A stretch of 32,000 bases of DNA. Origin: Nitratidesulfovibrio vulgaris str. Hildenborough. GTDB lineage: Bacteria > Desulfobacterota > Desulfovibrionia > Desulfovibrionales > Desulfovibrionaceae. The position numbers and the translations under genes are program-made. This document shows positions 1 through 32,000 of the stretch, one piece after another. The stretch covers positions 30,001-62,000 of the forward strand of contig NC_005863.1 of the NCBI RefSeq assembly GCF_000195755.1, read 5' to 3'. How positions within the stretch are numbered: the stretch's first letter is position 1; each line of letters opens with the position of its first letter. Under the pieces are notes generated by a model, which was given only the letters and a program-made list of their open reading frames with translations, had not been told where the DNA came from and ran no database searches.

Positions 1-1241
1 CATCTTGCCCGCCCGGTCATGCATTCCGTGATGGCCGACGTCGGTCGAACGGCGCGCGGGCGTGCGCCCCTGCCACGGGCGGCTGCTCTGCGGGAGCATT
101 CCGGCGTGGATGGTGGCGGGCAGGTGTTCGGCGAAGAGCATGTCGCCATCGCCAGCCACGGCGAGGGTGCAGTCGATGACGTTGACCAGTTCACGCACGT
201 TACCGGGCCACGGATGGGCGAGAAGCCTCGCCCTGAACTCCGCCGACATCTGCCAGACCTTGCCGCCGTTGGATTCGGCCCGCGACTGGAGCAGGTGTTC
301 GGCTATCTCGATGATGTCCAGACCGCGTTCGCGCAACGGCGGCAGCAGCACGCGCATGGTGCTGATGCGGTACAGCAGGTCGTCGCGGAACGTGCCCTCG
401 CGCACCATCTCCTGAAGGTCCTTGTTGGTGGCCGCCACCAGCCTGAAGTCGCTCGACTCTTCACTGCCGCCACCCACCGGGCGATAGCGCCTCTCCTGCA
501 ACACGCGCAGGAACTTCTTCTGGAGCGACATGGGCAGTTCGCTGACCTCATCGAGGAAGAGCGTGCCGCCGTCAGCCTGCCTGATGAGGCCCACCCGCGA
601 TTTGGCCGCCCCGGTGAACGCCCCCTGCGAGTAGCCGAAGAGCAGGCTCTCCACGAGGTGTTCGGGCAGCGAGGCGCAGTCCACGGTGATGAGCGGGCCG
701 CCCCGGCGCTGGCTCATGCGGTGGATGGCGCGGGCGAAGAGTTCCTTGCCCGTGCCCGTCTCGCCTTGCAGCAGCACGTTCACGTCGGCATTGGACGAGC
801 GGGCGATGGTCTCGAACTGGGCACGCAACGCGGCGGACTGCCGAAGATGCCGAAGTCGCGCAAGTCCGGCCCTTCGGCCCCGTTGCCGCCGAAGGAGGGC
901 AGCCGCTCGAGCAGCGTCGTGATGGCGCGCGGGGCCTTGCCCTTGGGCATGTAGTTGAGTGCGCCGCTCAGCAGGGCCGCCTTGCCACGCTCGGGGTTGT
1001 ACCGTTCGGCCACGACGACCACCTGCGGGGCCGCCTGTGTGGAGCGCAGCCTCGGGATGCCTTCGAGCGCGTTGTCCATGCCCTCTTCAAGGACGACAAG
1101 CTGGCACGACGACGCGCGGCAATGCCTGATGCCGTCCTCAAGCGATGAGACGACCTTGAGGCTATGCCCGCCATCGGCGAACAGGCGCGAAAGATGCATG
1201 TACAGATCAGGCTGGTGCCCGATGAGCAGTACGTTGGCCAT
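1..1241 (-). pseudogene. sigma-54-dependent response-regulator-type activator (NtrC/AtoC/PrsR-like enhancer-binding protein); reading frame broken near nt 836-842; C-terminal HTH lies beyond the window start
   Basis: ATG 1241 follows an AAGGAA RBS and opens a CheY-like receiver (MANVLLIGHQ...NYMPKG) that runs into a stop at 780. A different minus-strand frame, open from about 838 to nt 1, reads SAALRAQFETIARSSNADVNVLLQGETGTGKELFARAIH...GYSQGAFTGAAK...TLFLDEVSEL...WPGNVRELVNVI. These are the Walker A, GAFTGA loop, Walker B and sensor regions of sigma-54 AAA+ activators. The frames abut at GIFGS/SAAL, as if one nucleotide were missing. This frame is absent from the ORF track because it has no stop inside the window. 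Confidence 0.7.
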
Positions 1242-1586
1242 GAAGCGTTCCTTTGCGTCACTCTCCATGTCAGGCGATGAAGGTGTGCGTTGGCGCGGAA
1301 CAGATTTGTGGGATAGTATAGTCATGGACTATGCAGCATATCCTATTAGAATGTTGATGCAGATAGTTTTATTGTTTTAATGCTATGGAATCATTGCGCA
1401 ATAGGTTAGTTTATTTTTAGTGGGCAGCCTGAAGATACATTATTTATATTCAAGTGGATTATATGAACGTATGCATGTCGTCGATCTGCGTTCTCATGAT
1501 GCGAATGTTGTATTGAAAATGCAGTCTATATAAGGTGAATACGTGTGAGCACAGCTTGTAGGGTGACACTGCAAATGGGGGTTGTT

Positions 1587-1997
1587 ATGCTTCAAGGAAT
1601 AATGTCAGGACGTATATCTTCTCGCAGTTCTAAGGCGCAGGACCGGAGGGACGCGCACCGTATCGAACTGATGAGCCCCTTCATTGTCTCTGCGACGTTC
1701 GACTCTGCGCATAGCCATCTGTGTCTTGCCCGCAACGTAGGCGTCGGTGGCCTGTTGCTGGAGTTCCAGACCGAAAGCGAGTTGTCCGGTGTCTCCGATG
1801 GATTCCGTTGCGTGCTCACGGATATGATGCCGGAAGGCTATCATACTATGCAGGATGTCCATTGTTCCGTGGAATGGCTGTACCGCAAGTTCGTCGGTGT
1901 CGCATTCAGCAGACCTTTCTTCATGAACCATGATGCTCTTCTTGAATGGATGAAAAGGGTACGCATGTCCTACAGGCTTGTGGAGAATGCAGACTAG
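1587..1997 (+). CDS. single-domain PilZ protein (putative c-di-GMP receptor), motif 2 degenerate
   Basis: Lies within ORF 1545..1997. RRDAHR (RxxxR) is followed at PilZ spacing by NVGVGG (D/NxSxxG with Ser->Gly). The C-terminal strand VGVAFSRPF resembles the other two PilZ ORFs here. ATG 1587 is preceded by GGGGG. The start is uncertain (GTG 1545, ATG 1575, 1587 or 1602). Confidence 0.6.
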   Translation: MLQGIMSGRISSRSSKAQDRRDAHRIELMSPFIVSATFDSAHSHLCLARNVGVGGLLLEFQTESELSGVSDGFRCVLTDMMPEGYHTMQDVHCSVEWLYRKFVGVAFSRPFFMNHDALLEWMKRVRMSYRLVENAD

Positions 1998-2056
1998 GGC
2001 ATCGCTCGGCGGTGCATACCCTGTATTGAACGCCATGAGTCATAGACAAACGAGGC

Positions 2057-2107
2057 GGAACATGAAGGCGTCTTCGCACGGCCTTCATGTTCCGTCTTGT
2101 TGTTGTG
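2057..2107. terminator. intrinsic terminator hairpin between convergent PilZ genes (probably bidirectional)
   Basis: Perfect 13-bp stem GGAACATGAAGGC / GCCTTCATGTTCC (2057-2069 / 2081-2093) with an 11-nt loop, followed by GTCTTGTTGTTGTG on the plus strand. On the minus strand the hairpin is followed by GCCTCGTTTGTCTATG. Confidence 0.6.
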
Positions 2108-2117
2108 ACGCAGAGCG

Positions 2118-2477
2118 TCAATAGTCTTGCGGATAGTATCCCTGCTGCTTGTAGTCGCCTTGCTGGTAGTAGTTCTTCATGTCCTCGTAGCTATGCAGTA
2201 AAGGGCCGGAGAACGATACGCCAACCTCCTTGCCGTAGCTCCACACTACTGAATAGTAGTGGTCGTGCAGAAAAGCAGGCTTGTAGTATTCTTCCTTGAC
2301 CTTGCCGTAGCTGCCGTAGCGCATGTCAGGGTCGTAGTCGCCTTGCAGTTGCAGACGCGCCCCACCCTGACTGATGTCCAGAAGCCTTGCGTAGTACTCT
2401 TCGCCGTTTATCTGGACGCTGCAATCATAGGCATAACCCTTCAGGTCAAGCCTCTGGTAGTTTCTGCGTTCTTGCAT
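2118..2477 (-). CDS. single-domain PilZ protein (c-di-GMP receptor), extremely tyrosine-rich with a YYQQGDYKQQGYYPQDY tail
   Basis: ATG 2477 is preceded by GGAGG. Canonical PilZ motifs RRNYQR (RxxxR) and DISQGG (DxSxxG) are present at the correct spacing. The upstream 107 codons of the 226-aa track ORF (2118..2798) have no RBS and a junk-like composition. 119 aa, 20 of them Tyr (hand count). Confidence 0.8.
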   Translation of the reverse strand: MQERRNYQRLDLKGYAYDCSVQINGEEYYARLLDISQGGARLQLQGDYDPDMRYGSYGKVKEEYYKPAFLHDHYYSVVWSYGKEVGVSFSGPLLHSYEDMKNYYQQGDYKQQGYYPQDY

Positions 2478-2760
2478 GGCTGTACCTCCAGCGTTGGTTG
2501 CGGTGCGCATCTGCCCACGGTCGCAGGCTTGCCGCGTCAAGGGCGTGCCTCGTTGCACGCAAGGGGAGGATGCAACTACCGTGCACGGCGCGCTTGCCGT
2601 GCCGGATGCGGTGCATTCCATAGAAAGTGTTTCATTTCGCATGGTTGTGAAGGCTGTGGGGGCGTGCTCGCTGAAGGATGCATAACTATCTGTTTTGCTA
2701 TCAGAAAGTCGATGCGAGGCGTTGTATCGGCGAATGGCAAGGCCTGTGACCTGCCGGAAG

Positions 2761-2797
2761 TGTTGCCTTATCCGACAACCTGTTGCGTTTTCCGACA
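2761..2797 (+). promoter_or_regulatory. two direct copies (20-bp period) of the 17-bp element TGTTGC(C/G)TT(A/T)TCCGACA; candidate enhancer-binding-protein site pair
   Basis: 2761-2777 is TGTTGCCTTATCCGACA and 2781-2797 is TGTTGCGTTTTCCGACA. Each differs at one position from the copy at 6809-6825. They lie in the non-coding spacer between the PilZ gene (start 2477) and the sigma-54 promoter at 3255. Confidence 0.45.
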
Positions 2798-3254
2798 TCG
2801 CCAGACGCCATCAGGCTATGCTGCGCCATGCCACGCCTGACCGGCGCCTGTCCGACGCCTGTCCCGTCATGGGCCCTTGCCGGACTCGTAAGGGGCCCAT
2901 GGCAGACCCGACTCCGTGCCCGCTTCATGCCGATGGCGCGCGGCGTTTCGCCCCGCCGCACGTCGTGCATCTGCATGATGCCACCCGCGTTTACCGCCAC
3001 CCTCAACGGTCTTGCCGACGCCACGCCACGTCTCGTGTGGGCTACCTGCGTCCCTATGCACGTGTCGCGGGCATTCGTCCCTCGCACGTCTGCGGGCGAT
3101 GGCTATCGCACGGACATGGTGAGGCCGTGCGGCGGGTCGCGTCGGGGTGCGCGCCTGCCGCGCACGGTTGCACCCCGTACTTGTAAAGGACGCAATCGTG
3201 GATGTTTCAGGGCTTTTTCCCTGAACTGCCGTAGTTATTGAAGCTTTTATAATA

Positions 3255-3270
3255 TGGAGTGCTACTTGCA
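3255..3270 (+). promoter_or_regulatory. sigma-54 (-24/-12) promoter for the PEP-CTERM gene 3321..4022
   Basis: TGGAGTGCTACTTGCA has GG and GC separated by exactly 10 nt, as in the consensus TGGCAC-N5-TTGCW. It ends 51 nt upstream of ATG 3321. An inverted repeat GTGCGCG-N5-CGCGCAC at 3147-3165 lies about 100 nt upstream. Confidence 0.65.
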
Positions 3271-3320
3271 AAAAATGCGTGAATAAACGCATACCAGTTC
3301 CGTCACTTCAGGAGGTTCTT

Positions 3321-4022
3321 ATGCGAGTGGCACGTTTGGCAGCGGCTTTGGCTCTGGTTCTGGCATTGGCATCCATCGGCAACGCGGCGACGATGGAGAT
3401 CTTCGTGCGTCCGGAAGGGGACGCCGTGGGGGGGCAGGAACGCTATGGATACGGTTCCCCCTGGTATCAACTCGACCGTGATGCCACGGCGAACCCCAAC
3501 GCGGTCTATCACTGGTATTCTGATGGGAGCGGCGCGGCGCGGTGGACGTTCCTCCAGTTCGACCTCTCGGACCTTGCCGGCCTGGCTGACGCGGTGACCG
3601 GTGCGACGTTCAACTTCAATCTGCTGCCCGACGGCTGGGGAGAAGGCACACGCGGCAACCTCAATCACCTTTCCAATGCAGCCACGGCGAACGGACAGGC
3701 GACCCAGGGGCTTGGCGGCGACCAGCCTGTGGGCAGCGTGACGTCGGCCACGATCCTTGGCTGGAACCATTTCGACGTGACAGAGTACATCAAGGCCGAC
3801 CTCGCGGCGGGGTTCTCATGGTCGGTGTTCTCGTTCAATCAGGTGGGCTATGCGGGGATGTTCTTCAGCAGCGGCGAGACCGAAGAGCGCTCGTACCTGC
3901 AGGTCACCTACAACGGCGGCACCGTCGACCCCAACCTGCCCACGCCCGAACCTTCTTCGGTGGTGCTGATGCTGCTTGGCGCGGCGGGTCTTCTCGCCAT
4001 GCGTCGCAAGGGCGTCATGTAG
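3321..4022 (+). CDS. PEP-CTERM sorting-domain protein with a DNRLRE/CBM96-like N-terminal domain
   Basis: ATG 3321 follows GGAGG. Signal peptide MRVARLAAALALVLALASIGNA. C-terminus PTPEPSSVVLMLLGAAGLLAMRRKGVM has the PEP motif, a TM helix and a basic cluster. The core ARWTFLQFDLSDLAGL..VTGATFNFNL resembles DNRLRE-type domains (from memory, not searched). Confidence 0.9.
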   Translation: MRVARLAAALALVLALASIGNAATMEIFVRPEGDAVGGQERYGYGSPWYQLDRDATANPNAVYHWYSDGSGAARWTFLQFDLSDLAGLADAVTGATFNFNLLPDGWGEGTRGNLNHLSNAATANGQATQGLGGDQPVGSVTSATILGWNHFDVTEYIKADLAAGFSWSVFSFNQVGYAGMFFSSGETEERSYLQVTYNGGTVDPNLPTPEPSSVVLMLLGAAGLLAMRRKGVM

Positions 4023-4070
4023 CACGAGGCGTTGCCTCCATCGCATCCTACATCGTCTGACGGGGAAACA

Positions 4071-4106
4071 GGGGCGGTACACGCAGGTGTGCCGCCCCTT
4101 CCTGTC
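4071..4106 (+). terminator. stem-loop downstream of the PEP-CTERM gene (weak U-tract)
   Basis: GGGGCGGTACAC-GCAG-GTGTGCCGCCCC (4071-4098) forms a 12-bp stem with one G:U pair, followed by TTCCTGTC. It lies 49 nt after stop 4022. Confidence 0.5.
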
Positions 4107-4289
4107 GCTGCCGTGCGGCAGTGAGCGGCTTTGGCGGAGGGTTCGCCCGCTTCGGCAGGGCAGTGTGCACCGTCGGGCCGAACTTGCACACGCAGGCTCG
4201 TCGCCCCTTCCTGTGGCTGCATGCAGCCAGTGGGCGGTGTGCGCGGAGGTTCGCCCGCTTCGGCAGGGGGCAGTGTGCATCGTCGGGCC
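4079..4289. repeat. two tandem copies of a ~109-110-bp non-coding unit
   Basis: Unit A (4079-4179) and unit B (4188-4289) both run from ACACGCAGG to CGTCGGGCC. They share the blocks CGCCCCTTCCTGT(C/G)GCTGC and GGAGG(G)TTCGCCCGCTTCGGCAGGG(GG)CAGTGTGCA(C/T)CGTCGGGCC. Each unit has an internal palindrome at about the equivalent place but with a different sequence: CTGCCGTGCGGCAG at 4108-4121 and GGCTGCATGCAGCC at 4215-4228. Confidence 0.75.
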
Positions 4290-4644
4290 ACGTCCGGCAC
4301 ACTTCGTGTTCCGCCTTCTCCTCCGCTTCCGTGCAGGCAGCCAGCGAAGACCGTGGGCCGGTGCGATGCGGGGGCGCGCTGCACTCGCGCCCACTGTGGA
4401 CGGCCCTCTGGATGTCTCCCCCGTCTGTCGGGAGCGAGAGGTGGCGCGTCGTGCCGGGCCCTCTCGCCACAAGCTGCGCATGTCGGGCGGCAGATGCGTC
4501 GCGTGCCCCGTGTGGTGTGTCGGCCCGGGTTCGGCCCCTGTGCGGCCCCTGTTCGACCTGAAGGCGGCCATGCGGGCGGCATCCCGGTTGTGGGCGCAGG
4601 CGTCGTTCCACCCCATAGCCACTCCCTCGGTGTGCCTCCGTGCC

Positions 4645-4687
4645 CCGCACACGAAGAGGCCGACCTCCACGTGGTGAAGGCCGGCCT
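4645..4687 (-). terminator. stem-loop downstream of the minus-strand PEP-CTERM gene 4717..5583
   Basis: The minus strand reads AGGCCGGCCTTCAC-CAC-GTGGAGGTCGGCCT, a 14-bp stem including two G:U pairs (plus-strand 4657-4687), followed by CTTCGTGTG. It starts 30 nt after the stop codon at 4717-4719. Confidence 0.5.
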
Positions 4688-4716
4688 GTTGTATCGTCAG
4701 GAACGAAGAGACAGGA

Positions 4717-5583
4717 CTAGGCGGTGCGCCGTGCGCGCCGCATCATCATGCCCAGTCCGCCAAGACCCATCAGCATCAGCACTGCCGACGCCGGTTCGGG
4801 GGTGGGCAGGGCGGTGATGGAGAGCAGGGTCTGGTGGGTCGTGGTGACGCCCTCGCTGGTCAGCCAGCCCACGGCATCGGCCGGGAGGCCAAGCAGGGTG
4901 CGGTAGGCCAGCGGAATGGGCGAGAACGACTTGGTGAAGTCCATCACGTAGTCGATGCCGTAGAAGTGGAAGGTCTCCTGCGTGACTTCGGGGTTCATGA
5001 GCACGAACACGTCCTGCTGTGTGCTGCCGGTGTTCGGGGTCTCGAAGAACTTGAAGTCCAGCGTGGTGGAGAACACGGGCAGCGACGTCGCCCCCGGAAG
5101 CTGCGGGATGAGCTGCAGGATGGCGCGTGCCGTGCCACTTTGCAGGGTGATGCTGTCGCCGGCAATGGCCTTGTTGCTGTGAGACAGCACAAGTCCGTTC
5201 ACGGCTGCGCCACCCGTGATCAGGGTACCGCCCACAGTGGGGGCGATGGAGATGGAACTGGTGGTGGCGCCGTTGTGGAAGACGTAGCCACTGCGGTTCG
5301 AGTATGTGTAGTCGCCCCACCGGAGGGTCGAGAAGCCGGGGGTGGTGACGGGGGCGGGCAGCATGACCCCGCCGTCGAAGAGGTAGGTGAGGCTCTTGCT
5401 GCCGATACCGGTGATGCCGTTGTTGGGGTCACCGGGGACGTTGGTGTCGTTGCGCGAGTTGGTCCACTCAACGAAGGCCCCGTCCACAGTGTATGTCCAT
5501 GAGGGGACGACCGCCGCCGATGCCGCCGTCTGCAAGAGCAGCGGGAAGAGCAGCGTGAGTGCGATGAGTGCGAGGCGTTTCAT
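4717..5583 (-). CDS. PEP-CTERM sorting-domain protein, paralog A (possibly the THxN-type PEP-CTERM family)
   Basis: ATG 5583 follows AGGAG. Signal peptide MKRLALIALTLLFPLLLQTAASA. C-terminus LPTPEPASAVLMLMGLGGLGMMMRRARRTA. Alignable along its full length with 5708..6568 (LPVFSTxLDFxFFETPN, DVFVLxNPEVTxETFHFYGxDYV). An HxN motif is present (LSHSN). Confidence 0.9.
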   Translation of the reverse strand: MKRLALIALTLLFPLLLQTAASAAVVPSWTYTVDGAFVEWTNSRNDTNVPGDPNNGITGIGSKSLTYLFDGGVMLPAPVTTPGFSTLRWGDYTYSNRSGYVFHNGATTSSISIAPTVGGTLITGGAAVNGLVLSHSNKAIAGDSITLQSGTARAILQLIPQLPGATSLPVFSTTLDFKFFETPNTGSTQQDVFVLMNPEVTQETFHFYGIDYVMDFTKSFSPIPLAYRTLLGLPADAVGWLTSEGVTTTHQTLLSITALPTPEPASAVLMLMGLGGLGMMMRRARRTA

Positions 5584-5610
5584 GACGAGTCTCCTGTGTC
5601 TTGTAGCTGC

Positions 5611-5640
5611 TTGCAGGAGCCTTGGTGAAGGCTCCTGCAA
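5611..5640 (-). promoter_or_regulatory. perfect 11-bp-stem hairpin between the tandem PEP-CTERM paralogs (attenuator, partial terminator or processing site)
   Basis: TTGCAGGAGCC-TTGGTGAA-GGCTCCTGCAA. No U-tract follows on the minus strand. No sigma-54 promoter was found between the hairpin and ATG 5583. Confidence 0.5.
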
Positions 5641-5663
5641 GTGTGTGGTCGTATTCGGGGCGG

Positions 5664-5680
5664 TGTAAGGTTCTCCGACA
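5664..5680 (+). promoter_or_regulatory. degenerate copy of the 17-bp TGTnnn-N5-CCGACA element
   Basis: TGTAAGGTTCTCCGACA. Its extension TTCTCCGACAGG (5671-5682) nearly matches the 12-mer TTTTCCGACAGG at 6816-6827 and 11052-11063. It lies in the spacer between the two PEP-CTERM paralogs. Confidence 0.35.
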
Positions 5681-5707
5681 GGGGTCGCTGCCGGGGGGGG
5701 CGGTGCG

Positions 5708-6568
5708 TTATGCCTGTGACCGGCGGCGCAGTCCGAAGAGGCCGAGCAGTCCGAGGCCCATCAGGATGATGGAGGTCGGTTCGGGGGTGGGCAGGGCGCG
5801 GATGCTGATCAGCGTATCGAAGGCGTTGTAGGCGTTCTCGGAGGTGATCCAGCCGACGGAACCGACGGGCAGGTTCAGCAGGGCGCGGTAGGTTTCGGGG
5901 ATGAGGCCGAACGAGCCGCCGAAGCTGAACACGTAGTCGACGCCGTAGAAGTGGAAGGTCTCTTCGGTCACTTCGGGGTTCAGCAGTACGAACACGTCGC
6001 TCTCGGTGTTCACGTTGCCGTTGGGGGTCTCGAAGAACAGGAAGTCGAGCTTGGTCGAGAAGACGGGCAGCGGCGGGTTGCCGGAGGGGGCGAGCGTCAG
6101 CACCGAGCGCACGACGCCGGACTTAAGCTGGATGGAGCCGCTGAGGATGGGCTGGTTGTAGTGGTACAGTTCCATGCCAAGCGACGTGGGGCCGTCGGTG
6201 ATCATGGTGCCACTGCGGGCGTTGATGCCGATGGAGCTGAGGTTGGCGCCGGGAATCTGGCTGTATACGGGGCCGGGGCCGCTCCATACGTAGTCGCCCC
6301 ACGCGATATGGCGATAACCCTTGGCCGACGTGCCGGGAGGAACCGGAACACCGCCGTCGAGGTTGTAGAACAGTTCTTCAGGCTCGAAGCCGGTGATGCC
6401 CTGGGCAGGCGTGTCTAACGTGCCGCTTGTGCCCACGGTGGTCTTCCAGCTGACGAAGATGCCGTCAACGGTGTAGTCCCATGCGGGGATGGGGGCTGCC
6501 AGTGCGTTGACCACCATCAGGGCGGTCAGGACCACGGTACCGAGAAGGGAAGAGAGCAGACGCTTCAT
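5708..6568 (-). CDS. PEP-CTERM sorting-domain protein, paralog B
   Basis: ATG 6568 follows AGGAGAAAAACC. Signal peptide MKRLLSSLLGTVVLTALMVVNALA. C-terminus LPTPEPTSIILMGLGLLGLFGLRRRSQA. HxN motif LYHYN. Confidence 0.9.
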   Translation of the reverse strand: MKRLLSSLLGTVVLTALMVVNALAAPIPAWDYTVDGIFVSWKTTVGTSGTLDTPAQGITGFEPEELFYNLDGGVPVPPGTSAKGYRHIAWGDYVWSGPGPVYSQIPGANLSSIGINARSGTMITDGPTSLGMELYHYNQPILSGSIQLKSGVVRSVLTLAPSGNPPLPVFSTKLDFLFFETPNGNVNTESDVFVLLNPEVTEETFHFYGVDYVFSFGGSFGLIPETYRALLNLPVGSVGWITSENAYNAFDTLISIRALPTPEPTSIILMGLGLLGLFGLRRRSQA

Positions 6569-6626
6569 GGTTTTTCTCCTCATTTCATGAGGTTAAAAAT
6601 TGCGTGAGCAAAGTTGCATGGTATTA

Positions 6627-6642
6627 AGCAATGACTGTTCCA
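6627..6642 (-). promoter_or_regulatory. sigma-54 (-24/-12) promoter for PEP-CTERM paralog B
   Basis: The minus strand reads TGGAACAGTCATTGCT, with GG and GC separated by exactly 10 nt. It ends 59 nt upstream of ATG 6568. An AT-rich tract (6644-6700) lies between the promoter and the upstream 17-bp elements, which would suit DNA bending. Confidence 0.65.
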
Positions 6643-6719
6643 ACAGTGCTTTTAATATATATTCAAGTGTGTTGGATGATGTTTTGAGCCTTGATACCCC
6701 TCTCGGCACAGGCTGGCGT

Positions 6720-6736
6720 TGTCAACCTATCCGACA
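6720..6736 (+). promoter_or_regulatory. 17-bp TGTnnn-N5-CCGACA element, proximal site upstream of the 6627-6642 promoter
   Basis: TGTCAACCTATCCGACA, about 80-110 nt upstream of the -24 element on the minus strand. Confidence 0.4.
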
Positions 6737-6808
6737 GATTCGGGGGGCGGCGCGGGTGACCGGGGCGAAAGCGGCGCGGGCCTTCCATTCGCGCTGATGA
6801 AGGGGGGG

Positions 6809-6825
6809 TGTTGCCTTTTCCGACA
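6809..6825 (+). promoter_or_regulatory. 17-bp TGTnnn-N5-CCGACA element, distal site upstream of the 6627-6642 promoter
   Basis: TGTTGCCTTTTCCGACA matches the copies at 2761 and 2781 at 16 of 17 positions. The 12-mer TTTTCCGACAGG is identical to 11052-11063. Confidence 0.5.
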
Positions 6826-7253
6826 GGGTGCCGGAGAGCGTGCACGGGGACGCAGGAGGGGCCGCGGGTCTGGACACCACGTGAGAGGTGGGCGTCAGGT
6901 GAGAGGCAGGCTGAAGAAGGCGGGCGAAAGTGAAGGGGGGGGCGATGTGCCCCCCCGTGTCATTGCATGCGGCGTCTCCCGCGGCCATTCCCGTGGCGCC
7001 TCGCCTCGTGGCGTCCTGCGCCTTCCTGCGCCCTCCTGTGCAGTCCGGCGTTGTTTGGCACTGTCGGGGGCGTCCGGGGCCGACCTCGTTCCCGGTTGTC
7101 CGGGGCCTCTCCGCCTGACCGGGGCTTCTCGGCTGCCCCGTACTGCCCCGGTGTCCGCCTTGGTCGGGCTGTGGGGCCGTCCTGCGACGTCTTCGGCACA
7201 TCCGCCTCATGCACCGCCTTCGAGGCCATCCGCCGTCACGCGCCTTCTCGCCC

Positions 7254-10223
7254 TCACTCGGCAGGCAGCAGGAAGTCCGACAGCGGACGACGGAACGTGC
7301 CATGCCGGATGGGTGCGGCGACACCGGCACGGAACATCATGACGGGCAGTCGTCCCTTGGGGTGGGGCAGCACCTGTTCGAGAAGCGTCCACGCCTCTTC
7401 CAGCAGGCGCTGATGTGCGGTGTCCAGCGTCTGCGGGTCGCCCATGGCGAGGCGCAGGTGCAGCAGGGGCAGGGCCGCCAGCGGTTGCATGGCATAGCCC
7501 ATGTGTTCGAGGGCGCACCACGCCCGTTGCCACGCCATGCCCGCGCGGGCGATGTCCGTCTCCGTCTCGCCGTTGGCCAGCAGCAGCCCGATGCCGCCGC
7601 TTCGCAGCACGCCCATCGCCCCGTGCAGGGGCATGAGGCGCCCGAGGCCGAGGGCGTTGGCGATGCTCATGTTGCGCCACGGCCTCACGGCACGCAGGTA
7701 CAGTTCACCGGCGAGTCCCGCTTCGAGGTTCGCCAGCGGCAGTCCGTCGCCGTATGGCCCGTTCCCGGCGTGGCTGTGATGCCCTGCCTGCCCGGTGTGC
7801 CCCTGTTGCCCGACCTCTCCCTGTTGCTCGGCCTGCCCGTCGAAGCGGATGAAGCGCATGAGGTGTTCATGCATGTCGCGCCGTTCGACGCGCACCCTGT
7901 CGGCGAGGTAGACGGCCCGCGCAAGGGTCTTGCGCTGCGCCGCGTCCGTCGCCCACAGGAGGGTGGCGTCCTGTTCCTCGCTGACGAGGTGCTCGATGCG
8001 CTCGCACACCTCCACGGGCAGGGGGCGCGCGGCGTACATGCGGCGGTTGGTGTGCCTGCGCCACAGGGCGGCGGTCATGATCTCGTGCGAGGGCACGCCC
8101 AGCGGCGTGCAGTGCAGCGAGGCCACACGGTCGGGCTTCGTGGCGTCGGGAAAGAGCGAGAGCGTGGCATCGAGTCCCGCGCTGCCCGAGGCGTAGACGG
8201 CGTTCTGCACCGCGGCCCCGCAGGCCAGCAGCGAGGCCACATGGCGGTAGTCGAAGAACGAGCCGTCGGCCTGCCTGTCGAGATGGATGTGCAGCCCCGT
8301 GGCATGGGGGACGAAGCGCCACGGCTGCACGTTGTCGCCGGAGGGTGCCTGCATGGCGGCGCGGGCCACGTAGTGCAGGGTCTCGAGCGGGATGTCCTGC
8401 CGCAGTGCCACCACGTCGGGTTCTGGCGGGGGCGGCGTGCCGGTGCGCGGCGCACCCATGAAGAACCGGCGGGCGATGGCGAGCTTCAGCCGTTGCAGCG
8501 GCGAGCGCAGTCCCTTGCGGAGCCTGCCCCGCACATGACGGCCCGTGAGCGGGTCGAACTGCCTGAAGTACGGCACGGGGCGTATGCCCCGGCGGTGCAG
8601 CAGGATGCGCACGGCTTCGGTGGCGGCCATGCCCGCACAGAGATGGCAGGCGATGTCCAGCGACGGCCCCCGCCTGTCGTGCAGGCTGACGAAGCGCCTG
8701 TCCATGTAGCCGAGGTGCGCCGGGCGCGGGGCCAGCCCCATGCCGAAGCGCAGGTAGCCCTCCATGGGGGGCGTGTCGTCGTCGATGCCGAAGTAGCTGT
8801 CGAAGTTCATGCCCCCCGGCATGAAGACGAGCAGGGCGCACGAATAGCCGAGCGGCCCGGCGGTTATGACCGGAATGCCCAGTTCGAGCGCGCGGTTGAA
8901 GAGCCTGCGGCGGATGTCGAGGGCGAAGAAGTCGATGCCGTCCACCAGCAGGTCGACATCCTTGAGGAAGGCGTCGATGGTCTCGGCGGCGACGCCCTCG
9001 GGGAAGGAGCGGATGTCGAGGAACGGGTTCACGCTGAGGGCGCGTTCGGTCATGACGTCGAGCTTGCCGCGCCCGAAGCTGGCGATGCTGGCCCCGTACT
9101 GCCGGTTGAGGTTCACCGGCGAATAGGCGTCGAAGTCGGCGAGGTTGAAGTTGCCGATGCCCGTGCGCGCCAGCGTCATCAGATGGATGCCTCCCACGCC
9201 GCCAAGCCCCGCGATGGCGACCCGCGAGCGCAAGAGTCTGCGTTGTCCCGCGTAGTCCACGAGGCCGAGGTTGCGGCTGAAGGCGATGTCGGTATAGGCG
9301 TCGCGCGTCTCGAGTTTGAGCATGTCCAGCGGTACGCCGCCGGGGGTCTCGGGGTGCACCGGGTTGGTCGAGAAGTGGTTGAACACCGCGCGGTGGTAGA
9401 TGGTCTCGATGTGGTCGCGCTGGGGTTCGGCCAGATGGTCGAGCAGTTCGGGGCGCTGCTGCAACAGATAATAGGCGGTGTACGGTTCCAGTGGCCTGTC
9501 GCGGCGCACGGGGTTCTCGGAGGTCTCGGTCTCGTCGCTGTTCATGCGGGCGAAGAAGGCGAAGAGGTTGGTCTCGAAGTCCTCCTCGTCGCCGTACTTC
9601 TCCTGCAACTCGTCCATGGCCTCGTGCAGGTCGATGCGCAGGGCCACCGCCGGGGCGTCCACCGTGTCGTAGTGGCGCACCTCGCCGAAGGGTTTGAAAA
9701 GGAAGATGTCGGTGTAGAACTTCACATGCTTCGGGTTCACGGTGACGAGGATGTCGTCCACCTCCGACATCATGGAGTACTGGAACATGGCCTTGGCGAG
9801 AAAGACCATGAGGTTCGTCCACCGGCGGCTGTACTGCGTGGCAAGCGCGCCCACCTCCACCACGTTGCGCCCCTGGGCGCGCAGGGCGTCCACCTCGGGC
9901 TTGTAGAGGGTGTCCATGGGCAGGCCGAACAGCCCGGAGTCGGGGATGTGGGTCAGCGTGCACAGCACGTCGTGGTAGCTTTTGAAGATGAAGACCGAGG
10001 TGGCGGGCAGAATGCTCCAGACATTGTAATACATTCTTGATGGATGCGGCTTGAGATAGCCCGAGCGGATGTACTCTTCGTACACGAGGCGGAAGGCCCG
10101 TGTATACTCGTCGGGCGTTTCCGCGATCTTGATGGCGGGCCTGTCCAGCGCCCCCAGCTTGTTCTGCAGGAGCGAGGAACGCTTGATGCGGATGGTACGG
10201 CGCTTGTCGGCGATGGCGAGCAT
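7254..10223 (-). CDS. 989-aa three-domain protein: FeeM-like N-acyl amino acid synthase (GNAT-fold) + ThiF/MoeB-type E1-like adenylyltransferase + tandem nitroreductase-like module (Rv1355c-like C-terminal two-thirds)
   Basis: ATG 10223 with GAGG upstream. aa ~30-205 (nt ~9609-10136): FRLVYEEYIRSGYL...GLFGLPMD...VVEVGALAT...ILVTVNPKHVKFY, as in FeeM/autoinducer-synthase-like acyltransferases. aa ~315-545 (nt ~8589-9281): VAIAGLGGVGGIHLMTLARTGIGNFNLADFDAYSPVNLNRQ (ThiF glycine loop and NLNRQ). aa ~605-985 (nt ~7269-8411): AMQAPSGDNVQPWRF and LWRRHTNRRMY (nitroreductase-fold signatures in two halves). A Gln/Gly/His low-complexity insert lies at aa 796-826. Confidence 0.9.
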   Translation of the reverse strand: MLAIADKRRTIRIKRSSLLQNKLGALDRPAIKIAETPDEYTRAFRLVYEEYIRSGYLKPHPSRMYYNVWSILPATSVFIFKSYHDVLCTLTHIPDSGLFGLPMDTLYKPEVDALRAQGRNVVEVGALATQYSRRWTNLMVFLAKAMFQYSMMSEVDDILVTVNPKHVKFYTDIFLFKPFGEVRHYDTVDAPAVALRIDLHEAMDELQEKYGDEEDFETNLFAFFARMNSDETETSENPVRRDRPLEPYTAYYLLQQRPELLDHLAEPQRDHIETIYHRAVFNHFSTNPVHPETPGGVPLDMLKLETRDAYTDIAFSRNLGLVDYAGQRRLLRSRVAIAGLGGVGGIHLMTLARTGIGNFNLADFDAYSPVNLNRQYGASIASFGRGKLDVMTERALSVNPFLDIRSFPEGVAAETIDAFLKDVDLLVDGIDFFALDIRRRLFNRALELGIPVITAGPLGYSCALLVFMPGGMNFDSYFGIDDDTPPMEGYLRFGMGLAPRPAHLGYMDRRFVSLHDRRGPSLDIACHLCAGMAATEAVRILLHRRGIRPVPYFRQFDPLTGRHVRGRLRKGLRSPLQRLKLAIARRFFMGAPRTGTPPPPEPDVVALRQDIPLETLHYVARAAMQAPSGDNVQPWRFVPHATGLHIHLDRQADGSFFDYRHVASLLACGAAVQNAVYASGSAGLDATLSLFPDATKPDRVASLHCTPLGVPSHEIMTAALWRRHTNRRMYAARPLPVEVCERIEHLVSEEQDATLLWATDAAQRKTLARAVYLADRVRVERRDMHEHLMRFIRFDGQAEQQGEVGQQGHTGQAGHHSHAGNGPYGDGLPLANLEAGLAGELYLRAVRPWRNMSIANALGLGRLMPLHGAMGVLRSGGIGLLLANGETETDIARAGMAWQRAWCALEHMGYAMQPLAALPLLHLRLAMGDPQTLDTAHQRLLEEAWTLLEQVLPHPKGRLPVMMFRAGVAAPIRHGTFRRPLSDFLLPAE

Positions 10224-10270
10224 GGTGACCTCGCGGAGGATGCTTCACGGTTGGGCAGCGTACCGGGTGA

Positions 10271-10286
10271 AGCCAGTTTCGTGCCA
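10271..10286 (-). promoter_or_regulatory. sigma-54 (-24/-12) promoter for the three-domain enzyme gene
   Basis: The minus strand reads TGGCACGAAACTGGCT, with GG and GC separated by exactly 10 nt. It has the same TGGCAC...TGGCT style as the prsT promoter. It ends 48 nt upstream of ATG 10223. Confidence 0.65.
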
Positions 10287-10307
10287 GCAACGTCAAGTGC
10301 GAGGTTT

Positions 10308-10336
10308 TTCGACAGTAAGGTGTCGGAATGCCGACC
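10308..10336. promoter_or_regulatory. cluster of TGTCGG/CCGACA half-sites between two divergent sigma-54 promoters
   Basis: TTCGACA (10308-10314), 6 nt, TGTCGG (10321-10326), AATG, CCGACC (10331-10336). The half-sites match the 17-bp element, but the spacings (N6 and N4) differ from the N5 seen elsewhere. Confidence 0.45.
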
Positions 10337-10377
10337 TTCGATTTCTGTAACTAGCTGTTTTTGCTCAAGACGTTTTT

Positions 10378-10393
10378 TGGCATGAATGTGGCA
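10378..10393 (+). promoter_or_regulatory. sigma-54 (-24/-12) promoter upstream of the third PilZ gene
   Basis: TGGCATGAATGTGGCA has GG and GC separated by exactly 10 nt, with a TGGCA -12 element. It ends 117 nt upstream of GTG 10510. Confidence 0.5.
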
Positions 10394-10509
10394 AGTGCTG
10401 GCTTTATGAAGCGTCTTTAAGGTTTGTTGTCTCGAGTACGACCCAAGGCACATGCGAGACCTGCATCGAATGACCTGTACGGCCACTGGACGCGGATGGA
10501 GGTGCGGAG

Positions 10510-11073
10510 GTGAAGAATGTTGCAGTCGACACACAGGCTGGTGCACGTCTTGCCGATGTAGCACAATGCCTTGAATGCCAGCCGGGACATCTCGCTTCGG
10601 GCATTCTCAATTCATTTTTCGAATGCAATGCAGTACACGGCGATGCAACGACGTCTGAAAAGCGCAGGCTTGGCAGACGGGCGACGCACATTGCAGCCGT
10701 CACCTGCGCATGTGATGGCGAGAACGAGAGCAGGTGCACACCTGCCATCATCAGTAACATCTCCCTTTGCGGTGTGCGGGCCGAGGTACCGCATTCGTCA
10801 TCCGGCTATGGTAGCATCATGCGCAAGGTCGGTGCATTCGAACTGATGTTCACGTTTCCTTCAGAAGACGAAGTGGTGACGTTCAAGTGCCGCATGAAGT
10901 ATGTGCTCGACGGCGAGCGTACGGTGCTTGGCGGGGCCTTCGTAAGTCCTGATATCGTTTCGCTTCGTGCGCTGGTGCGCTTTCTGTTGTCACCGCAGGC
11001 CCGGCCCGAGTCGTCGCAAACGCCTTGTCGGACAGGCTTACAGGTGTCGGGTTTTCCGACAGGCACGGCCTAG
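10510..11073 (+). CDS. PilZ-domain protein (putative c-di-GMP receptor) with a Cys-containing N-terminal extension
   Basis: RRLGRR (RxxxR) and NISLCG (NxSxxG) are present at PilZ spacing, with a C-terminal LGGAFVSPD strand. GTG 10510 overlaps a GGAGG. The start is uncertain and the true N-terminus could be further downstream. Confidence 0.55.
   Translation: MKNVAVDTQAGARLADVAQCLECQPGHLASGILNSFFECNAVHGDATTSEKRRLGRRATHIAAVTCACDGENESRCTPAIISNISLCGVRAEVPHSSSGYGSIMRKVGAFELMFTFPSEDEVVTFKCRMKYVLDGERTVLGGAFVSPDIVSLRALVRFLLSPQARPESSQTPCRTGLQVSGFPTGTA
11026..11061. promoter_or_regulatory. two adjacent 17-bp elements, one a perfect palindrome; candidate upstream activating sequence for the prsT-eps operon promoter
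   Basis: 11026-11042 is TGTCGGACAGGCTTACA (right half degenerate). 11045-11061 is TGTCGGGTTTTCCGACA (perfect 6-N5-6 inverted repeat). Centres are 19 nt apart. They lie about 210-245 nt upstream of the sigma-54 promoter at 11270 and overlap the 3' end of the PilZ ORF. Confidence 0.55.
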
Positions 11074-11269
11074 GGGCCGCACGAAGCCCCCCATCCGTCC
11101 TTCATGTGCCGTTCGTGTATACAACCCGTCCGTGAAATCAGGACGCCCGTCCCGTTTATCATGCGTGTCCTGATAAGCCGGACGGTTCAGGGGGGCTGCA
11201 AGACTCTAGACATTCTGTAACGTGTCTTCTTTGCACGCGTGGACGCGCCGGGGCCGAAGCCTCTGCGTG

Positions 11270-11285
11270 TGGCACGGTATTGGCT
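11270..11285 (+). promoter_or_regulatory. sigma-54 (-24/-12) promoter of the prsT-exopolysaccharide operon
   Basis: TGGCACGGTATTGGCT has a perfect TGGCAC -24 element and GG and GC separated by exactly 10 nt. It ends 41 nt upstream of GTG 11326, with RBS ACGGAGG at 11314-11320. Confidence 0.75.
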
Positions 11286-11325
11286 CTATACGGGGGAACA
11301 TCCGGCCCGAACAACGGAGGTTCCC

Positions 11326-13986
11326 GTGTGGAATAAGCTGTGCCTTTCCGTCTGCTGTGCGATTCTCGTTCTCACTGCCTCGTCATGCGGGGCGGACAAG
11401 TCATCGGACTTCCTCACCGAAGGGCGCAAGCTCATGGACGCGGGCAATGCCGCGGGTGCGGTGGTGCTGTTCCGCAATGCACTTGAGAAGACCCCCGCCG
11501 ATTATACACTGCACCTTGAACTGGGCAGGGCCTATATCGCCCTTGGCAAGCTCGACCTCGCCGAGGGCGAACTGCAGAAGTGCCTGCGCCAGCAACCCGA
11601 CGACCCGCCGCTGAACCTCGCCCTCGGCGAACTCTACGTGGCACGCAACGAACCGGCCAAGGCGCTGCCGCATCTGGCCCGCTACGAACAGGGCGCGGGC
11701 GAGACGGCCGTCTCGCGTGAACTGGCGGGGCTGGCCCATGCGCAGGCGCGGTCGCCGGAAGAGGCGCGCGCGGCCCTCGAACGCTCCATCGCCCTCGACG
11801 CCAAGCGCGTCACGCCACGTCTGGCGCTGGCGCGGCTGTTCCTCTACAGGGGCGACCTCAAGCGCGCCGTCGCCACCGTGGACGAGGCACTCGCCGTCGC
11901 CCCCGAAGACAGGTTGGCCCTCACGCTGCGTGGCGACCTGCTGCTGCGGCAGGGCGACGCGCCCGGTGCGTTGGTGGTGTTCCGCAAGGTCGCCAGCCTG
12001 GCCCCCGGCGACGACTATGCCCGCTACATGTCGGGCCTTCTGGCCCTGCAGACCGGCGACGAGGCCGGGGCCGCCGCCGTTGCGGCATCCATGAACAAGG
12101 ACTTCAAGGACAACTCGCTGACCCTGATGCTGGACGGCGCCCTCGCCGCGCAACGCAAGGACTACACGCTTGCGGCGTCGCTGTTCCAGCGCAGCGTGGC
12201 CATGCGTCCAAGCCTCGAGGGCTACTACAAGCTTGGCATGGCCCTCTACGGCAAGGGCGACCTCGAGACGGCCCTCAGCCAGTTCAACCGCGTGCTCGAA
12301 GCCACACCGGAATACGATGCGGCCCGCCGCATGACCGTCACCATCCTGCTTGCGCAACGGCGAGTGGCCGAGGCACGGCAGGAGGCGCAGAAGCTCGTGG
12401 AGCGCAACCCCTCCGACGCCGCGGCGCACTTCATGCTGGCCTCGGCGCAGATGGCGGCGGGCGACAGGGCCGGGGCCGAACGCTCGTTCGAGGCGGGGCT
12501 TGCCCTGCAACCGGCCCATGTGCCCGCACTCCTGCAACTCAGCCGCCTGAAGCAGGCCGACGGACGGCCCGACGAGGCGCTTGAAGACCTCAAGGCCGCC
12601 GTTGTCGCCGCACCCGACGACCTCGCCGTGCGCAACGCCCTCTTCGCCTACCATCTGGGACGGGGCGACACGGGCAAGGGCGTCCAGGTCGTCCTCGAGG
12701 GCCTGCGCGGCACTCCGCAGGACGCCATCCTCTACACCATGCTGGTGCCCGTCTACGTCAACATGGGCGACGAGGCGAAGGGCCTCGACGCGGTGGCGCA
12801 GGCGCACAGGGCCGACCCCGACTTCCCCGACGCCTACCTTGCCGGGCTGCGCCTCCACGCCGGGGCCGGCAGGGCGGAACAGGCCCTTGCCGAGAGCGAG
12901 GCCTATCTCGCCCGCAAGCCCGATGCTCCGGGCTTCCTGCTGGCGTCGGGCGCCCTGCTCGACCTTCTTGGCAGGACGGCGGAGGCCGACGCCCGCTTCG
13001 ACAAGGCGCTGGCCGCCAACGACCCCCGCGTCTCGTTCGCGGTGGCCGAACGCGCCGTGGCCTCGGGGCAGGACGAGAAGGCCCGCCGCGTTCTCGAAGA
13101 GGCCCTGCGGCAGCACGACCAGACGACCCTGCGCGACGCGCTCGCCATCCAGCTTGCGCGCATGGGCAAGCCCGACGACGCCCTCGCCCTCTATACCGCC
13201 ATCGAGACGCAACGCCCTCGCGAGGCGCTGCTGGGCCGCTACCGGCTGCTGACGCACCTCGACCGGCATCAGGAGGCGGCGGACACGGCACGTGAACTGG
13301 GACGGCGTGAGAGCGCGTCGCCGCTGCCCGTCCTGCTCGAAGCCGCCGCGTTCGAGCGCATGGGGCAGCGCCCGCAGGGCGTGGCCCTGCTCGAGGCGGC
13401 CCACCGCAAGAGCGGCGACCCCGAACTGCTGCTGGCCATGGGCGGTATGCTCGAACGCAACGGCGACGAGGCCCGTGCCGAGACCTGCTACCGCGACGCC
13501 CTCAAGGCGCGGCCCGACCATGTGCCCACCCTGCTGGCCTACGCGGGGCTGGACATGCGCCGCAAGGAGTACGCCAAGGCCACGGCCCTCTACGAGAAGG
13601 CCGTGAGCATCGCCCCCGACGACGTGGTGGCGCTGAACAACCTCGCCATGGCCTACCTCGAGAAGGCCAGCCGTGATGCGACGCCGCAGAAGGCCCTGCG
13701 TCTGGCGTTGCAGGCGTACACCCGCGCTCCCGACAACCCCGCCGTGCTCGACACCCTCGGCGTGTGCATGATGGCCAACGGACGTGCCGACGACGCAGCG
13801 CGCGCCTTCGGTCGTGCCGTGGTCGCCGTGCCCGGCAACCCGTCGCTGCGCTACCGCCATGCCGAGGCGCTCTTCAAGGCGGGCCGCAAGGACATGGCGG
13901 CTGAAGAACTGCGCGCGGCCCTTCAGACGCCCGACTTCCCCGAGGCGGCCAAGGCACGCGACCTGTTGCGCAAGACCGGCAACTGA
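11326..13986 (+). CDS. prsT: PEP-CTERM system TPR-repeat lipoprotein (PrsT family, TIGR02917-like)
   Basis: GTG 11326 follows GGAGG and gives (M)WNKLCLSVCCAILVLTASSCGADK, a lipoprotein-type signal with Cys. About 886 aa of back-to-back TPR repeats (AxxxLxxALxxxPxxxxAxxxLGxxY pattern throughout). The size and its position as first gene of the locus match PrsT. The track ORF start at 11239 lies upstream of the promoter. Confidence 0.85.
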   Translation: MWNKLCLSVCCAILVLTASSCGADKSSDFLTEGRKLMDAGNAAGAVVLFRNALEKTPADYTLHLELGRAYIALGKLDLAEGELQKCLRQQPDDPPLNLALGELYVARNEPAKALPHLARYEQGAGETAVSRELAGLAHAQARSPEEARAALERSIALDAKRVTPRLALARLFLYRGDLKRAVATVDEALAVAPEDRLALTLRGDLLLRQGDAPGALVVFRKVASLAPGDDYARYMSGLLALQTGDEAGAAAVAASMNKDFKDNSLTLMLDGALAAQRKDYTLAASLFQRSVAMRPSLEGYYKLGMALYGKGDLETALSQFNRVLEATPEYDAARRMTVTILLAQRRVAEARQEAQKLVERNPSDAAAHFMLASAQMAAGDRAGAERSFEAGLALQPAHVPALLQLSRLKQADGRPDEALEDLKAAVVAAPDDLAVRNALFAYHLGRGDTGKGVQVVLEGLRGTPQDAILYTMLVPVYVNMGDEAKGLDAVAQAHRADPDFPDAYLAGLRLHAGAGRAEQALAESEAYLARKPDAPGFLLASGALLDLLGRTAEADARFDKALAANDPRVSFAVAERAVASGQDEKARRVLEEALRQHDQTTLRDALAIQLARMGKPDDALALYTAIETQRPREALLGRYRLLTHLDRHQEAADTARELGRRESASPLPVLLEAAAFERMGQRPQGVALLEAAHRKSGDPELLLAMGGMLERNGDEARAETCYRDALKARPDHVPTLLAYAGLDMRRKEYAKATALYEKAVSIAPDDVVALNNLAMAYLEKASRDATPQKALRLALQAYTRAPDNPAVLDTLGVCMMANGRADDAARAFGRAVVAVPGNPSLRYRHAEALFKAGRKDMAAEELRAALQTPDFPEAAKARDLLRKTGN

Positions 13987-13997
13987 CGAGGTGACCC

Positions 13998-15644
13998 ATG
14001 TTCAGGCATCCCCTCCTCCATCTGCTCGGCGATTCACTGCGTGTGGCGCTGGCACTCGGCATCGTGGCCCTGTGGCCGCTGTCGGGTGAACTGGCCATGC
14101 CGCCCGTGACGGACATGCTGGTGCTGGCCGCCGTGCTGCTGGTCTGCGCCGCCGTGACCGACGTGCATGAGCAGCGGGCAGGGGGGACGATGCCGGGCAT
14201 CGGCGGTACGGTACTGGCGGTGCTGGCGGCGTCGGTGCTGCTGGTGCCGCTGCACGCCGAGGCGGGGGTGCTGTCGCGGCATGAGCTGACGGCCATGTGG
14301 GTGCTGCTGTGGTTCGCCCTGTTGCGGGCGGGCAGCACCGTGGCCGCGTCGTTCTGGCGGTTGTTCCCCTCGCTGGCGCATGGCGTGCTGGTGCTTGGCG
14401 ACGACGAGGGCATCCGCACGGCGGCGGGCCTTGCCGAGGCCAGCGAAAGCCGCTTCAGGGTGAAGACCACGGTGCGCTGGCACTCGGGCCGCCCGGTGGG
14501 CACGGGGTACCAGGCGCAGCCGTCATCCGAACGGGCGCAGCCGTCGTCCGACCGGGCGCAGCCGTCATCAGGACAGGCGCAGCCGTCATCCGAACGGGCG
14601 CAGCCGTCATCAGGACAGCAGGCGTCGTCCGACCGGGCGCAGTCATCATGCTATCAGGCGCAGCCGTCAGCAGGACAGGCCTGCCAGACCCATCTCCGTG
14701 CGCAGGGTCTCGGGCTGCCCCACGACCCGCACTGCGCCGATGTCACGGGCGTCGTGCCGGATGCGTCGCACCCCGTTCGCGGTGCCATTCCCGGTTCCGT
14801 CCCCGCCACCGGTTCATGTGGAGACGACGCCGAATGGCTGGCGAACCTCGCCCGCCGCGAGAAGGTGCGTACCATCGTGGTCAGCCTCGCGGAACGTCGC
14901 GGCAGCTTCCCGGTGGACGCGGTGATGCGCTGCCGTCTGCGCGGGGTGCGGGTGCTCGACGCCTCCACCTTCTACGAGATGGTCACGCGCAAGCTCAACG
15001 TCGAGCACATCACCCCCGGCTGGCTCATCTTCGCCCCCGGCTTCGGCGGCAGCAGGCTGTGCGATGCCGGACGCCGGGCGGCGGACATCGCCCTCGCGCT
15101 GGTGGCGTCCCTTCTCGTCGCGCCCTTCATCCCCTTCGTGGCCCTTGCCGTCAGGCTCGATTCGCCGGGCCCGGTGCTCTTCCGTCAGGTGCGGGTGGGG
15201 CGGGGCGGCAGGCCCTTCACCCTCTACAAGTTCAGGACCATGCGGCAGGACGCGGAGAAGGACACCGGCCCGGTCTGGGCGCGGGCCAACGACAGCCGCG
15301 TGACCCGCTTCGGGGCCTTCATGCGGCGCTGCCGCATCGACGAGTTGCCGCAACTCTTCAACGTGCTGCGCGGCGACATGGGCTTCATCGGCCCGCGGCC
15401 CGAGCGCCCCGAGTTCGTGGCTGAACTGTCGCGCGAGGTGCCCTTCTACGAACAGCGTCACGCCGTGCGTCCGGGACTCACCGGGTGGGCGCAGGTGCGC
15501 TTCCCCTACGGGGCGAGCAAGGCCGATGCACTGGAGAAACTGCGGTACGATCTCTACTACATCAAGAATCGTGCCTTCATGCTGGATATGGAGATCATTG
15601 CAAGGACGTTTTCCGTCGTACTTTCAGGATCGGGAGCAAGGTAG
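13998..15644 (+). CDS. exopolysaccharide priming polyprenyl glycosylphosphotransferase (bacterial sugar transferase, EpsB/TIGR03013-like) with an internal heptad tandem repeat
   Basis: N-terminal TM segments. The C-terminal catalytic domain reads LDSPGPVLFRQVRVGRGGRPFTLYKFRTM...IDELPQLFNVLRGDMGFIGPRPERPEF...GLTGWAQV. ATG 13998 follows GAGG, 11 nt after the prsT stop. Confidence 0.9.
   Translation: MFRHPLLHLLGDSLRVALALGIVALWPLSGELAMPPVTDMLVLAAVLLVCAAVTDVHEQRAGGTMPGIGGTVLAVLAASVLLVPLHAEAGVLSRHELTAMWVLLWFALLRAGSTVAASFWRLFPSLAHGVLVLGDDEGIRTAAGLAEASESRFRVKTTVRWHSGRPVGTGYQAQPSSERAQPSSDRAQPSSGQAQPSSERAQPSSGQQASSDRAQSSCYQAQPSAGQACQTHLRAQGLGLPHDPHCADVTGVVPDASHPVRGAIPGSVPATGSCGDDAEWLANLARREKVRTIVVSLAERRGSFPVDAVMRCRLRGVRVLDASTFYEMVTRKLNVEHITPGWLIFAPGFGGSRLCDAGRRAADIALALVASLLVAPFIPFVALAVRLDSPGPVLFRQVRVGRGGRPFTLYKFRTMRQDAEKDTGPVWARANDSRVTRFGAFMRRCRIDELPQLFNVLRGDMGFIGPRPERPEFVAELSREVPFYEQRHAVRPGLTGWAQVRFPYGASKADALEKLRYDLYYIKNRAFMLDMEIIARTFSVVLSGSGAR
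14514..14678 (+). repeat. in-frame 21-bp tandem repeat, about 8 units, encoding (AQPSS[E/D/G][R/Q])n inside the priming transferase
   Basis: GCGCAGCCGTCATCCGAACGG and variants are repeated head to tail. One unit is 18 nt and the last two units are degenerate. Confidence 0.85.
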
Positions 15645-16450
15645 TGAAAAGATTCGCAGTCATCATGTCCCTTGTCATGGTGCTCATGGGCGCCTCGGTC
15701 GGCTACTGCTTCGACTACATCATCAACCACGGTGACGGCATCAGCGTCAACGTATGGGGCGAGAAGGAGCTTTCGGTGAAGGTCACGGTGCGCCCCGACG
15801 GCAGGATAACCCTGCCCGGCATCGGTGACATGGACGCCGCAGGCCAGACCGCCGAACAGCTTCAGGCCAAGATAACCACCCGTTACGCCGAACTCGTGCG
15901 CAACCCGGTGGTCACCGTCAGCGTGGACATGTCGCAGAACAACAGCGTCATCGTGCACGGCCCCGGCGTGAAACCCGGCATGGTGCCCATGGCGGGCCGC
16001 ACCACGCTGTTGCAGCTGCTCACCCGCATCGCCCCCGAAGCCACCGCCGACCTCGACGGTGCGACCCTCACCCGCGAGGGCACGGTGCTGCGCACGGGCT
16101 TCCGCGACCTCTACGAACGCGGCGCCATCGCCGACGACGTCGAACTCAAGCCCGGCGACCGGGTGTTCATCCCCTTCCGCGCCAAGTGGTCGGTCTATGT
16201 GGTGGGCGCGGTCAACGAACCCATGACCCTGACCTACCACGAGGGCATGACCCTGATGGAGGCGCTGCTGGCAGCCAAGGGCTTCACCCGCTTCGCCGAC
16301 CGCAACAAGACGGAAGTGGTGCGCGAACGCGACGGACGGCAGGAGGTCGTGGTGGTGCGCGCGGGCGACCTCATCGACAAGGGCGACCTCACCCAGAACG
16401 TGCCGTTGCAGGCTGGCGACTACGTCATCGCCAAGAAGGGGCTGTTCTAG
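15644..16450 (+). CDS. polysaccharide export protein (Wza/EpsE-like, PEP-CTERM-locus export family TIGR03027-like)
   Basis: GTG 15644 overlaps the upstream TAG by 1 nt, with GGGAG upstream. Signal-like N-terminus KRFAVIMSLVMVLMGASVGYC. Poly_export/SLBB-type motifs are present (ITLPGIGDMDAAGQT, LKPGDRVFIP, LQAGDYVIA). Confidence 0.85.
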   Translation: MKRFAVIMSLVMVLMGASVGYCFDYIINHGDGISVNVWGEKELSVKVTVRPDGRITLPGIGDMDAAGQTAEQLQAKITTRYAELVRNPVVTVSVDMSQNNSVIVHGPGVKPGMVPMAGRTTLLQLLTRIAPEATADLDGATLTREGTVLRTGFRDLYERGAIADDVELKPGDRVFIPFRAKWSVYVVGAVNEPMTLTYHEGMTLMEALLAAKGFTRFADRNKTEVVRERDGRQEVVVVRAGDLIDKGDLTQNVPLQAGDYVIAKKGLF

Positions 16451-17953
16451 ATGCGACCCGGAGGACGTGAACCCCAGCAGGCGCCGGGCCGCGAGTCCGG
16501 CAGCCTCGATGTCAGGCGTTACCTCGTGCTGCTGCGCGAGAGCATCGTGACCTTCTGCGCCATCGCCGTGGGGGTGACCCTGCTCGGTGTGGCGGTCAGC
16601 TATGTGTTGCCCAAACGCTACGAGGCGCACTCCTCCGTGTCGGTCGAGCAGAACGTGGTCAACGAACTGGTGAAGGGCATCGCCATCACCCCGTCGCTTG
16701 AAGCGAAACTGCGCATCCTCAAGGTGTCCATCCTGAGTCGCAAGATGCTGCTCGCCGTCATCCGCGACCTCGACATGGACCTCGGCAGGCAGGGCGAACA
16801 GCTTGAGATACTCATCGAGAACACGCGCAAGAACGTCGAGATCAGCTACGAGGAGAAGAAGGGTCTCTTCTACATCCGCTACCGCGACGCGTCGCCGGAA
16901 CGGGCGCGTGACTTCGTCAACGCGCTCACCCGGCGCTACATCGAGGAGAGTACGGCCTCGAAGCGCGAAGAGTCGTACGAGGCCACGCGCTTCCTCTCCG
17001 ACCAGATAGAGGTGTTCCAGAAGCGCATCGAGGCCGCGCAGAAGGCCATCGACGCCTTCAAGTCCGAGAAGGGCATGATCCTCAGCATGAACGAGAGCAT
17101 CCTGCGCGAGGAGATCAAGGAGACGGAACACCGCCTCGAAGAGACGCGCATCCGCAAGAACGAGCGGCTGGCCCAGCTCGGCATCCTCGAGAAGGGGACG
17201 GGCGGCGGGCGGCTTGCCGAGAAGGAGGCGGCCTACAAGGCGCTTCTGGGAACCTACACCGCGCAGCACCCCGACGTGGTGCGCGCCAAGGCCGAACTCG
17301 ACGCCCTGCGCGCCAGCGGGGGCGGGGGCGGCGGGCGCAAGGGCGGCGTCGACTACCAGCGCATCAAGGTCGAACTCGAATCGCTGAACGAGATAGAGCG
17401 CATCCAGCAAGAGCTCATCGAGAAGGACAAGCGCCTGTTGCAGGAACTGCCCGCAGTGCAGACCGAACTGCAGGCCCTGCAACAGGCCCGCAAGAACGAG
17501 ACGCTCATCTACGAACAGCTGGTGACGCGCTACGGGCAGTCCGAAGTCTCGAAGCAGATGGAATTGCAGGACAAGGCCGTGAGCCTTCGCATCATCGACC
17601 CCGCCATCCTGCCCATACGGCCGAGCACCCCCAACAGGCCGCTCATCATGCTGGCGGGGCTGCTGCTTGGCGGGGCCATCGGCGCGGGGTGGGTCATCCT
17701 CTCCGACCAGCTGTTCCGCAAGCTGCGCTCGGTGGAGGACCTCACCGCCATGGGGGTCGTGGTGCTCGGCGCGTTGCCCCGCATCGCCTCGCCCGACGAC
17801 GCGCGCATCGGGCGGCACAGGCAGGTCGCCCTTGCCATGTCGGTGACGGTGGCCCTGTTCGTGGTGGGGCTGGCAGCCGCGGAATACAGCGGTTTCGAGG
17901 CGTTCGACGGCGTGTTCGCCCGTGTGCGCAACATCGTCTCCAACTGGTTGTGA
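16451..17953 (+). CDS. polysaccharide chain-length determinant protein (Wzz/PCP, PEP-CTERM locus subfamily TIGR03007-like)
   Basis: ATG 16451 directly abuts the upstream stop. An N-terminal TM segment, then YEAHSSVSVEQN (Wzz motif region), a long coiled-coil periplasmic segment and a C-terminal TM with PNRPLIMLAGLLLGGAIG. Confidence 0.85.
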   Translation: MRPGGREPQQAPGRESGSLDVRRYLVLLRESIVTFCAIAVGVTLLGVAVSYVLPKRYEAHSSVSVEQNVVNELVKGIAITPSLEAKLRILKVSILSRKMLLAVIRDLDMDLGRQGEQLEILIENTRKNVEISYEEKKGLFYIRYRDASPERARDFVNALTRRYIEESTASKREESYEATRFLSDQIEVFQKRIEAAQKAIDAFKSEKGMILSMNESILREEIKETEHRLEETRIRKNERLAQLGILEKGTGGGRLAEKEAAYKALLGTYTAQHPDVVRAKAELDALRASGGGGGGRKGGVDYQRIKVELESLNEIERIQQELIEKDKRLLQELPAVQTELQALQQARKNETLIYEQLVTRYGQSEVSKQMELQDKAVSLRIIDPAILPIRPSTPNRPLIMLAGLLLGGAIGAGWVILSDQLFRKLRSVEDLTAMGVVVLGALPRIASPDDARIGRHRQVALAMSVTVALFVVGLAAAEYSGFEAFDGVFARVRNIVSNWL

Positions 17954-17963
17954 GGAGAAGGCC

Positions 17964-19082
17964 ATGAGCAGAATCGAAGAGGCACTGGCACGGGCCGCCC
18001 GTGAGCGCGAGGCCGCAGACACCCTTCCCGGTGCGCCGGGTGCACAGGGCAAGGGCGGTGCCGGTGCTGCGCCTGAACAGCCCGTGGCCATGCCACGCGG
18101 TGTAGAGGCTGCCGTGGCCCGTGCCGACGACGCGCATGGCGGCCCCGCGCTTCAGGTCTCGCCGCCCGTGACACCCGCCGTGACACCCGCCGTGACAATG
18201 GGCGCGACGCCATCAGTGGCATCGGGCCCCCTGCATCGCGACACCGCACCGGGCGTCGTACCGGGAACCGCATCCGGTATCGCCCGTGGCAACAACGGCT
18301 ACCGGGCCGTCGGCGCGGAGGGCAGGGCGGCGTATGCCGACTCGAAGCCCCGTCAGGTGACGCTCGACCAGAAGCTCATCGCCGCCTCGGGCTTCGACGA
18401 CCCCATGAGCGAGGAATACCGCAAGATCAAGGGTCGGCTGGTGTCGCTGGCGCGGCAGAAGGGCATGAACCTGTTCATGGTCACGAGTTCCGTCATGGGC
18501 GAGGGCAAGACGCTGGTCTCCGCCAATCTCGCCATCAGCCTCGCGCAGGAATACGACAACACCGTCCTCTACATCGACGCCGACCTGCGCGCCCCCTGCG
18601 CCCACGGTCTCTTCGGGGTGGAGGCCTCGCCCGGCCTCTCCGACTGCCTCATGGACGGCATCCCCCTGCACGAGGCCCTCGTGCCCACGGGAGTGGGGCG
18701 GCTGTCGTTCCTGCCCGCGGGGCGGCAACTGCCCAACCCCGGCGAGTTGTTCGCCTCGTCGCTCATGCGCGACATGCTGCACGAGATGAAGCGCCGCTAC
18801 GCCGACCGCTACGTCATCATCGACACCGCCCCGGCGCTGCCCTTCGCGGAGACGCGGGTACTCGGCCGCATGGTGGACGGCGTGCTGCTGGTGGCGCGCG
18901 AGAACATCGCCACGCTGAACGGCATCTCCAAGACACTCGAGGCCCTCGAAGGCTCGAACCTCATGGGCGTCATCTACAACGACGCCAGCCACCCCGCGTG
19001 GCCCAGTTTTCCCGGCTATGGCGACAGATACGGCACCAACCGCTACGCCTACGGTGCCCATCGCACCGGGCAGGGCCAGTGA
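17964..19082 (+). CDS. exopolysaccharide tyrosine autokinase-type P-loop ATPase (BY-kinase catalytic subunit, TIGR03018-like) with a low-complexity N-terminal extension
   Basis: ATG 17964 follows GAGGAGAAGG. Walker A-like SSVMGEGKT, then YIDADLR, IIDTAP and LLVAR motifs. C-terminal Tyr cluster GYGDRYGTNRYAYG. Confidence 0.85.
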   Translation: MSRIEEALARAAREREAADTLPGAPGAQGKGGAGAAPEQPVAMPRGVEAAVARADDAHGGPALQVSPPVTPAVTPAVTMGATPSVASGPLHRDTAPGVVPGTASGIARGNNGYRAVGAEGRAAYADSKPRQVTLDQKLIAASGFDDPMSEEYRKIKGRLVSLARQKGMNLFMVTSSVMGEGKTLVSANLAISLAQEYDNTVLYIDADLRAPCAHGLFGVEASPGLSDCLMDGIPLHEALVPTGVGRLSFLPAGRQLPNPGELFASSLMRDMLHEMKRRYADRYVIIDTAPALPFAETRVLGRMVDGVLLVARENIATLNGISKTLEALEGSNLMGVIYNDASHPAWPSFPGYGDRYGTNRYAYGAHRTGQGQ

Positions 19083-19093
19083 CGGAGGGCACG

Positions 19094-20413
19094 GTGTACA
19101 CGGCATTCTTCGGCTTTCGGGTGAAGCCCTTCGACCTGCTTCCCAACCCCGACTTCCTGTACCCGAGTCGCGCCTACCGCAAGGCCTCGGCGTATCTGGA
19201 ATACGGGGTGCGCGACCGTGCGGGCTTCATCCTGATCACCGGGGAGGTGGGCGCGGGCAAGACCACGCTCATCCGCAGCCTGCTCAAGCGCAGCCTCGGC
19301 GACGTGCTCATCTCCAAGGTCTTCAACACCAGCGTCGATGCCGAACAGCTGGTGGCCATGATCAACGACGACTTCGGCCTCGAGACCGACGGCAGGGACA
19401 AGGTCGCCATGCTGCGCGACCTCAACACCTTCCTCATCGAACAGTACGCCGAACGGCGGCGGCCCGTGCTCATCATCGACGAGGCCCAGAACCTCACCCC
19501 CGAGGTGCTCGAAGAGGTGCGGATGCTCTCCAACCTCGAAACGGACAACGCCAAGCTGTTGCAGATCATCCTCGTGGGACAGCCCGAACTGCGCGAGCGC
19601 ATCCGTTCGCCGCAGCTGCTGCAACTGCGCCAGCGCATCCTCGTGCAGTGCCACCTCGAGCCGCTCACCCGCGAAGAGGTCGAGGAGTACGTCCTCTACA
19701 GGCTCGAACGCGCGGGCAACCGCGACGCCCTGCACTGGGAGGAGGGCGTGATGGCGGAGATGCACAGGGCCACGCGGGGCATCCCCCGGCTGGTGAACAT
19801 CCTCGGCAGCTACGTGCTGCTCGACGCCTACGCGGCGGGACGGCGCAGCATCTCGCTGCCCGAGATGCTCGACCTGTTGCACTCCATGGATTTCGACCAC
19901 CAGTTCTGGCCCACCGGGACGGAGACTGAAGGCGAGGCTGGCGACGAGACGTCGCCCGCCGTGACAGGGGCCAGCGCGATGACGGTGACGGGCGCAGCCG
20001 GGGGCAACGGCAGCCACGCGGCGGCAGCCGGAGCGCCTGTCGATATGACCCCCGCCCCCGTAGGCACTGCCGCGCAAGTCCCTGCGGGCGTCGCCCAGAC
20101 AATGACGCAGACGCAGGCGCAGGCGACCCCGGCGATGCTCTCGCTGCTGCAAGGGCTCTCGCGCCGTGTGGGCGAGCTCGAACAGGCCCACGCCCGCATG
20201 GGCGAGAACGCCTACTTCGACATGCTCGAACGCCAGAACGAGCTCGAGCAGGTGCTCACGCGCATGGCGGAGAGGGTGGACAGGCTGCACTTCGCACAGG
20301 CGCAGCGACAGGTGCAGGTGCGACAGGAACAGGCCGCGCAGGAACGTCTGGCGGCAGAACGGGCCGGCAACCAGCGGGGCGGATGGCTGAGACGCTGGTT
20401 CGTGGGCGGCTAG
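19094..20413 (+). CDS. ExeA/GspA-like AAA ATPase (PEP-CTERM locus secretion ATPase, TIGR03015-like) with a long low-complexity/coiled-coil C-terminal extension
   Basis: GTG 19094 follows GGAGGG and gives (M)YTAFFGFRVKPFDLLPNPDFLY, typical of ExeA-like N-termini. Walker A GEVGAGKTT and Walker B LIIDEAQNL. An in-frame GTG at 19079 is an alternative start. Confidence 0.8.
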   Translation: MYTAFFGFRVKPFDLLPNPDFLYPSRAYRKASAYLEYGVRDRAGFILITGEVGAGKTTLIRSLLKRSLGDVLISKVFNTSVDAEQLVAMINDDFGLETDGRDKVAMLRDLNTFLIEQYAERRRPVLIIDEAQNLTPEVLEEVRMLSNLETDNAKLLQIILVGQPELRERIRSPQLLQLRQRILVQCHLEPLTREEVEEYVLYRLERAGNRDALHWEEGVMAEMHRATRGIPRLVNILGSYVLLDAYAAGRRSISLPEMLDLLHSMDFDHQFWPTGTETEGEAGDETSPAVTGASAMTVTGAAGGNGSHAAAAGAPVDMTPAPVGTAAQVPAGVAQTMTQTQAQATPAMLSLLQGLSRRVGELEQAHARMGENAYFDMLERQNELEQVLTRMAERVDRLHFAQAQRQVQVRQEQAAQERLAAERAGNQRGGWLRRWFVGG

Positions 20414-20589
20414 CGGACGGAGACGGCACGAGGCGGCAGGAGACGGCGAAGGAACGGGCGACACGGTGCGCTGGCGGAGAGACCCTCGCAAGGGCCTTCG
20501 GGCTGGCATCCGGCGGAGACGGCCTCAGGGCCACCGGGCACGCACCACCGCAAGGCGCGGCGACAACGGCATCGAACAGGAGCGAAAGC

Positions 20590-21912
20590 ATGACGGCACG
20601 GCGTTCGGCATTCCACGGGCACATGATGACGTGTCTTGCGGCACTGGGGGCTGCGGGTCTTCTGGCGTGCGCGGCGGGTAGCGCCGTGGCGGAAGAGACC
20701 TTCGAGGCGTCGTTCGGCCTTGGCGGCGAATACAACGACAACGTCACCGAACGCCGCAACGGCCCCGACGACTTCGTCTCGCACGTCAAGCCCGAACTCC
20801 GCTACAAGTACGATGCCGAGCGCGTGGCCGCGTCCATCAGGTACAAGGGCGACTACGCCTTCTACATGCAGGGCGAGTCCCCCGACGACTACAGCCATAC
20901 CCTCGAGGCCAAGGCCCTGCTCGAACTGGCCGAAGAGCGTTTCTTCCTCGACATCTCCGAGAACCTGCGCCCCGTCTACCGTCAGGCCTCGCGCGGCGAC
21001 CTCATCGAGGGCGACACCCGGCGCGACCAGACCGACCAGAACACCTTCGCCGTGTCGCCGTATCTCGTGTTCGGGTCGGGCGAGCGCGTCAGCCTGAAGA
21101 CGGGCTACCGCTTCACCGACATCCGCTACGCCGACGAGACCGAACCCGGCAGCGGTTCGCGCACCTTCCTTCCGGGATGGAGCAGCGGCGAGACCTCGCT
21201 CAACCGCAACGTGAAGCAGCAGCACGACATCTTCGCCGACGGCGAATACGAGATGACCGAACGGGTGGCGCTGCTCACCGGCTACCAGATTTCGCGGCAG
21301 GAGTCGGAAGAGCAGCAGGACTTCACCCGGCACCGCCCCTATGTCGGCTTCCGCTACGAGTACATGCAGGACAGCACCCTCAAGTTGCGGTGCGGCCCCA
21401 TGCTGACAGAGACCGACGACGGCGAGAGTTCGACCCGGTTCTACTACAGCGCCGACGTCGCCCACGCCCTCGGCAGGCACAAGCTCACCTTCCGCAGCGA
21501 GCGCGACTACACCGAAGACCCGCAAAGCGGCAGGAGCATCCTGCGCCAGATGAACACCGCGGGCATCCTCTTCGACTTCGACCGTTCGCGGCTGACCACC
21601 TCGATGGGCTACTCCGAGTACGACTCCACGCTGGAAGGCGGCGGCAACAAGTTCTGGCGCCCCGGCGTGAACTACTCCTACGACCTGACGGAACGCCTGA
21701 AAGCCAGCGCAGGCGCCACCGCCGAACTCGATGCCGGGTCGGATTCGGCGACCACGTCCGACCGCGTCTACCTCAACACCGGGCTCAACTACGAGCTCAG
21801 CGAGTCGTCGTGGCTCGCGCTGACCTACAGGTACAAGGCGGTGGACTCCAGCGACTCCGCCTCGTCCTTCAACGTCAACAGGGTCATGCTGGAATGGGGA
21901 ATGACCTTCTGA
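20590..21912 (+). CDS. outer-membrane beta-barrel protein, PEP-CTERM system-associated (TIGR03016-like)
   Basis: ATG 20590 follows AGGAG. Signal peptide ...CLAALGAAGLLACAAGSAVA. Alternating-hydrophobicity strands rich in Y/R/D/G. C-terminal ...VMLEWGMTF ends in Phe, as in OMP barrels. Confidence 0.75.
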   Translation: MTARRSAFHGHMMTCLAALGAAGLLACAAGSAVAEETFEASFGLGGEYNDNVTERRNGPDDFVSHVKPELRYKYDAERVAASIRYKGDYAFYMQGESPDDYSHTLEAKALLELAEERFFLDISENLRPVYRQASRGDLIEGDTRRDQTDQNTFAVSPYLVFGSGERVSLKTGYRFTDIRYADETEPGSGSRTFLPGWSSGETSLNRNVKQQHDIFADGEYEMTERVALLTGYQISRQESEEQQDFTRHRPYVGFRYEYMQDSTLKLRCGPMLTETDDGESSTRFYYSADVAHALGRHKLTFRSERDYTEDPQSGRSILRQMNTAGILFDFDRSRLTTSMGYSEYDSTLEGGGNKFWRPGVNYSYDLTERLKASAGATAELDAGSDSATTSDRVYLNTGLNYELSESSWLALTYRYKAVDSSDSASSFNVNRVMLEWGMTF

Positions 21913-21964
21913 CGACGGCATGAACGCAAGGCCTACGGGCCACAAGCCTCTTGGGGAGGGGAAC

Positions 21965-22816
21965 ATGCGGAACGCACTTACCATCGACGTCGAAGACTAC
22001 TTCCACGTCAGCGCATTCGAGAAGGCCGTCGACCCCGGACTGTGGGACTCGCTGCCGCAACGCGCGTTGCGCAACACCAACCACGTGCTCGACCTGCTCG
22101 ACAGGTGGGGGCTGCGTGCGACCTTCTTCACGCTGGGCTGGGTGGCGAAGCGTCACCCCGAACTCGTGCGGCGCATGGCCTCGGCAGGGCACGAGGTGGC
22201 TTGCCACGGCTATTCGCACAAGCGCATCACCACGCTCAACCCCAGGGCCTTCCGCGACGACATCCAGCGTTCGCGGCGGCTGTTGCAGGACCTGTCGGGC
22301 CAGCCGGTGAACGGCTACCGCGCGCCCAGCTACACCATCACGCAAGACACCATCTGGGCCCTCGACGTGCTCATCGAGGAGGGCTTCACCTACGATTCGA
22401 GCATCTTCCCCATCAACCACGACATCTACGGCATGCCCGGCAGCCAGCGCTTCCCGCATACCATCACCCGTGAGGGCGGCGTCATCGAGGAGTTCCCGCC
22501 CACCACCTATCAGGTGGAGGTCATGGGTCGCCGCGTGAACCTGCCCGTGGCGGGCGGGGGCTACCTGCGCCTGTTGCCCGCCACGTGGGTGAGCGGCGCC
22601 TTCAGGCGGCTGAACGATTCGGGCAAGCCGTGCGTCCTCTACTTCCACCCGTGGGAGATAGACCCGGCGCAACCGCGCATCCGCGCCACGGCACGTTCGC
22701 GCTTCAGGCACTACCTGAACCTCGACTCCACCGAGTCGAAGCTGCGGCACCTGTTCTCTTCGTTGCGCTTCACCACCATGAGTTCGGTGCTCTTCGGGAC
22801 GGTGGCCCATGTCTGA
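21965..22816 (+). CDS. polysaccharide deacetylase, PEP-CTERM/XrtA-locus subfamily (TIGR03006-like)
   Basis: ATG 21965 follows GGGGAGGGG. MRNALTIDVEDYFHVSAFE, then TFFTLGWVAKRHPELV and HEVACHGYSH, which are NodB-type motifs. Confidence 0.9.
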   Translation: MRNALTIDVEDYFHVSAFEKAVDPGLWDSLPQRALRNTNHVLDLLDRWGLRATFFTLGWVAKRHPELVRRMASAGHEVACHGYSHKRITTLNPRAFRDDIQRSRRLLQDLSGQPVNGYRAPSYTITQDTIWALDVLIEEGFTYDSSIFPINHDIYGMPGSQRFPHTITREGGVIEEFPPTTYQVEVMGRRVNLPVAGGGYLRLLPATWVSGAFRRLNDSGKPCVLYFHPWEIDPAQPRIRATARSRFRHYLNLDSTESKLRHLFSSLRFTTMSSVLFGTVAHV

Positions 22817-23855
22817 CATGGAGGTCAGGGGCGTCGACCCCAACGCCCCGCAAGAGGCGGCCCTGTGGGACGCCTACGTGGCGGCCCATGCGGAGTCCAC
22901 GGGCTATCACCGCATGGGCTGGACGCGGGTGGCGCAACGGGCCTTCGGGCACGCGGCGTATCCCCTCGCGGCCTTCGACGGCGGACGCATCGCCGGGGTG
23001 CTGCCCCTCGTCCACATCCGCAGCCGCCTCTTCGGGCGCTTTCTCGTCTCGCTGCCCTTCGTCAACTACGGCGGGCTGCTGGCGGACTCCGCCGAGGCGG
23101 CGCAGGCGCTCATCGACGAGGCCGAGGGCCTGCTGCGGCGCACCGGGGCGGGCAGCATCGAACTGCGGCACGTGGGGCCGCCGCGCCTCGGGCTTTCCGC
23201 CAAGTCGCACAAGGTGACCATGCTCCTCGACCTGCCGGACGACCCCGACACCCTGTGGCGCGGCCTGCGCGACAAGGTGCGCAATCAGGTGCGCAAGGCG
23301 GGCAAGTCGGGCCTCACCGTGGAACAGGGCGGCGCGGGGCTGCTTGGGCCGTTCTACGACGTGTTCGCCGTCAACATGCGCGACCTCGGCACGCCGGTGT
23401 ACTCGCGGCGCTTCTTCGAGACCATCATGGACGAATTCCCCGGCGCCACGCGCATCGTCGCCGTGCGCGACGGAGACGCCGTGGTGGCGGCAGCCCTCTG
23501 CTACACGCACGGCAACACCTTCGAGGTGCCGTGGGCCTCGTCGCTGCGCACCCACCGTGACCGCTGCCCCAACAACCTCATGTACTGGCACTGCATGGAG
23601 ACGGCGTGCCGTGAAGGGTTCACCGTGTTCGACTTCGGGCGTTCGTCGCGCGACAGCGGCCCGTGGCGCTTCAAGGCGCAGTGGGGCGCGCGCGAGGTGC
23701 CCCTCAGCTGGGAGTACCTGCTGGCCGATGGCGCACCCCTGCCCGACCTCAACCCGTCCAGCGCCCGCTTCAGCCTCGCCGTGCGGGTGTGGCGGCATCT
23801 GCCCGTGGCCCTCACGCGGTTCATCGGCCCGCACATCGTCAGGAGCATCCCATGA
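22809..23855 (+). CDS. FemAB-family protein, PEP-CTERM system-associated (TIGR03019-like)
   Basis: Overlaps the upstream gene by 8 nt. About 348 aa with the two-lobed GNAT-like FemAB layout (GYHRMGW...SLPFVNYGG ... NNLMYWHCMETACREGFTVFDFGRS). Confidence 0.85.
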   Translation: MSDMEVRGVDPNAPQEAALWDAYVAAHAESTGYHRMGWTRVAQRAFGHAAYPLAAFDGGRIAGVLPLVHIRSRLFGRFLVSLPFVNYGGLLADSAEAAQALIDEAEGLLRRTGAGSIELRHVGPPRLGLSAKSHKVTMLLDLPDDPDTLWRGLRDKVRNQVRKAGKSGLTVEQGGAGLLGPFYDVFAVNMRDLGTPVYSRRFFETIMDEFPGATRIVAVRDGDAVVAAALCYTHGNTFEVPWASSLRTHRDRCPNNLMYWHCMETACREGFTVFDFGRSSRDSGPWRFKAQWGAREVPLSWEYLLADGAPLPDLNPSSARFSLAVRVWRHLPVALTRFIGPHIVRSIP

Positions 23856-25468
23856 GCGTGTCCGACTTCTGCCGCCGCACGGGTATCTGCCCGCCCTACC
23901 GCCATCTGCCGCCCGGCGGCGTGCCGCTGCCCGTGGGCGACATCGTGGCGGCTGCGGGCACGGCCCTCGCGACAGGGTGGCAGCGTGCGTCCGGTGATGC
24001 TGCGTCCGGTGATGCGGGCCGCGCTGCGCTGGCGGCCCTCGGCACGGCGCTGCACGCGCTCACGGGTTGCCGTCACGCCTTCGCCCTCGGCACCGGGCGG
24101 GCGGCCCTCTCCGTGACGCTACAGGCCATGCGCCGTCTAGCCCCGGCGCGTGACGTGGTGCTGCTGCCCGCCTACACCTCGTATTCCGTGGCTGCCGCCG
24201 CCGTACACGCGGGGCTGCTGGTGCGGCTGTACGACCTCGACCCCGCGACGCTGGCCCCCCGCATGGAGGATGTGACCGCGCAGCTGGACGACCGGGTGCT
24301 GGCGGTGGTGGCGTGCCACCTCTTCGGCTACCCCGTGCCCACCGGTGCCTTGCGCGACCTGTGCCACGGGGCCGGGGCCATGCTGGTGGACGATGCGGCG
24401 CAGGCCATGGGCGCACGTTCAGCCGACGGGCTTGCGGGCACCACGGGCGATGCGGGGTTGTTCAGCCTCGCCCGTGGCAAGAACATCACGGCGGTGGACG
24501 GCGGCCTCGTGGTCACGGACGACGACGCGCTGGCGGCTGCCGTGGCGGGACTCGTGCCGTGGGCGGCGCTGCCCTGCACCGCATCCACTGCGGCGACGCC
24601 TTCAGTGACGACAGCAGCGACGCCTTCCGCACCCGGCCCGGTGACGGGTCTGGCGACGGGTGACGCATCGGGTGCAGCACCGGGTGAAGCATCGGGCACC
24701 ACGGCGGCTGGCCCATCGACTGGCACGTCACCCGCCCCGGCGCGGGGCAGGGCTGCGGAGGCCGTCGCCGACATGCGCCTTCTGGCGCGTGTGGTCATGC
24801 TGCGCCTCTTCCTGAATCCCGCCCTGTACTGGGTGCCCGCGTCGCTGCCCTTTCTCGGCATCGGGACATCCCGCTTCGACCCCGATTTCGAGGTCGGGCC
24901 CCTGCGCCCCTTGCAGGCGACGCTGGCGGCGCGCGCCATGGCGCGGCTTGACGCCATCAACGGCGACCGCAGCCGCGTGGCGACGGCACTGGAACAGCGT
25001 CTCCATCACGTGCCGGGGTTGCGCACCCTCTGTGTGCAGCCGGGGGCGATGCCCGTCCACCTGCGGCTTCCGGTGCTGCCCGAGGCGTGCGAATGGCCCG
25101 GCGACACCGTGCCGGAGGCGTCACGCCTCGGCCTTGTGCGGTCGTACCCCCTGTCGCTGCAAGACCTCGCGGCAGAGGCCCCGCGGCTGGCGGCGCACCT
25201 TCTGCCCGGGCCGGACTGCCCCGCATCGCGGTGGCTGGCCGCCACGCTGCTGACCCTGCCCACCCATGCCGGGGTGACGGAAGACGACATGGACGCCATG
25301 GCGGACAACCTGTCTGCCGTCATGGCGGGGGTGCCCGCTGGAGAGATGCCGGGGGTACCCGCTGGAGGAACCTCGGGCGGCACGACGTGCGGTTCGTATG
25401 AGGCCGTCCGCGCCTGCCCTGCCGCGGGTATCGCCGTGTCAGGCCGACCCGATGGGGGTGCGCGATGA
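23852..25468 (+). CDS. DegT/DnrJ/EryC1/StrS-family PLP-dependent aminotransferase with a ~70-aa Ala/Thr/Pro/Gly low-complexity insert
   Basis: ATG 23852 forms an ATGA overlap with the upstream stop, with AGGAG upstream. LGTGRAALSVTL, then VDDAAQAMGA and FSLARGKNITAVDGG (PLP-lysine motif). The insert spans roughly ...CTASTAATPSVTTAATPSAPGPVTGLATGDASGAAPGEASGTTAAGPSTGTSPAPARG. Confidence 0.8.
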   Translation: MSVSDFCRRTGICPPYRHLPPGGVPLPVGDIVAAAGTALATGWQRASGDAASGDAGRAALAALGTALHALTGCRHAFALGTGRAALSVTLQAMRRLAPARDVVLLPAYTSYSVAAAAVHAGLLVRLYDLDPATLAPRMEDVTAQLDDRVLAVVACHLFGYPVPTGALRDLCHGAGAMLVDDAAQAMGARSADGLAGTTGDAGLFSLARGKNITAVDGGLVVTDDDALAAAVAGLVPWAALPCTASTAATPSVTTAATPSAPGPVTGLATGDASGAAPGEASGTTAAGPSTGTSPAPARGRAAEAVADMRLLARVVMLRLFLNPALYWVPASLPFLGIGTSRFDPDFEVGPLRPLQATLAARAMARLDAINGDRSRVATALEQRLHHVPGLRTLCVQPGAMPVHLRLPVLPEACEWPGDTVPEASRLGLVRSYPLSLQDLAAEAPRLAAHLLPGPDCPASRWLAATLLTLPTHAGVTEDDMDAMADNLSAVMAGVPAGEMPGVPAGGTSGGTTCGSYEAVRACPAAGIAVSGRPDGGAR

Positions 25469-26913
25469 AGACGCTGTTCTGGCTGTCGTCCGGGCTGCTG
25501 GCCTATGCCTTCGTGGGCTACCCGCTGCTTCTGGAAGCGGGGTCGCGCCTCGTGCGGCGTACTGCGGCGCGTCGTGCCGCCTCCCCCGACGTCAGCCCTG
25601 CCGCCCCTTCGTCAGCCCGCCCTTCAGCCAGTATGGCCGCATCATGGCACAGCGCGGCACAGGCCGATGCCCCGTCCGTCCGTCCGTCAGCTGGCCCGTC
25701 CGCATCCTCACCCGACACGGCCCGCGTCATCCCGGACGCCGACCTGCCCACCGTGAGCGTGCTGCTCTCCGTCTTCGACGAGGAGGCGGTCATCGAGCGC
25801 AAGATACTGAATTTCCTCGCGCTGGACTACCCGGCAGAGCGCATCGAACTGTGCGTGGTCTCCGACGGCTGCACCGACGCCACCGAGAGCATCGTCGCCC
25901 GCTACGCGGGGCAGCGGGTGCGCCTCGTGCGGCAGGAGGCACGCGGCGGCAAGACCCGCGCCCTCAACCGCGCCGCGGCAGAGGCACACGGCGACGTGCT
26001 GGTCTTCACCGACGCCAACGCCATGTTCCGCCCCGACTGCGTGCGGCGGCTGGCCGAACGGCTTGCCGACCCCGGCGTGGGCCTCGTCAGCGGTGTGAGC
26101 GTCTACGTCCACGCCAGCGGCGACACCACGGCGGGCGGCGTGTACCGGCGCTACGAGGAATGGATCAAATCGCGCGAGAGCGACCTCTTCTCCATCGTGG
26201 GGGCCGACGGCGCGGCCTATGCCATGCGCCGTGCGCTCTACACCCCGCTGGCCCCGGAGTATATCAACGACCTGCTGCACCCCGTACAGGTGCTGCTGGC
26301 GGGGGCGCGGGCCGTGAGCGAACCCCGTGCCGTGGTCGAGGAGGAGGTCGACGCGCCCGTAGCGTCACCCGGCAGCACGCAACCGGGCAACACGCAACCG
26401 GGCAGCACGTCGTCTGGCGGAAGGTCATCTTTCGGCACGTCACCCGGCATGCAACCCGGCCCGCAGTCCCGCCCGCGACCGCAGGCGCAGCCCGACTCAC
26501 AGCCCGATACGGGCGCGGAGATGCGGCGTCAGACCCGCATCATGGCCCAGTCGTGGCTCATCTGCCTGCGGCAGCTTCCGGTGCTGGTGCGCCGGGGGTG
26601 CTGGGGCTTCGTGTGGCAGATGCTGTCGCACAAGGTGTTGCGCTGGGCCACGCTGCCGTTGCTGGCGGTGTGCGCGGTCAGTGCGGTGGCGCTCGTCCCC
26701 CGCGGTATGCCCTATGCCCTCGCGGCTGCGGCCCTCGCAGGCGGCGGACTGCTGGCGTGGGCCGGGGCGCGCGGGCTTGGCGGCGGGCGGGGGTGGGGCG
26801 GTCATGCCCGCACGGCGTGGCTGTTCGTGGTGCTTCATGCCGCTGCGGTCAACGGCCTGTACAGGCTGCTGCGCGGGCAGACCTTCGTGACGTGGACGCC
26901 CAGAGGGGACTGA
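25465..26913 (+). CDS. membrane-anchored family-2 glycosyltransferase with two low-complexity inserts
   Basis: ATGA overlap with the upstream stop. N-terminal TM, then PTVSVLLSVFDEE, VVSDGCTDAT and LVFTDANAMF (GT2 DxD region), with C-terminal TM helices. The inserts are rich in Ser/Pro/Ala and in (GSTQP/GNTQP) repeats. Confidence 0.85.
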   Translation: MKTLFWLSSGLLAYAFVGYPLLLEAGSRLVRRTAARRAASPDVSPAAPSSARPSASMAASWHSAAQADAPSVRPSAGPSASSPDTARVIPDADLPTVSVLLSVFDEEAVIERKILNFLALDYPAERIELCVVSDGCTDATESIVARYAGQRVRLVRQEARGGKTRALNRAAAEAHGDVLVFTDANAMFRPDCVRRLAERLADPGVGLVSGVSVYVHASGDTTAGGVYRRYEEWIKSRESDLFSIVGADGAAYAMRRALYTPLAPEYINDLLHPVQVLLAGARAVSEPRAVVEEEVDAPVASPGSTQPGNTQPGSTSSGGRSSFGTSPGMQPGPQSRPRPQAQPDSQPDTGAEMRRQTRIMAQSWLICLRQLPVLVRRGCWGFVWQMLSHKVLRWATLPLLAVCAVSAVALVPRGMPYALAAAALAGGGLLAWAGARGLGGGRGWGGHARTAWLFVVLHAAAVNGLYRLLRGQTFVTWTPRGD

Positions 26914-26988
26914 CGCGGCGTCAGCGTCGATGTTTTCAGGGGATTTCGTGCATCAGGCGAAGCGACACCGGACGTGAGGAGGGAACAT

Positions 26989-28305
26989 ATGCAGGCAAGA
27001 ACACCCGTTATCGCCGTGGCGCGCATCCTGCGCCATGCGTGGAGGCTTGGACGCAAGGTCGTGCGTGCCATGCGCGCCGACCACTGCCCGCTGCCGCTGC
27101 CCTCGTTCGCGTACCTGAACGGAGAGGGCGACATGGCGCGGTTGCACCGTGCCTGCCAAAGGCTGGACGTGTCACGCTGCGTGACCGCCGCCTCGTGGGT
27201 GCGGCTTCTCATCAGCACGCTGTCGTGGCCCGGCAGTGCGTTCATGGGCAGCGTCGCCCGGGCGGTGCGGCAGGGGGGCGACGTGGCCCGCCGTTACCAT
27301 GTGCCGCGCTGGCGGCAGGTGGGCCAAAGCTACAAGGCGGCCATGCGCCACAACATGAACGCGCGGCTGTTCTACGACTTCGACCTCTTCCGGCCCGACG
27401 CGCCAAGCCCCGGCAGCTTCATCATGCCGCATGAACTGCGCATCATCGCCGATGTGCTGTCCGCCACCAGCATGTCGCCCGACATCACCGACCGCGTGGC
27501 CTTCCTGCGCCGTTGCGACGAACTGGGTCTGCCCTGCGTGCCGGTGCTGGCGCGCTTCGACCCCGACGGCACGGTGGCATGGGCCGAAGACGCCCTGCAA
27601 CAGGCGCAGGGGCGCGACCTGTACCTCAAGCCCGCCGACTGGGACGACGGGCTGTGCGGCGAACTGTGGCAATGGCGCAGCGGGCAGGGCTGCTGGCTGC
27701 GGCACGGCAACCGGGTGACGCTGGACGACATCGGGGCGCGCGCACGCGACCTTTCCGCAGGGCGCACCATGCTGCTGCAACCCTTCGAACCCGCCCACCC
27801 CGTGTTGCGGCCCCTCGGCCTTCTGGGGTCGTGCTCGGTGCGCTGCTTCACGCTGGCGGCCATCGGGGGCGAACCGGAACTCGTCGCGGCGCTGACGCGT
27901 ATCCCCGGCGGGTGGTGGCGGGCCGAATGCGGCCCGGAATACGGCCTCACGGCGCGGGTGGTCGACCTGCGGACGGGTGAACTCGGCGATGGCGTCAAGA
28001 GCCGTTCGCCGCAACGCTGGAAGCGCCACCCCGAGACGGGCGAGGTCATCGCCGGCCTGCGTCTGCCCCTGTGGGACGAGGCACGCGCCCTCGCCACCGA
28101 GGCGCACCGCCTGATGCCCGACTACCCCGTCATGTCGTGGGACATCGTCATCGGCACCGACACGTTGCGGCTTCTGGGCGGCAGCCCCGCGCCGCGCATC
28201 GACACCGCACGCTTCCCGGCGGGCGAGGGCATGAACGACGAACGGTTCGCCAACTTCATCCTCGCGCATTGCGAACGGCTGGGTGCCGTGGCCGCCGTGC
28301 ATTGA
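26989..28305 (+). CDS. sugar-transfer-associated ATP-grasp family protein (ATPgrasp_ST-like)
   Basis: ATG 26989 follows GAGGAGGG. LFYDFDLFRP, then DLYLKPADW, MLLQPFE and HPETGEVIAGLRLPLWDEA...MSWDIVIG match my recollection of this family. No search was run. Confidence 0.65.
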   Translation: MQARTPVIAVARILRHAWRLGRKVVRAMRADHCPLPLPSFAYLNGEGDMARLHRACQRLDVSRCVTAASWVRLLISTLSWPGSAFMGSVARAVRQGGDVARRYHVPRWRQVGQSYKAAMRHNMNARLFYDFDLFRPDAPSPGSFIMPHELRIIADVLSATSMSPDITDRVAFLRRCDELGLPCVPVLARFDPDGTVAWAEDALQQAQGRDLYLKPADWDDGLCGELWQWRSGQGCWLRHGNRVTLDDIGARARDLSAGRTMLLQPFEPAHPVLRPLGLLGSCSVRCFTLAAIGGEPELVAALTRIPGGWWRAECGPEYGLTARVVDLRTGELGDGVKSRSPQRWKRHPETGEVIAGLRLPLWDEARALATEAHRLMPDYPVMSWDIVIGTDTLRLLGGSPAPRIDTARFPAGEGMNDERFANFILAHCERLGAVAAVH

Positions 28306-28359
28306 CCCGCGCGCGGTGCGCCCTCGCGGCGTGCCGACGGGCGAAAGGACAGTCTCCCC

Positions 28360-29757
28360 TTGGACATGGTCGCCATTCATCTGCTGACACTGGTGGGGTT
28401 CACGCGCATCGCGGAACTGTTCCCCGTGCTCGCCCCGCTGCATCTGGGCAAGCTGGCCTTCGCGCTGGGCGGGCTGACGCTGGCCGTGAGCGCGTCGCGC
28501 ATCACGCCGCCCGTGGTATGGCGCACGCCCCTGCTGCGGCAGGTCCTGCTGCTGCTCTTGCTCGCGGCGCTGAGCGTGCCGTTCAGCGTCTGGCGCGCCG
28601 GTGCGCTGGAGAGCTTTCAGGGGGTGGCGAAGACGGTGTTCATCTTCGTGGCGCTGGCGGTCATGTCGCGTCGTGACGGGGGGGCGATGCTGCGGCTTGC
28701 GCTGATGATCGGCGTTTCGCTGCTGAGCGGCATGATGCTGGTGGAGAAGGGCACGGGCCGCGCCTTCGTGAGCGCCACCTACGACGCCAACGACCTTGCC
28801 CTGCTCTTCGCCATGTTCCTGCCGGTGCTCGGGGCCGAAGGGCTGGCAGGGCGCTGGGTGGTGCGGCTCGCCGCGTGGGGGGCCGCCGCCATGGCCCTCG
28901 TGGCCATGACCATGACCCAGTCGCGCGGCGGACTCGTGGCCCTTGCGGTGATGGGGTTGCACATGGTGCTGGCCTCGCGGCGCAGGCTGCCGCTGCTGGC
29001 GCTCTTGCTGCTGGCGGGCGGCATCTTCTACGCCAGTGCCGACGCCTCGTTCTGGGACCGGTTCGCCATCCTGGGCGACGCGGATGCGGACTACAACGTC
29101 TCCGCCCGAACGGGACGGCTCGAACTGTGGAAGAGCGGCCTCGCCATGATGCTGTCGAACCCGCTTCTCGGCGTGGGGGTGGGGCAGTTCGCCCCCGCCA
29201 ACTTCATGTACGGCAACGGCGCCTATCTCACGGCGCACAACACCTACATCCAGGTGGCCACCGAGATGGGGCTGGCGGCCCTTGTGGTGTACTGCTCGCT
29301 GCTGCTGACGGTGGCGCGGCTTGCCGACCGTGGCATCTCCCCGTCCCGTCCCTCGCACCCGTCCGGAACCCCGCCCGAAACCTCGTCCGAAGCCCTGCCC
29401 GAAGCCCCGCCCGGGCATGAAGACCCTCACGCCCGCGCGGAACGGTTGCGCTGGCTTGGCGTGCGCTACGCCCTCACCGCGTTCATGACCGGCATCTGCT
29501 TCGTCTCCGAGGCGTTCAGCATGTCGTTCTTCTGCCTGCTGGCCCTCGTGGCGGCCATGGCGGTGCGTCTTGAGGAGCGCGAGGCCGCCTCCGGCATCGC
29601 CGACGAACCGCAGACGCCCGCCCCCGAACCCTACAGGCGGGGGCGCGGACGGGGCGGTGCGGGCAACGTCCGCCCCGGCAGCCACAACGCGGGCACCACC
29701 CTCGGGCGACGCCGTTCACCGGCCCACGCCGCCATCCACGACCCGTCAGGCAGGTGA
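28360..29757 (+). CDS. O-antigen ligase/Wzy-like polymerase-type membrane protein (exosortase-A-associated O-glycosylation ligase, TIGR03097-like)
   Basis: Multi-TM protein. Wzy_C-type block TQSRGGLVALAV...RLELWKSGLAMMLSNPLLGVGVGQF...HNTYIQVATEMGL. The start is TTG 28360 or ATG 28366. Confidence 0.8.
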   Translation: MDMVAIHLLTLVGFTRIAELFPVLAPLHLGKLAFALGGLTLAVSASRITPPVVWRTPLLRQVLLLLLLAALSVPFSVWRAGALESFQGVAKTVFIFVALAVMSRRDGGAMLRLALMIGVSLLSGMMLVEKGTGRAFVSATYDANDLALLFAMFLPVLGAEGLAGRWVVRLAAWGAAAMALVAMTMTQSRGGLVALAVMGLHMVLASRRRLPLLALLLLAGGIFYASADASFWDRFAILGDADADYNVSARTGRLELWKSGLAMMLSNPLLGVGVGQFAPANFMYGNGAYLTAHNTYIQVATEMGLAALVVYCSLLLTVARLADRGISPSRPSHPSGTPPETSSEALPEAPPGHEDPHARAERLRWLGVRYALTAFMTGICFVSEAFSMSFFCLLALVAAMAVRLEEREAASGIADEPQTPAPEPYRRGRGRGGAGNVRPGSHNAGTTLGRRRSPAHAAIHDPSGR

Positions 29758-29760
29758 GGC

Positions 29761-31230
29761 ATGGGCACGTCCGGCTACTTCGCACGCAATTCCGTCATCC
29801 GCATCGTGTCGTTCGCGGTGGGGGTGGGGTTCGCCCTGTTCGTGACCCCGGTGGTGGTGGGCACGCTGGGCAAGACGAACTATGGCGTGTGGGTGCTGGT
29901 CAGTTCCGTGGCCTGCTACTTCCTGCTGCTCGAGGGCGGCGTGATGCAGGCCGTGTCGCGCCATGCGGCTGCGGCCCTTGCGCGTGACGACCGGCACGAG
30001 GTCGACCGGGTGTGCACGGCGGGCTTCGCCCTCCATGCGCTGTCGTGCTGTCTGGCCCTGTGCGTGACCGGGGGGCTTGCGCTGTTCGCCGGTGTCTTCG
30101 CCTCCGACCAGCTGCCCGTGGAGAGGCTGCGCCAGTGCCTTGTCATCTACAGCGTGTGCCTCTCGCTGTTCTTCCTGTTCAGGACGCACACCGGGCTGCT
30201 CATGGCCGAGATGCGCTGGACGCTCATCGCCGTGCTGGCCATGCTGCGCAGCGCGTTCACCAGCCTTGCGGTGCTGCTCATGATCACGCCGGAGAACGGC
30301 CTGTGGCTGCTGGCGGCGGTCAACGGCGGGGGCTTTCTGCTCGAAGGCGCGGCCTGCCTGCTCTTCGCACGGCGCAGCGGGAGGGGGCGCGTGCGTGTGG
30401 CACTCTTCGACGCCGCCCTCGCGCGTGAGCTTCTCGGCTACGGCTGGGCCTTCACCGTGACGCAACTGGGCGAGTCGATGCGCTACCGGTCGCAGAACTA
30501 CATCATCGCGCTGTTCTCGGGCGTGCGCGAGGTGGCCGTGTTCTCCATCGCCATGCAGTTCATCGGCTACTTCCTGAGCCTCATGCAGAGCGCCTTCGGC
30601 ATCATGGTGCCGTACTTCAGCCGGATGCAGGCCCGCGGCGACCGGGACGACACCGCGGGTTCGCTGCTCTTCGCCCTGCGGCTGAGCTATGTGACGGCCT
30701 CGTTCATCGGGCTGTGCCTCATCTTCTACGGGCAGGAGTTCATCGTGCTGTGGCTCGGCCCCGGATTCGCCGAAGCCCACGACGCCCTCGTGCCGCTGAC
30801 CCTCGGGGCCGTGTTCTCGCTGGGGATGCTGCCCGCAGACGGCTACCTGCTGGGGACGGCCCGTCACCGGATGCTGGCCCGCTGCGCCATGGCGGAGGGC
30901 GTCAGCATCGTACTGCTCTCGCTGGCGCTGGCGGGGCCCTTCGGCATGGAGGGCGTGGCATGGGCCTATTGCGGCGTGGCCCTCGTCTTTCGCGCCGGGG
31001 TGGTGCCGTGGTTCGTCTTCACGCAGGCGGGGCTTCCCCTTCTGGCCTACGCGCGCCTGCTGGCGGAGGTGGCGGTCACGCATGTGGCCCCGCAGGTGCT
31101 CCTGTACCTGATCATGCGGGGAACGCTCGGTACGGGCTACCTGCAACTGGCCCTTCTTGCGGGAATGCAGGGCGTGCTTGCCGTGGGCATCCAGTCATCC
31201 CTCCTGCGGTTCACGCGGGGTGCGGCCTGA
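29761..31230 (+). CDS. polysaccharide flippase (Wzx-like, MOP superfamily)
   Basis: ATG 29761 lies 3 nt after the upstream stop. About 489 aa, hydrophobic throughout (at least 10 predicted TM segments by eye). The N-terminus ARNSVIRIVSFAVGVGFALFVTPVVVGTLGKTNYGVWVLVSS is typical of Wzx/PST proteins. Confidence 0.8.
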   Translation: MGTSGYFARNSVIRIVSFAVGVGFALFVTPVVVGTLGKTNYGVWVLVSSVACYFLLLEGGVMQAVSRHAAAALARDDRHEVDRVCTAGFALHALSCCLALCVTGGLALFAGVFASDQLPVERLRQCLVIYSVCLSLFFLFRTHTGLLMAEMRWTLIAVLAMLRSAFTSLAVLLMITPENGLWLLAAVNGGGFLLEGAACLLFARRSGRGRVRVALFDAALARELLGYGWAFTVTQLGESMRYRSQNYIIALFSGVREVAVFSIAMQFIGYFLSLMQSAFGIMVPYFSRMQARGDRDDTAGSLLFALRLSYVTASFIGLCLIFYGQEFIVLWLGPGFAEAHDALVPLTLGAVFSLGMLPADGYLLGTARHRMLARCAMAEGVSIVLLSLALAGPFGMEGVAWAYCGVALVFRAGVVPWFVFTQAGLPLLAYARLLAEVAVTHVAPQVLLYLIMRGTLGTGYLQLALLAGMQGVLAVGIQSSLLRFTRGAA

Positions 31231-31251
31231 GGCCGCAAAGGAGACGTGACC

Positions 31252-32000
31252 ATGCTCGAAGGCCGCGACTTCATCGTGTTCTCCGACGACTGGGGGCGGC
31301 ACCCCTTCAGTTGCCAGCACATCATGCAGCACTTCATGCCCGGCAACCGGGTGCTGTGGGTGAACACCATCGGCATGAGGCTGCCGCGCCTTTCGCTGTA
31401 CGACATGCGCCGCGCGGCGGAGAAGCTGCGCTCGTGGGTCTTCCCCGTCCGTCAGGACGGTGCCGCGGCATCGCCCGACGGGTTGGGCGATGCCGTACCG
31501 GAAGGGCTGCGCGTCATCTCTCCGGTCATGGTCCCCTTCGCGCCCCTGCCCCCCGTGCGGGCCTTCAACCGGCGCAGCGTGGTGGACGCGGTGACGCGCA
31601 ACGCCCGCGAGATGGGCTTTCGCGACCCCGTGCTGCTGGCGACCGTGCCCAACGCGGCAGACTACGTGGGGCACTGCGGCGAATCGCTGGTGGTCTACTA
31701 CTGCGTGGACGAGTTCACCGTGTGGCCGGGCATGAACCTGCCCGACATGGTGCGCGACCTCGAAGCCGACCTCATGCGTTCCGCCGACCTCGTGGTCGCC
31801 GTGTCGGACGCCCTCGTCCGTGCCAAGGGCAACGGGCGCACCCCCACGCGCCTGCTGACCCACGGGGTGGACGTGGGACACTTCGCAAGGGCCGCCGCAC
31901 CGCAGCCACTGCCGGAAGCACTCTCCGACCTCCGTGGCCCGGTGGTGGGGTTCTTCGGCCTCATCGACAGTCATCTCGACGTGGACATCGTGGAACACAT
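31252..32000 (+). CDS. glycosyltransferase (GT-B, group 1/GT4-like), N-terminal part only; continues beyond the window
   Basis: ATG 31252 follows AAGGAG. The frame is open to nt 32000, so it is not in the ORF track. MLEGRDFIVFSDDWGRHPFSCQHIMQHF...VVYYCVDEF...GFFGLID resembles N-terminal halves of EPS-locus GT-B enzymes. Family call from memory. Confidence 0.65.
   Translation, partial: MLEGRDFIVFSDDWGRHPFSCQHIMQHFMPGNRVLWVNTIGMRLPRLSLYDMRRAAEKLRSWVFPVRQDGAAASPDGLGDAVPEGLRVISPVMVPFAPLPPVRAFNRRSVVDAVTRNAREMGFRDPVLLATVPNAADYVGHCGESLVVYYCVDEFTVWPGMNLPDMVRDLEADLMRSADLVVAVSDALVRAKGNGRTPTRLLTHGVDVGHFARAAAPQPLPEALSDLRGPVVGFFGLIDSHLDVDIVEH

Follow-up and report, generated by a model that had tools for sequence, protein, structure and literature searches.

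The analysed window covers 32,000 nucleotides of pDV1, a megaplasmid of Desulfovibrio (Nitratidesulfovibrio) vulgaris Hildenborough. With a probability of about two-thirds (0.68), the region at its start flanks the XrtA (exosortase A) PEP-CTERM/exopolysaccharide system, for which it holds regulatory elements and cargo genes, and is organised in two sigma-54-dependent modules; this figure includes the assignments to the second module. Module 1 consists of DVUA0030, DVUA0032-0031 and the prsT-EPS operon, each with a -24/-12 promoter and one or two 17-bp TGTCGG-N5-CCGACA boxes, which the response regulator PrsR (DVUA0057) binds, with the canonical PilZ gene DVUA0029 adjoining one box pair. Published experiments show this module, and it was re-found here. 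Module 2, DVUA0034 and the divergent DVUA0035, appears to be a regulatory unit of its own. Nearly everything inventoried in a preliminary description of this DNA (genes, five promoters, a 17-bp element) was found (Table 1). Its view that the combination was undescribed as a unit does not hold for the core, which has been published: Haft 2006 (PMC1569441) described the PEP-CTERM box, PrsR, PrsK and PrsT, the DVUA0057 targets in Rajeev 2011 (PMC3333781) include DVUA0029 (PilZ), DVUA0030-32 and DVUA0036, Kazakov 2015 (PMC4641369) gives three of the five promoters along with the 17-mers in their exact sequence, and Craig 2011, as cited in PMC7293339, connects exosortase loci with N-acyl amino acid synthases.

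Table 1. Features of the region, in window positions
Feature	Position	Strand	Remarks
Sigma-54 enhancer-binding response regulator DVUA0025/DVUA0024	1..1241	-	start codon 1241; runs off window start
Single-base deletion relative to RCH1	838..839		+ strand GGAACT to GGACT
PilZ1, divergent PilZ-like protein, 136 aa	1587..1997	+	RRxxxR and N-[VI]-G-x-G-G motifs
PilZ2 (DVUA0029), canonical stand-alone PilZ	2118..2477	-	PilZ 7e-13; RRNYQR ... DISQGG; Tyr/Gln-rich tail
Tandem PrsR box pair TGTTGCCTTATCCGACA + TGTTGCGTTTTCCGACA	2761..2797		beneath DVUA0057 DAP-chip peak 32608-32837
Sigma-54 promoter of DVUA0030, TATGGAGTGCTACTTGCAA	3253..3271	+	published; PWM 16.2
PEP1 (DVUA0030)	3321..4022	+	signal peptide, CBM96/DNRLRE-like domain, PEP-CTERM anchor
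PEP2 (DVUA0031)	4717..5583	-	THxN-family PEP-CTERM protein
PrsR box TGTCGGAGAACCTTACA (minus-strand reading)	5664..5680		beneath DVUA0057 DAP-chip peak 35556-35785
PEP3 (DVUA0032)	5708..6568	-	THxN-family PEP-CTERM protein; PEP2 paralog
Sigma-54 promoter of DVUA0032-0031, GTTGGAACAGTCATTGCTT	6626..6644	-	published; PWM 19.8, top match in window
Two PrsR boxes, 6720-6736 and 6809-6825	6720..6825		beneath DVUA0057 DAP-chip peak 36644-36717
DVUA0034, 989 aa	7254..10223	-	FeeM, ThiF and nitroreductase/Acg-type FMN oxidoreductase domains
Sigma-54-type promoter of DVUA0034, GCTGGCACGAAACTGGCTT	10270..10288	-	kept upstream of orthologs in L001, L002, L003, L054, L055
Sigma-54-type promoter of RHH-PilZ gene, TTTGGCATGAATGTGGCAA	10376..10394	+	kept in L002, L003, L054, L055, L056
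PilZ3 (probably DVUA0035), 187 aa	10510..11073	+	RHH-like N-terminus + PilZ barrel
Two PrsR boxes, TGTCGGACAGGCTTACA + perfect palindrome TGTCGGGTTTTCCGACA	11026..11061		adjoin low edge of DVUA0057 DAP-chip peak 40961-41384
Sigma-54 promoter of prsT-EPS operon DVUA0036-0041, TGTGGCACGGTATTGGCTC	11268..11286	+	published
PrsT (DVUA0036)	11326..13986	+	opens the XrtA-type EPS operon that takes up the remainder of the window

PrsR boxes and sigma-54 promoters

The three proteins described as PEP-CTERM cargo all scored at or above curated cut-offs, with PEP2 and PEP3 reaching 138 and 141 bits on the THxN family NF038125 (cut-off 85). With up to two mismatches allowed, the 17-mer was found in seven copies, each intergenic, and in one further match inside the prsT coding sequence. 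All seven are identical to entries in Additional file 4 of Kazakov 2015. The shared element noticed earlier is real and is the PrsR box. PrsR scored 585 bits on its model TIGR02915 (cut-off 502.6) and is encoded alongside the exosortase, about 7 kb past the window's end. DAP-chip peaks of DVUA0057, whose coordinates are offset from window positions by about 29.9 kb, cover three of the four box clusters and adjoin the other one.

All five predicted -24/-12 promoters were present as GG-N10-GC, intergenic and each facing a gene. Scanning with a position weight matrix (PWM) of 84 published sigma-54 promoters of this strain (DvH; 10th percentile of known sites, 12.4 bits) gave 8 matches at 10 bits or more versus 3.5 expected, which by sequence alone is a modest excess, so that the case for the five is one of position and conservation. 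Those of DVUA0030, DVUA0032-31 and DVUA0036 are identical to entries in Additional file 6 of Kazakov 2015. No sigma-54 promoter of its own was found for PEP2, which is probably co-transcribed with PEP3, and the same study lists an operon DVUA0032-0031. These data support the view that sigma-54 promoters and a common enhancer box place the PEP-CTERM genes under the same control as the prsT-EPS operon.

The promoters of DVUA0034 and the RHH-PilZ gene, which were not found in the published regulome lists, scored low on the DvH matrix (11.9 and 10.4 bits) and carry TGGC rather than TTGC at -12. This divergent pair is nearly identical in loci where identity between the DVUA0034 orthologs is only 50-72% and the flanking intergenic DNA cannot be aligned. 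Between the two genes (10224-10509) we found neither a PrsR box with up to two mismatches nor a DVUA0057 DAP-chip peak, and no enhancer site for these promoters was identified.

The local sigma-54 activator

The regulator at the start of the window, reported before as a sigma-54 enhancer-binding regulator, shows a GAFTGA motif and matches the Sigma54_activat domain (3e-65), but its gene is not intact, and it is not PrsR. A 1-nt deletion at 838 relative to RCH1, which is the sole difference in 12 kb compared with the RCH1 plasmid pDEVAL01, puts the receiver domain (780-1241) in another reading frame than the AAA+ domain (from about 845 downward, past the window start). On the gene strand GGC AGT TCC became GGCAGTCC, interrupting FGIFG-S-SAALRAQFE; Kazakov 2015 is among the sources for this frameshift in Hildenborough. 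As the activator of the box-bearing promoters this enhancer-binding protein (EBP) was rejected, given the frameshift and a score on TIGR02915 of 270 bits, which is under the cut-off. In RCH1, the intact EBP gene is the first of an operon that also encodes a DevC/DevA/DevB-like ABC exporter and a CAAX-protease-related protein (TIGR03008), both located upstream of the window.

PilZ proteins

The three stand-alone PilZ genes reported earlier differ in standing: PilZ2 is clear, PilZ3 is supported by its family and a structural model, and PilZ1 is divergent and gave no Pfam match. PilZ1 keeps RRxxxR and has Gly in place of Ser in N-[VI]-G-x-G-G, and hhalign relates it to the PilZ3 family (76% probability, E = 2e-5). 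Its gene is divergent from the EBP gene, a layout kept in L054 and L055. PilZ3 has a strand followed by helices 8-20 and 25-44, and then a barrel (57-144) in which the motifs RxxxR and N-I-S-L-C-G occur. Alone, it matched Pfam PilZ only at E = 0.016-0.03, whereas 29 of the 33 family members match, with RxxxR and [DN]xSxxG as invariant columns, and its AF2 model (pLDDT 84) matches PilZ structures with bound c-di-GMP. The RHH assignment is based on weak Pfam matches in about a third of members and on the two-helix model. DVUA0035 is a member of a small, undescribed family that combines a PilZ domain with an RHH-like N-terminus, and is a predicted c-di-GMP receptor, which may couple c-di-GMP to DNA binding at its own locus.

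The three-domain enzyme DVUA0034

The fusion of FeeM (4.9e-44), ThiF (6.3e-49) and nitroreductase/Acg-type FMN oxidoreductase domains was confirmed. It had been called novel-looking, but it matches the biochemically characterised OxzAB/TyzACB/TrzAS pathway of N-acyl-amino-acid oxazolones. The Rv1355c family matched at 1e-65 with 222 bits, below the family cut-off of 476, and the exosortase-associated acyltransferase model TIGR03694 gave no match. ATP-binding motifs are present, and D431 aligns with ThiF D127, the counterpart of TrzS D217. In D. mangrovi FeeM is encoded by a separate gene that overlaps a ThiF-nitroreductase gene at the latter's start, and genes of these two kinds adjoin in Desulfobacter and a planctomycete. 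From its sequence, DVUA0034 is best read as a single-chain acyl-oxazolone synthase of the OxzA-OxzB/TrzA-TrzS type. The FeeM-like domain would N-acylate an amino acid, the ThiF domain would adenylate the acylated amino acid's carboxylate and close the oxazolone ring, and the flavin domain would desaturate C-alpha/C-beta, with a product, either an acyl-oxazolone or an N-acyl (dehydro)amino acid, that would be both lipophilic and electrophilic. One point against this reading is that D. vulgaris is anaerobic and the characterised desaturases of the pathway use O2.

The neighbourhood is conserved. In other Desulfovibrionaceae the enzyme, a PilZ3-like gene, the EBP, DevCAB with the CAAX protein, THxN PEP-CTERM genes and prsT-EPS are syntenic beside XrtA loci, and a PilZ3-type gene adjoins DVUA0034 orthologs in eight loci. 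Lack of synteny had been named as grounds for refuting the earlier model, and since the set is syntenic in relatives, that refutation fails. In the proposed module 2, DVUA0034 and DVUA0035 would be transcribed from the conserved back-to-back promoters; across the family they occur together with the DVUA0024/25-type second EBP, the DevBCA-like ABC exporter and the PEP-CTERM-associated CAAX-protease homolog. Judging by the gene neighbourhood, the lipid product is probably exported by the DevBCA-like pump, and it probably affects the biofilm matrix; overproduction of DVUA0034 changes D. vulgaris biofilm, and its transcript is lower in dispersed cells. In Hildenborough the EBP proposed as cognate is a pseudogene, yet expression of DVUA0034 has been reported, which counts against this pairing.

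Discussion

The preliminary description held the whole island to be one regulon under its own sigma-54 activator plus c-di-GMP. We regard this as unlikely, although the -24/-12 type is common to all five promoters, the gene set is syntenic, and DVUA0034 has upstream of it a degenerate box-like block (TGTCGAAAAACCTCGCA) as well as a near-box palindrome of 16 bp. The box-bearing promoters have PrsR, encoded outside the window, as their activator, and not the frameshifted local EBP; because the DVUA0034/DVUA0035 promoters have neither box nor DVUA0057 peak, a single regulon is not shown and two modules fit better. That the genes lie together without function, as a mosaic of plasmid-borne accessory genes beside the EPS operon with chance GG-N10-GC matches, is very unlikely. 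High G+C does make this motif common (a two-mismatch consensus gave 16 matches versus 17.5 expected), and patches of low GC, a pseudogene and repeats are present in the region; against this, the neighbourhood is kept in at least 10 loci, in several genera and on chromosomal-size contigs, promoter 16-mers are kept inside otherwise diverged spacers, and the DAP-chip peaks are experimental.

We see only a slim chance that the substrate of DVUA0034 is the C-terminus of a protein or peptide, subject to E1-like activation and oxidation by the flavin domain in the manner of microcin C or azole-peptide pathways; cleaved PEP-CTERM cargo, among whose genes DVUA0034 is located, could for example be modified in this way. 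Such C-termini are the usual adenylation targets of ThiF-family enzymes, and weak PDB matches include MccB and PaaA. However, the fused FeeM-type acyltransferase itself provides a small-molecule carboxylate substrate, the characterised small-molecule pathway has the same three activities, and none of the Pfam-annotated neighbourhoods has a YcaO or precursor-peptide gene.

Control by sigma-54 and PrsR of the surface-protein flank beside the exosortase polysaccharide locus had been mapped previously. New in this analysis are the reading of DVUA0034 as a putative single-chain oxazolone synthase, the box-less divergent sigma-54 promoters, the RHH-PilZ family and the travelling gene set. Compared with OxzA-OxzB and TrzA-TrzS, in which the pathway is distributed over separate proteins, DVUA0034 would carry it on one polypeptide.

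The core of the island is a published PrsR regulon

When the 17-mer TGTCGG-N5-CCGACA was searched with at most two mismatches, eight matches were obtained in the 32 kb, seven of which are intergenic and located within the island. These seven boxes are letter-identical to the DVUA0057 (PrsR) sites in Additional file 4 of Kazakov 2015, so the shared 17-bp element of the preliminary description is real and was already in print. A search for the -24/-12 consensus TGGCAC-N5-TTGCW with one or two mismatches gave no enrichment over shuffled sequences, and therefore we used a position weight matrix (PWM) derived from 84 sigma-54 promoters of D. vulgaris, all published and all located outside the window, in combination with phylogenetic footprinting. 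Matches of at least 10 bits numbered 8 in the window, compared to 3.5 expected, and the five -24/-12 sites proposed earlier are all present and belong to the seven best matches (19.8, 16.2, 13.2, 11.9, and 10.4 bits). Three of them had been published, as the promoters of DVUA0030, DVUA0032-0031, and DVUA0036-0041, and the other two are absent from the published lists.

In front of the PEP-CTERM genes and prsT (sites 3253, 6626, and 11268), boxes are paired with a promoter, which gives these genes the complete cis-element, a 17-bp TGT-N11-ACA dyad in intergenic DNA with GG-N10-GC downstream of it. The PEP-CTERM box, its sigma-54 motif, and PrsR, PrsK, and PrsT were defined by Haft 2006 (PMC1569441), who named DVU_A0057, DVU_A0065, and DVU_A0036 for pDV1. 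DAP-chip peaks of DVUA0057 on the plasmid were reported at 32608-32837, 35556-35785, 36644-36717, and 40961-41384, and the target table of the same study lists DVU_A0029 ("PilZ domain"), DVU_A0030-32, and DVU_A0036 (Rajeev 2011, PMC3333781). When the coordinates are shifted by ~29.9 kb, box clusters lie under three of these peaks, and the fourth peak starts at the edge of the cluster at 11026-11061. PrsR, the exosortase, EpsI, and PrsK are encoded at 61.5-79.5 kb in the coordinates of Nitratidesulfovibrio (Desulfovibrio) vulgaris strain RCH1, in which the window ends at ~56.6 kb. The preliminary description, largely correct in the features it lists, took the island for a single regulon under its own activator and knew of no report of the combination. 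This interpretation is supported in part. Co-regulation of the PEP-CTERM genes and the prsT-EPS operon holds, but the activator is the distant DVUA0057, the core regulon was published between 2006 and 2015, and DVUA0034 and DVUA0035, with neither a box nor a DAP-chip peak, are not among its published members. The PrsR regulon is textbook knowledge for the model sulfate reducer D. vulgaris, and its rediscovery adds little.

Features of the island, in window coordinates unless a locus is named
Feature	Position	Strand	Characteristics
EBP (DVUA0024/DVUA0025)	start codon 1241, runs off window start	-	receiver and Sigma54_activat AAA+ domains
Exporter/CAAX operon headed by EBP	1339-5617 of compared locus L053, upstream of window		DevC/DevA/DevB-like genes and TIGR03008 homolog
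PilZ1	1587-1997	+	RRxxxR invariant; N-[VI]-G-x-G-G, with Gly for Ser
PilZ2 (DVUA0029)	2118-2477	-	canonical; PF07238 49 bits (cut-off 22.5), RxxxR and [D/N]xSxxG
PEP1 (DVUA0030)	3321-4022	+	PEP-CTERM and CBM96/DNRLRE-like domain
PEP2 (DVUA0031)	4717-5583	-	PEP-CTERM, THxN family NF038125
PEP3 (DVUA0032)	5708-6568	-	PEP-CTERM, THxN family NF038125
DVUA0034	7254-10223	-	989 aa; FeeM, ThiF, and nitroreductase/Acg-type domains
PilZ3 (probably DVUA0035)	10510-11073	+	PF07238 15-16 bits for the protein alone, E = 0.016-0.03
PrsR boxes	starts 2761, 2781, 5664, 6720, 6809, 11026, 11045		intergenic; 17-mer search
GG-N10-GC sites	3253 (+), 6626 (-), 10270 (-), 10376 (+), 11268 (+)		

PEP-CTERM genes and their spacers

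The three PEP-CTERM proteins were correctly recognized before: all three score over the curated TIGR02595/PF07589 cut-offs for the C-terminal PEP motif, transmembrane helix, and basic tail, and have hydrophobic N-termini as in a signal peptide, and with xrt, epsI, and prsK on the same plasmid they qualify as exosortase substrates. PEP2 and PEP3 are paralogous, with 138 and 141 bits on NF038125 (cut-off 85). No sigma-54 promoter specific for PEP2 was found in 5584-5707, because the spacing is wrong there, and this stretch holds only a PrsR box and a hairpin. The latter, located just downstream of the box between the PEP3 stop and the PEP2 start (5611-5640, minus strand), has a perfect 11-bp stem, TTGCAGGAGCC-N8-GGCTCCTGCAA, and no T-tract, and may act between the two cistrons in transcript processing or stability, thereby setting the PEP3:PEP2 ratio.

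Between the convergent PEP-CTERM genes, a spacer of 695 bp contains two direct repeats of ~109 bp that are rich in G+C hairpins (region 4079-4311). After the repeats comes a sigma-54-like site at 4293-4311 on the plus strand, TCCGGCACACTTCGTGTTC, which at 12.7 bits scores higher on the PWM than the DVUA0034 promoter. It has no annotated gene downstream and could belong to an unannotated small RNA or antisense transcript. A 25-nt AT-rich element occurs twice, with 80% identity. The copy at 6655-6679 separates the PrsR boxes from the -24 element of the PEP3 promoter, a position at which one would expect a bending site of the IHF type, and the copy at 1442-1466 lies in the unusually AT-rich divergent spacer of the EBP and PilZ1 genes, the sole place with sigma-70-like matches. 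Searching the long spacers against Rfam gave nothing at gathering thresholds in the whole window and nothing convincing at E ≤ 1 in 1-11400, where three matches with E = 0.4-0.7 were taken as chance.

A proposed second sigma-54 module with DVUA0034 and DVUA0035

The spacer upstream of DVUA0034 and DVUA0035 (10224-10509) contains no PrsR box with up to two mismatches and no DVUA0057 DAP-chip peak, and holds two back-to-back -24/-12 sites. This pair, TGGCAYGAWWCTGGCT facing the enzyme gene and TGGCACGRAAT-N-GCA facing its partner, is kept in four of the compared loci (L055, L054, L002, and L003), whose enzymes are 72%, 65%, 52%, and 51% identical to DVUA0034 and whose spacers are unalignable around the promoters. 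PWM scans detected the enzyme-facing site in six loci and the partner-facing site in six, and a PilZ3-like divergent gene adjoins the enzyme gene in eight. A search for an enhancer common to the two promoters found nothing convincing, yielding a short block kept in the three closest loci and one non-conserved palindrome. Between the divergent promoters, at 10322-10335, lies the perfect palindrome GTCGG-AATG-CCGAC, one base shorter than the PrsR box and not kept in the closest orthologous loci.

The proposal that these genes travel together in XrtA-carrying relatives proved right. Pfam-annotated neighbourhoods at three orthologs show a recurrent set of prsT-EPS, a PilZ3-like gene, the three-domain enzyme, one or more THxN PEP-CTERM genes, an Rce1-like/CAAX protease, an HlyD-like adaptor, an ABC ATPase, a MacB/FtsX permease, a sigma-54 EBP, and a PilZ1-like gene. 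At one Oleidesulfovibrio locus, genes for two GGDEF proteins, a PilZ protein, and a patatin are present in addition. In Oleidesulfovibrio locus L056 (2731-5929), GGDEF, CBS-GGDEF, and small Pfam-PilZ genes adjoin the fused enzyme, and in locus L058 of D. mangrovi (12361-15457), GGDEF and CBS-GGDEF genes and an unannotated 164-aa ORF adjoin a split oxzA-oxzB pair. This type of c-di-GMP neighbourhood is recurrent and is missing from pDV1 within the window.

The first 12 kb of the window and plasmid pDEVAL01 of RCH1 are 100% identical, with the RCH1 record one base longer. Direct comparison located the sole difference at position 838, which reads GGACT in the window and GGAACT in RCH1, and Kazakov 2015 (PMC4641369) described this 1-nt deletion as peculiar to strain Hildenborough, which identifies the window as part of the Hildenborough megaplasmid pDV1, with genes numbered from DVUA0024 on. 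As a result of the deletion, at 838-839, the receiver domain of the island activator and its AAA+/DNA-binding part are in separate ORFs, with the frame breaking between FGIFG and SAALRAQFE. The domains of the regulator recognized earlier are present, including an AAA+ domain (Sigma54_activat, 3e-65) that has kept GAFTGA, but the frameshift had been overlooked, and the receiver, AAA+, and Fis-type domains of an NtrC-class activator are not in one frame in the window. The intact RCH1 gene is annotated in RefSeq with 517 aa. On TIGR02915, the PrsR model with a cut-off of 502.6 bits, its product scores 270.4 bits and falls outside the family, compared to 585.4 bits for DVUA0057, and Kazakov 2015 (PMC4641369) assigned no regulon to DVUA0024.

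The exporter/CAAX operon headed by this activator adjoins the three-domain enzyme in other genera too, and on pDV1 its match to TIGR03008, the PEP-CTERM-associated CAAX family, lies just upstream of the window (318 bits, cut-off 81). Based on synteny and promoter conservation, we infer that DVUA0034 and DVUA0035 constitute a second sigma-54 module with a DVUA0024/25-type EBP and the exporter operon.

DVUA0034 resembles a fused oxazolone synthetase

The 989-aa ORF carries the locus name DVUA0034 in PMC5646257, and its description as an acyltransferase-E1-nitroreductase fusion is confirmed by the three domains found, in the order acyltransferase, ThiF, and flavin oxidase. The FeeM part spans residues 28-199 (PF21926, 4.9e-44; PDB 2g0b, 2e-13) and the Acg family match residues 620-985 (NF047509, 3.8e-37; PDB 2ymv was also matched). 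PRK14851, combining ThiF and nitroreductase, matches with 3.4e-220. The ThiF motifs GLGGVGG and DFD..NLNRQ and the conserved Lys are intact. The Rv1355c family NF005901 gives 1e-65, but its 222 bits remain under the cut-off of 476. The matches to this family, the Acg family, and PRK14851 fall in the C-terminal two-thirds of the protein. Among the 23 NCBIfam families found there was no match at E ≤ 0.01 to TIGR03694, the exosortase-associated N-acyl amino acid synthase. The whole architecture is catalogued as NF011425 (PRK14852, "hypothetical protein"; 2396.7 bits over positions 1-989 of 989, cut-off 1337), without a functional name.

The same combination of parts is known from oxazolone biosynthesis. 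The OxzAB oxazolone synthetase consists of a ThiF-nitroreductase di-domain enzyme and an upstream N-acyltransferase. OxzA converts acyl-CoA to an N-acyl amino acid, which OxzB cyclizes and oxidizes with ATP to tyrazolone or phenazolone, and the OxzB set as described is restricted to alpha-, beta-, and gammaproteobacteria (bioRxiv 10.1101/2020.06.11.147165). M. tuberculosis TyzA/TyzB/TyzC perform the same chemistry, and FeeM is among the closest structural homologs of TyzA (PMC10404671), as do TrzA/TrzS (Rv1356c/Rv1355c), in which the adenylation-motif Asp, TrzS D217, is required and from which a saturated cyclized intermediate is released when O2 is limited (PMC12856293). DVUA0034 contains the ThiF domain, the fused C-terminal flavin oxidase, and the fused N-acyltransferase of such an enzyme, and its D431, aligned to ThiF D127, is the equivalent of TrzS D217. 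A RiPP/azole-type reading of the ThiF and nitroreductase parts was rejected, since the acyltransferase is fused to the protein and no YcaO or precursor-peptide gene occurs in any Pfam-annotated neighbourhood. Judged from sequence, DVUA0034 is most likely a new fused variant of the oxazolone pathway. The enzyme had been called novel-looking, which does not apply to the pathway, known from OxzAB, TyzACB, and TrzAS, but does apply to the fusion and to its unexpected anaerobic, exosortase-linked, and sigma-54-driven setting. Considering the O2 need of the known desaturases and the behavior of O2-limited TrzS, a saturated azlactone may be the product in an anaerobe, or O2 may be replaced by another acceptor for the flavin.

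Approximately 22 of the 120 best protein clusters have all three domains, and most others are two-domain proteins, largely from Desulfobacterota. In D. mangrovi (L058), the parts are unfused, with a FeeM gene (295 aa) running into the start of a ThiF-nitroreductase gene (686 aa), and the pair adjoins glycosyltransferase genes for EPS and two GGDEF genes. In Desulfobacter postgatei, two FeeM genes are grouped with a ThiF-nitroreductase, a MacB-type exporter, and a PEP-CTERM gene, and a planctomycete contig carries a ThiF-nitroreductase, an EBP, and a FeeM-like ORF. In D. vulgaris, the DVUA0034 transcript drops in rhamnolipid-dispersed cells, and overproduction of the protein alters biofilm formation (PMC6170446). 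Downstream of the gene, a G+C-rich terminator-like hairpin (6936-6956, minus strand) lies ~300 nt from the stop codon, and the stretch in between (6957-7253) forms a non-coding tail that is not explained.

The three-domain fusion provides Rosetta-stone evidence that synthase, cyclase, and desaturase act as one pathway, and a testable chemical role can now be proposed for a gene whose annotation is still "ThiF family adenylyltransferase" or "hypothetical" (PRK14852). The hundreds of ThiF-nitroreductase homologs in strict anaerobes raise the question of how O2-dependent desaturation is replaced.

PilZ proteins and a putative RHH-PilZ family

Of the three PilZ genes claimed, DVUA0029 is canonical, and the other two needed family-level evidence. 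Word-index searches returned four close relatives each for PilZ3 and PilZ1, and the PilZ3 family was recovered by an exhaustive HMMER search, giving 33 representatives, 29 of which match the Pfam PilZ domain (PF07238). Its most conserved columns are R52, R56, S85, and G88, corresponding to RxxxR and [DN]xSxxG, and the AlphaFold model of PilZ3 (pLDDT 84) matches the c-di-GMP-bound PilZ domains of MapZ, BcsA, and Alg44. Motif and fold criteria thus place PilZ2 and, at family level, PilZ3 among the predicted PilZ receptors. For PilZ1 there is no Pfam match with the window protein, one ortholog reaches 20.9 bits (PF07238 cut-off 22.5), and the hhalign probability against the PilZ3 family is only 76%. 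The RefSeq start of the RCH1 homolog of PilZ1 (MSPF...) removes RRxxxR, which is invariant in six orthologs (1587-1680), and translation probably starts from the ATG at 1587 (MLQGIM...). The C-terminus of DVUA0029 (2118-2180) is a low-complexity tail rich in Tyr and Gln, YYQQGDYKQQGYYPQDY.

In the PilZ3 family, the first 45 residues follow a ribbon-helix-helix (RHH) pattern, a short strand followed by two helices (8-20 and 25-44 in the PilZ3 model), with a consensus of roughly ICFRT..L...L..IA....RSLSS.IE.IL., and several members weakly match RHH-type Pfam families (RHH_1/3/4/5/7, Arc, NikA-like). Distant members adjoin CBS-GGDEF genes or EPS clusters. DVUA0035 would then bind both DNA and c-di-GMP, as suggested by sequence pattern and model, and the RHH-PilZ family is a small lead that merits testing. 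Among the titles and abstracts listed by one full-text search on ribbon-helix-helix and PilZ proteins, which included Myxococcus CdbA/CdbS and AmrZ, none describes a fused RHH-PilZ protein.

Possible function and comparison with known systems

Taken together, DVUA0034, RHH-PilZ, the second EBP, the DevBCA-like pump, and the CAAX-protease homolog could form a conserved lipid branch of the exosortase system that is gated by c-di-GMP and sigma-54. The product of this branch, formed without O2, would be an electrophilic acyl-oxazolone (azlactone). In the envelope it would react as donor or acceptor, lipidating or cross-linking the PEP-CTERM cargo or the amino-sugar EPS. As a whole we consider this unlikely, with roughly one chance in ten. 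If true, exosortase sorting would gain the chemical partner that has long been missing, and RHH-PilZ proteins would represent a new class of DNA-binding proteins responsive to c-di-GMP.

The tight pairing of DVUA0034 with RHH-PilZ and a second activator at exosortase loci suggests that c-di-GMP, acyl-amino-acid lipids, and PEP-CTERM sorting are concretely linked, a connection noted since 2011.

The island shares with the PrsR/PrsK/PrsT regulon of XrtA systems the 17-bp boxes, the sigma-54 promoters, the long spacers upstream of PEP-CTERM genes, and the target list, whereas prsR is located outside the island, and DVUA0034 and DVUA0035 lack the box and are not part of the published regulon. The genes downstream of the EBP match the DevC, DevA, and DevB models of the cyanobacterial heterocyst glycolipid exporter DevBCA, and such genes stay beside DVUA0034 orthologs, although DevC (152 versus 290 bits) and DevA (235 versus 296 bits) are under the cut-offs and the genes lie just outside the window. 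DVUA0035 has a PilZ barrel with intact c-di-GMP motifs, and Klebsiella MrkH is among its fold matches. It also has a putative DNA-binding module, in which it resembles the c-di-GMP-responsive DNA-binding systems MrkH and CdbA/CdbS. According to the abstracts, the RHH protein CdbA binds c-di-GMP and has a separate PilZ protein, CdbS, as partner, whereas in DVUA0035 the RHH-like module and PilZ apparently occupy one small polypeptide.

A connection between N-acyl amino acid synthases and exosortase loci was noted by Craig 2011, according to the citing statement in PMC7293339. Exosortase-linked synthases and the stieleriacine clusters also have a FeeM-type synthase beside exosortase/EPS genes, the latter with ThiF and nitroreductase partner genes, but the N-terminal domain of DVUA0034 has no TIGR03694 match (E ≤ 0.01), and its partners are fused instead of separate. 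Compared to OxzA-OxzB of Pseudoalteromonas rubra (de Rond, Asay, Moore), TyzACB, and TrzA-TrzS, the differences are the single 989-aa chain, the anaerobic sulfate-reducing host as opposed to desaturases that use O2, the sigma-54 promoter and exosortase/EPS neighbourhood, and the score under the Rv1355c-family cut-off; moreover, the host belongs to the Desulfobacterota, unlike those of the OxzB set. The sequence of DVUA0034 appears to contain the same three parts, a FeeM-like N-acyltransferase, a ThiF-like ATP-dependent cyclase, and a flavin desaturase of the nitroreductase superfamily, with the ThiF and flavin domains fused in the order known from OxzB and TrzS and with the adenylation Asp kept.

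Follow-up and report, generated by a model that had tools for sequence, protein, structure and literature searches.

PilZ-type proteins of two kinds, one of them a predicted RHH-PilZ regulator, from the exopolysaccharide/PEP-CTERM locus on the megaplasmid of Desulfovibrio vulgaris

Introduction

Stand-alone PilZ adaptors such as MapZ (PA4608) and HapZ are well established, and HapZ docks on a receiver domain. In proteins of the YcgR/PlzD (VCA0042) type, c-di-GMP clamps an RxxxR linker onto the PilZ barrel; since this linker lies between the barrel and an N-terminal PilZN domain, a bound ligand can shift the position of the latter, the output in this case being the flagellar motor. Gene regulators are represented by MrkH of Klebsiella pneumoniae, a c-di-GMP-dependent activator of type 3 fimbriae in which a PilZ-like β-barrel, PilZN2, precedes a C-terminal canonical PilZ domain. 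CdbA and CdbS of Myxococcus xanthus and AmrZ of Pseudomonas are RHH DNA-binding proteins with ties to c-di-GMP and also to the nucleoid or EPS. CdbA lacks a PilZ domain and is itself the c-di-GMP binder, with CdbS as a second, separate protein, and AmrZ does not sense c-di-GMP.

Sigma-54 control by PrsK/PrsR/PrsT (Haft 2006) and the DVUA0057 regulon (Rajeev 2011; Kazakov 2015) concern the same type of locus as the one studied here, and PilZ or c-di-GMP is not mentioned in these three papers. Which signals feed into PEP-CTERM/exosortase regulation beyond PrsK/PrsR has been a question since 2006 (Haft 2006). Desulfovibrio vulgaris Hildenborough is a model sulfate reducer for biofilm and corrosion research; it makes and degrades c-di-GMP, and loss of the megaplasmid pDV1 impairs biofilm formation (PMC4114195). 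In the literature that we found, its cyclases and phosphodiesterases are characterised and none of the papers identifies a c-di-GMP receptor; nor did we find there anything on the PilZ genes described below or on any RHH-PilZ fusion.

Results and discussion

Three PilZ-type genes in the locus

Within a window of 32,000 nucleotides of pDV1 of D. (Nitratidesulfovibrio) vulgaris Hildenborough, three small PilZ-type genes lie in an exopolysaccharide (EPS)/PEP-CTERM locus and are surrounded by a complete XrtA/PEP-CTERM EPS gene set, which by domain matches is of the Wzx/Wzy type with a priming transferase. We call them cand1 (1587..1997, + strand, 136 aa), cand2 (2118..2477, − strand, 119 aa) and cand3 (10510..11073, + strand, 187 aa), and L001, L053 and so on are labels of the loci in relatives used for comparison. 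An earlier, sequence-only reading of the window had picked out these three ORFs by their motifs, and its coordinates and motifs are all correct: RRDAHR (aa 20–25) and NVGVGG (aa 50–55) in cand1, RRNYQR (aa 4–9) and DISQGG (aa 34–39) in cand2, RRLGRR (aa 52–57) and NISLCG (aa 83–88) in cand3. RxxxR is thus present in all three (as RRLGR in cand3) and conserved in each family. As PilZ criteria we used the gathering score of PF07238 (22.5 bits) and a (D/N)xSxxG motif about 20–30 residues after RxxxR, the spacing being 24–26 residues in cand2 and cand3. The hmmscan that the earlier reading had proposed as a check supported cand2, a textbook minimal PilZ at 47.9 bits, and did not support cand3 on its own (15.0 bits) or cand1, which matched none of the Pfam or NCBIfam models. 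Among the 152 window ORFs, a PilZ profile built without any window sequences nevertheless placed cand3 first, cand2 second and cand1 third, and hhalign among the three families gave E-values from 9e-5 to 1e-6, so that the PilZ homology of all three, as judged from sequence, exceeds chance.

Gene order around the three genes is kept in relatives, at 57–77% identity, ribosome-binding sites of the GGAGG or GGGGG type precede all three starts, and the start codons agree with the homolog alignments. Motifs, synteny and purifying selection mark cand1, cand2 and cand3 as real genes. The view that receptor-type c-di-GMP proteins are tied to this exosortase/EPS locus holds as far as sequence and context go, the proteins being PilZ-type and conserved with the locus, and relatives of cand3 having GGDEF/HD-GYP genes at their side. 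By their predicted architecture they are of two different kinds: the description of all three as small single-domain proteins stands for cand1 and cand2, which are PilZ-only, and fails for cand3, which has an N-terminal RHH domain. All three are concrete c-di-GMP receptor candidates in a plasmid EPS/PEP-CTERM locus.

cand3, a predicted RHH-PilZ protein

Although its ORF had been taken as the weakest supported of the three, cand3 is in fact the best conserved and most informative. Against L053 its dN/dS is 0.21. Its PilZ domain spans aa 48–160 (10651..10989, + strand) by sequence profiles, a leave-out PilZ profile matching at 1e-28, and is followed by a C-terminal tail, CRTGLQVSGFPTG (aa 173–185, + strand). 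Pfam PilZ is matched by 46 of 48 aligned family members at E≤0.05 (best 1.1e-14), and neighbour proteins in L001, L004 and L006, noted together with this family, exceed the PF07238 cutoff. Residues R52, R56, S85 and G88 are conserved in the family, and RxxxR and (D/N)xSxxG are each either invariant across the 48 sequences of the alignment or present in no fewer than 90% of them. The RHH domain covers about aa 2–41 (10513..10632, + strand) by family and leave-out profiles. Pfam models do not call it in cand3 itself, and the leave-out RHH profile matches aa 6–38 with E=1e-5 at a modest 18.7 bits. The AF2 model of cand3 (pLDDT 35) is unusable and the two-domain fold therefore rests on the sequence profiles; the order of secondary structure in that model, at low confidence, is two helices, six strands and a C-terminal helix. 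On this basis cand3 is an N-terminal RHH domain joined to a canonical PilZ barrel via an RxxxR linker (aa 52–56, + strand). Such an architecture makes a DNA-binding regulator likely, and cand3 is probably a c-di-GMP-controlled gene switch, so the earlier assignment as a free PilZ adaptor is probably wrong for this protein.

Could the N-terminal 45 residues instead be a dimerisation or partner-docking helix pair that does not bind DNA, with cand3 serving as an adaptor for the DVUA0034 enzyme or for the neighbouring EBP? The RHH β-strand signature is weak in the window subfamily, as RHH strands that read DNA typically contain more basic and polar residues than the strand KNVAVD of cand3, and both the failed structure model and the operator search in the cand3 region, which found none, fit this reading. 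However, the best PDB matches of the N-terminal family profile are all RHH DNA-binding proteins (AvtR 6.7e-6, CopG family 7e-5, MazE7 1.1e-4, Arc 1.3e-3), several RHH-PilZ members match the Pfam models RHH_4, RHH_3, RHH_7, RHH_5, Arc and NikA, and local regulators typically sit, like cand3, at a divergent promoter. We therefore regard the docking-only reading as very unlikely and continue with cand3 as a predicted DNA-binding switch.

Like MrkH, cand3 has a C-terminal canonical PilZ domain and is a small (in this case predicted) regulator of a surface or biofilm structure, but the two have no sequence relation beyond the PilZ domain. An assignment of cand3 to the MrkH type was rejected, as its N-terminus is helical and RHH-like and forms no PilZN2 barrel. 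With YcgR and PlzD, cand3 shares an RxxxR that links the PilZ barrel to a domain at the N-terminus, but not their kind of N-terminal domain or their motor output. In contrast to CdbA/CdbS and AmrZ, only cand3 carries RHH and PilZ on one polypeptide. The RHH-PilZ family comprises only 81 clusters at 50% identity, and the fusion would extend the short list of c-di-GMP-responsive transcription factors with an architecture that is simple and easy to test.

Divergent from cand3 lies DVUA0034 (7254..10223, − strand), by domain matches a FeeM + ThiF + nitroreductase (NTR) fusion, with a sigma-54-like element at 10271..10286 and a biofilm-linked expression (PMC6170446). The RHH-PilZ gene adjoins a FeeM/ThiF-NTR gene in L001–L004, L006, L053, L056, L058 and L070, and probably in L059, where the neighbour is truncated. 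Of seven Desulfovibrionaceae loci that were found via FeeM/ThiF-NTR alone, five have RHH-PilZ directly beside it. Judged by this co-occurrence, the DVUA0034-type gene is a conserved partner gene of RHH-PilZ. Members of the family come from several lineages and differ in their surroundings, among which are EPS operons, with a distant member upstream of another EPS operon, and GGDEF or HD-GYP neighbours (adjoining in L058, L066 and L070).

Comparison of the sequences upstream of the gene in four loci leaves a single invariant block, the sigma-54 promoter of cand3 (10378..10393, + strand, TGGCATGAATGTGGCA), and a −24/−12 element is found 65–180 nt upstream in 12 of 15 RHH-PilZ genes. No conserved operator was found near cand3 in the four-locus comparison, and L053 does not share the palindrome at 10322..10335.

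The stand-alone PilZ proteins cand1 and cand2

cand2 is a canonical stand-alone PilZ with a conserved Tyr/Gln-rich C-terminal tail. Its homologs are all PF07238 proteins which place the start at 2477 and keep both PilZ motifs almost without exception; dN/dS against L053 is 0.12. Upstream, a sigma-54-like −24/−12 element (2571..2586, − strand, GTGCACGGTAGTTGCA), with T instead of the −25 G, sits in a 21-nt block which is invariant in the window, L053 and L055 while its flanks diverge, and may act as a sigma-54 promoter. About 175–210 nt further upstream, two tandem sites of the DVUA0057 type (2761..2797, − strand, TGTCGGATAAGGCAACA and TGTCGGAAAACGCAACA) are conserved in L053 and L055; one of them has been given for DVUA0030, at −560 (Kazakov 2015). 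cand1 and cand2 are convergent, as described before, and share a hairpin of 19–20 bp (2050..2100, GGAACATGAAGGC ... GCCTTCATGTTCC) which folding confirms (z=−8.7 on the + strand, z=−6.4 on the − strand). It is not called by a simple terminator scan, resembles a bidirectional terminator and would function as one.

The relationship of cand1 to PilZ is more distant. BLASTP aligns it with cand2 over the full length (E=7e-7), both motifs in register, and hhalign gives E-values of 5e-5 and 9e-5 with probabilities of only 60–68%. Its AF2 model has pLDDT 59 and pTM 0.52; PilZ domains make up 15 of the 16 top matches in a Foldseek search with it against the PDB, but at E ~0.02 and TM ~0.45. MapZ and PA0012 are the best of these matches, and the MrkH PilZ domain and YcgR/PlzD structures are also in the hit list. 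Its homologs (57–69% identity) retain ERRHAxR and N(V/I)GxGG, and against the relative in L053 pN is 0.26 and pS 0.83. The Ser→Gly change in motif 2 had been read correctly and is general, as all four homologs found have N-x-G-x-x-G and the motif-2 Ser is absent. The PF07238 match is absent also from the cand1 homolog P0003. We conclude from these comparisons that cand1 is a diverged, PilZ-like paralog of cand2 with an altered motif 2. Both resemble MapZ, PA0012 and HapZ in size and PilZ-only composition but have no sequence similarity to them beyond the fold, and cand1 differs further in its missing Ser.

This altered motif and the missing Pfam match are what one would expect if one or more of the three, above all cand1, were degenerate PilZ proteins that do not bind c-di-GMP, similar to PA2960 and XC1028. 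They would then work as adaptors independently of the nucleotide; cand3, alternatively, would be an ordinary RHH repressor whose β-barrel serves for oligomerisation. Stand-alone PilZ proteins are indeed a class known for losing binding, while those in fusion proteins "invariably retain" it (Galperin & Chou preprint), which for cand3 argues the other way. RxxxR is retained in cand1, cand2 and cand3, both motifs are near-universal in the cand2 and RHH-PilZ families, and relatives have the GGDEF/HD-GYP neighbours noted above. Such a loss appears rather unlikely, and we keep c-di-GMP-responsive proteins as the preferred reading.

Proposed mechanism

The gene next to cand1, and divergent from it, encodes a sigma-54 EBP, split into a pseudo-receiver part, DVUA0025 (780..1325, − strand), and an AAA+ part, DVUA0024, which runs from about 837 to the window edge in another frame. 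Translation and tblastn against the intact EBP of L053 place the frameshift at about 837; DVUA0024/25 has been published as a 1-nt deletion pseudogene, and part of the circuit may therefore be inactive in Hildenborough. The receiver has Glu in place of the phospho-acceptor Asp and lacks the acidic pair. Since this Asp is missing and the intact L053 ortholog reaches only 269.7 bits on the PrsR model TIGR02915 (cutoff 502.6), an identification of this EBP as PrsR was rejected. In L006 and L004 an EBP gene overlaps or directly adjoins a PilZ gene.

We slightly favour, from sequence and gene context, a system with one c-di-GMP-gated RHH transcription factor, cand3, and two free PilZ adaptors, cand1 and cand2. 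An active EBP would switch on the sigma-54 promoter of cand3, and the protein would form dimers through its RHH domain. The operator that it binds would be close to the promoter of the divergent DVUA0034, to that of cand3 or to the prsT region. Binding of c-di-GMP would lock the RxxxR linker to the barrel, as in YcgR and PlzD, altering RHH geometry and DNA affinity, and PEP-CTERM/EPS expression would then require the EBP signal and c-di-GMP together. An adaptor role for cand1 and cand2 is plausible: as free PilZ proteins they would act via protein–protein contact, most likely with the adjacent EBP and its non-phosphorylatable receiver, alternatively with the EPS machinery. The best contextual hint points to the pseudo-receiver EBP and not to synthase machinery, and the docking of HapZ provides a precedent for a PilZ/pseudo-receiver contact. 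c-di-GMP binding, DNA binding, targets and partners of the PilZ proteins are what we infer here from sequence. A wider proposal, to be taken as tentative, is that RHH-PilZ represents an undescribed class of c-di-GMP-gated transcription factors with sigma-54-dependent expression which, together with the pseudo-receiver EBP and the free PilZ adaptors, may form a dedicated module by which c-di-GMP controls PEP-CTERM/exosortase via the FeeM/ThiF/nitroreductase gene and prsT.

The location inside a complete XrtA/PEP-CTERM EPS set and the minimal, PilZ-only make-up of cand1 and cand2 also suit a different scheme, for which MapZ and HapZ are models: all three proteins would be free single-domain adaptors gating the exosortase/EPS machinery post-translationally and in trans, like the BcsA and Alg44 modules. 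The additional RHH domain of cand3 does not fit, and in other genomes the PilZ genes are accompanied by the EBP and FeeM/ThiF-NTR genes, not by an EPS synthase, a Wzc-like kinase or an exosortase. We also know of no PilZ gating in Wzx/Wzy-type loci with a priming transferase, and consider this scheme unlikely.

Sigma-54 promoters and the prsT enhancer sites

Sigma-54 promoters with TGTCGG-N8-ACA enhancers have been published for DVUA0030, DVUA0032/0031 and DVUA0036 (prsT) (Rajeev 2011; Kazakov 2015), and the published promoter lists of the DVUA0057 regulon do not contain those that we propose for cand3, DVUA0034 and cand2. As a point against the proposed circuit, the PEP-CTERM and prsT promoters are known to be activated by DVUA0057, and this needs no PilZ protein (Rajeev 2011; Kazakov 2015). 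The conserved prsT promoter (11270..11285, + strand; Kazakov 2015) begins 197 nt after the end of cand3, in agreement with the previous placement of one PilZ gene directly upstream of it, and the true prsT start is likely the GTG at 11326. Its two DVUA0057 sites (11026..11061, + strand) correspond to DVUA0036 −213 and −194 (Kazakov 2015 Additional file 4), in DNA which is near-invariant across three species; in N. vulgaris these enhancer sites are written inside the coding sequence of cand3, at its 3′ end.

Three conserved genes in a PEP-CTERM exopolysaccharide locus

Pfam and NCBIfam domain matches identify the gene set of the window as a canonical XrtA/PEP-CTERM exopolysaccharide locus, containing PrsT, the TIGR03013 priming transferase, an export protein, a chain-length determinant, a tyrosine kinase, an ATPase, the TIGR03016 outer-membrane protein, a deacetylase, a FemAB-like protein and three PEP-CTERM proteins, two of which belong to the THxN family. 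The three open reading frames picked out here by the sequence-only reading, and the six motifs quoted for them, are all found at their positions: cand1 (1587..1997, plus strand, 136 aa, RRDAHR/NVGVGG), cand2 (2118..2477, minus strand, 119 aa, RRNYQR/DISQGG) and cand3 (10510..11073, plus strand, 187 aa, RRLGRR/NISLCG). Each is preceded by a Shine-Dalgarno sequence, and alignments show that the proposed starts match those of homologs. Compared with the counterparts in L053, the locus of a relative, dN/dS is 0.12 for cand2 and 0.21 for cand3, while cand1 has pN of 0.26 and pS of 0.83; all three genes are under purifying selection. Conservation and dN/dS rule out the reading of these frames as spurious.

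The gene order is kept in relatives and runs from a sigma-54 enhancer-binding protein (EBP) through cand1, cand2 on the opposite strand, PEP-CTERM genes and a FeeM-ThiF-nitroreductase gene (DVUA0034 in the window, 7254..10223, minus strand) to cand3 and PrsT. The PilZ proteins of relatives with this arrangement are 57–77% identical to those of the window, and homolog searches restrict cand1 and cand2 to close relatives of the window organism. The G+C content of the three genes is 52–57% (GC3 0.60–0.69), against 67% (GC3 0.90) in the neighbouring DVUA0034. L053 carries a further cand2-like PilZ paralog at 46% identity (3207..3584 of that locus). It lies some 7 kb upstream of the EBP and has no counterpart within the window.

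cand3 joins a ribbon-helix-helix segment to a PilZ domain

The three proteins had been described as single-domain, which does not hold for cand3: it consists of a ribbon-helix-helix (RHH) domain at about residues 2–41, the RxxxR motif at residues 52–56 and a barrel extending through about residue 160. Alone, cand3 scores just 15 bits on Pfam PilZ, and RefSeq names the protein 'PilZ domain-containing protein' or 'hypothetical protein'. A profile search of 1.84 billion representatives defined its family (RHH-PilZ) as 81 clusters, mostly of 160–190 aa; 46 of the 48 aligned members match Pfam PilZ (best 1e-14), and in the alignment R52, R56, S85 and G88 are either invariant or conserved to 90% or more. 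A PilZ profile from which the window and its closest relatives had been left out ranks cand3 (1e-28), cand2 (8e-4) and cand1 (0.097) first to third among the 152 ORFs of the window.

The first ~45 residues follow a beta-helix-helix pattern conserved across the family, for example ICFRTSKEVRDSIEKIRQKTKRSISSVIEEIIGCYL. Individual members match RHH_4, RHH_3, RHH_7, RHH_5, Arc, NikA-like and DUF6290 in Pfam, and the profile of this segment matches the structures of AvtR (6.7e-6), a CopG-family RHH protein (7e-5), MazE7 (1.1e-4) and Arc (1.3e-3), with CopG, ORF56 and AmrZ ranking lower. A leave-out version of the N-terminal profile matches cand3 residues 6–38 at 1e-5. In YcgR/PlzD-type proteins the RxxxR linker between the N-terminal domain and the PilZ barrel closes over c-di-GMP and the N-terminal domain is repositioned; the RxxxR of cand3 likewise sits between RHH and barrel.

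cand3 would belong to a known kind, that of PilZ-based c-di-GMP effectors or transcription factors. No description of an RHH-PilZ fusion was found in the searchable literature (RHH/CopG with PilZ), nor anything relevant on PEP-CTERM with PilZ or on DVUA0026, DVUA0027 and DVUA0035. The main survey of the PilZ domain mentions MrkH as the only transcription factor, and the terms 'DNA-binding' and 'ribbon' do not occur in it. The architecture and the family are, as far as our tools can tell, new.

Genomic context of the RHH-PilZ family

DVUA0034 matches NCBIfam PRK14852 over its full length with 2397 bits. It joins FeeM (N-acyl amino acid synthase), a ThiF-like E1 and a nitroreductase in a single fusion of 989 aa; FeeM and ThiF-nitroreductase are separate in Halodesulfovibrio, Salidesulfovibrio, Pseudodesulfovibrio and a metagenomic locus (L004–L007 and L070). 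We anchored the context census on this gene instead of on PilZ, and in five of the seven Desulfovibrionaceae genomes with a full-length copy an RHH-PilZ gene lies immediately upstream of it; the two genes are divergent in L001–L003 and share a strand in L004 and L006. The adjacency is found also in the N. liaohensis-type locus L056, in Oleidesulfovibrio L058 and in the metagenomic L070, and L059, where the neighbour gene is truncated, probably shares it. GGDEF or HD-GYP genes accompany several members: L070 has the order CBS-PAS-GGDEF, RHH-PilZ, FeeM, ThiF-nitroreductase, PEP-CTERM protein, L058 also holds an EBP, another PilZ and two GGDEF genes, and in L066 a distant member sits beside a CBS-GGDEF gene and a REC-GAF-HD-GYP gene. 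Another distant member, in L060, heads a different polysaccharide operon (epimerase, GT2 synthase, YaiO), and some contexts are uninformative. The pairing of RHH-PilZ with FeeM/ThiF-nitroreductase in PEP-CTERM loci, and with GGDEF genes, has to our tools' reach not been reported before.

Sigma-54 promoters and enhancer sites

Upstream of cand3, four loci have a single conserved block in common, TTGGCATGAATGTGGCA (TGGCACAATTGTCGCA in L058), which is a predicted −24/−12 sigma-54 promoter. A similar element that keeps GG and GC in their positions stands 65–180 nt upstream of 12 of the 15 RHH-PilZ genes examined, for a chance estimate of ~0.014 matches at ≥9 of 11 positions per 300-nt region. Further sigma-54-like elements are found at 10271..10286 on the minus strand (TGGCACGAAACTGGCT, 48 nt upstream of the DVUA0034 start and conserved in L053) and, for cand2, at 2571..2586 on the minus strand, within a 21-nt invariant block and with T replacing G at −25. 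The elements of cand3, DVUA0034 and cand2 are absent from the published D. vulgaris sigma-54 promoter list. Since TGGCAC-N5-TTGCW with up to two mismatches occurs 16 times in the whole window against 17.5 expected, which is not above chance, these promoter calls rest on position and cross-species conservation.

That cand3 sits directly upstream of the prsT (DVUA0036) promoter was borne out: its stop at 11073 is 197 nt before 11270..11285, a published sigma-54 promoter that is invariant in three species. The longest prsT ORF begins at 11239 and would thus have its own promoter inside it. Its true start is likely the GTG at 11326, with GGAGG and a lipoprotein-like signal, in agreement with the literature, which puts the promoter at +29 from the annotated start. 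No Rfam family, the c-di-GMP riboswitch included, was found in 1..12000.

Control of the PEP-CTERM genes and prsT by sigma-54 and DVUA0057 is already published, and the promoter and enhancer sequences given for DVUA0030, DVUA0032, DVUA0031 and DVUA0036 are present verbatim in the window. Together with the frameshifted EBP described below, they identify the window as part of megaplasmid pDV1 of D. vulgaris Hildenborough. The DVUA0057 enhancer motif TGTCGG-N8-ACA has seven copies in 32 kb, all in this regulatory zone. Two of them (2761..2797, minus strand) sit 175–210 nt upstream of the cand2 element and >460 nt from the DVUA0030 start; one is assigned in the literature to DVUA0030 at −560, and the second (2781..2797) is missing from the published list. 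Because of the conserved sigma-54-like element at that distance downstream, the arrangement suggests that the pair acts on cand2, either in place of DVUA0030 or in addition to it. The two listed prsT sites, at −213 and −194, both fall inside the last 50 nt of cand3 (11026..11061), where they encode its conserved C-terminal tail CRTGLQVSGFPTG. Since this DNA hardly varies, even at third codon positions, between species whose proteins share only 57% identity, the tail may owe its conservation to the DNA rather than to the protein. The cand3 promoter and the prsT enhancer overlapping its coding sequence appear, within the reach of our tools, to be new. The palindrome GTCGGAATGCCGAC (10322..10335) was rejected, as its spacing does not fit the DVUA0057 motif and L053 does not keep it.

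A possible role for cand3

What would cand3 do then? Most likely it is a c-di-GMP-gated RHH transcription factor whose production depends on sigma-54 and an EBP. Its targets would be the divergent DVUA0034 promoter, its own promoter or the prsT region, and through it the EBP signal would be integrated with c-di-GMP; biofilm-linked expression of DVUA0034 is already published. What the data show are real genes, their homology, and conserved motifs, synteny and promoters; binding of ligand and DNA, the targets and the partners are inferred. The rival that its N-terminus does not bind DNA draws on the atypical RHH strand, KNVAVD, on the operator search of the cand3/DVUA0034 intergenic region, which found no operator and weak repeats only, and on the AF2 model from a five-sequence alignment, whose pLDDT of 35 kept it out of the fold search; on the other side stand the matches of the segment to AvtR, CopG and Arc. 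Against the transcription-factor reading there is also the adjacent EBP, a pseudogene in Hildenborough. Another rival is the model of the sequence-only reading, in which all three proteins would be pure adaptors; the RHH domain of cand3 speaks against it.

cand1, cand2 and the adjoining EBP

cand2 scores 47.9 bits on Pfam PilZ (cutoff 22.5) and by this match is a plain, ordinary PilZ. For cand1 and its homolog P0003, Pfam and NCBIfam gave zero matches. BLASTP aligns cand1 with cand2 over the full length at E=7e-7 with both motifs in register, and in profile-profile comparison it reaches E-values of 5e-5 with the cand2 family and 9e-5 with that of cand3, at probabilities of only 60–68%. In its medium-confidence AF2 model (pLDDT 59), PilZ domains make up 15 of the 16 top PDB matches (MapZ/PA4608, PA0012, BcsA, PA2989-type, PlzA and Alg44). 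Each of the four homologs found has the Ser-to-Gly change noticed earlier in motif 2, which reads N-(V/I)-G-x-G-G. On these grounds cand1 is filed as a putative diverged PilZ paralog, a recognition that, within the reach of our tools, is new. Narrow cand1 and cand2 family profiles found no PilZ in the PDB, even for the bona fide PilZ cand2, which makes this test insensitive. A further rival is that nucleotide binding has been lost, chiefly in cand1 with its altered motif 2; against this, RxxxR is kept in all three proteins.

The EBP gene adjoining cand1 (1..1325, minus strand) is split by a frameshift near 837, with the receiver (780..1325) in one frame and AAA+/HTH in another, which matches the published single-nucleotide deletion splitting DVUA0025/DVUA0024 in strain Hildenborough. 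Its receiver has Glu for the phospho-acceptor Asp (VLEEG) and no acidic pair, also in intact orthologs, and is judged from these residues a pseudo-receiver. An identification of this EBP as the PrsR driving the PEP-CTERM and prsT promoters fails, as it scores 270 bits on TIGR02915 (cutoff 503) and the published activator is DVUA0057; the literature assigns this EBP no regulon. The order EBP-then-PilZ recurs with a 4-nt gene overlap in L006 and a 35-nt gap in L004. The role of free adaptor is proposed for cand2 and perhaps for cand1, and the pseudo-receiver EBP would be the best-placed partner. Docking of a PilZ protein to a receiver has a precedent in HapZ-SagS.

As the sequence-only reading had it, cand1 and cand2 are convergent. 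A hairpin of 19–20 bp (2050..2100) separates them, and on either strand its fold is much more stable than that of shuffled sequence (z −8.7 and −6.4). The region upstream of cand1 (1326..1586) is AT-rich, with sigma-70-like hexamers and without a sigma-54 element. The C-terminal end of cand2, beyond the PilZ domain, is a conserved tail rich in Tyr and Gln, NYYQQGDYKQQGYYPQDY (aa 102–119; 2118..2170, minus strand). Between two convergent PEP-CTERM genes there is a GC-rich gap of 700 bp without a credible gene (4023..4716), holding a tandem duplication of ~109 bp in two copies (4079..4289, aligned blocks 74–100% identical) and an 11-nt repeat at 4520..4555.

Follow-up and report, generated by a model that had tools for sequence, protein, structure and literature searches.

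Genes and sigma-54 promoters at the locus

The window considered here, the whole stretch of 32,000 nucleotides that was analysed, differs from RCH1 pDEVAL01 by one mismatch and one gap over 32 kb and represents a pDV1-type megaplasmid of Nitratidesulfovibrio (Desulfovibrio) vulgaris. The following genes are relevant to the analysis.

2118 to 2477, minus strand: DVUA0029, PilZ-domain protein (Pfam PilZ, E = 6.9e-13), divergent from DVUA0030, with boxes 2761/2781 common to both
3321 to 4022, plus strand: DVUA0030, PEP-CTERM protein and target gene (PEP-CTERM domain matches; RCH1 annotation)
4717 to 5583, minus strand: DVUA0031, THxN-family PEP-CTERM protein (NF038125, 138 bits; cut-off 85)
5708 to 6568, minus strand: DVUA0032, THxN-family PEP-CTERM protein (NF038125, 140.6 bits; cut-off 85)
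7254 to 10223: DVUA0034, FeeM-ThiF-nitroreductase fusion
11326 to 13986, plus strand: prsT (DVUA0036), TPR lipoprotein of the PEP-CTERM system, encoded first in the EPS operon (TIGR02917, 437 bits; cut-off 312.2; RCH1 annotation)

PrsR, PrsK and PrsT of the gene cluster all score above their NCBIfam cut-offs. On the near-identical RCH1 plasmid, PrsK of the same cluster reached 407 bits against a cut-off of 300, and the RCH1 copy of PrsR (DVUA0057) reached 585 bits with TIGR02915, for which the cut-off is 502.6. The PrsR gene itself lies ∼6.7 kb past the right end of the window.

Three sigma-54 promoters, each contained in Additional file 6 of Kazakov et al. 2015 (BMC Genomics 16:919; PMC4641369), were scored with a promoter matrix that had been built without the window promoters.

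3253 to 3271, plus strand: sigma-54 promoter of DVUA0030, TATGGAGTGCTACTTGCAA, listed at −68; 18.8 bits
6626 to 6644, minus strand: sigma-54 promoter of DVUA0032-DVUA0031, GTTGGAACAGTCATTGCTT, listed at −76; 20.2 bits, the top promoter-matrix match of the window
11268 to 11286, plus strand: sigma-54 promoter of prsT (DVUA0036-DVUA0041), TGTGGCACGGTATTGGCTC, listed at +29 from the old start at 11239; 15.9 bits

The IHF consensus was absent from the whole window.

The 17-bp boxes and their conservation

A search of the 32-kb window with the pattern TGT-N8-CCGACA gave eight strand matches, corresponding to seven distinct sites that all fall within 2761-11061: 2761, 2781, 5664, 6720, 6809, 11026 (minus strand) and 11045 (a palindrome). 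In dinucleotide-shuffled sequence the expectation was 0.30 and the maximum 2, and 0 of 100 shuffles reached eight; the recurring 17-bp quasi-palindrome picked out by an earlier, sequence-only reading is thus upheld, and the sequences quoted there for the copies were all correct. The looser pattern TGT-N11-ACA found the same seven places in the window and no others. The box consensus is TGTCGG-N5-YYKACA, an imperfect palindrome with half-sites about one helical turn apart, and all seven sites fit a 17-nt TGT-N11-ACA imperfect palindrome with a YYKACA (TTTACA-type) 3′ half. Scores below are from a box matrix trained solely on published sites from outside the window, and offsets are those of Kazakov et al.

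2761 to 2777, unstranded: predicted PrsR box TGTTGCCTTATCCGACA, first of a 20-bp pair; 15.0 bits; DVUA0030 −560 (3321 − 2761 = 560)
2781 to 2797, unstranded: predicted PrsR box TGTTGCGTTTTCCGACA, second of the 20-bp pair; 15.5 bits; DVUA0030 −540
5664 to 5680, unstranded: predicted PrsR box, TGTCGGAGAACCTTACA on the minus strand; 18.5 bits; DVUA0031 −97
6720 to 6736, unstranded: predicted PrsR box TGTCAACCTATCCGACA; 19.5 bits; DVUA0032 −168
6809 to 6825, unstranded: predicted PrsR box TGTTGCCTTTTCCGACA; 14.8 bits; DVUA0032 −257
11026 to 11042, unstranded: predicted PrsR box TGTCGGACAGGCTTACA, first of a 19-bp pair; 15.4 bits; DVUA0036 −213
11045 to 11061, unstranded: predicted PrsR box TGTCGGGTTTTCCGACA, with perfectly palindromic half-sites; 21.9 bits, the best match of the window; DVUA0036 −194

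With this outside-trained matrix, the seven boxes were the top seven matches in 32 kb (14.8-21.9 bits), the next best reaching 12.1 bits. When the scan was extended to the 202-kb plasmid, nine matches of at least 14.5 bits were obtained against 0.93 expected, namely the seven window boxes and two that flank DVUA0089, the fourth plasmid PEP-CTERM gene. Across the plasmid, strong matches are thus confined to the vicinity of PEP-CTERM genes and prsT, and the spread without a PEP-CTERM link that would have counted against an enhancer was not seen.

Several finer points of the sequence-only reading also held. The 12-mer TTTTCCGACAGG occurs twice exactly, at 6816 and 11052, and the paired boxes are spaced 20 bp (2761/2781) and 19 bp (11026/11045) from start to start. 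The sites do lie in spacers or at gene ends: the 11026/11045 pair falls within the last 48 nt of annotated ORF 10510-11073 and the others are intergenic, boxes 2761/2781 in the divergent spacer between DVUA0029 and DVUA0030 and box 5664 in the 124-nt spacer that separates the tandem genes DVUA0032 and DVUA0031. The three TGTTGC-type copies had been said to match each other at 16 of 17 positions, which is true of two pairs but not of 2761 and 2781 (15 of 17). Similarly, a location 80-250 nt upstream of sigma-54 promoters describes four sites (75 and 164 nt for DVUA0032; 206 and 225 nt for prsT) but not boxes 2761/2781, which are 455-475 nt from the DVUA0030 promoter, nor box 5664, for which neither promoter pattern nor matrix revealed a recognisable sigma-54 promoter of its own in the window.

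Comparison with the orthologous spacers of relatives, suggested by the same reading, showed the boxes to be conserved. In Nitratidesulfovibrio liaohensis and in a metagenome contig, all box positions are retained as islands amid diverged spacers, with 13-16 of 17 positions identical in the boxes versus about 40-50% identity in the flanks. Boxes 6720 and 6809 each retain 16 of 17 positions within a diverged spacer in N. liaohensis, where box 5664 is also kept, and the 11026/11045 pair persists in both N. liaohensis and the metagenome locus. The −24 and −12 elements of the DVUA0032 promoter and the prsT promoter are likewise kept in N. liaohensis.

Published sites and additional candidates

Kazakov et al. 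2015 (PMC4641369) list all seven 17-mers verbatim in Additional file 4, with offsets that match those recomputed from window coordinates, as predicted DVUA0057 (PrsR) sites upstream of DVUA0030, DVUA0031, DVUA0032 and DVUA0036 (prsT). For the seven sites there is no difference from the DVUA0057 regulon of Kazakov 2015 and Rajeev 2011 in sequences, offsets, genes, the three promoters or the regulator. Given that all seven copies are in the 2015 paper, the boxes are correct but not new; they were already known.

The boxes are contained in DVUA0057 DAP-chip peaks reported by Rajeev et al. 2011 (Genome Biol 12:R99; PMC3333781). One coordinate offset, 29935-29981, places the expected box or boxes within each of four pDV1 peaks, and the independent pDV1 coordinate of DVUA0034 is consistent with it.

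32608 to 32837: DVUA0057 DAP-chip peak covering boxes 2761/2781
35556 to 35785: DVUA0057 DAP-chip peak, a separate one of its own for box 5664
36644 to 36717: DVUA0057 DAP-chip peak holding box 6720
40961 to 41384: DVUA0057 DAP-chip peak holding box 11045

The same study observed an EMSA shift of the DVUA0089 upstream fragment by DVUA0057, gave DVUA0029 as a possible DVUA0057 target (Table S5) and stated that the DVUA0057 motif was unvalidated. EMSA in Kazakov 2015 (PMC4641369) was confined to DVU2956, a 2023 paper still refers to a “previously predicted enhancer sequence,” and no site-level experiment (mutation or footprint) on the boxes was found in the searchable literature.

The first description of such a motif is that of Haft et al. 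2006 (PMC1569441), whose 17-nt “motif 1,” ending in TTTACA, precedes the sigma-54 promoters of PEP-CTERM genes and was present in 13 of 13 PrsR-bearing proteobacteria studied, D. vulgaris Hildenborough among them. The spacer between motif 1 and motif 2 was 63 ± 11 nt (range 32-92).

Region 10270-10394 contains further elements that the published regulon omits: a degenerate box and sigma-54-like promoters that are conserved. The half-site cluster reported at 10308-10336 by the sequence-only reading is present, and the best 17-mer there is a weak match.

10270 to 10288, minus strand: candidate sigma-54-like promoter GCTGGCACGAAACTGGCTT; 11.4 bits, near chance level; 47 nt upstream of DVUA0034
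10298 to 10314, unstranded: candidate degenerate box TGCGAGGTTTTTCGACA; ∼12 bits versus 14.8-21.9 for the seven boxes; between the two divergent sigma-54-like promoters
10376 to 10394, plus strand: candidate sigma-54-like promoter TTTGGCATGAATGTGGCAA; 10.4 bits; 116 nt upstream of ORF 10510-11073 (DVUA0035)

The degenerate box stands as an island of full conservation in both N. liaohensis and the metagenome contig, and the two promoter-like sequences are conserved in the same two relatives. No DVUA0057 DAP-chip peak lies over this box, and it is missing from the published site lists. The published regulon likewise leaves out a strong box that follows DVUA0089 at a distance of 43 bp.

The probable regulator and its proposed mode of action

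The seven 17-mers are very probably PrsR (DVUA0057) enhancer sites, or upstream activating sequences, of the megaplasmid PEP-CTERM/exosortase system. What has been established, here or in the papers cited, comprises the sites with their statistics, their agreement with the published list and their conservation, together with the promoters and the in vitro binding of box-containing regions by PrsR. The enhancer of an NtrC-family activator, possibly of PEP-CTERM-box type, that was proposed from sequence is accordingly borne out by published predicted DVUA0057 sites lying within DVUA0057 DAP-chip peaks. Agreement with the published PEP-CTERM box extends to the length and 3′ half of Haft motif 1 (PMC1569441), which is likewise a 17-nt element, sometimes repeated, placed before a −24/−12 motif in long non-coding regions of PEP-CTERM genes and found together with PrsR, PrsK and PrsT. 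By contrast with the TTTACA end given in that text, the strong half here is CCGACA (or CTTACA), and the spacers are 75 (DVUA0032), 206 (prsT) and 455 nt (DVUA0030) against a mean of 63 and a maximum of 92, with box 5664 lacking a promoter.

Other D. vulgaris activators have other TGT-N11-ACA variants (DVU3305, TGTTGC...GCAACA; DVU3381, TGTATA...TATACA). Upstream activating sequences of the NtrC/NifA type, the sites of sigma-54 activators, form a TGT-N10/11-ACA class. In general terms, the boxes resemble these in their TGT...ACA dyad, in pairs about two helical turns apart and in distant action on −24/−12 promoters, and differ in the inner half-site bases, which would set PrsR specificity.

It is rather unlikely, if conceivable, that the chromosomal paralogue DVU0110 also occupies the boxes in vivo, besides or in place of PrsR. 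Kazakov 2015 (PMC4641369) predicted that DVU0110 and DVUA0057 share a motif, both proteins bound upstream of DVU0132, and their recognition-helix regions are alike at 8 of 14 residues. Nevertheless, the target table of Rajeev (PMC3333781) gives DVUA0029-0032, DVUA0036 and DVUA0089 to DVUA0057 only and none of them to DVU0110, and the listed DVU0110 sites are all of the TGTAAA...GCTGACA type, as opposed to TGTCGG...CCGACA in the boxes. That Kazakov assigned the same motif to DVU0110 weakens the case for PrsR as occupant of the boxes in vivo.

Binding by the sigma-54 activator encoded within the window is very improbable.

1 to 1241, minus strand: activator gene DVUA0025/DVUA0024, non-cognate; receiver and sigma-54 AAA+ domains, with the HTH beyond the window edge

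No other sigma-54 activator gene lies nearer the boxes than this one, at 1.5 kb from the first; sister strains RCH1 and DP4 carry an intact copy, and no regulon is known for it. In the window sequence, however, a 1-nt deletion at 836/837 causes a frameshift that makes it a pseudogene. The intact RCH1 copy scores 270 bits with TIGR02915, below the cut-off of 502.6, and RtcR, AtoC and NifA fit it no worse. Its HTH recognition region (GITRATLHNKLKKY) is identical to that of DVUA0057 (NLSRTRLYELLRKH) at 4 of 14 residues, compared with 8 of 14 for the paralogue DVU0110, and the DAP-chip data place DVUA0057 at the box regions. The frameshift, the low family score and the dissimilar recognition region led to its rejection as a box-binding PrsR-family activator. 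If the “local EBP” named as binder in the sequence-only reading meant this gene, that part of the proposal fails, since it is a non-PrsR pseudogene and PrsR is encoded outside the window.

There is a negligible chance that the 17-mer, a short GC-containing near-palindrome recurring in intergenic DNA, is the core of a REP- or MITE-like dispersed repeat with no regulatory role: the flanks (30 nt either side) are 26% identical between copies, the random level, versus 77% for the cores, and therefore no such element is present, a rejection reinforced by the restricted plasmid distribution, the retention of boxes while the surrounding spacers diverge and the in vitro binding of box regions by a transcription factor.

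With PrsR as the preferred regulator, general knowledge of NtrC-family activators suggests how the boxes may act. A PrsR dimer would bind each 17-mer through its C-terminal Fis-type HTH. Upon phosphorylation of PrsR by PrsK, dimers on neighbouring boxes, either pairs 19-20 bp apart or two boxes ∼89 bp apart, would assemble into an active AAA+ oligomer. By DNA looping, this oligomer would meet sigma-54 holoenzyme held in closed complexes at the −24/−12 elements of DVUA0030, DVUA0032-DVUA0031 and prsT (DVUA0036-DVUA0041) and open the promoter using ATP. The PEP-CTERM surface proteins would thereby be expressed together with the operon for EPS export and biosynthesis. Should DVU0110 also bind, the boxes would constitute a node common to two two-component systems.

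Sequence statistics and published record of the boxes

A search of the window for TGT-N8-CCGACA gave eight strand matches, corresponding to seven distinct sites (2761, 2781, 5664, 6720, 6809, 11026 on the minus strand, and 11045, which is palindromic), against 0.30 on average, and never more than 2, in 100 dinucleotide-preserving shuffles. The recurring 17-bp near-palindrome proposed by the sequence-only reading was thereby confirmed. The relaxed pattern TGT-N11-ACA returned exactly the same seven places in the window and no others. Given that the hexamer CCGACA alone was only mildly enriched (35 against 25), the signal resides in the 17-mer. The 12-mer TTTTCCGACAGG was present twice, as originally noted; the three TGTTGC-type copies, reported to agree at 16 of 17 positions, do so in two pairs, the third pair agreeing at 15 of 17. 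Identity among the copies was 77% in the cores and 26% in the 30-nt flanks, and the boxes are therefore short independent sites rather than pieces of a longer repeat. TGTTGC, the weaker half of the boxes at 2761, 2781 and 6809, is also the half-site of another D. vulgaris activator, DVU3305, for which the table of Kazakov 2015 (PMC4641369) gives TGTTGCA-N3-TGCAACA. Each of these boxes thus looks like a PrsR half joined to one from DVU3305, a likeness that could be due to chance.

The "PEP-CTERM box" mentioned without a sequence in the sequence-only reading is motif 1 of Haft 2006 (PMC1569441), a 17-nt element with a TTTACA end, sometimes repeated, which in the DNA ahead of PEP-CTERM genes lies upstream of a second, sigma-54 motif ("motif 2"). 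The phylogenetic profile of motif 1 across 13 genomes, that of this strain included, led to the discovery of PrsR, PrsK and PrsT (Haft 2006, PMC1569441). All seven 17-mers are listed among the predicted sites of DVUA0057, the NtrC-family activator PrsR, in Additional file 4 of Kazakov 2015.

Predicted DVUA0057 sites in the window (gene, offset from start codon, sequence; Additional file 4, PMC4641369)
DVUA0030, -560, TGTTGCCTTATCCGACA
DVUA0030, -540, TGTTGCGTTTTCCGACA
DVUA0031, -97, TGTCGGAGAACCTTACA
DVUA0032, -168, TGTCGGATAGGTTGACA
DVUA0032, -257, TGTCGGAAAAGGCAACA
DVUA0036, -213, TGTCGGACAGGCTTACA
DVUA0036, -194, TGTCGGGTTTTCCGACA

The published offsets were all recovered from window coordinates with start codons at 3321, 5583, 6568 and 11239 (for example, 3321 - 2761 = 560 and 6825 - 6568 = 257). 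DAP-chip peaks of DVUA0057 on pDV1 were reported at 32608-32837, 35556-35785, 36644-36717 and 40961-41384 (Rajeev 2011, PMC3333781). One pDV1-to-window offset, 29935-29981, places every peak over its box or boxes and is also fitted by an independent pDV1 coordinate within DVUA0034. The target table of that study lists DVUA0029-0032, DVUA0036 and DVUA0089, and for DVUA0057 the upstream region of DVUA0089 is named as the EMSA target that gave a positive result (Rajeev 2011 and supplement, PMC3333781). The seven sites are thus already known, and nothing in them goes beyond Haft 2006, Rajeev 2011 and Kazakov 2015. Rajeev 2011 (PMC3333781) states that a motif was validated for neither DVUA0057 nor its chromosomal paralogue DVU0110, EMSA was performed for DVU2956 only in Kazakov 2015 (PMC4641369), and a 2023 Aquincola paper still uses the term "previously predicted enhancer sequence". 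The searchable literature holds no base-level demonstration of PrsR binding to the 17-mer and none distinguishing PrsR from DVU0110 at these sites.

The boxes were also scored with a symmetric matrix built from the 22 published sites that the window does not contain, drawn from other species, the chromosome and DVUA0089. The top seven matches in 32 kb were the seven sites, at 14.8-21.9 bits, followed by a match at 12.1. A second matrix, from which the DVUA0089 site had been removed, was run on the whole 202-kb plasmid of the sister strain RCH1, assembled from six pieces, and gave 9 matches of at least 14.5 bits where 0.93 were expected. These were the seven window sites and two flanking DVUA0089, the fourth PEP-CTERM gene of the plasmid. 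At plasmid scale, then, strong matches keep to PEP-CTERM genes and prsT, and the motif passes the refutation test that the sequence-only reading had set for its own proposal; the chromosome-wide distribution was taken from the whole-genome search of Kazakov 2015 (PMC4641369). A strong box, TGTCAGGAATACCGACA (20.9 bits; L004:35904-35920, RCH1 plasmid 115803-115819), is absent from the Kazakov site list; it follows the DVUA0089 stop codon by 43 bp and precedes, by ∼450 bp, an operon for an ABC-binding protein, a PAS kinase and an HD-GYP protein.

A contig search with the two THxN paralogues returned one locus, that of N. liaohensis (THxN protein 70% identical). This locus keeps the box pair ahead of prsT, the two boxes preceding the first THxN gene (∼87 bp apart) and the one that separates the tandem THxN genes; boxes and -24/-12 elements form conserved islands within poorly conserved spacers. 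The metagenomic relative L009 has the same box layout.

Gene setting and the cognate activator

The window differs from the RCH1 plasmid pDEVAL01 by one mismatch and one gap over 32 kb.

Genes of the window (position, strand, product)
1-1241, minus, broken activator DVUA0025/24
2118-2477, minus, PilZ protein DVUA0029
3321-4022, plus, PEP-CTERM protein DVUA0030
4717-5583, minus, THxN PEP-CTERM protein DVUA0031
5708-6568, minus, THxN PEP-CTERM protein DVUA0032
7254-10223, minus, FeeM-ThiF-nitroreductase fusion DVUA0034
10510-11073, plus, small ORF DVUA0035
11326-13986, plus, TPR lipoprotein PrsT (DVUA0036), followed by the XrtA-type EPS operon

Interspersed among the PEP-CTERM genes are three small ORFs of PilZ or PilZ-like type (1545-1997, 2118-2477 and 10510-11073); of these, 2118-2477 alone satisfies the Pfam model for PilZ, and the remaining two are similar to it by eye. 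Their placement hints at a c-di-GMP input to the locus. The GC-rich convergent spacer at the DVUA0030 and DVUA0031 3' ends carries a ∼109-bp tandem duplication (4079-4289; segments 74-100% identical). A strong 14-bp hairpin is predicted in the minus-strand transcript (5610-5641; -26.8 kcal/mol, z = -3.9), in the spacer of the tandem PEP-CTERM genes DVUA0032 and DVUA0031 and shortly downstream of the box at 5664. N. liaohensis keeps it, with another loop and, in the stem, a compensatory change (TT/AA to CT/AG). Given that no T-run follows, it is not a canonical terminator; it may act in mRNA processing or stability. Rfam gave zero matches in the window.

The sequence-only reading assigned the repeat to a local activator as its enhancer. 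The function was right, and the protein was wrong if the activator encoded within the window was meant, since DVUA0025/24 is ruled out as PrsR by a frameshift, by its profile score and by its recognition residues. Relative to RCH1, a 1-nt deletion at 836/837 (GGCGG-ACTG versus GGCGGAACTG) interrupts the gene, a Hildenborough-specific lesion splitting DVUA0025/DVUA0024 that was described by Kazakov 2015 (PMC4641369). By this lesion, the window is most likely pDV1 of strain Hildenborough. On the PrsR model TIGR02915 (cut-off 502.6), the undamaged RCH1 copy reaches 270 bits, no better than on the models for RtcR, AtoC or NifA. The receiver domain of the window gene has E at the expected phospho-accepting D (LVVLEEGM). 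In the HTH recognition region, 4 of 14 residues are shared with DVUA0057, compared with 8 of 14 for DVU0110, to which Kazakov 2015 (PMC4641369) gives the same motif as DVUA0057. The exosortase, PrsR and PrsK genes all lie past the right end of the window. True PrsR and PrsK score 585 and 407 bits, at 63244-64674 and 77439-79475 in RCH1, which places the PrsR gene ∼6.7 kb beyond that end.

Box-promoter geometry

NtrC-family activators provide the established model from which the PrsR mechanism is drawn by analogy. One PrsR dimer would occupy each 17-mer, phosphorylation via PrsK would drive assembly of an AAA+ ring across adjacent boxes, and the ring would reach the sigma-54 holoenzyme through looping and open the promoter.

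Published sigma-54 promoters (window position, offset, sequence; Additional file 6, PMC4641369)
3253, -68, TATGGAGTGCTACTTGCAA
6644, minus strand, -76, GTTGGAACAGTCATTGCTT
11268, +29, TGTGGCACGGTATTGGCTC

Site anatomy agrees in part with such a mechanism. Boxes are paired at 19-20 bp, and the gaps to the DVUA0032 promoter are 75 and 164 nt. By contrast, the 32-92 nt range of Haft is exceeded both at prsT, whose promoter lies 206-225 nt from the boxes, and at DVUA0030 (455-475 nt). For the 5664 box, no sigma-54 promoter was found in the interval up to the start of DVUA0031, either in the window or in N. liaohensis. The 2761/2781 pair is nearer to the divergent PilZ gene DVUA0029, a possible target according to Rajeev 2011 (PMC3333781). 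A sigma-54-like element before DVUA0029 (2570-2588) has GTGCAC for TGGCAC and scores only 9.1 bits, and was not counted. Two lone half-sites, TGTAA at 3183 and at 11226, would suit the short Haft spacer but, being single half-sites below the matrix threshold, were dropped. The IHF consensus WATCARNNNNTTR has zero matches in the window, which leaves no basis for placing an IHF site between a box and its promoter. The block GTCCCGTTTATCATGCG (11149-11165), midway between the prsT boxes and promoter, where an IHF or bending site is expected, is kept in N. liaohensis.

A candidate module between DVUA0034 and DVUA0035

What the sequence-only reading called a half-site cluster proved to be part of a conserved module of three elements within the 286-bp DVUA0034/DVUA0035 spacer (10224-10509).

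Candidate elements of the spacer (each promoter score is at the level expected by chance in 32 kb)
10288 to 10270, sigma-54-like promoter toward DVUA0034, TGGCACGAAACTGGCT, 11.4 bits
10298-10314, degenerate PrsR box between the two divergent promoter-like elements, TGCGAGGTTTTTCGACA
10376-10394, sigma-54-like promoter toward the PilZ-like ORF DVUA0035, TGGCATGAATGTGGCA, 10.4 bits

In N. liaohensis and L009 (DVUA0034 homologue 65% identical), all three elements are unchanged or almost so within an otherwise divergent spacer. Neither the published regulon nor the published promoter lists include them, and Rajeev 2011 (PMC3333781) gives no DAP-chip peak at this spacer. The degenerate box lies just 9 nt from the promoter-like 19-mer toward DVUA0034 and 12 nt from its TGGCAC core. 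In the comparison locus L012, whose DVUA0034 homologue is 51% identical, a canonical box pair 19 bp apart (L012:4757-4792) lies within the 296-bp spacer immediately ahead of the FeeM-ThiF-nitroreductase gene; a hand-picked promoter there, TGGCATGGAAATAGCT, scored under 9 bits with the matrix and was rejected.

Full-length DVUA0034 homologues (NCBIfam PRK14852) recur beside PEP-CTERM genes and PrsR-type boxes in metagenomic contigs L009-L014, which suggests that the enzyme is part of PEP-CTERM/PrsR neighborhoods. Among plasmids, tblastn with DVUA0034 found full-length matches in three D. vulgaris plasmids only. Earlier literature ties DVUA0034 to biofilm phenotypes. That the PrsR/sigma-54 regulon exceeds its published extent, with this spacer module included, is a tentative proposal, somewhat less probable than its opposite.

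The formation of flocs and biofilms by environmental and wastewater bacteria, and by corrosive sulfate reducers, is driven by PEP-CTERM/exosortase systems, whose dedicated switch is PrsK and PrsR. Among PrsR enhancers, those of this window are the best mapped. If the proposal is true, the uncharacterized three-domain enzyme DVUA0034 would be co-regulated with PEP-CTERM proteins by PrsR.

Follow-up and report, generated by a model that had tools for sequence, protein, structure and literature searches.

Five motifs in the 32,000-nt stretch of DNA analyzed here (the window) are probably sigma-54-type -24/-12 promoters activated by PrsR, with the third and fourth most likely belonging to one regulon with the others. 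Megaplasmid pDV1 of Desulfovibrio (Nitratidesulfovibrio) vulgaris Hildenborough is the source of the window, which shares 100% identity over 8.5 kb with the RCH1 plasmid (NC_017311.1) and has the 1-nt deletion in DVUA0024/25 that was described for Hildenborough alone; the promoter and binding-site offsets published by Kazakov et al. (2015; PMC4641369) all map exactly onto window coordinates. The five promoters belong to the "PEP-CTERM box" regulon. Promoters 1, 2, and 5 are established published predictions with in vitro PrsR binding close by. Promoters 3 (upstream of a ThiF-type enzyme gene) and 4 (upstream of a PilZ gene) look unreported and, judged from sequence, are probably two new members of the regulon, the rest of the set being largely known already. 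Sequence features and their conservation, replicon identity, the frameshift described below, and family scores come from the present analysis, while PrsR binding is taken from the available DAP-chip tables of Rajeev et al. (2011; PMC3333781) and the sigma-54 promoter lists from Kazakov et al. (2015; PMC4641369).

Position, targets, and scores of the five predicted promoters

A sequence-only reading had placed five 16-mers with GG-N10-GC spacing in the window, and each was confirmed in position, strand, and spacing by reading the sequence. All lie in non-coding DNA and are oriented toward the adjacent gene, with gaps to the start codon of 50, 58, 47, 116, and 40 nt for sites 1 to 5 (43 nt for site 2 if counted to the longest ORF start). 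The good ribosome-binding sites ascribed to these genes are also present, as a GGAGG/GAGG-type sequence precedes each of the five starts.

Site 1 (TGGAGTGCTACTTGCA; 3255 to 3270, + strand; predicted start ~3281) is the sigma-54 promoter of DVUA0030 (3321 to 4022, + strand), which encodes a PEP-CTERM/CBM96-like cargo protein whose sorting domain scores 24.3 bits on TIGR02595 (cut-off, 16) and matches PF07589. Site 2 (TGGAACAGTCATTGCT; 6627 to 6642, - strand; predicted start ~6616) serves DVUA0032-DVUA0031, encoding two THxN-family PEP-CTERM proteins (5708 to 6568 and 4717 to 5583, respectively, both on the - strand with RefSeq starts); DVUA0031 and DVUA0032 score 138 and 141 bits on NF038125 against a cut-off of 85. 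Site 5 (TGGCACGGTATTGGCT; 11270 to 11285, + strand; predicted start ~11296) is the promoter of the prsT/EPS operon DVUA0036-41. prsT (11326 to 13986, + strand) is followed by an XrtA-type EPS/exosortase gene array extending to 32000, with matches above the cut-offs for TIGR02917, TIGR03013, TIGR03027, TIGR03007, TIGR03018, TIGR03015, TIGR03016, TIGR03006, and TIGR03019. These three sites are given in Additional file 6 of Kazakov et al. (2015; PMC4641369) as "DVUA0030 TATGGAGTGCTACTTGCAA -68", "DVUA0032 GTTGGAACAGTCATTGCTT -76", and "DVUA0036 TGTGGCACGGTATTGGCTC +29", the last position referring to an older annotated start at 11239, and were assigned there to the PrsR orthologue DVUA0057.

Site 3 (P34; TGGCACGAAACTGGCT; 10271 to 10286, - strand; predicted start ~10260) is a candidate sigma-54 promoter of DVUA0034 (7254 to 10223, - strand), which encodes a 989-aa fusion of a FeeM-like N-acyl amino acid synthase, a ThiF adenylyltransferase, and a nitroreductase (PRK14852, 2397 bits; PF21926, PF00899, and PF00881). 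A terminator-like stem lies near this gene at 6936 to 6956. Site 4 (P35; TGGCATGAATGTGGCA; 10378 to 10393, + strand; predicted start ~10404) is the candidate promoter of DVUA0035 (10510 to 11073, + strand), encoding a divergent PilZ-domain protein of 187 aa with RRxxxR and NxSxxG motifs. Its PF07238 score of 15 bits is below the cut-off of 22.5, yet the match spans positions 4 to 101 of the 102 in the profile, and its positional homologues in two orthologous loci, L001 (31 bits) and L006 (23 bits), exceed the cut-off. The earlier designation of all five sites as sigma-54 promoters of cargo, enzyme, PilZ, and EPS genes thus holds for three through publication, and for sites 3 and 4 it draws support from the cross-genus conservation described below.

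Scanning both strands of the window with a generic RpoN matrix, a check proposed with the original reading, returned the five sites as the top five (13.3 to 16.3 bits; next match, 10.9 bits). On a species matrix derived from 84 published sigma-54 promoters of D. vulgaris, with the three in the window left out, sites 2, 1, 5, 3, and 4 scored 20.1, 16.3, 13.1, 11.5, and 10.0 bits; site 2 was the best match in the window, and unrelated matches at 13.5, 12.9, and 10.4 bits were interleaved with the five. The 3.6 kb of non-coding DNA contained 5, 4, 3, and 2 matches of at least 10, 11.5, 13, and 16 bits, compared with averages of 0.94, 0.49, 0.21, and 0.05 after shuffling, and of 300 shuffles, one attained the observed count at 10 bits and none did so at the three higher thresholds. 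The five-site set is therefore clearly non-random, although taken singly sites 3 and 4 have marginal scores that do not reach significance. The loosest pattern common to all five, TGG-N8-TKGCW, is not rare (7 observed versus 4.8 expected). The "TGGC" -12 element shared by three of the sites, which had been singled out as unusual, proved to be so: a stretch of 1 kb holds three copies of TGGCAYG-N4-TGGCW, a pattern picked after the sites had been seen, where 0.06 would be expected.

Some sigma-54 promoters, among them Klebsiella nifH, have a weakened -12-proximal region, in which the T-rich -14/-17 consensus is missing and GG/GC is intact; in the classical examples, sigma-54 holoenzyme binding is weak and a site-bound activator is strictly required. 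The TGGC/TAGC variants in the window resemble them in retaining GG/GC and missing the T-rich -14/-17 stretch, an analogy that may serve as a lead.

PrsR sites and the likely activator

The PrsR site is a 17-bp TGT-N11-ACA sequence. Exactly seven such sequences occur in the 32-kb window, all seven being published PrsR sites, and a matrix trained solely on PrsR sites outside the window ranks them first to seventh. In the available tables of Rajeev et al. (2011; PMC3333781), four DVUA0057 DAP-chip peaks map onto these sites, and sites and peaks adjoin promoters 1, 2, and 5. A pair at 2761 to 2797 (TGTTGCCTTATCCGACA and TGTTGCGTTTTCCGACA; positions -560 and -540 in Additional file 4 of Kazakov et al. 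[2015; PMC4641369]) precedes the DVUA0030 promoter by 457 nt and falls under the peak at plasmid positions 32608 to 32837 (offset, ~29,960). A single site upstream of DVUA0031 (5664 to 5680; published position -97) falls under the peak at 35556 to 35785, and no sigma-54 promoter was found after it. Two sites upstream of the DVUA0032 promoter (6720 to 6736 and 6809 to 6825; -168 and -257), the nearer at a distance of 77 nt, coincide with the peak at 36644 to 36717. The last pair (11026 to 11061; TGTCGGACAGGCTTACA and TGTCGGGTTTTCCGACA, 22.0 and 15.5 bits; -213 and -194) sits within DVUA0035 at its 3' end and precedes the prsT promoter by 208 nt; it falls under the peak at 40961 to 41384, and its layout recurs in the orthologous locus L058.

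The sequence-only reading had nominated the enhancer-binding protein encoded at nt 1 to 1241 as the activator of all five promoters, which is highly improbable. This gene, DVUA0024/25 (1 to 1241, - strand), encodes a sigma-54 enhancer-binding response regulator; the window start truncates it, and a 1-nt deletion at ~836 to 838, seen as a one-base gap relative to RCH1, puts the receiver domain (in frame at 780 to 1328) and the AAA+ domain (in frame at 1 to 1086) in different frames. The frameshifted pseudogene was reported for strain Hildenborough only, and its regulon was left undefined (Kazakov et al. 2015; PMC4641369). No other sigma-54 activator gene lies in the window; this one has REC, AAA+, and HTH parts, and similar regulators are encoded 3 to 9 kb from the enzyme gene in L001 (46% identical) and in L004 and L006 (34 to 35%). 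However, the promoter pair is retained in loci L002, L003, and L058, whose available flanks (10 kb per side for L002 and L003; 2.5 kb for L058) showed no DVUA0024/25-like regulator, and promoters 1, 2, and 5 come with the PrsR sites and DAP-chip peaks described above. Even the intact RCH1 version falls outside the PrsR family, as it scores 270 bits on TIGR02915, the model for PrsR, below the cut-off of 502.6. DVUA0057, the PrsR orthologue, scores 585 bits and is encoded beside the exosortase gene at ~38,690 in window coordinates, ~6.7 kb past the window end. PrsR (DVUA0057) is thus the likely activator of these promoters.

RNA polymerase with sigma-54 (RpoN) would read the five promoters. Going by its family, PrsR would bind the TGT-N11-ACA sites and, via DNA looping and ATP hydrolysis, open the closed sigma-54 complexes. 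We infer that actual transcription depends on RpoN and PrsR, and this applies above all to promoters 3 and 4. The suggestion that essentially the whole window is RpoN dependent finds no support: the published operon comprises DVUA0036-41 only, and no sigma-54 site was found for the PilZ gene at 2118 to 2477 or the ORF at 1671 to 1997.

The candidate divergent promoter pair upstream of DVUA0034 and DVUA0035

Promoters 3 and 4 would form a back-to-back divergent pair for DVUA0034 and DVUA0035, most likely in the same regulon. That they are chance look-alikes, with only sites 1, 2, and 5 functional and DVUA0034 and DVUA0035 using other promoters, is quite improbable. Their scores are matched in coding DNA, with shuffles giving 0.5 to 0.9 such matches per 3.6 kb; they are not among the 87 promoters listed by Kazakov et al. 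(2015; PMC4641369); and their G at -14 is without parallel among the other 84 published promoters of D. vulgaris. The published DVUA0036 promoter, however, carries the same G, the two sites are correctly oriented within one 286-bp spacer, and no sigma-70-like consensus promoter was found in any of the five target spacers, that of DVUA0034/DVUA0035 included.

None of the five 16-mers varies among three N. vulgaris plasmids, and site 1 forms a conserved island in a very variable spacer, with 0 variable columns at 3251 to 3295 against 24 across 3150 to 3320. For sites 3 and 4, conservation in more distant loci also argues against chance. The back-to-back pair is kept before orthologous enzyme and PilZ genes in other Desulfovibrionaceae down to 51 to 65% protein identity. 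In L058, where the enzyme, PilZ protein, and PrsT are 65, 43, and 54% identical to those of the window, the P34 16-mer is identical within a 19/19 conserved island and P35 has one mismatch; together with the half-site TGTCGAAAAA they make up three conserved islands in an otherwise unalignable spacer. The same pair stands out in L002 and L003 (51 to 52% identical) as identity islands around a 43-bp indel. Sites equivalent to P34 precede the enzyme gene in L001, L002, L003, and L061, and counterparts of P35 stand before PilZ or PilZ-enzyme genes in L001, L002, L003, L004, L006, and L060; L001, L004, L006, L060, and L061 each have a sigma-54-like site before the enzyme gene or PilZ-enzyme operon. 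Counting the window, sites recur before orthologous genes in 9 of 14 full-length loci, and no convincing site was found before the enzyme orthologue in L005, L007, L059, L062, or L063.

The two sites could instead be genuine sigma-54 promoters driven by an activator other than PrsR, but we regard this as unlikely; candidates would be DVU0110 or, in genomes with an intact copy, a regulator of the DVUA0024/25 type. The spacer at 10224 to 10509 has no strong PrsR site and no DVUA0057 peak among the top 20 DAP-chip peaks, the corresponding spacers of L001 to L003 have no PrsR half-sites, and a DVUA0024-like regulator colocalizes with the enzyme gene in some loci. In addition, DVU0110 and DVUA0057 were given a common binding motif by Kazakov et al. 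(2015; PMC4641369). Against this, DVUA0034 and DVUA0035 are embedded in a PrsR-controlled locus, and in L061 a strong pair of PrsR sites precedes the sigma-54 site of the enzyme gene by 130 nt. Between the divergent promoters lies a degenerate PrsR-like site (10298 to 10314; TGCGAGGTTTTTCGACA); the DVUA0035 promoter begins 63 nt downstream of it, and the DVUA0034 promoter is only 11 nt away. On the matrix trained outside the window, its 12.6 bits make it the eighth best in the 32 kb but fall below the training minimum of 12.9. Its half-site is the one shared by pDV1 and L058, and it precedes P35 by 59 to 63 nt, in agreement with the canonical spacing (Haft et al. 2006; PMC1569441). If PrsR controls promoters 3 and 4, as we favor, they would be served by this weak conserved site, the strong pair at 11026 to 11061, or both.

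Comparison with described PEP-CTERM promoters

The DVUA0057 regulon of the D. vulgaris sigma-54 regulome (Kazakov et al. 2015, PMC4641369; Rajeev et al. 2011, PMC3333781) concerns the same replicon and the same sequences, and the available tables list three of the promoters and all seven TGT-N11-ACA sites; the difference is that the tables examined include neither DVUA0034 nor DVUA0035. Experimental precedent for an RpoN-dependent PEP-CTERM gene comes from a different phylum, as pepA of Aquincola tertiaricarbonis RN12 has a TGGCAC/CTGCTT promoter with a mapped start, and its transcript is lost in an rpoN1 mutant (PMC9850573). In contrast to the window prsT with its predicted sigma-54 promoter, transcription of Aquincola prsT was seemingly unaffected by rpoN1 disruption (PMC9850573); thus, prsT promoters are not RpoN dependent everywhere.

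The PEP-CTERM box of Haft et al. (2006; PMC1569441) consists of motif 1 (the PrsR site), a spacer of ~63 nt (62.8 ± 10.6 nt), and motif 2 (the sigma-54 -24/-12 element), in association with PrsK, PrsR, and PrsT. Cargo genes of the window likewise have an activator site of 17 nt and a GG/GC promoter in front of them, and PrsR and PrsT are present. Unlike the described box, that of the window also precedes non-cargo genes (the prsT operon, the enzyme gene, and the PilZ gene), and the activator site of P34/P35 is degenerate. The described spacing fits the DVUA0032 promoter (77 nt) and P35 (63 nt), whereas the spacers of the DVUA0030 (457 nt) and DVUA0036 (208 nt) promoters are far longer.

Five -24/-12 elements and their scores

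The five 16-mers that the sequence-only reading had called sigma-54 promoters are present letter for letter, at the coordinates and on the strands it assigned to them, with GG and GC 10 nt apart in all five. Each is noncoding and aimed at the adjacent gene, with the start codon 40 to 116 nt away and a GGAGG or GAGG ribosome-binding site. P30 (3255-3270, +) precedes the PEP-CTERM protein gene DVUA0030 (3321-4022, +), and P32 (6627-6642, -) precedes DVUA0032 (5708-6568, -) and DVUA0031 (4717-5583, -), which encode two THxN PEP-CTERM proteins. P34 (10271-10286, -) is directed at DVUA0034 (7254-10223, -), encoding a 989-amino-acid FeeM-ThiF-nitroreductase fusion in which a FeeM-like N-acyl amino acid synthase is joined to a ThiF adenylyltransferase and a nitroreductase, and P35 (10378-10393, +) at the 187-amino-acid ORF DVUA0035 (10510-11073, +). 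P36 (11270-11285, +) lies ahead of DVUA0036 to DVUA0041, beginning with prsT (11326-13986, +), downstream of which the XrtA-type EPS/exosortase array is complete. PrsT matched TIGR02917 at 437 bits; XrtA-associated families were found alongside, and an exosortase and EpsI are annotated downstream.

The pattern TGG-N8-TKGCW was found seven times in the window versus 4.8 expected, and a looser form 75 times. Using a generic RpoN matrix, P30, P32, P34, P35, and P36 (13.3, 16.3, 15.5, 14.5, and 15.9 bits, respectively) were the five best matches on either strand of the window, the runner-up scoring 10.9 bits. This yardstick, by which the five sites looked equally outstanding, was replaced by a species matrix, which showed P34 and P35 to be marginal by score. 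The latter matrix, built from 84 published D. vulgaris sigma-54 promoters with the window's own three excluded, gave 16.3, 20.1, 11.5, 10.0, and 13.1 bits, respectively, and unrelated matches of 13.5, 12.9, and 10.4 bits fall among the five. When the noncoding DNA of the window (3.6 kb) was dinucleotide-shuffled 300 times, means of 0.94, 0.49, 0.21, and 0.05 matches reached at least 10, 11.5, 13, and 16 bits, compared with 5, 4, 3, and 2 observed; the five-site set is therefore far from random. The matrix scan, proposed as a check in the sequence-only reading, left P30, P32, and P36 clear but P34 and P35 in the chance range, and by score alone the latter two are individually not convincing. 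Their low scores are due to the G at position -14, a base found in none of the 84 other published D. vulgaris promoters and present in the published DVUA0036 promoter.

Kazakov 2015 (PMC4641369) listed 87 sigma-54 promoters for D. vulgaris, including TATGGAGTGCTACTTGCAA for DVUA0030 (offset -68), GTTGGAACAGTCATTGCTT for DVUA0032 (offset -76), and TGTGGCACGGTATTGGCTC for DVUA0036 (offset +29), each with DVUA0057 as the regulator. These are P30, P32, and P36, and the published offsets give their exact window coordinates. The sigma-54 promoter reading appears to be right, with three of its sites published for the same replicon, and it is largely in the literature already; the additions made here are modest, namely, DVUA0034 and DVUA0035 as probable regulon members and the -14 variant. 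Predictions that sigma-54 and PrsR control the locus date back to 2006, with refinements in 2011 and 2015, leaving little significance beyond bookkeeping.

From 3000 to 11500, the window matches plasmid pDEVAL01 of N. vulgaris RCH1 at 100% identity and a further two plasmids of the species at 98.6 to 99.1%. All five 16-mers are unchanged across three N. vulgaris plasmids, and P30 lies within a conserved island of a spacer that is highly variable among them. No sigma-70-like consensus promoter was found in the five target spacers. An Rfam scan of 1-12000 returned nothing with an E value below 0.4; hence, neither a riboswitch nor a known sRNA lies behind the 116-nt leader of P35. DVUA0030 and DVUA0031, which are convergent, are separated by a 694-bp GC-rich stretch (4023-4716) without a coding signature, which holds an approximately 85-bp direct repeat in two copies and is hypervariable (12.8 variable columns per 100 versus 0.6 to 3.8 elsewhere in the three N. 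vulgaris plasmids). A sigma-54-like match of 12.9 bits (4293-4311, +) falls within it. At 6936-6956 (-), approximately 300 nt 3' of the DVUA0034 stop codon, a G/C-rich stem, GGGGGGGCACATCGCCCCCCC, is followed by a T-containing tail and is likely a terminator between the enzyme gene and the DVUA0032 control region.

PrsR and the activator gene at the window start

According to Haft 2006 (PMC1569441), proteobacterial PEP-CTERM genes are preceded by a 17-nt element (motif 1) and, after a spacer of approximately 63 nt, a sigma-54 element (motif 2); that paper linked the profile to PrsK/PrsR/PrsT and designated DVU_A0057 as PrsR and DVU_A0036 as PrsT. In the DAP-chip data of Rajeev 2011 (PMC3333781), plasmid peaks of the response regulator DVUA0057 were located at DVUA0029, DVUA0031, DVUA0032, DVUA0036, and DVUA0089. 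The published DVUA0057 sites map to window positions 2761, 2781, 5664, 6720, 6809, 11026, and 11045. TGT-N11-ACA, the 17-bp PrsR site, occurs seven times in the 32 kb, every occurrence being one of these published sites, and a matrix built from PrsR sites outside the window alone ranked the seven 1 to 7. The four DAP-chip peaks of the region cover the PrsR site clusters (at an offset of approximately 29,960 between plasmid and window). A PrsR site is present upstream of the -24/-12 element for P30, P32, and P36.

The sequence-only reading had suggested a different activator, the product of the sigma-54 activator gene at the window start (DVUA0024/DVUA0025; 1-1241, -). The window differs from the RCH1 plasmid by one base, missing from this gene at about 836-838, which puts REC (frame 780-1328) and AAA+ (frame 1-1086) out of frame with each other. 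Exactly this DVUA0024/DVUA0025 lesion was reported in Hildenborough, unlike RCH1 and DP4, by Kazakov 2015 (PMC4641369); the gene is thus the published pseudogene, and the lesion places the window on pDV1 of D. vulgaris Hildenborough. The intact RCH1 orthologue scored 270.4 bits on the PrsR model TIGR02915, below the cut-off of 502.6 bits, and DVUA0057 (WP_011176635.1) scored 585.4 bits, above it. With the frame broken here and the intact form below the model cut-off, the earlier choice of activator does not hold, either for this strain or for three promoters at least out of the five. DVUA0057 is encoded at 63244-64674 of the record (approximately window coordinate 38,690), on the same replicon and beyond the window. 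We infer that the predicted promoters depend on RpoN and PrsR; the statement that essentially the whole window is RpoN dependent was an extrapolation. In Aquincola (PMC9850573), RpoN dependence has been demonstrated for a PEP-CTERM gene whose start site was mapped, and prsT seemed RpoN independent, whereas prsT of pDV1 has a predicted sigma-54 promoter.

The PrsR site at 5664-5680 has its own DAP-chip peak, and no GG-N10-GC promoter is present between it and DVUA0031; the DNA between this site and the DVUA0031 start codon holds an inverted repeat of 11 bp without mismatches, TTGCAGGAGCC...GGCTCCTGCAA (about 5610-5640, -). For the PilZ gene DVUA0029 (2118-2477, -; the RefSeq short form of 119 amino acids), no sigma-54 site was found in the window, though one DAP-chip peak bears its name. 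A long upstream extension of this ORF (2118-2798, -) overlaps the PrsR sites at 2761-2797. The PrsR pair for the prsT promoter (11026-11061) is inside the last 50 nt or so of the DVUA0035 coding sequence, and metagenome contig L058, with a PilZ protein 43% identical, has a PrsR pair in the same layout at 1646-1681.

Candidate promoters of DVUA0034 and DVUA0035

DVUA0034 and DVUA0035 are probably regulon members that appear to have gone unreported, judging from the sequence comparisons. Their names are absent from the portions covered of the supplementary tables of Kazakov 2015 (PMC4641369) and Rajeev 2011 (PMC3333781). The method of the former demanded conservation among ten genomes, which may account for both genes missing from it. 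The main support for P34 and P35 as putative promoters comes from comparisons with loci encoding homologues of the DVUA0034 enzyme. L058 has the gene order of pDV1, with the enzyme, PilZ, and PrsT proteins 65, 43, and 54% identical, respectively; P34 is identical in the two, P35 has one mismatch, and P34, P35, and the block TGTCGAAAAA are the sole conserved islands of the spacer. In L002 and L003 (enzyme 51 to 52% identical), a back-to-back pair as in pDV1, comprising TGGCATGATTCTGGCT toward the enzyme gene and TGGCACG(A/G)AATTAGCA toward the PilZ gene, is kept around a 43-bp indel. A weaker back-to-back pair is present in L001. A sigma-54-like site lies ahead of a PilZ-enzyme operon in L004, L006, and L060, and in L061 a site lies directly ahead of the enzyme gene, 130 nt downstream of a strong pair of PrsR sites; no convincing site was found ahead of the enzyme gene in L005, L007, L059, L062, or L063. 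Sites before prsT were identified in L005, L007, and L058, and L006 has a similar site, possibly also before prsT.

The sequence TGTAA(A/G)(C/T)TTTCCCGACA in L004 and L006, considered as a binding site for the enzyme gene, is within the PilZ coding sequence, where it encodes V(N/S)FPD, and for this reason was not counted as binding evidence. In Alphaproteobacteria (L014, L027, L030, L036, and L039), shorter ThiF-nitroreductase homologues adjoin a divergent canonical PEP-CTERM box, and the enzyme family thus seems widely tied to exosortase systems.

Between P34 and P35, at 10298-10314, is a degenerate match of 12.6 bits, the eighth best to the PrsR matrix in the 32 kb. Its distance from P35, downstream of it, is 63 nt, the canonical spacing of Haft 2006 (PMC1569441), and the block TGTCGAAAAA (10305-10314) conserved in L058 forms its left half-site. 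As this PrsR-like sequence is merely 11 nt from P34, activation of P34 would need looping from the strong PrsR pair at 11026-11061, approximately 740 bp upstream in the direction of P34; no properly spaced PrsR site for P34 was found in pDV1. A long distance between site and promoter is also seen elsewhere in the regulon (457 nt for DVUA0030). No TGT-N11-ACA is present within 10224-10509, and none of the best 20 DVUA0057 DAP-chip peaks is on the P34/P35 spacer. The palindrome TGTCGGAATGCCGAC (10321-10335) was rejected as a PrsR site: its spacer is 1 base short, it scored -0.8 bits, and it is unconserved in L058.

DVUA0035 scored 15 bits against PF07238, for which the cut-off is 22.5 bits. The alignment spans nearly the whole domain, the protein contains RRLGRR (RxxxR type) and NISLCG (D/NxSxxG type) motifs, and its positional homologues in L001 and L006 scored above the cut-off, which together make the label "PilZ" given in the sequence-only reading a reasonable one for what appears to be a divergent PilZ protein. 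DVUA0035 is possibly a c-di-GMP-binding protein. Membership of DVUA0034 and DVUA0035 in the regulon would connect an uncharacterized FeeM-ThiF-nitroreductase and c-di-GMP signaling to exosortase/EPS expression; DVUA0034 affects biofilm formation, according to one study (PMC6170446).

The base at position -14

Cargo promoters in the window, at DVUA0089, and in L002, L003, L006, and L058 have a -24 element of TGGAAY or TGGAGT and a consensus -12 element, TTGCW. Promoters of prsT, enzyme, and PilZ genes have the consensus TGGCAYG at -24 and G, A, or C in place of T at -14 (TGGC, TAGC, or TCGC). A count made prior to inclusion of the metagenome loci, over eight Desulfovibrionaceae loci, found 13 of the 14 sites of this second type to be non-T at -14, compared with three of the 84 other D. 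vulgaris promoters; all six such sites identified later (in L058, L060, and L061) are also non-T. It is doubtful, although conceivable, that the Desulfovibrionaceae PrsR/sigma-54 regulon uses two graded promoter designs, one for cargo genes and the other for machinery and signaling genes. In this reading, the cargo design would combine a deviant -24, a consensus -12, and usually a close PrsR site, and the machinery/signaling design (prsT/EPS operon, enzyme, and PilZ genes) a consensus -24, a non-T base at -14, and distant or degenerate activator sites. Simple loss of constraint at -14 fits the pattern at that position just as well. If true, the two designs could make activation thresholds differ or have genes expressed in a certain order, and could bring a c-di-GMP receptor and an N-acyl-amino-acid/ThiF enzyme under exosortase control. 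The non-T variant is common to several loci that were chosen without regard to their promoters, and it could bear on promoter strength or activator dependence.

A G at -14 as a general trait of PEP-CTERM boxes was considered and rejected, T being present in 30 of 41 box-associated sites across loci. Boxes with a spacer of 53 to 96 nt nearly all have T at -14, with one clear exception, in Methylomonas (L038). In this locus, from Methylomonas subterranea, the box of a cargo gene (14093-14198) consists of TGTCGACATTCTTTACA, a 73-nt spacer, and TGGCACGCTATTGGCT, the last of which is 1 base off the 16-mer of the pDV1 prsT promoter, the unusual G at -14 included.

Follow-up and report, generated by a model that had tools for sequence, protein, structure and literature searches.

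DVUA0034 of Nitratidesulfovibrio vulgaris, a probable single-chain N-acyl oxazolone pathway encoded at a PEP-CTERM/XrtA biofilm locus

What would be made by a protein that joins a synthase of N-acyl amino acids, an adenylating enzyme and a flavoenzyme in one chain, and why is it encoded at a PrsR/sigma-54-controlled PEP-CTERM/XrtA biofilm locus of a pDV1-type megaplasmid? This question is raised by DVUA0034 of Nitratidesulfovibrio vulgaris str. Hildenborough, which was analyzed within a DNA stretch of 32,000 nucleotides (the window) that is 100% identical to the megaplasmid of N. vulgaris RCH1, where the gene is DEVAL_RS15845 (WP_011176612.1). RefSeq labels the product "ThiF family adenylyltransferase," and a curated model that already covers the tri-domain fusion, NCBIfam NF011425 (PRK14852), is titled "hypothetical protein" and matches positions 1-989 of 989 with 2396.7 bits (cutoff, 1337). 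The minus-strand reading is supported by this full-length match and by ~23 homologous clusters that share the same three Pfam domains. The span originally proposed, 7254-10286, contains the complete open reading frame but extends beyond its start at 10223, the extra 63 nt being a 5′ leader with a sigma-54-like site (Table 1).

Table 1. Coordinates of DVUA0034, its predicted domains and signals, and neighboring features, counted from the first nucleotide of the window
Feature	Position	Strand	Basis or remark
CDS, 989-aa tri-domain protein	7254..10223	-	ATG start; TGA at 7256-7254
FeeM-type N-acyl amino acid synthase domain, residues 28-199	9627..10142	-	Pfam, PDB, Foldseek, invariant columns
Helical C-terminal synthase extension, then low-confidence linker (277-305), residues 200-305	9309..9626	-	Model and homolog alignment
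ThiF-like adenylating/cyclase domain, residues 306-590	8454..9308	-	Pfam, PRK08223, E. coli ThiF alignment
Acg-type flavin-dependent oxidoreductase (FDO), single-chain double nitroreductase fold, residues 600-985	7269..8426	-	Profiles, Foldseek
His/Gly/Gln-rich low-complexity insert in FDO, residues 797-822	7758..7835	-	Disordered in model
Candidate promoter, sigma-54-type -24/-12 element TGGCACGAAACTGGCT	10271..10286	-	48-63 nt upstream of ATG
TGTCGAAAAACCTCGCA, within conserved block just upstream of -24	10298..10314	-	Degenerate, TGT-N11-GCA
Likely terminator, G7-loop-C7 hairpin and T-rich tail	6936..6956	-	Sequence
DVUA0032, THxN-family PEP-CTERM cargo gene, next gene downstream	5708..6583	-	Profile and published promoter
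DVUA0032 sigma-54 promoter	6627-6642		Published
DVUA0057 binding sites of DVUA0032	6809-6825, 6720-6736		
DVUA0031, second THxN-family PEP-CTERM cargo gene	4717..5640	-	Operon with DVUA0032
orf187, diverged PilZ-domain gene, divergently transcribed	10510..11073	+	Conserved in loci
prsT (DVUA0036), first gene of XrtA/PEP-CTERM EPS operon	11326..13986	+	Published promoter
DVUA0036 sigma-54 promoter	11270-11285		Published

The proposed combination of FeeM-like, ThiF and double nitroreductase domains in a single chain was borne out by Pfam, by PDB sequence search and by Foldseek comparisons with an AlphaFold2 model (mean pLDDT, 77.9), and all of the motifs quoted for it were found: GLGGVGG (residues 339-345), NLNRQ (371-375), QPWRF (633-637) and WRRHTNRRMY (721-730). 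The N-terminal domain is assigned to the Pfam FeeM subfamily (residues 43-198, E 4.9e-44); it matched the FeeM structure 2g0b in both sequence (E 2.3e-13) and fold (TM 0.85), and its conserved residues include E50, Y56, D95, G100-L101-P102-x-D104, R133 and P164. FeeM itself, an N-acyl tyrosine synthase from soil eDNA (PDB 2G0B), resembles the DVUA0034 N terminus in fold, in 26% sequence identity and in the GLPMD motif, but is a standalone, acyl-ACP-dependent protein of 198 aa; DVUA0034 adds a conserved basic N-terminal peptide, a helical extension of ~80 aa and two more enzymes. Because standalone synthase homologs of ~290 aa align up to residue ~280 of DVUA0034, the region between the first two domains is mostly synthase and not a true linker.

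The central domain was recognized by Pfam (ThiF, residues 316-565, E 6.3e-49), by the PRK08223 profile (354 bits; cutoff, 266) and by comparison with the ThiF structure 1zfn (E 1e-13; TM 0.80). Invariant among 24 homologs are GLGGVGG, D365, N371/N373/R374/Q375, K387, D428 and D431 (the last two within VDGxDFF), and GLGGVGG, D365, R374, K387, D428 and D431 line up with the corresponding motifs of E. coli ThiF. The ATP-binding glycine loop, the Arg/Lys residues and the adenylation-motif aspartate are thus intact. With a single CxxC (C526, C529), the domain lacks the zinc site that MoeB/ThiF build from four cysteines, and MoeB/ThiF equivalog profiles scored 55-75 bits against cutoffs of 159-647.

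The "double nitroreductase" of the original prediction corresponds to one Acg-type domain of ~390 aa, in which two nitroreductase-like halves are combined in one chain. The Pfam Nitroreductase match is short (residues 609-638, E 1.7e-8); the Acg homologue 2ymv was detected by sequence (E 1.8e-6) and by structure (target-normalised TM 0.79 over 394 columns, E 7e-13). The same 24 homologs share an invariant APSGDNxQPW motif (A626-P627-S628-G629-D630-N631, Q633-P634-W635), as well as W721, R723, T725, R727, R778, E780, R781 and Q913. The Rv1355c-family profile NF005901 (TrzS) matched in two stretches, covering the ThiF and FDO parts (222.4 bits, E 1e-65; cutoff, 476), and the Acg-family profile reached 128-134 bits (cutoff, 199), so that DVUA0034 is a homolog, and not a member, of the characterized Rv1355c and Acg equivalog families. 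The low-complexity insert varies in length among strains and is missing from most homologs.

The likely reading of this domain set is that DVUA0034 constitutes a single-chain N-acyl oxazolone pathway, equivalent to a fusion of OxzA with OxzB or of TrzA with TrzS. By homology, the N-terminal synthase would use acyl-CoA or acyl-ACP as donor of a fatty acyl group and attach this group to the alpha-amine of an amino acid, which is aromatic in the characterized systems; attack by the amide oxygen would then yield the 5(4H)-oxazolone (azlactone) ring, and the Acg-type FMN domain would remove two hydrogens across C-alpha/C-beta to give an unsaturated oxazolone, from which hydrolysis could release an N-acyl-2,3-dehydro-amino acid. 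With all three activities in one chain, labile intermediates would be channeled.

Such enzyme trios, which N-acylate an amino acid, cyclize the product with ATP and desaturate it to N-acyl oxazolones, are known as OxzA/B, TyzA/B/C and TrzA/S, so that the earlier description of the Rv1355c-type architecture as being of unknown function has been superseded. OxzB acts as an oxazolone synthetase (bioRxiv 10.1101/2020.06.11.147165) and OxzA is an N-acyltransferase with the FeeM/AHL-synthase fold; in Pseudoalteromonas rubra and other Proteobacteria (de Rond, Asay & Moore), the two proteins match DVUA0034 in their three activities and in the order of these, with ThiF and flavoenzyme fused in OxzB. 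In DVUA0034 the acyltransferase is fused as well (989 aa), its host, a sulfate reducer, is an anaerobe and the setting is a sigma-54/PrsR PEP-CTERM locus; this comparison with OxzAB is one of architecture. TyzABC, in which TyzA also has the FeeM/AHL-synthase fold, make N-acyl tyrazolones (PMC10404671), and Rv1355c is TrzS, which cyclizes N-acyl-Trp with ATP and then desaturates it in an O2-dependent step (PMC12856293). The chemistry of TrzAS has been described with D217A and R540A variants (PMC12856293), and putative DVUA0034 counterparts of TrzS D217, R540 and Q651 were assigned from conserved motifs only. With TrzA/TrzS (Rv1356c/Rv1355c) and TyzA/B/C of Mycobacterium tuberculosis, DVUA0034 shares the Acg-like monomeric FDO, the adenylation-motif Asp (D428/D431) and the invariant FDO Arg/Gln; the mycobacterial enzymes differ in their O2-dependent desaturation, separate acyltransferase and occurrence in organisms that lack a PEP-CTERM system, and DVUA0034 scores below the TrzS-family cutoff. 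A set of NAS, ThiF and nitroreductase has been proposed to make N-acyl dehydrotyrosines (PMC12479983): the clusters for stieleriacine, for thalassotalic acid and for kyonggic acid have the same gene trio (NasY, ThiF and nitroreductase), with N-acyl-2,3-dehydrotyrosines as the proposed products, but differ from DVUA0034 in having separate genes, methyltransferases, several NAS copies and aerobic marine hosts. An ATP-driven oxazolone formed by a ThiF-family enzyme from an N-acylated amino-acid moiety is also found in TcdA (tRNA ct6A dehydratase), one of the PDB sequence matches, whose substrate, in contrast, is tRNA and which works with neither a flavoenzyme nor an acyltransferase.

Relatives encode these three activities in two or three neighboring genes, and the full tri-domain fusion is rare. 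Among 82 related loci, 6 have the full fusion, 1 has FeeM fused to ThiF, 9 have FeeM adjacent to a ThiF-FDO gene and 8 have three consecutive genes. In D. mangrovi, for instance, the start of a ThiF-FDO gene (686 aa) is overlapped by a FeeM gene (295 aa), and the order in Thiobacillus denitrificans is FeeM-like, ThiF (PRK08223, 462 bits) and FDO; oxzA, immediately upstream on the same strand, has the arrangement of many of these loci. Other fusions combine FeeM with a glycosyltransferase, or with a nitroreductase and a glycosyltransferase. The suggested tie to TIGR03694, the orphan acyltransferase of exosortase loci, points in the right direction for other taxa but does not apply to DVUA0034 itself: the model gave nothing at E<=1 against residues 1-300 (model cutoff, 111.95), whereas TIGR03694 acyltransferases, in the same genomic role as the FeeM domain, make up 14 of 27 same-strand ORFs directly upstream of ThiF-FDO genes in loci without a FeeM match (best E 3.6e-79). 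One module (L013) contains an inserted MMPL lipid-exporter gene. At the same position in another locus (L028) lies an ORF of similar size.

DVUA0034 appears to be transcribed as a separate unit from a probable sigma-54 promoter to what is likely a hairpin terminator, and the latter makes a monocistronic transcript likely. The claim that the gene has its own sigma-54 promoter was supported in part. The 16-mer is identical, and in the same place, in a conserved block of a 65%-identical ortholog (L001), the GG/GC of its -24/-12 element is retained in two further loci (L003 and L004), and both elements match those of the published DVUA0036 promoter; on the other hand, the site is missing from the published list of D. 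vulgaris sigma-54 promoters, and the 3 sigma-54-like sites in the window against 1.35 expected represent no enrichment by count. Upstream of it, within the block conserved in the ortholog, a second element may resemble the sites of the PrsR-type regulator DVUA0057, which have the form TGT-N11-ACA, although it ends in GCA, and DVUA0034 is not listed among the DVUA0057 targets in published data.

The PEP-CTERM context holds and extends beyond what was first proposed. Downstream of DVUA0034 lie two THxN genes, and upstream is a complete, divergent XrtA/PEP-CTERM EPS locus whose products include a polysaccharide deacetylase and a FemAB-like protein; the intervening PilZ-type gene accompanies the fusion gene as a conserved partner in related Desulfovibrionaceae loci. 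In 32 of the 82 loci, a PEP-CTERM cargo gene is found no more than 1.5 kb from the module; 14 of these 32 have no EPS marker nearby, and the mature domains of the cargo differ in family among them. Beside the module there are 1.45 PEP-CTERM ORFs per 10 kb, versus 0.08 per 10 kb at a distance of 7.5-10 kb. In N. vulgaris, repression of dvua0034 was seen in dispersed biofilm cells, and production of DVUA0034 changes biofilm formation (PMC6170446). The novelty of a synthase-PEP-CTERM link had been overestimated, since Craig, Cherry & Brady (2011, J Bacteriol 193:5707), as cited in later papers, already connect N-acyl amino acid synthases with PEP-CTERM/exosortase systems. In Methylomonas LW13, a NAS knockout abolishes polysaccharide band formation. 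A PEP-CTERM gene in the company of ThiF and nitroreductase genes appears, in the accessible literature, only in papers on Stieleria (PMC7293339, PMC12479983), with no general link drawn; in the Stieleria maiorica cluster, the PEP-CTERM gene Mal15_37300 is near the nitroreductase gene Mal15_37310, and the cluster adjoins EPS genes, which parallels the window.

This proximity would also suit a lipidation or anchoring device, in which the oxazolone or acyl-adenylate is an electrophile passed to a nucleophile of the PEP-CTERM system, such as a deacetylated EPS amine, a cargo protein or an exosortase lipid. The 32 loci with a cargo gene as immediate neighbor, 14 of them without an EPS marker nearby, the deacetylase and FemAB-like protein of the XrtA locus, and the glycosyltransferase fusions with or without nitroreductase are all in its favor. 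Oxazolones are, moreover, labile, hydrolyzing within hours at pH 8, and none were detected in the producers of stieleriacine, of thalassotalic acid and of kyonggic acid despite their ThiF genes. However, every characterized system accumulates oxazolones or N-acyl dehydroamino acids in free form, no transferase has been identified, no conjugate has been reported to date, and mycobacteria run the pathway without a PEP-CTERM system; a conjugating role is therefore considered unlikely, if with some chance of being right.

Formation of an unsaturated oxazolone, the last step of the proposed pathway, is uncertain because the characterized desaturations, by TyzC and TrzS, need O2, and D. vulgaris and nearly all hosts of its close homologs are anaerobic, the closest homologs belonging to the Desulfovibrionales and Desulfobacterales. 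The FDO domain, broken by a strain-variable disordered insert, might accordingly be no O2-dependent desaturase in these hosts but inactive, structural or engaged in other redox chemistry, leaving a saturated N-acyl amino acid, a saturated oxazolone or another product. Its signature residues are nevertheless invariant in the 24 homologs, arguing for conserved catalysis, and its fold is confidently predicted apart from the insert, so that loss of the desaturase role appears distinctly improbable.

The analogy with TOMM pathways, SagB and E1-like docking is not supported. DVUA0034 would in that case be a peptide modifier whose ThiF domain docks or adenylates a C terminus and whose flavoenzyme oxidizes azolines, as ThiF-family enzymes often act on peptide or protein C termini (MccB, PaaA) and PEP-CTERM proteins are encoded next door. 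The flavoenzyme, however, belongs to the Acg-type FDO subgroup and not to SagB, models of which gave no score against the C-terminal 398 aa; no YcaO-type protein is annotated within ~8 kb or was found among the scanned neighbors, and no precursor peptide is annotated nearby, making this role very unlikely. A sulfur-carrier adenylyltransferase of molybdopterin or thiamin synthesis, as database names imply, can hardly be meant by MoeB/ThiF matches as weak as 60-75 bits, given that every such score is far below its cutoff, the second CxxC is missing, no ThiS/MoaD-type protein is annotated among the neighboring genes and the ThiF domain shares its chain with FeeM and FDO domains.

The core of the original prediction, that an amino-acid-derived molecule linked to PEP-CTERM sorting would be acylated, adenylated and oxidized, agrees with everything found here. 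DVUA0034 thus appears to fuse in one protein the three enzymes that are separate in other bacteria and make N-acyl amino-acid oxazolone lipids. Judging from the conserved neighborhood, the most likely place of action of its lipid product is the cell envelope or matrix, where it would join the neighboring PEP-CTERM surface proteins as a signal, surfactant or modifier, and this neighborhood offers a testable clue to the purpose of the poorly understood oxazolone lipids.

Three domains, a FeeM-type N-acyl amino acid synthase (NAS), a ThiF-like domain and an Acg-type flavin-dependent oxidoreductase (FDO), are carried by the single polypeptide encoded by DVUA0034 on pDV1, which RefSeq labels 'ThiF family adenylyltransferase'. 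This architecture, read originally from the sequence, was borne out by Pfam, by PDB sequence search and by Foldseek comparison of an AlphaFold2 model built from 24 homologs (mean pLDDT 77.9), in which residues 1-27, 132-135, 213-218, 228-239, 277-305, 366-382 and the insert at 797-822 are modeled with low confidence. The 'double nitroreductase' of the original prediction was also right, in that the C-terminal ~390 aa make up a single Acg-type domain with two nitroreductase-like halves in one chain. The genuine reading frame is that on the minus strand, because ~23 homologous clusters carry the same three Pfam domains and the product aligns with NCBIfam PRK14852 over its whole length (2397 bits against a cutoff of 1337); the long ORFs that overlap the gene in alternative frames are of the kind that high G+C content commonly produces. 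Compared with plasmid pDEVAL01 of Nitratidesulfovibrio (Desulfovibrio) vulgaris RCH1, the window shows 100% identity; against the DP4 plasmid, identity is 99.5%.

Features of the fusion gene and its surroundings (window positions)
Feature	Position	Strand	Details
DVUA0025/24 enhancer-binding protein ortholog	1-1241	minus	Cut by window edge
Second PilZ-domain gene; CBM96-containing PEP-CTERM protein (DVUA0030)	2118-2798; 3279-4022	minus; plus	Just past the THxN pair
Perfect G7...C7 hairpin, then T-rich tail CTTCACTTTC	6936-6956	minus	300 nt past the fusion-gene stop codon
Fusion gene ORF (989 aa, ATG start)	7254-10223	minus	TGA at 7256-7254; GAGG ribosome-binding site 5 nt before ATG
FeeM domain	residues 43-198		Pfam E 5e-44; PDB 2g0b, E 2e-13; Foldseek target-normalised TM 0.85
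ThiF domain	residues 316-565		Pfam E 6e-49; PDB 1zfn, E 1e-13; Foldseek target-normalised TM 0.80
FDO domain	Pfam Nitroreductase, residues 609-638 only		Pfam E 2e-8; PDB Acg 2ymv, E 2e-6; Foldseek target-normalised TM 0.79
His/Gly/Gln-rich low-complexity insert GQAEQQGEVGQQGHTGQAGHHSHAGN...	7758-7835	minus	Residues 797-822, within FDO domain; disordered in model
Basic peptide DKRRTIRIKRS	10175-10208	minus	Residues 6-16, ahead of FeeM fold; RxxxR-like pattern
Sigma-54-like site TGGCACGAAACTGGCT	10271-10286	minus	-24 and -12 elements equal those of the accepted DVUA0036 promoter
Palindrome GTCGGcattCCGAC	10322-10335		Rejected as enhancer site
Sigma-54-like site TGGCATGAATGTGGCA toward PilZ gene	10378-10393	plus	Aligned position in related locus L001: TGGCACGAATGTGGCA
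Diverged PilZ domain gene (RefSeq 'hypothetical protein')	10510-11073	plus	BLASTP E 5e-17 to Pfam-annotated PilZ neighbor in related locus L003
Sugar-transfer-associated ATP-grasp protein; weak TIGR03097 match	26974-28305; 28360-29757	plus; plus	In EPS locus

Across 24 tri-domain homologs, the ThiF part has invariant GLGGVGG, D365, NxNRQ, K387 and VDGxDFF (D428/D431), and the FDO part has invariant APSGDNxQPW, WxRxTxR, R778/E780/R781 and Q913; the FeeM motifs FGLPMD and VNPKH are mostly invariant and otherwise at least 90% conserved, with E50, D95 and D104 among the invariant residues of that domain. Since it contains a single CxxC, the ThiF domain is without the four-cysteine zinc site of MoeB/ThiF, and every MoeB/ThiF equivalog profile scored far under its cutoff on the fusion protein. 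The FDO insert, which could reflect metal binding or slippage variation, has a greater length in a relative of 94% identity and is missing from most other homologs. Every fused homolog keeps the N-terminal basic peptide, and alignments with standalone homologs of ~290 aa likewise begin at residue 4-7.

ThiF-nitroreductase proteins of the Rv1355c type were originally described as being of unknown function, a statement that is out of date in view of three studies. De Rond, Asay, and Moore (10.1101/2020.06.11.147165) reported that OxzA, an N-acyltransferase, and OxzB (UniProt A0A5S3UR53), an ATP-requiring ThiF-nitroreductase di-domain protein, yield N-acyl tyrazolones and phenazolones. Grigg et al. 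(PMC10404671) described the same chemistry for TyzA/TyzB/TyzC of Mycobacterium tuberculosis (TyzB/TyzC, P95234/P95233), in which TyzA adopts the FeeM/AHL-synthase fold and TyzC falls in the Acg-like FDO subgroup. Kleetz et al. (PMC12856293) found that Rv1356c/Rv1355c (TrzA/TrzS) form N-acyl tryptazolones, with ATP-dependent cyclization preceding O2-dependent desaturation; cyclization is lost in the TrzS variant D217A, and the flavin site is crippled by R540A and Q651A. The same enzyme trio has been put forward for stieleriacines, thalassotalic acids and kyonggic acids (PMC12479983). The Rv1355c-family profile matches both the ThiF and FDO parts of the fusion protein (E 1e-65), and the Acg-family profile matches as well; on these family profiles, the DVUA0034 product is best read as a putative single-chain equivalent of OxzA-OxzB. 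The originally proposed analogy to thiazole/oxazole peptide (TOMM) pathways receives no support from the evidence. The known FDO desaturation is O2-dependent, whereas D. vulgaris and nearly all hosts of close homologs are anaerobes; no sulfate reducer is mentioned in the supplement of PMC10404671.

The distribution of the FeeM, ThiF and FDO genes, fused or separate (hereafter, the module), was analyzed in 82 non-redundant loci, 78 of 80 from a GTDB species genome scan in which 438 relatives were confirmed, plus 4 via protein look-up. Full FeeM-ThiF-FDO fusions occur in 6/82 loci (four Desulfovibrionaceae and two Desulfobacterales, the latter with a much shorter linker), and FeeM is fused to ThiF in a single locus. 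A FeeM gene adjoins a ThiF-FDO fusion in nine loci and lies 0.7-4 kb from the module in a further 12; in D. mangrovi, a FeeM gene (295 aa) and the beginning of a ThiF-FDO gene (686 aa) share 8 nt. Three consecutive genes are found in 8/82 loci, from Thiobacillus, Sulfuricella, Ferrovum and Burkholderiales-type Betaproteobacteria, the order in T. denitrificans being FeeM-like, ThiF (PRK08223, 462 bits) and FDO. A search of residues 1-300 against 1.84 billion representatives returned 1851 relatives at E≤1e-10, and the best 150 of these are nearly all standalone ~290-aa proteins, with only a handful of long ones; the full fusion is therefore rare, and the seeming linker at residues 200-280 belongs to the standalone synthase as its C-terminal extension. 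When the plasmid collection was searched in translation for annotated relatives, the three N. vulgaris plasmids and one incomplete match in Bdellovibrio were all that was returned, and the literature search found no paper describing the tri-domain fusion.

The exosortase-associated acyltransferase family TIGR03694, named in the original prediction, proved relevant elsewhere, because 14 of 27 same-strand upstream ORFs in loci without a FeeM profile match belong to this 'PEP-CTERM/exosortase system-associated acyltransferase' family; the N-terminal domain of the fusion itself is not a member, having given no match in the profile search, and the separate FeeM-like gene of Thiobacillus gave none at the 1e-6 limit. 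Other architectures in the FeeM subfamily include FeeM with nitroreductase and glycosyltransferase domains (1092 aa), FeeM with a glycosyltransferase (731 aa), tandem FeeM (585 aa), and FeeM with a cNMP-binding domain. In related locus L013, an MMPL/RND transporter gene lies between the FeeM and ThiF-FDO genes, and in locus L028 an ORF of similar size, identified by size and position only, occupies that place. These architectures and the MMPL insertion are represented by related proteins P0217, P0222, P0142 and P0204 and by L015 (8405-9676, minus strand) and L013 (7082-9379, plus strand). The MMPL exporter gene and the FeeM-glycosyltransferase fusions may point to an exported or conjugated lipid.

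Downstream of the fusion gene on the minus strand follow, in order, the G7/C7 hairpin, two published sites of the PrsR regulator DVUA0057, and the published sigma-54 promoter of DVUA0032-31, which encode THxN-family PEP-CTERM proteins. The hairpin, which thus sits upstream of the DVUA0032 enhancer sites, is likely a terminator. The nearby DVUA0030 is a published PrsR target. Divergently, upstream of the fusion gene, lie the diverged PilZ gene and then prsT (DVUA0036), followed by an XrtA EPS set (TIGR03013, 03027, 03007, 03018, 03015, 03016, 03006 and 03019); the match in this locus to TIGR03097, an exosortase A-associated O-antigen-ligase-like family, is below cutoff. No exosortase gene was detected among the scanned ORFs of the 32-kb window, the exosortase being assigned in Haft's table to DVU_A0055/56, outside the window. 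The diverged PilZ product gave no match in a Pfam search and keeps the PilZ motifs RRLGRR (RxxxR) and NISLCG (NxSxxG); its homologs occupy the same divergent position in related loci L001 and L003 and also occur inside loci L008 and L012. This hints at a c-di-GMP input. A strain without pDV1 forms ~three-fold less biofilm, and dvua0034 is repressed in dispersed biofilm cells and alters biofilm formation when produced (PMC6170446).

A sigma-54 promoter of its own, as originally claimed for the fusion gene, is a plausible candidate. The site is identical in a 65%-identical ortholog, in a conserved block amid otherwise diverged DNA, and the GG/GC of its aligned columns is kept in related loci L003 and L004 and not in L008. 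However, the gene is in neither the published sigmulon nor the DVUA0057 regulon, and the number of sigma-54 sites in the window is not significantly enriched. Upstream of homologous modules, such sites (score of at least 5) were found in 14/79 loci versus 6 and 2 in two controls, a modest difference. Together with the plus-strand site toward the PilZ gene, the fusion-gene site would give back-to-back sigma-54 promoters ~90 bp apart. The palindrome between them is not conserved in L001. A candidate regulator of the fusion gene is the syntenic DVUA0025/24 enhancer-binding protein, which is intact in RCH1 and DP4 and a frameshifted pseudogene in Hildenborough (PMC4641369); L001 and L003 show the same regulator in synteny with the fusion gene, together with a MacB-type ABC transporter, an HlyD-like protein and an Rce1/CPBP protease.

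The predicted PEP-CTERM context holds and is a general one. In 32/82 loci, drawn from Thermodesulfobacteriota and from Alpha-, Beta- and Gammaproteobacteria, the module has a PEP-CTERM ORF (250-400 aa) no more than 1.5 kb away; in 25 of these 32 it lies just beyond the FDO end. The density of such ORFs in the same loci falls from 1.45 per 10 kb beside the module to 0.08 per 10 kb at a distance of 7.5-10 kb. In 14 of the 32, EPS markers are missing out to 10 kb; since the phmmer markers for PrsT and glycosyltransferases lack specificity (TPR and sugar-transferase families), they were applied conservatively, only for calling EPS context absent. In Thiobacillus denitrificans RG (locus L085, 9707-13889), the FeeM-like, ThiF, FDO and PepA-type 'flocculation-associated' PEP-CTERM genes form a compact block, the cargo gene following the FDO gene, flanked by hemB and the gene of a YihA GTPase on the upstream side and by a methyltransferase gene downstream; none of the scanned neighbors matches EPS families. 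This locus cleanly illustrates that the partner of the module is cargo, not polysaccharide genes. The possibility that all neighboring PEP-CTERM proteins belong to one family was rejected: the many matches before trimming came from the shared sorting tail, and after its removal only 13 of 33 matched THxN (5), EDSAP-1 (5) or PepA (3), with the remainder unassigned, the trimmed proteins falling into 22 groups by pairwise or profile searches. The recurrence across phyla of a cargo gene beside the ThiF-FDO module suggests that the product acts with the cargo itself rather than in polysaccharide synthesis.

According to later papers that cite it, a link between NAS and exosortases was published in 2011 (Craig et al.), and the Stieleria cluster contains a PEP-CTERM gene (PMC7293339, PMC12479983); beyond descriptions of that cluster, no paper tying the ThiF/FDO part or oxazolones to PEP-CTERM was found in the accessible literature. 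The original interpretation is right in outline, with an outdated background. The pathway is known, the architectural variant (a full fusion in an anaerobic host) is new, and the generality of the context had not been quantified before. The lability of oxazolones leaves room for a role as reactive intermediates. In a speculative reading that we consider improbable, the ThiF-FDO oxazolone module would be a dedicated accessory of PEP-CTERM/exosortase sorting, whose reactive azlactone (or acyl-adenylate) would lipidate the adjacent cargo or its matrix attachment site, or build a membrane or EPS acceptor for exosortase transfer, in anaerobes via an O2-independent electron acceptor. If true, it would explain how exosortase-dependent anchoring works chemically, a question of long standing, and would give bacterial oxazolones a physiological role.

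Present labels ('ThiF family adenylyltransferase', 'molybdopterin/thiamine biosynthesis') mislead for hundreds of proteins. Two questions from the literature meet at this locus, namely, the purpose of bacterial N-acyl oxazolones and the reason why NAS travel with PEP-CTERM/exosortase systems. Here, the predicted three-step pathway is complete within one gene of a model sulfate reducer amenable to genetics, on a plasmid whose loss lowers biofilm formation and beside PEP-CTERM proteins and an EPS operon under a known regulator.
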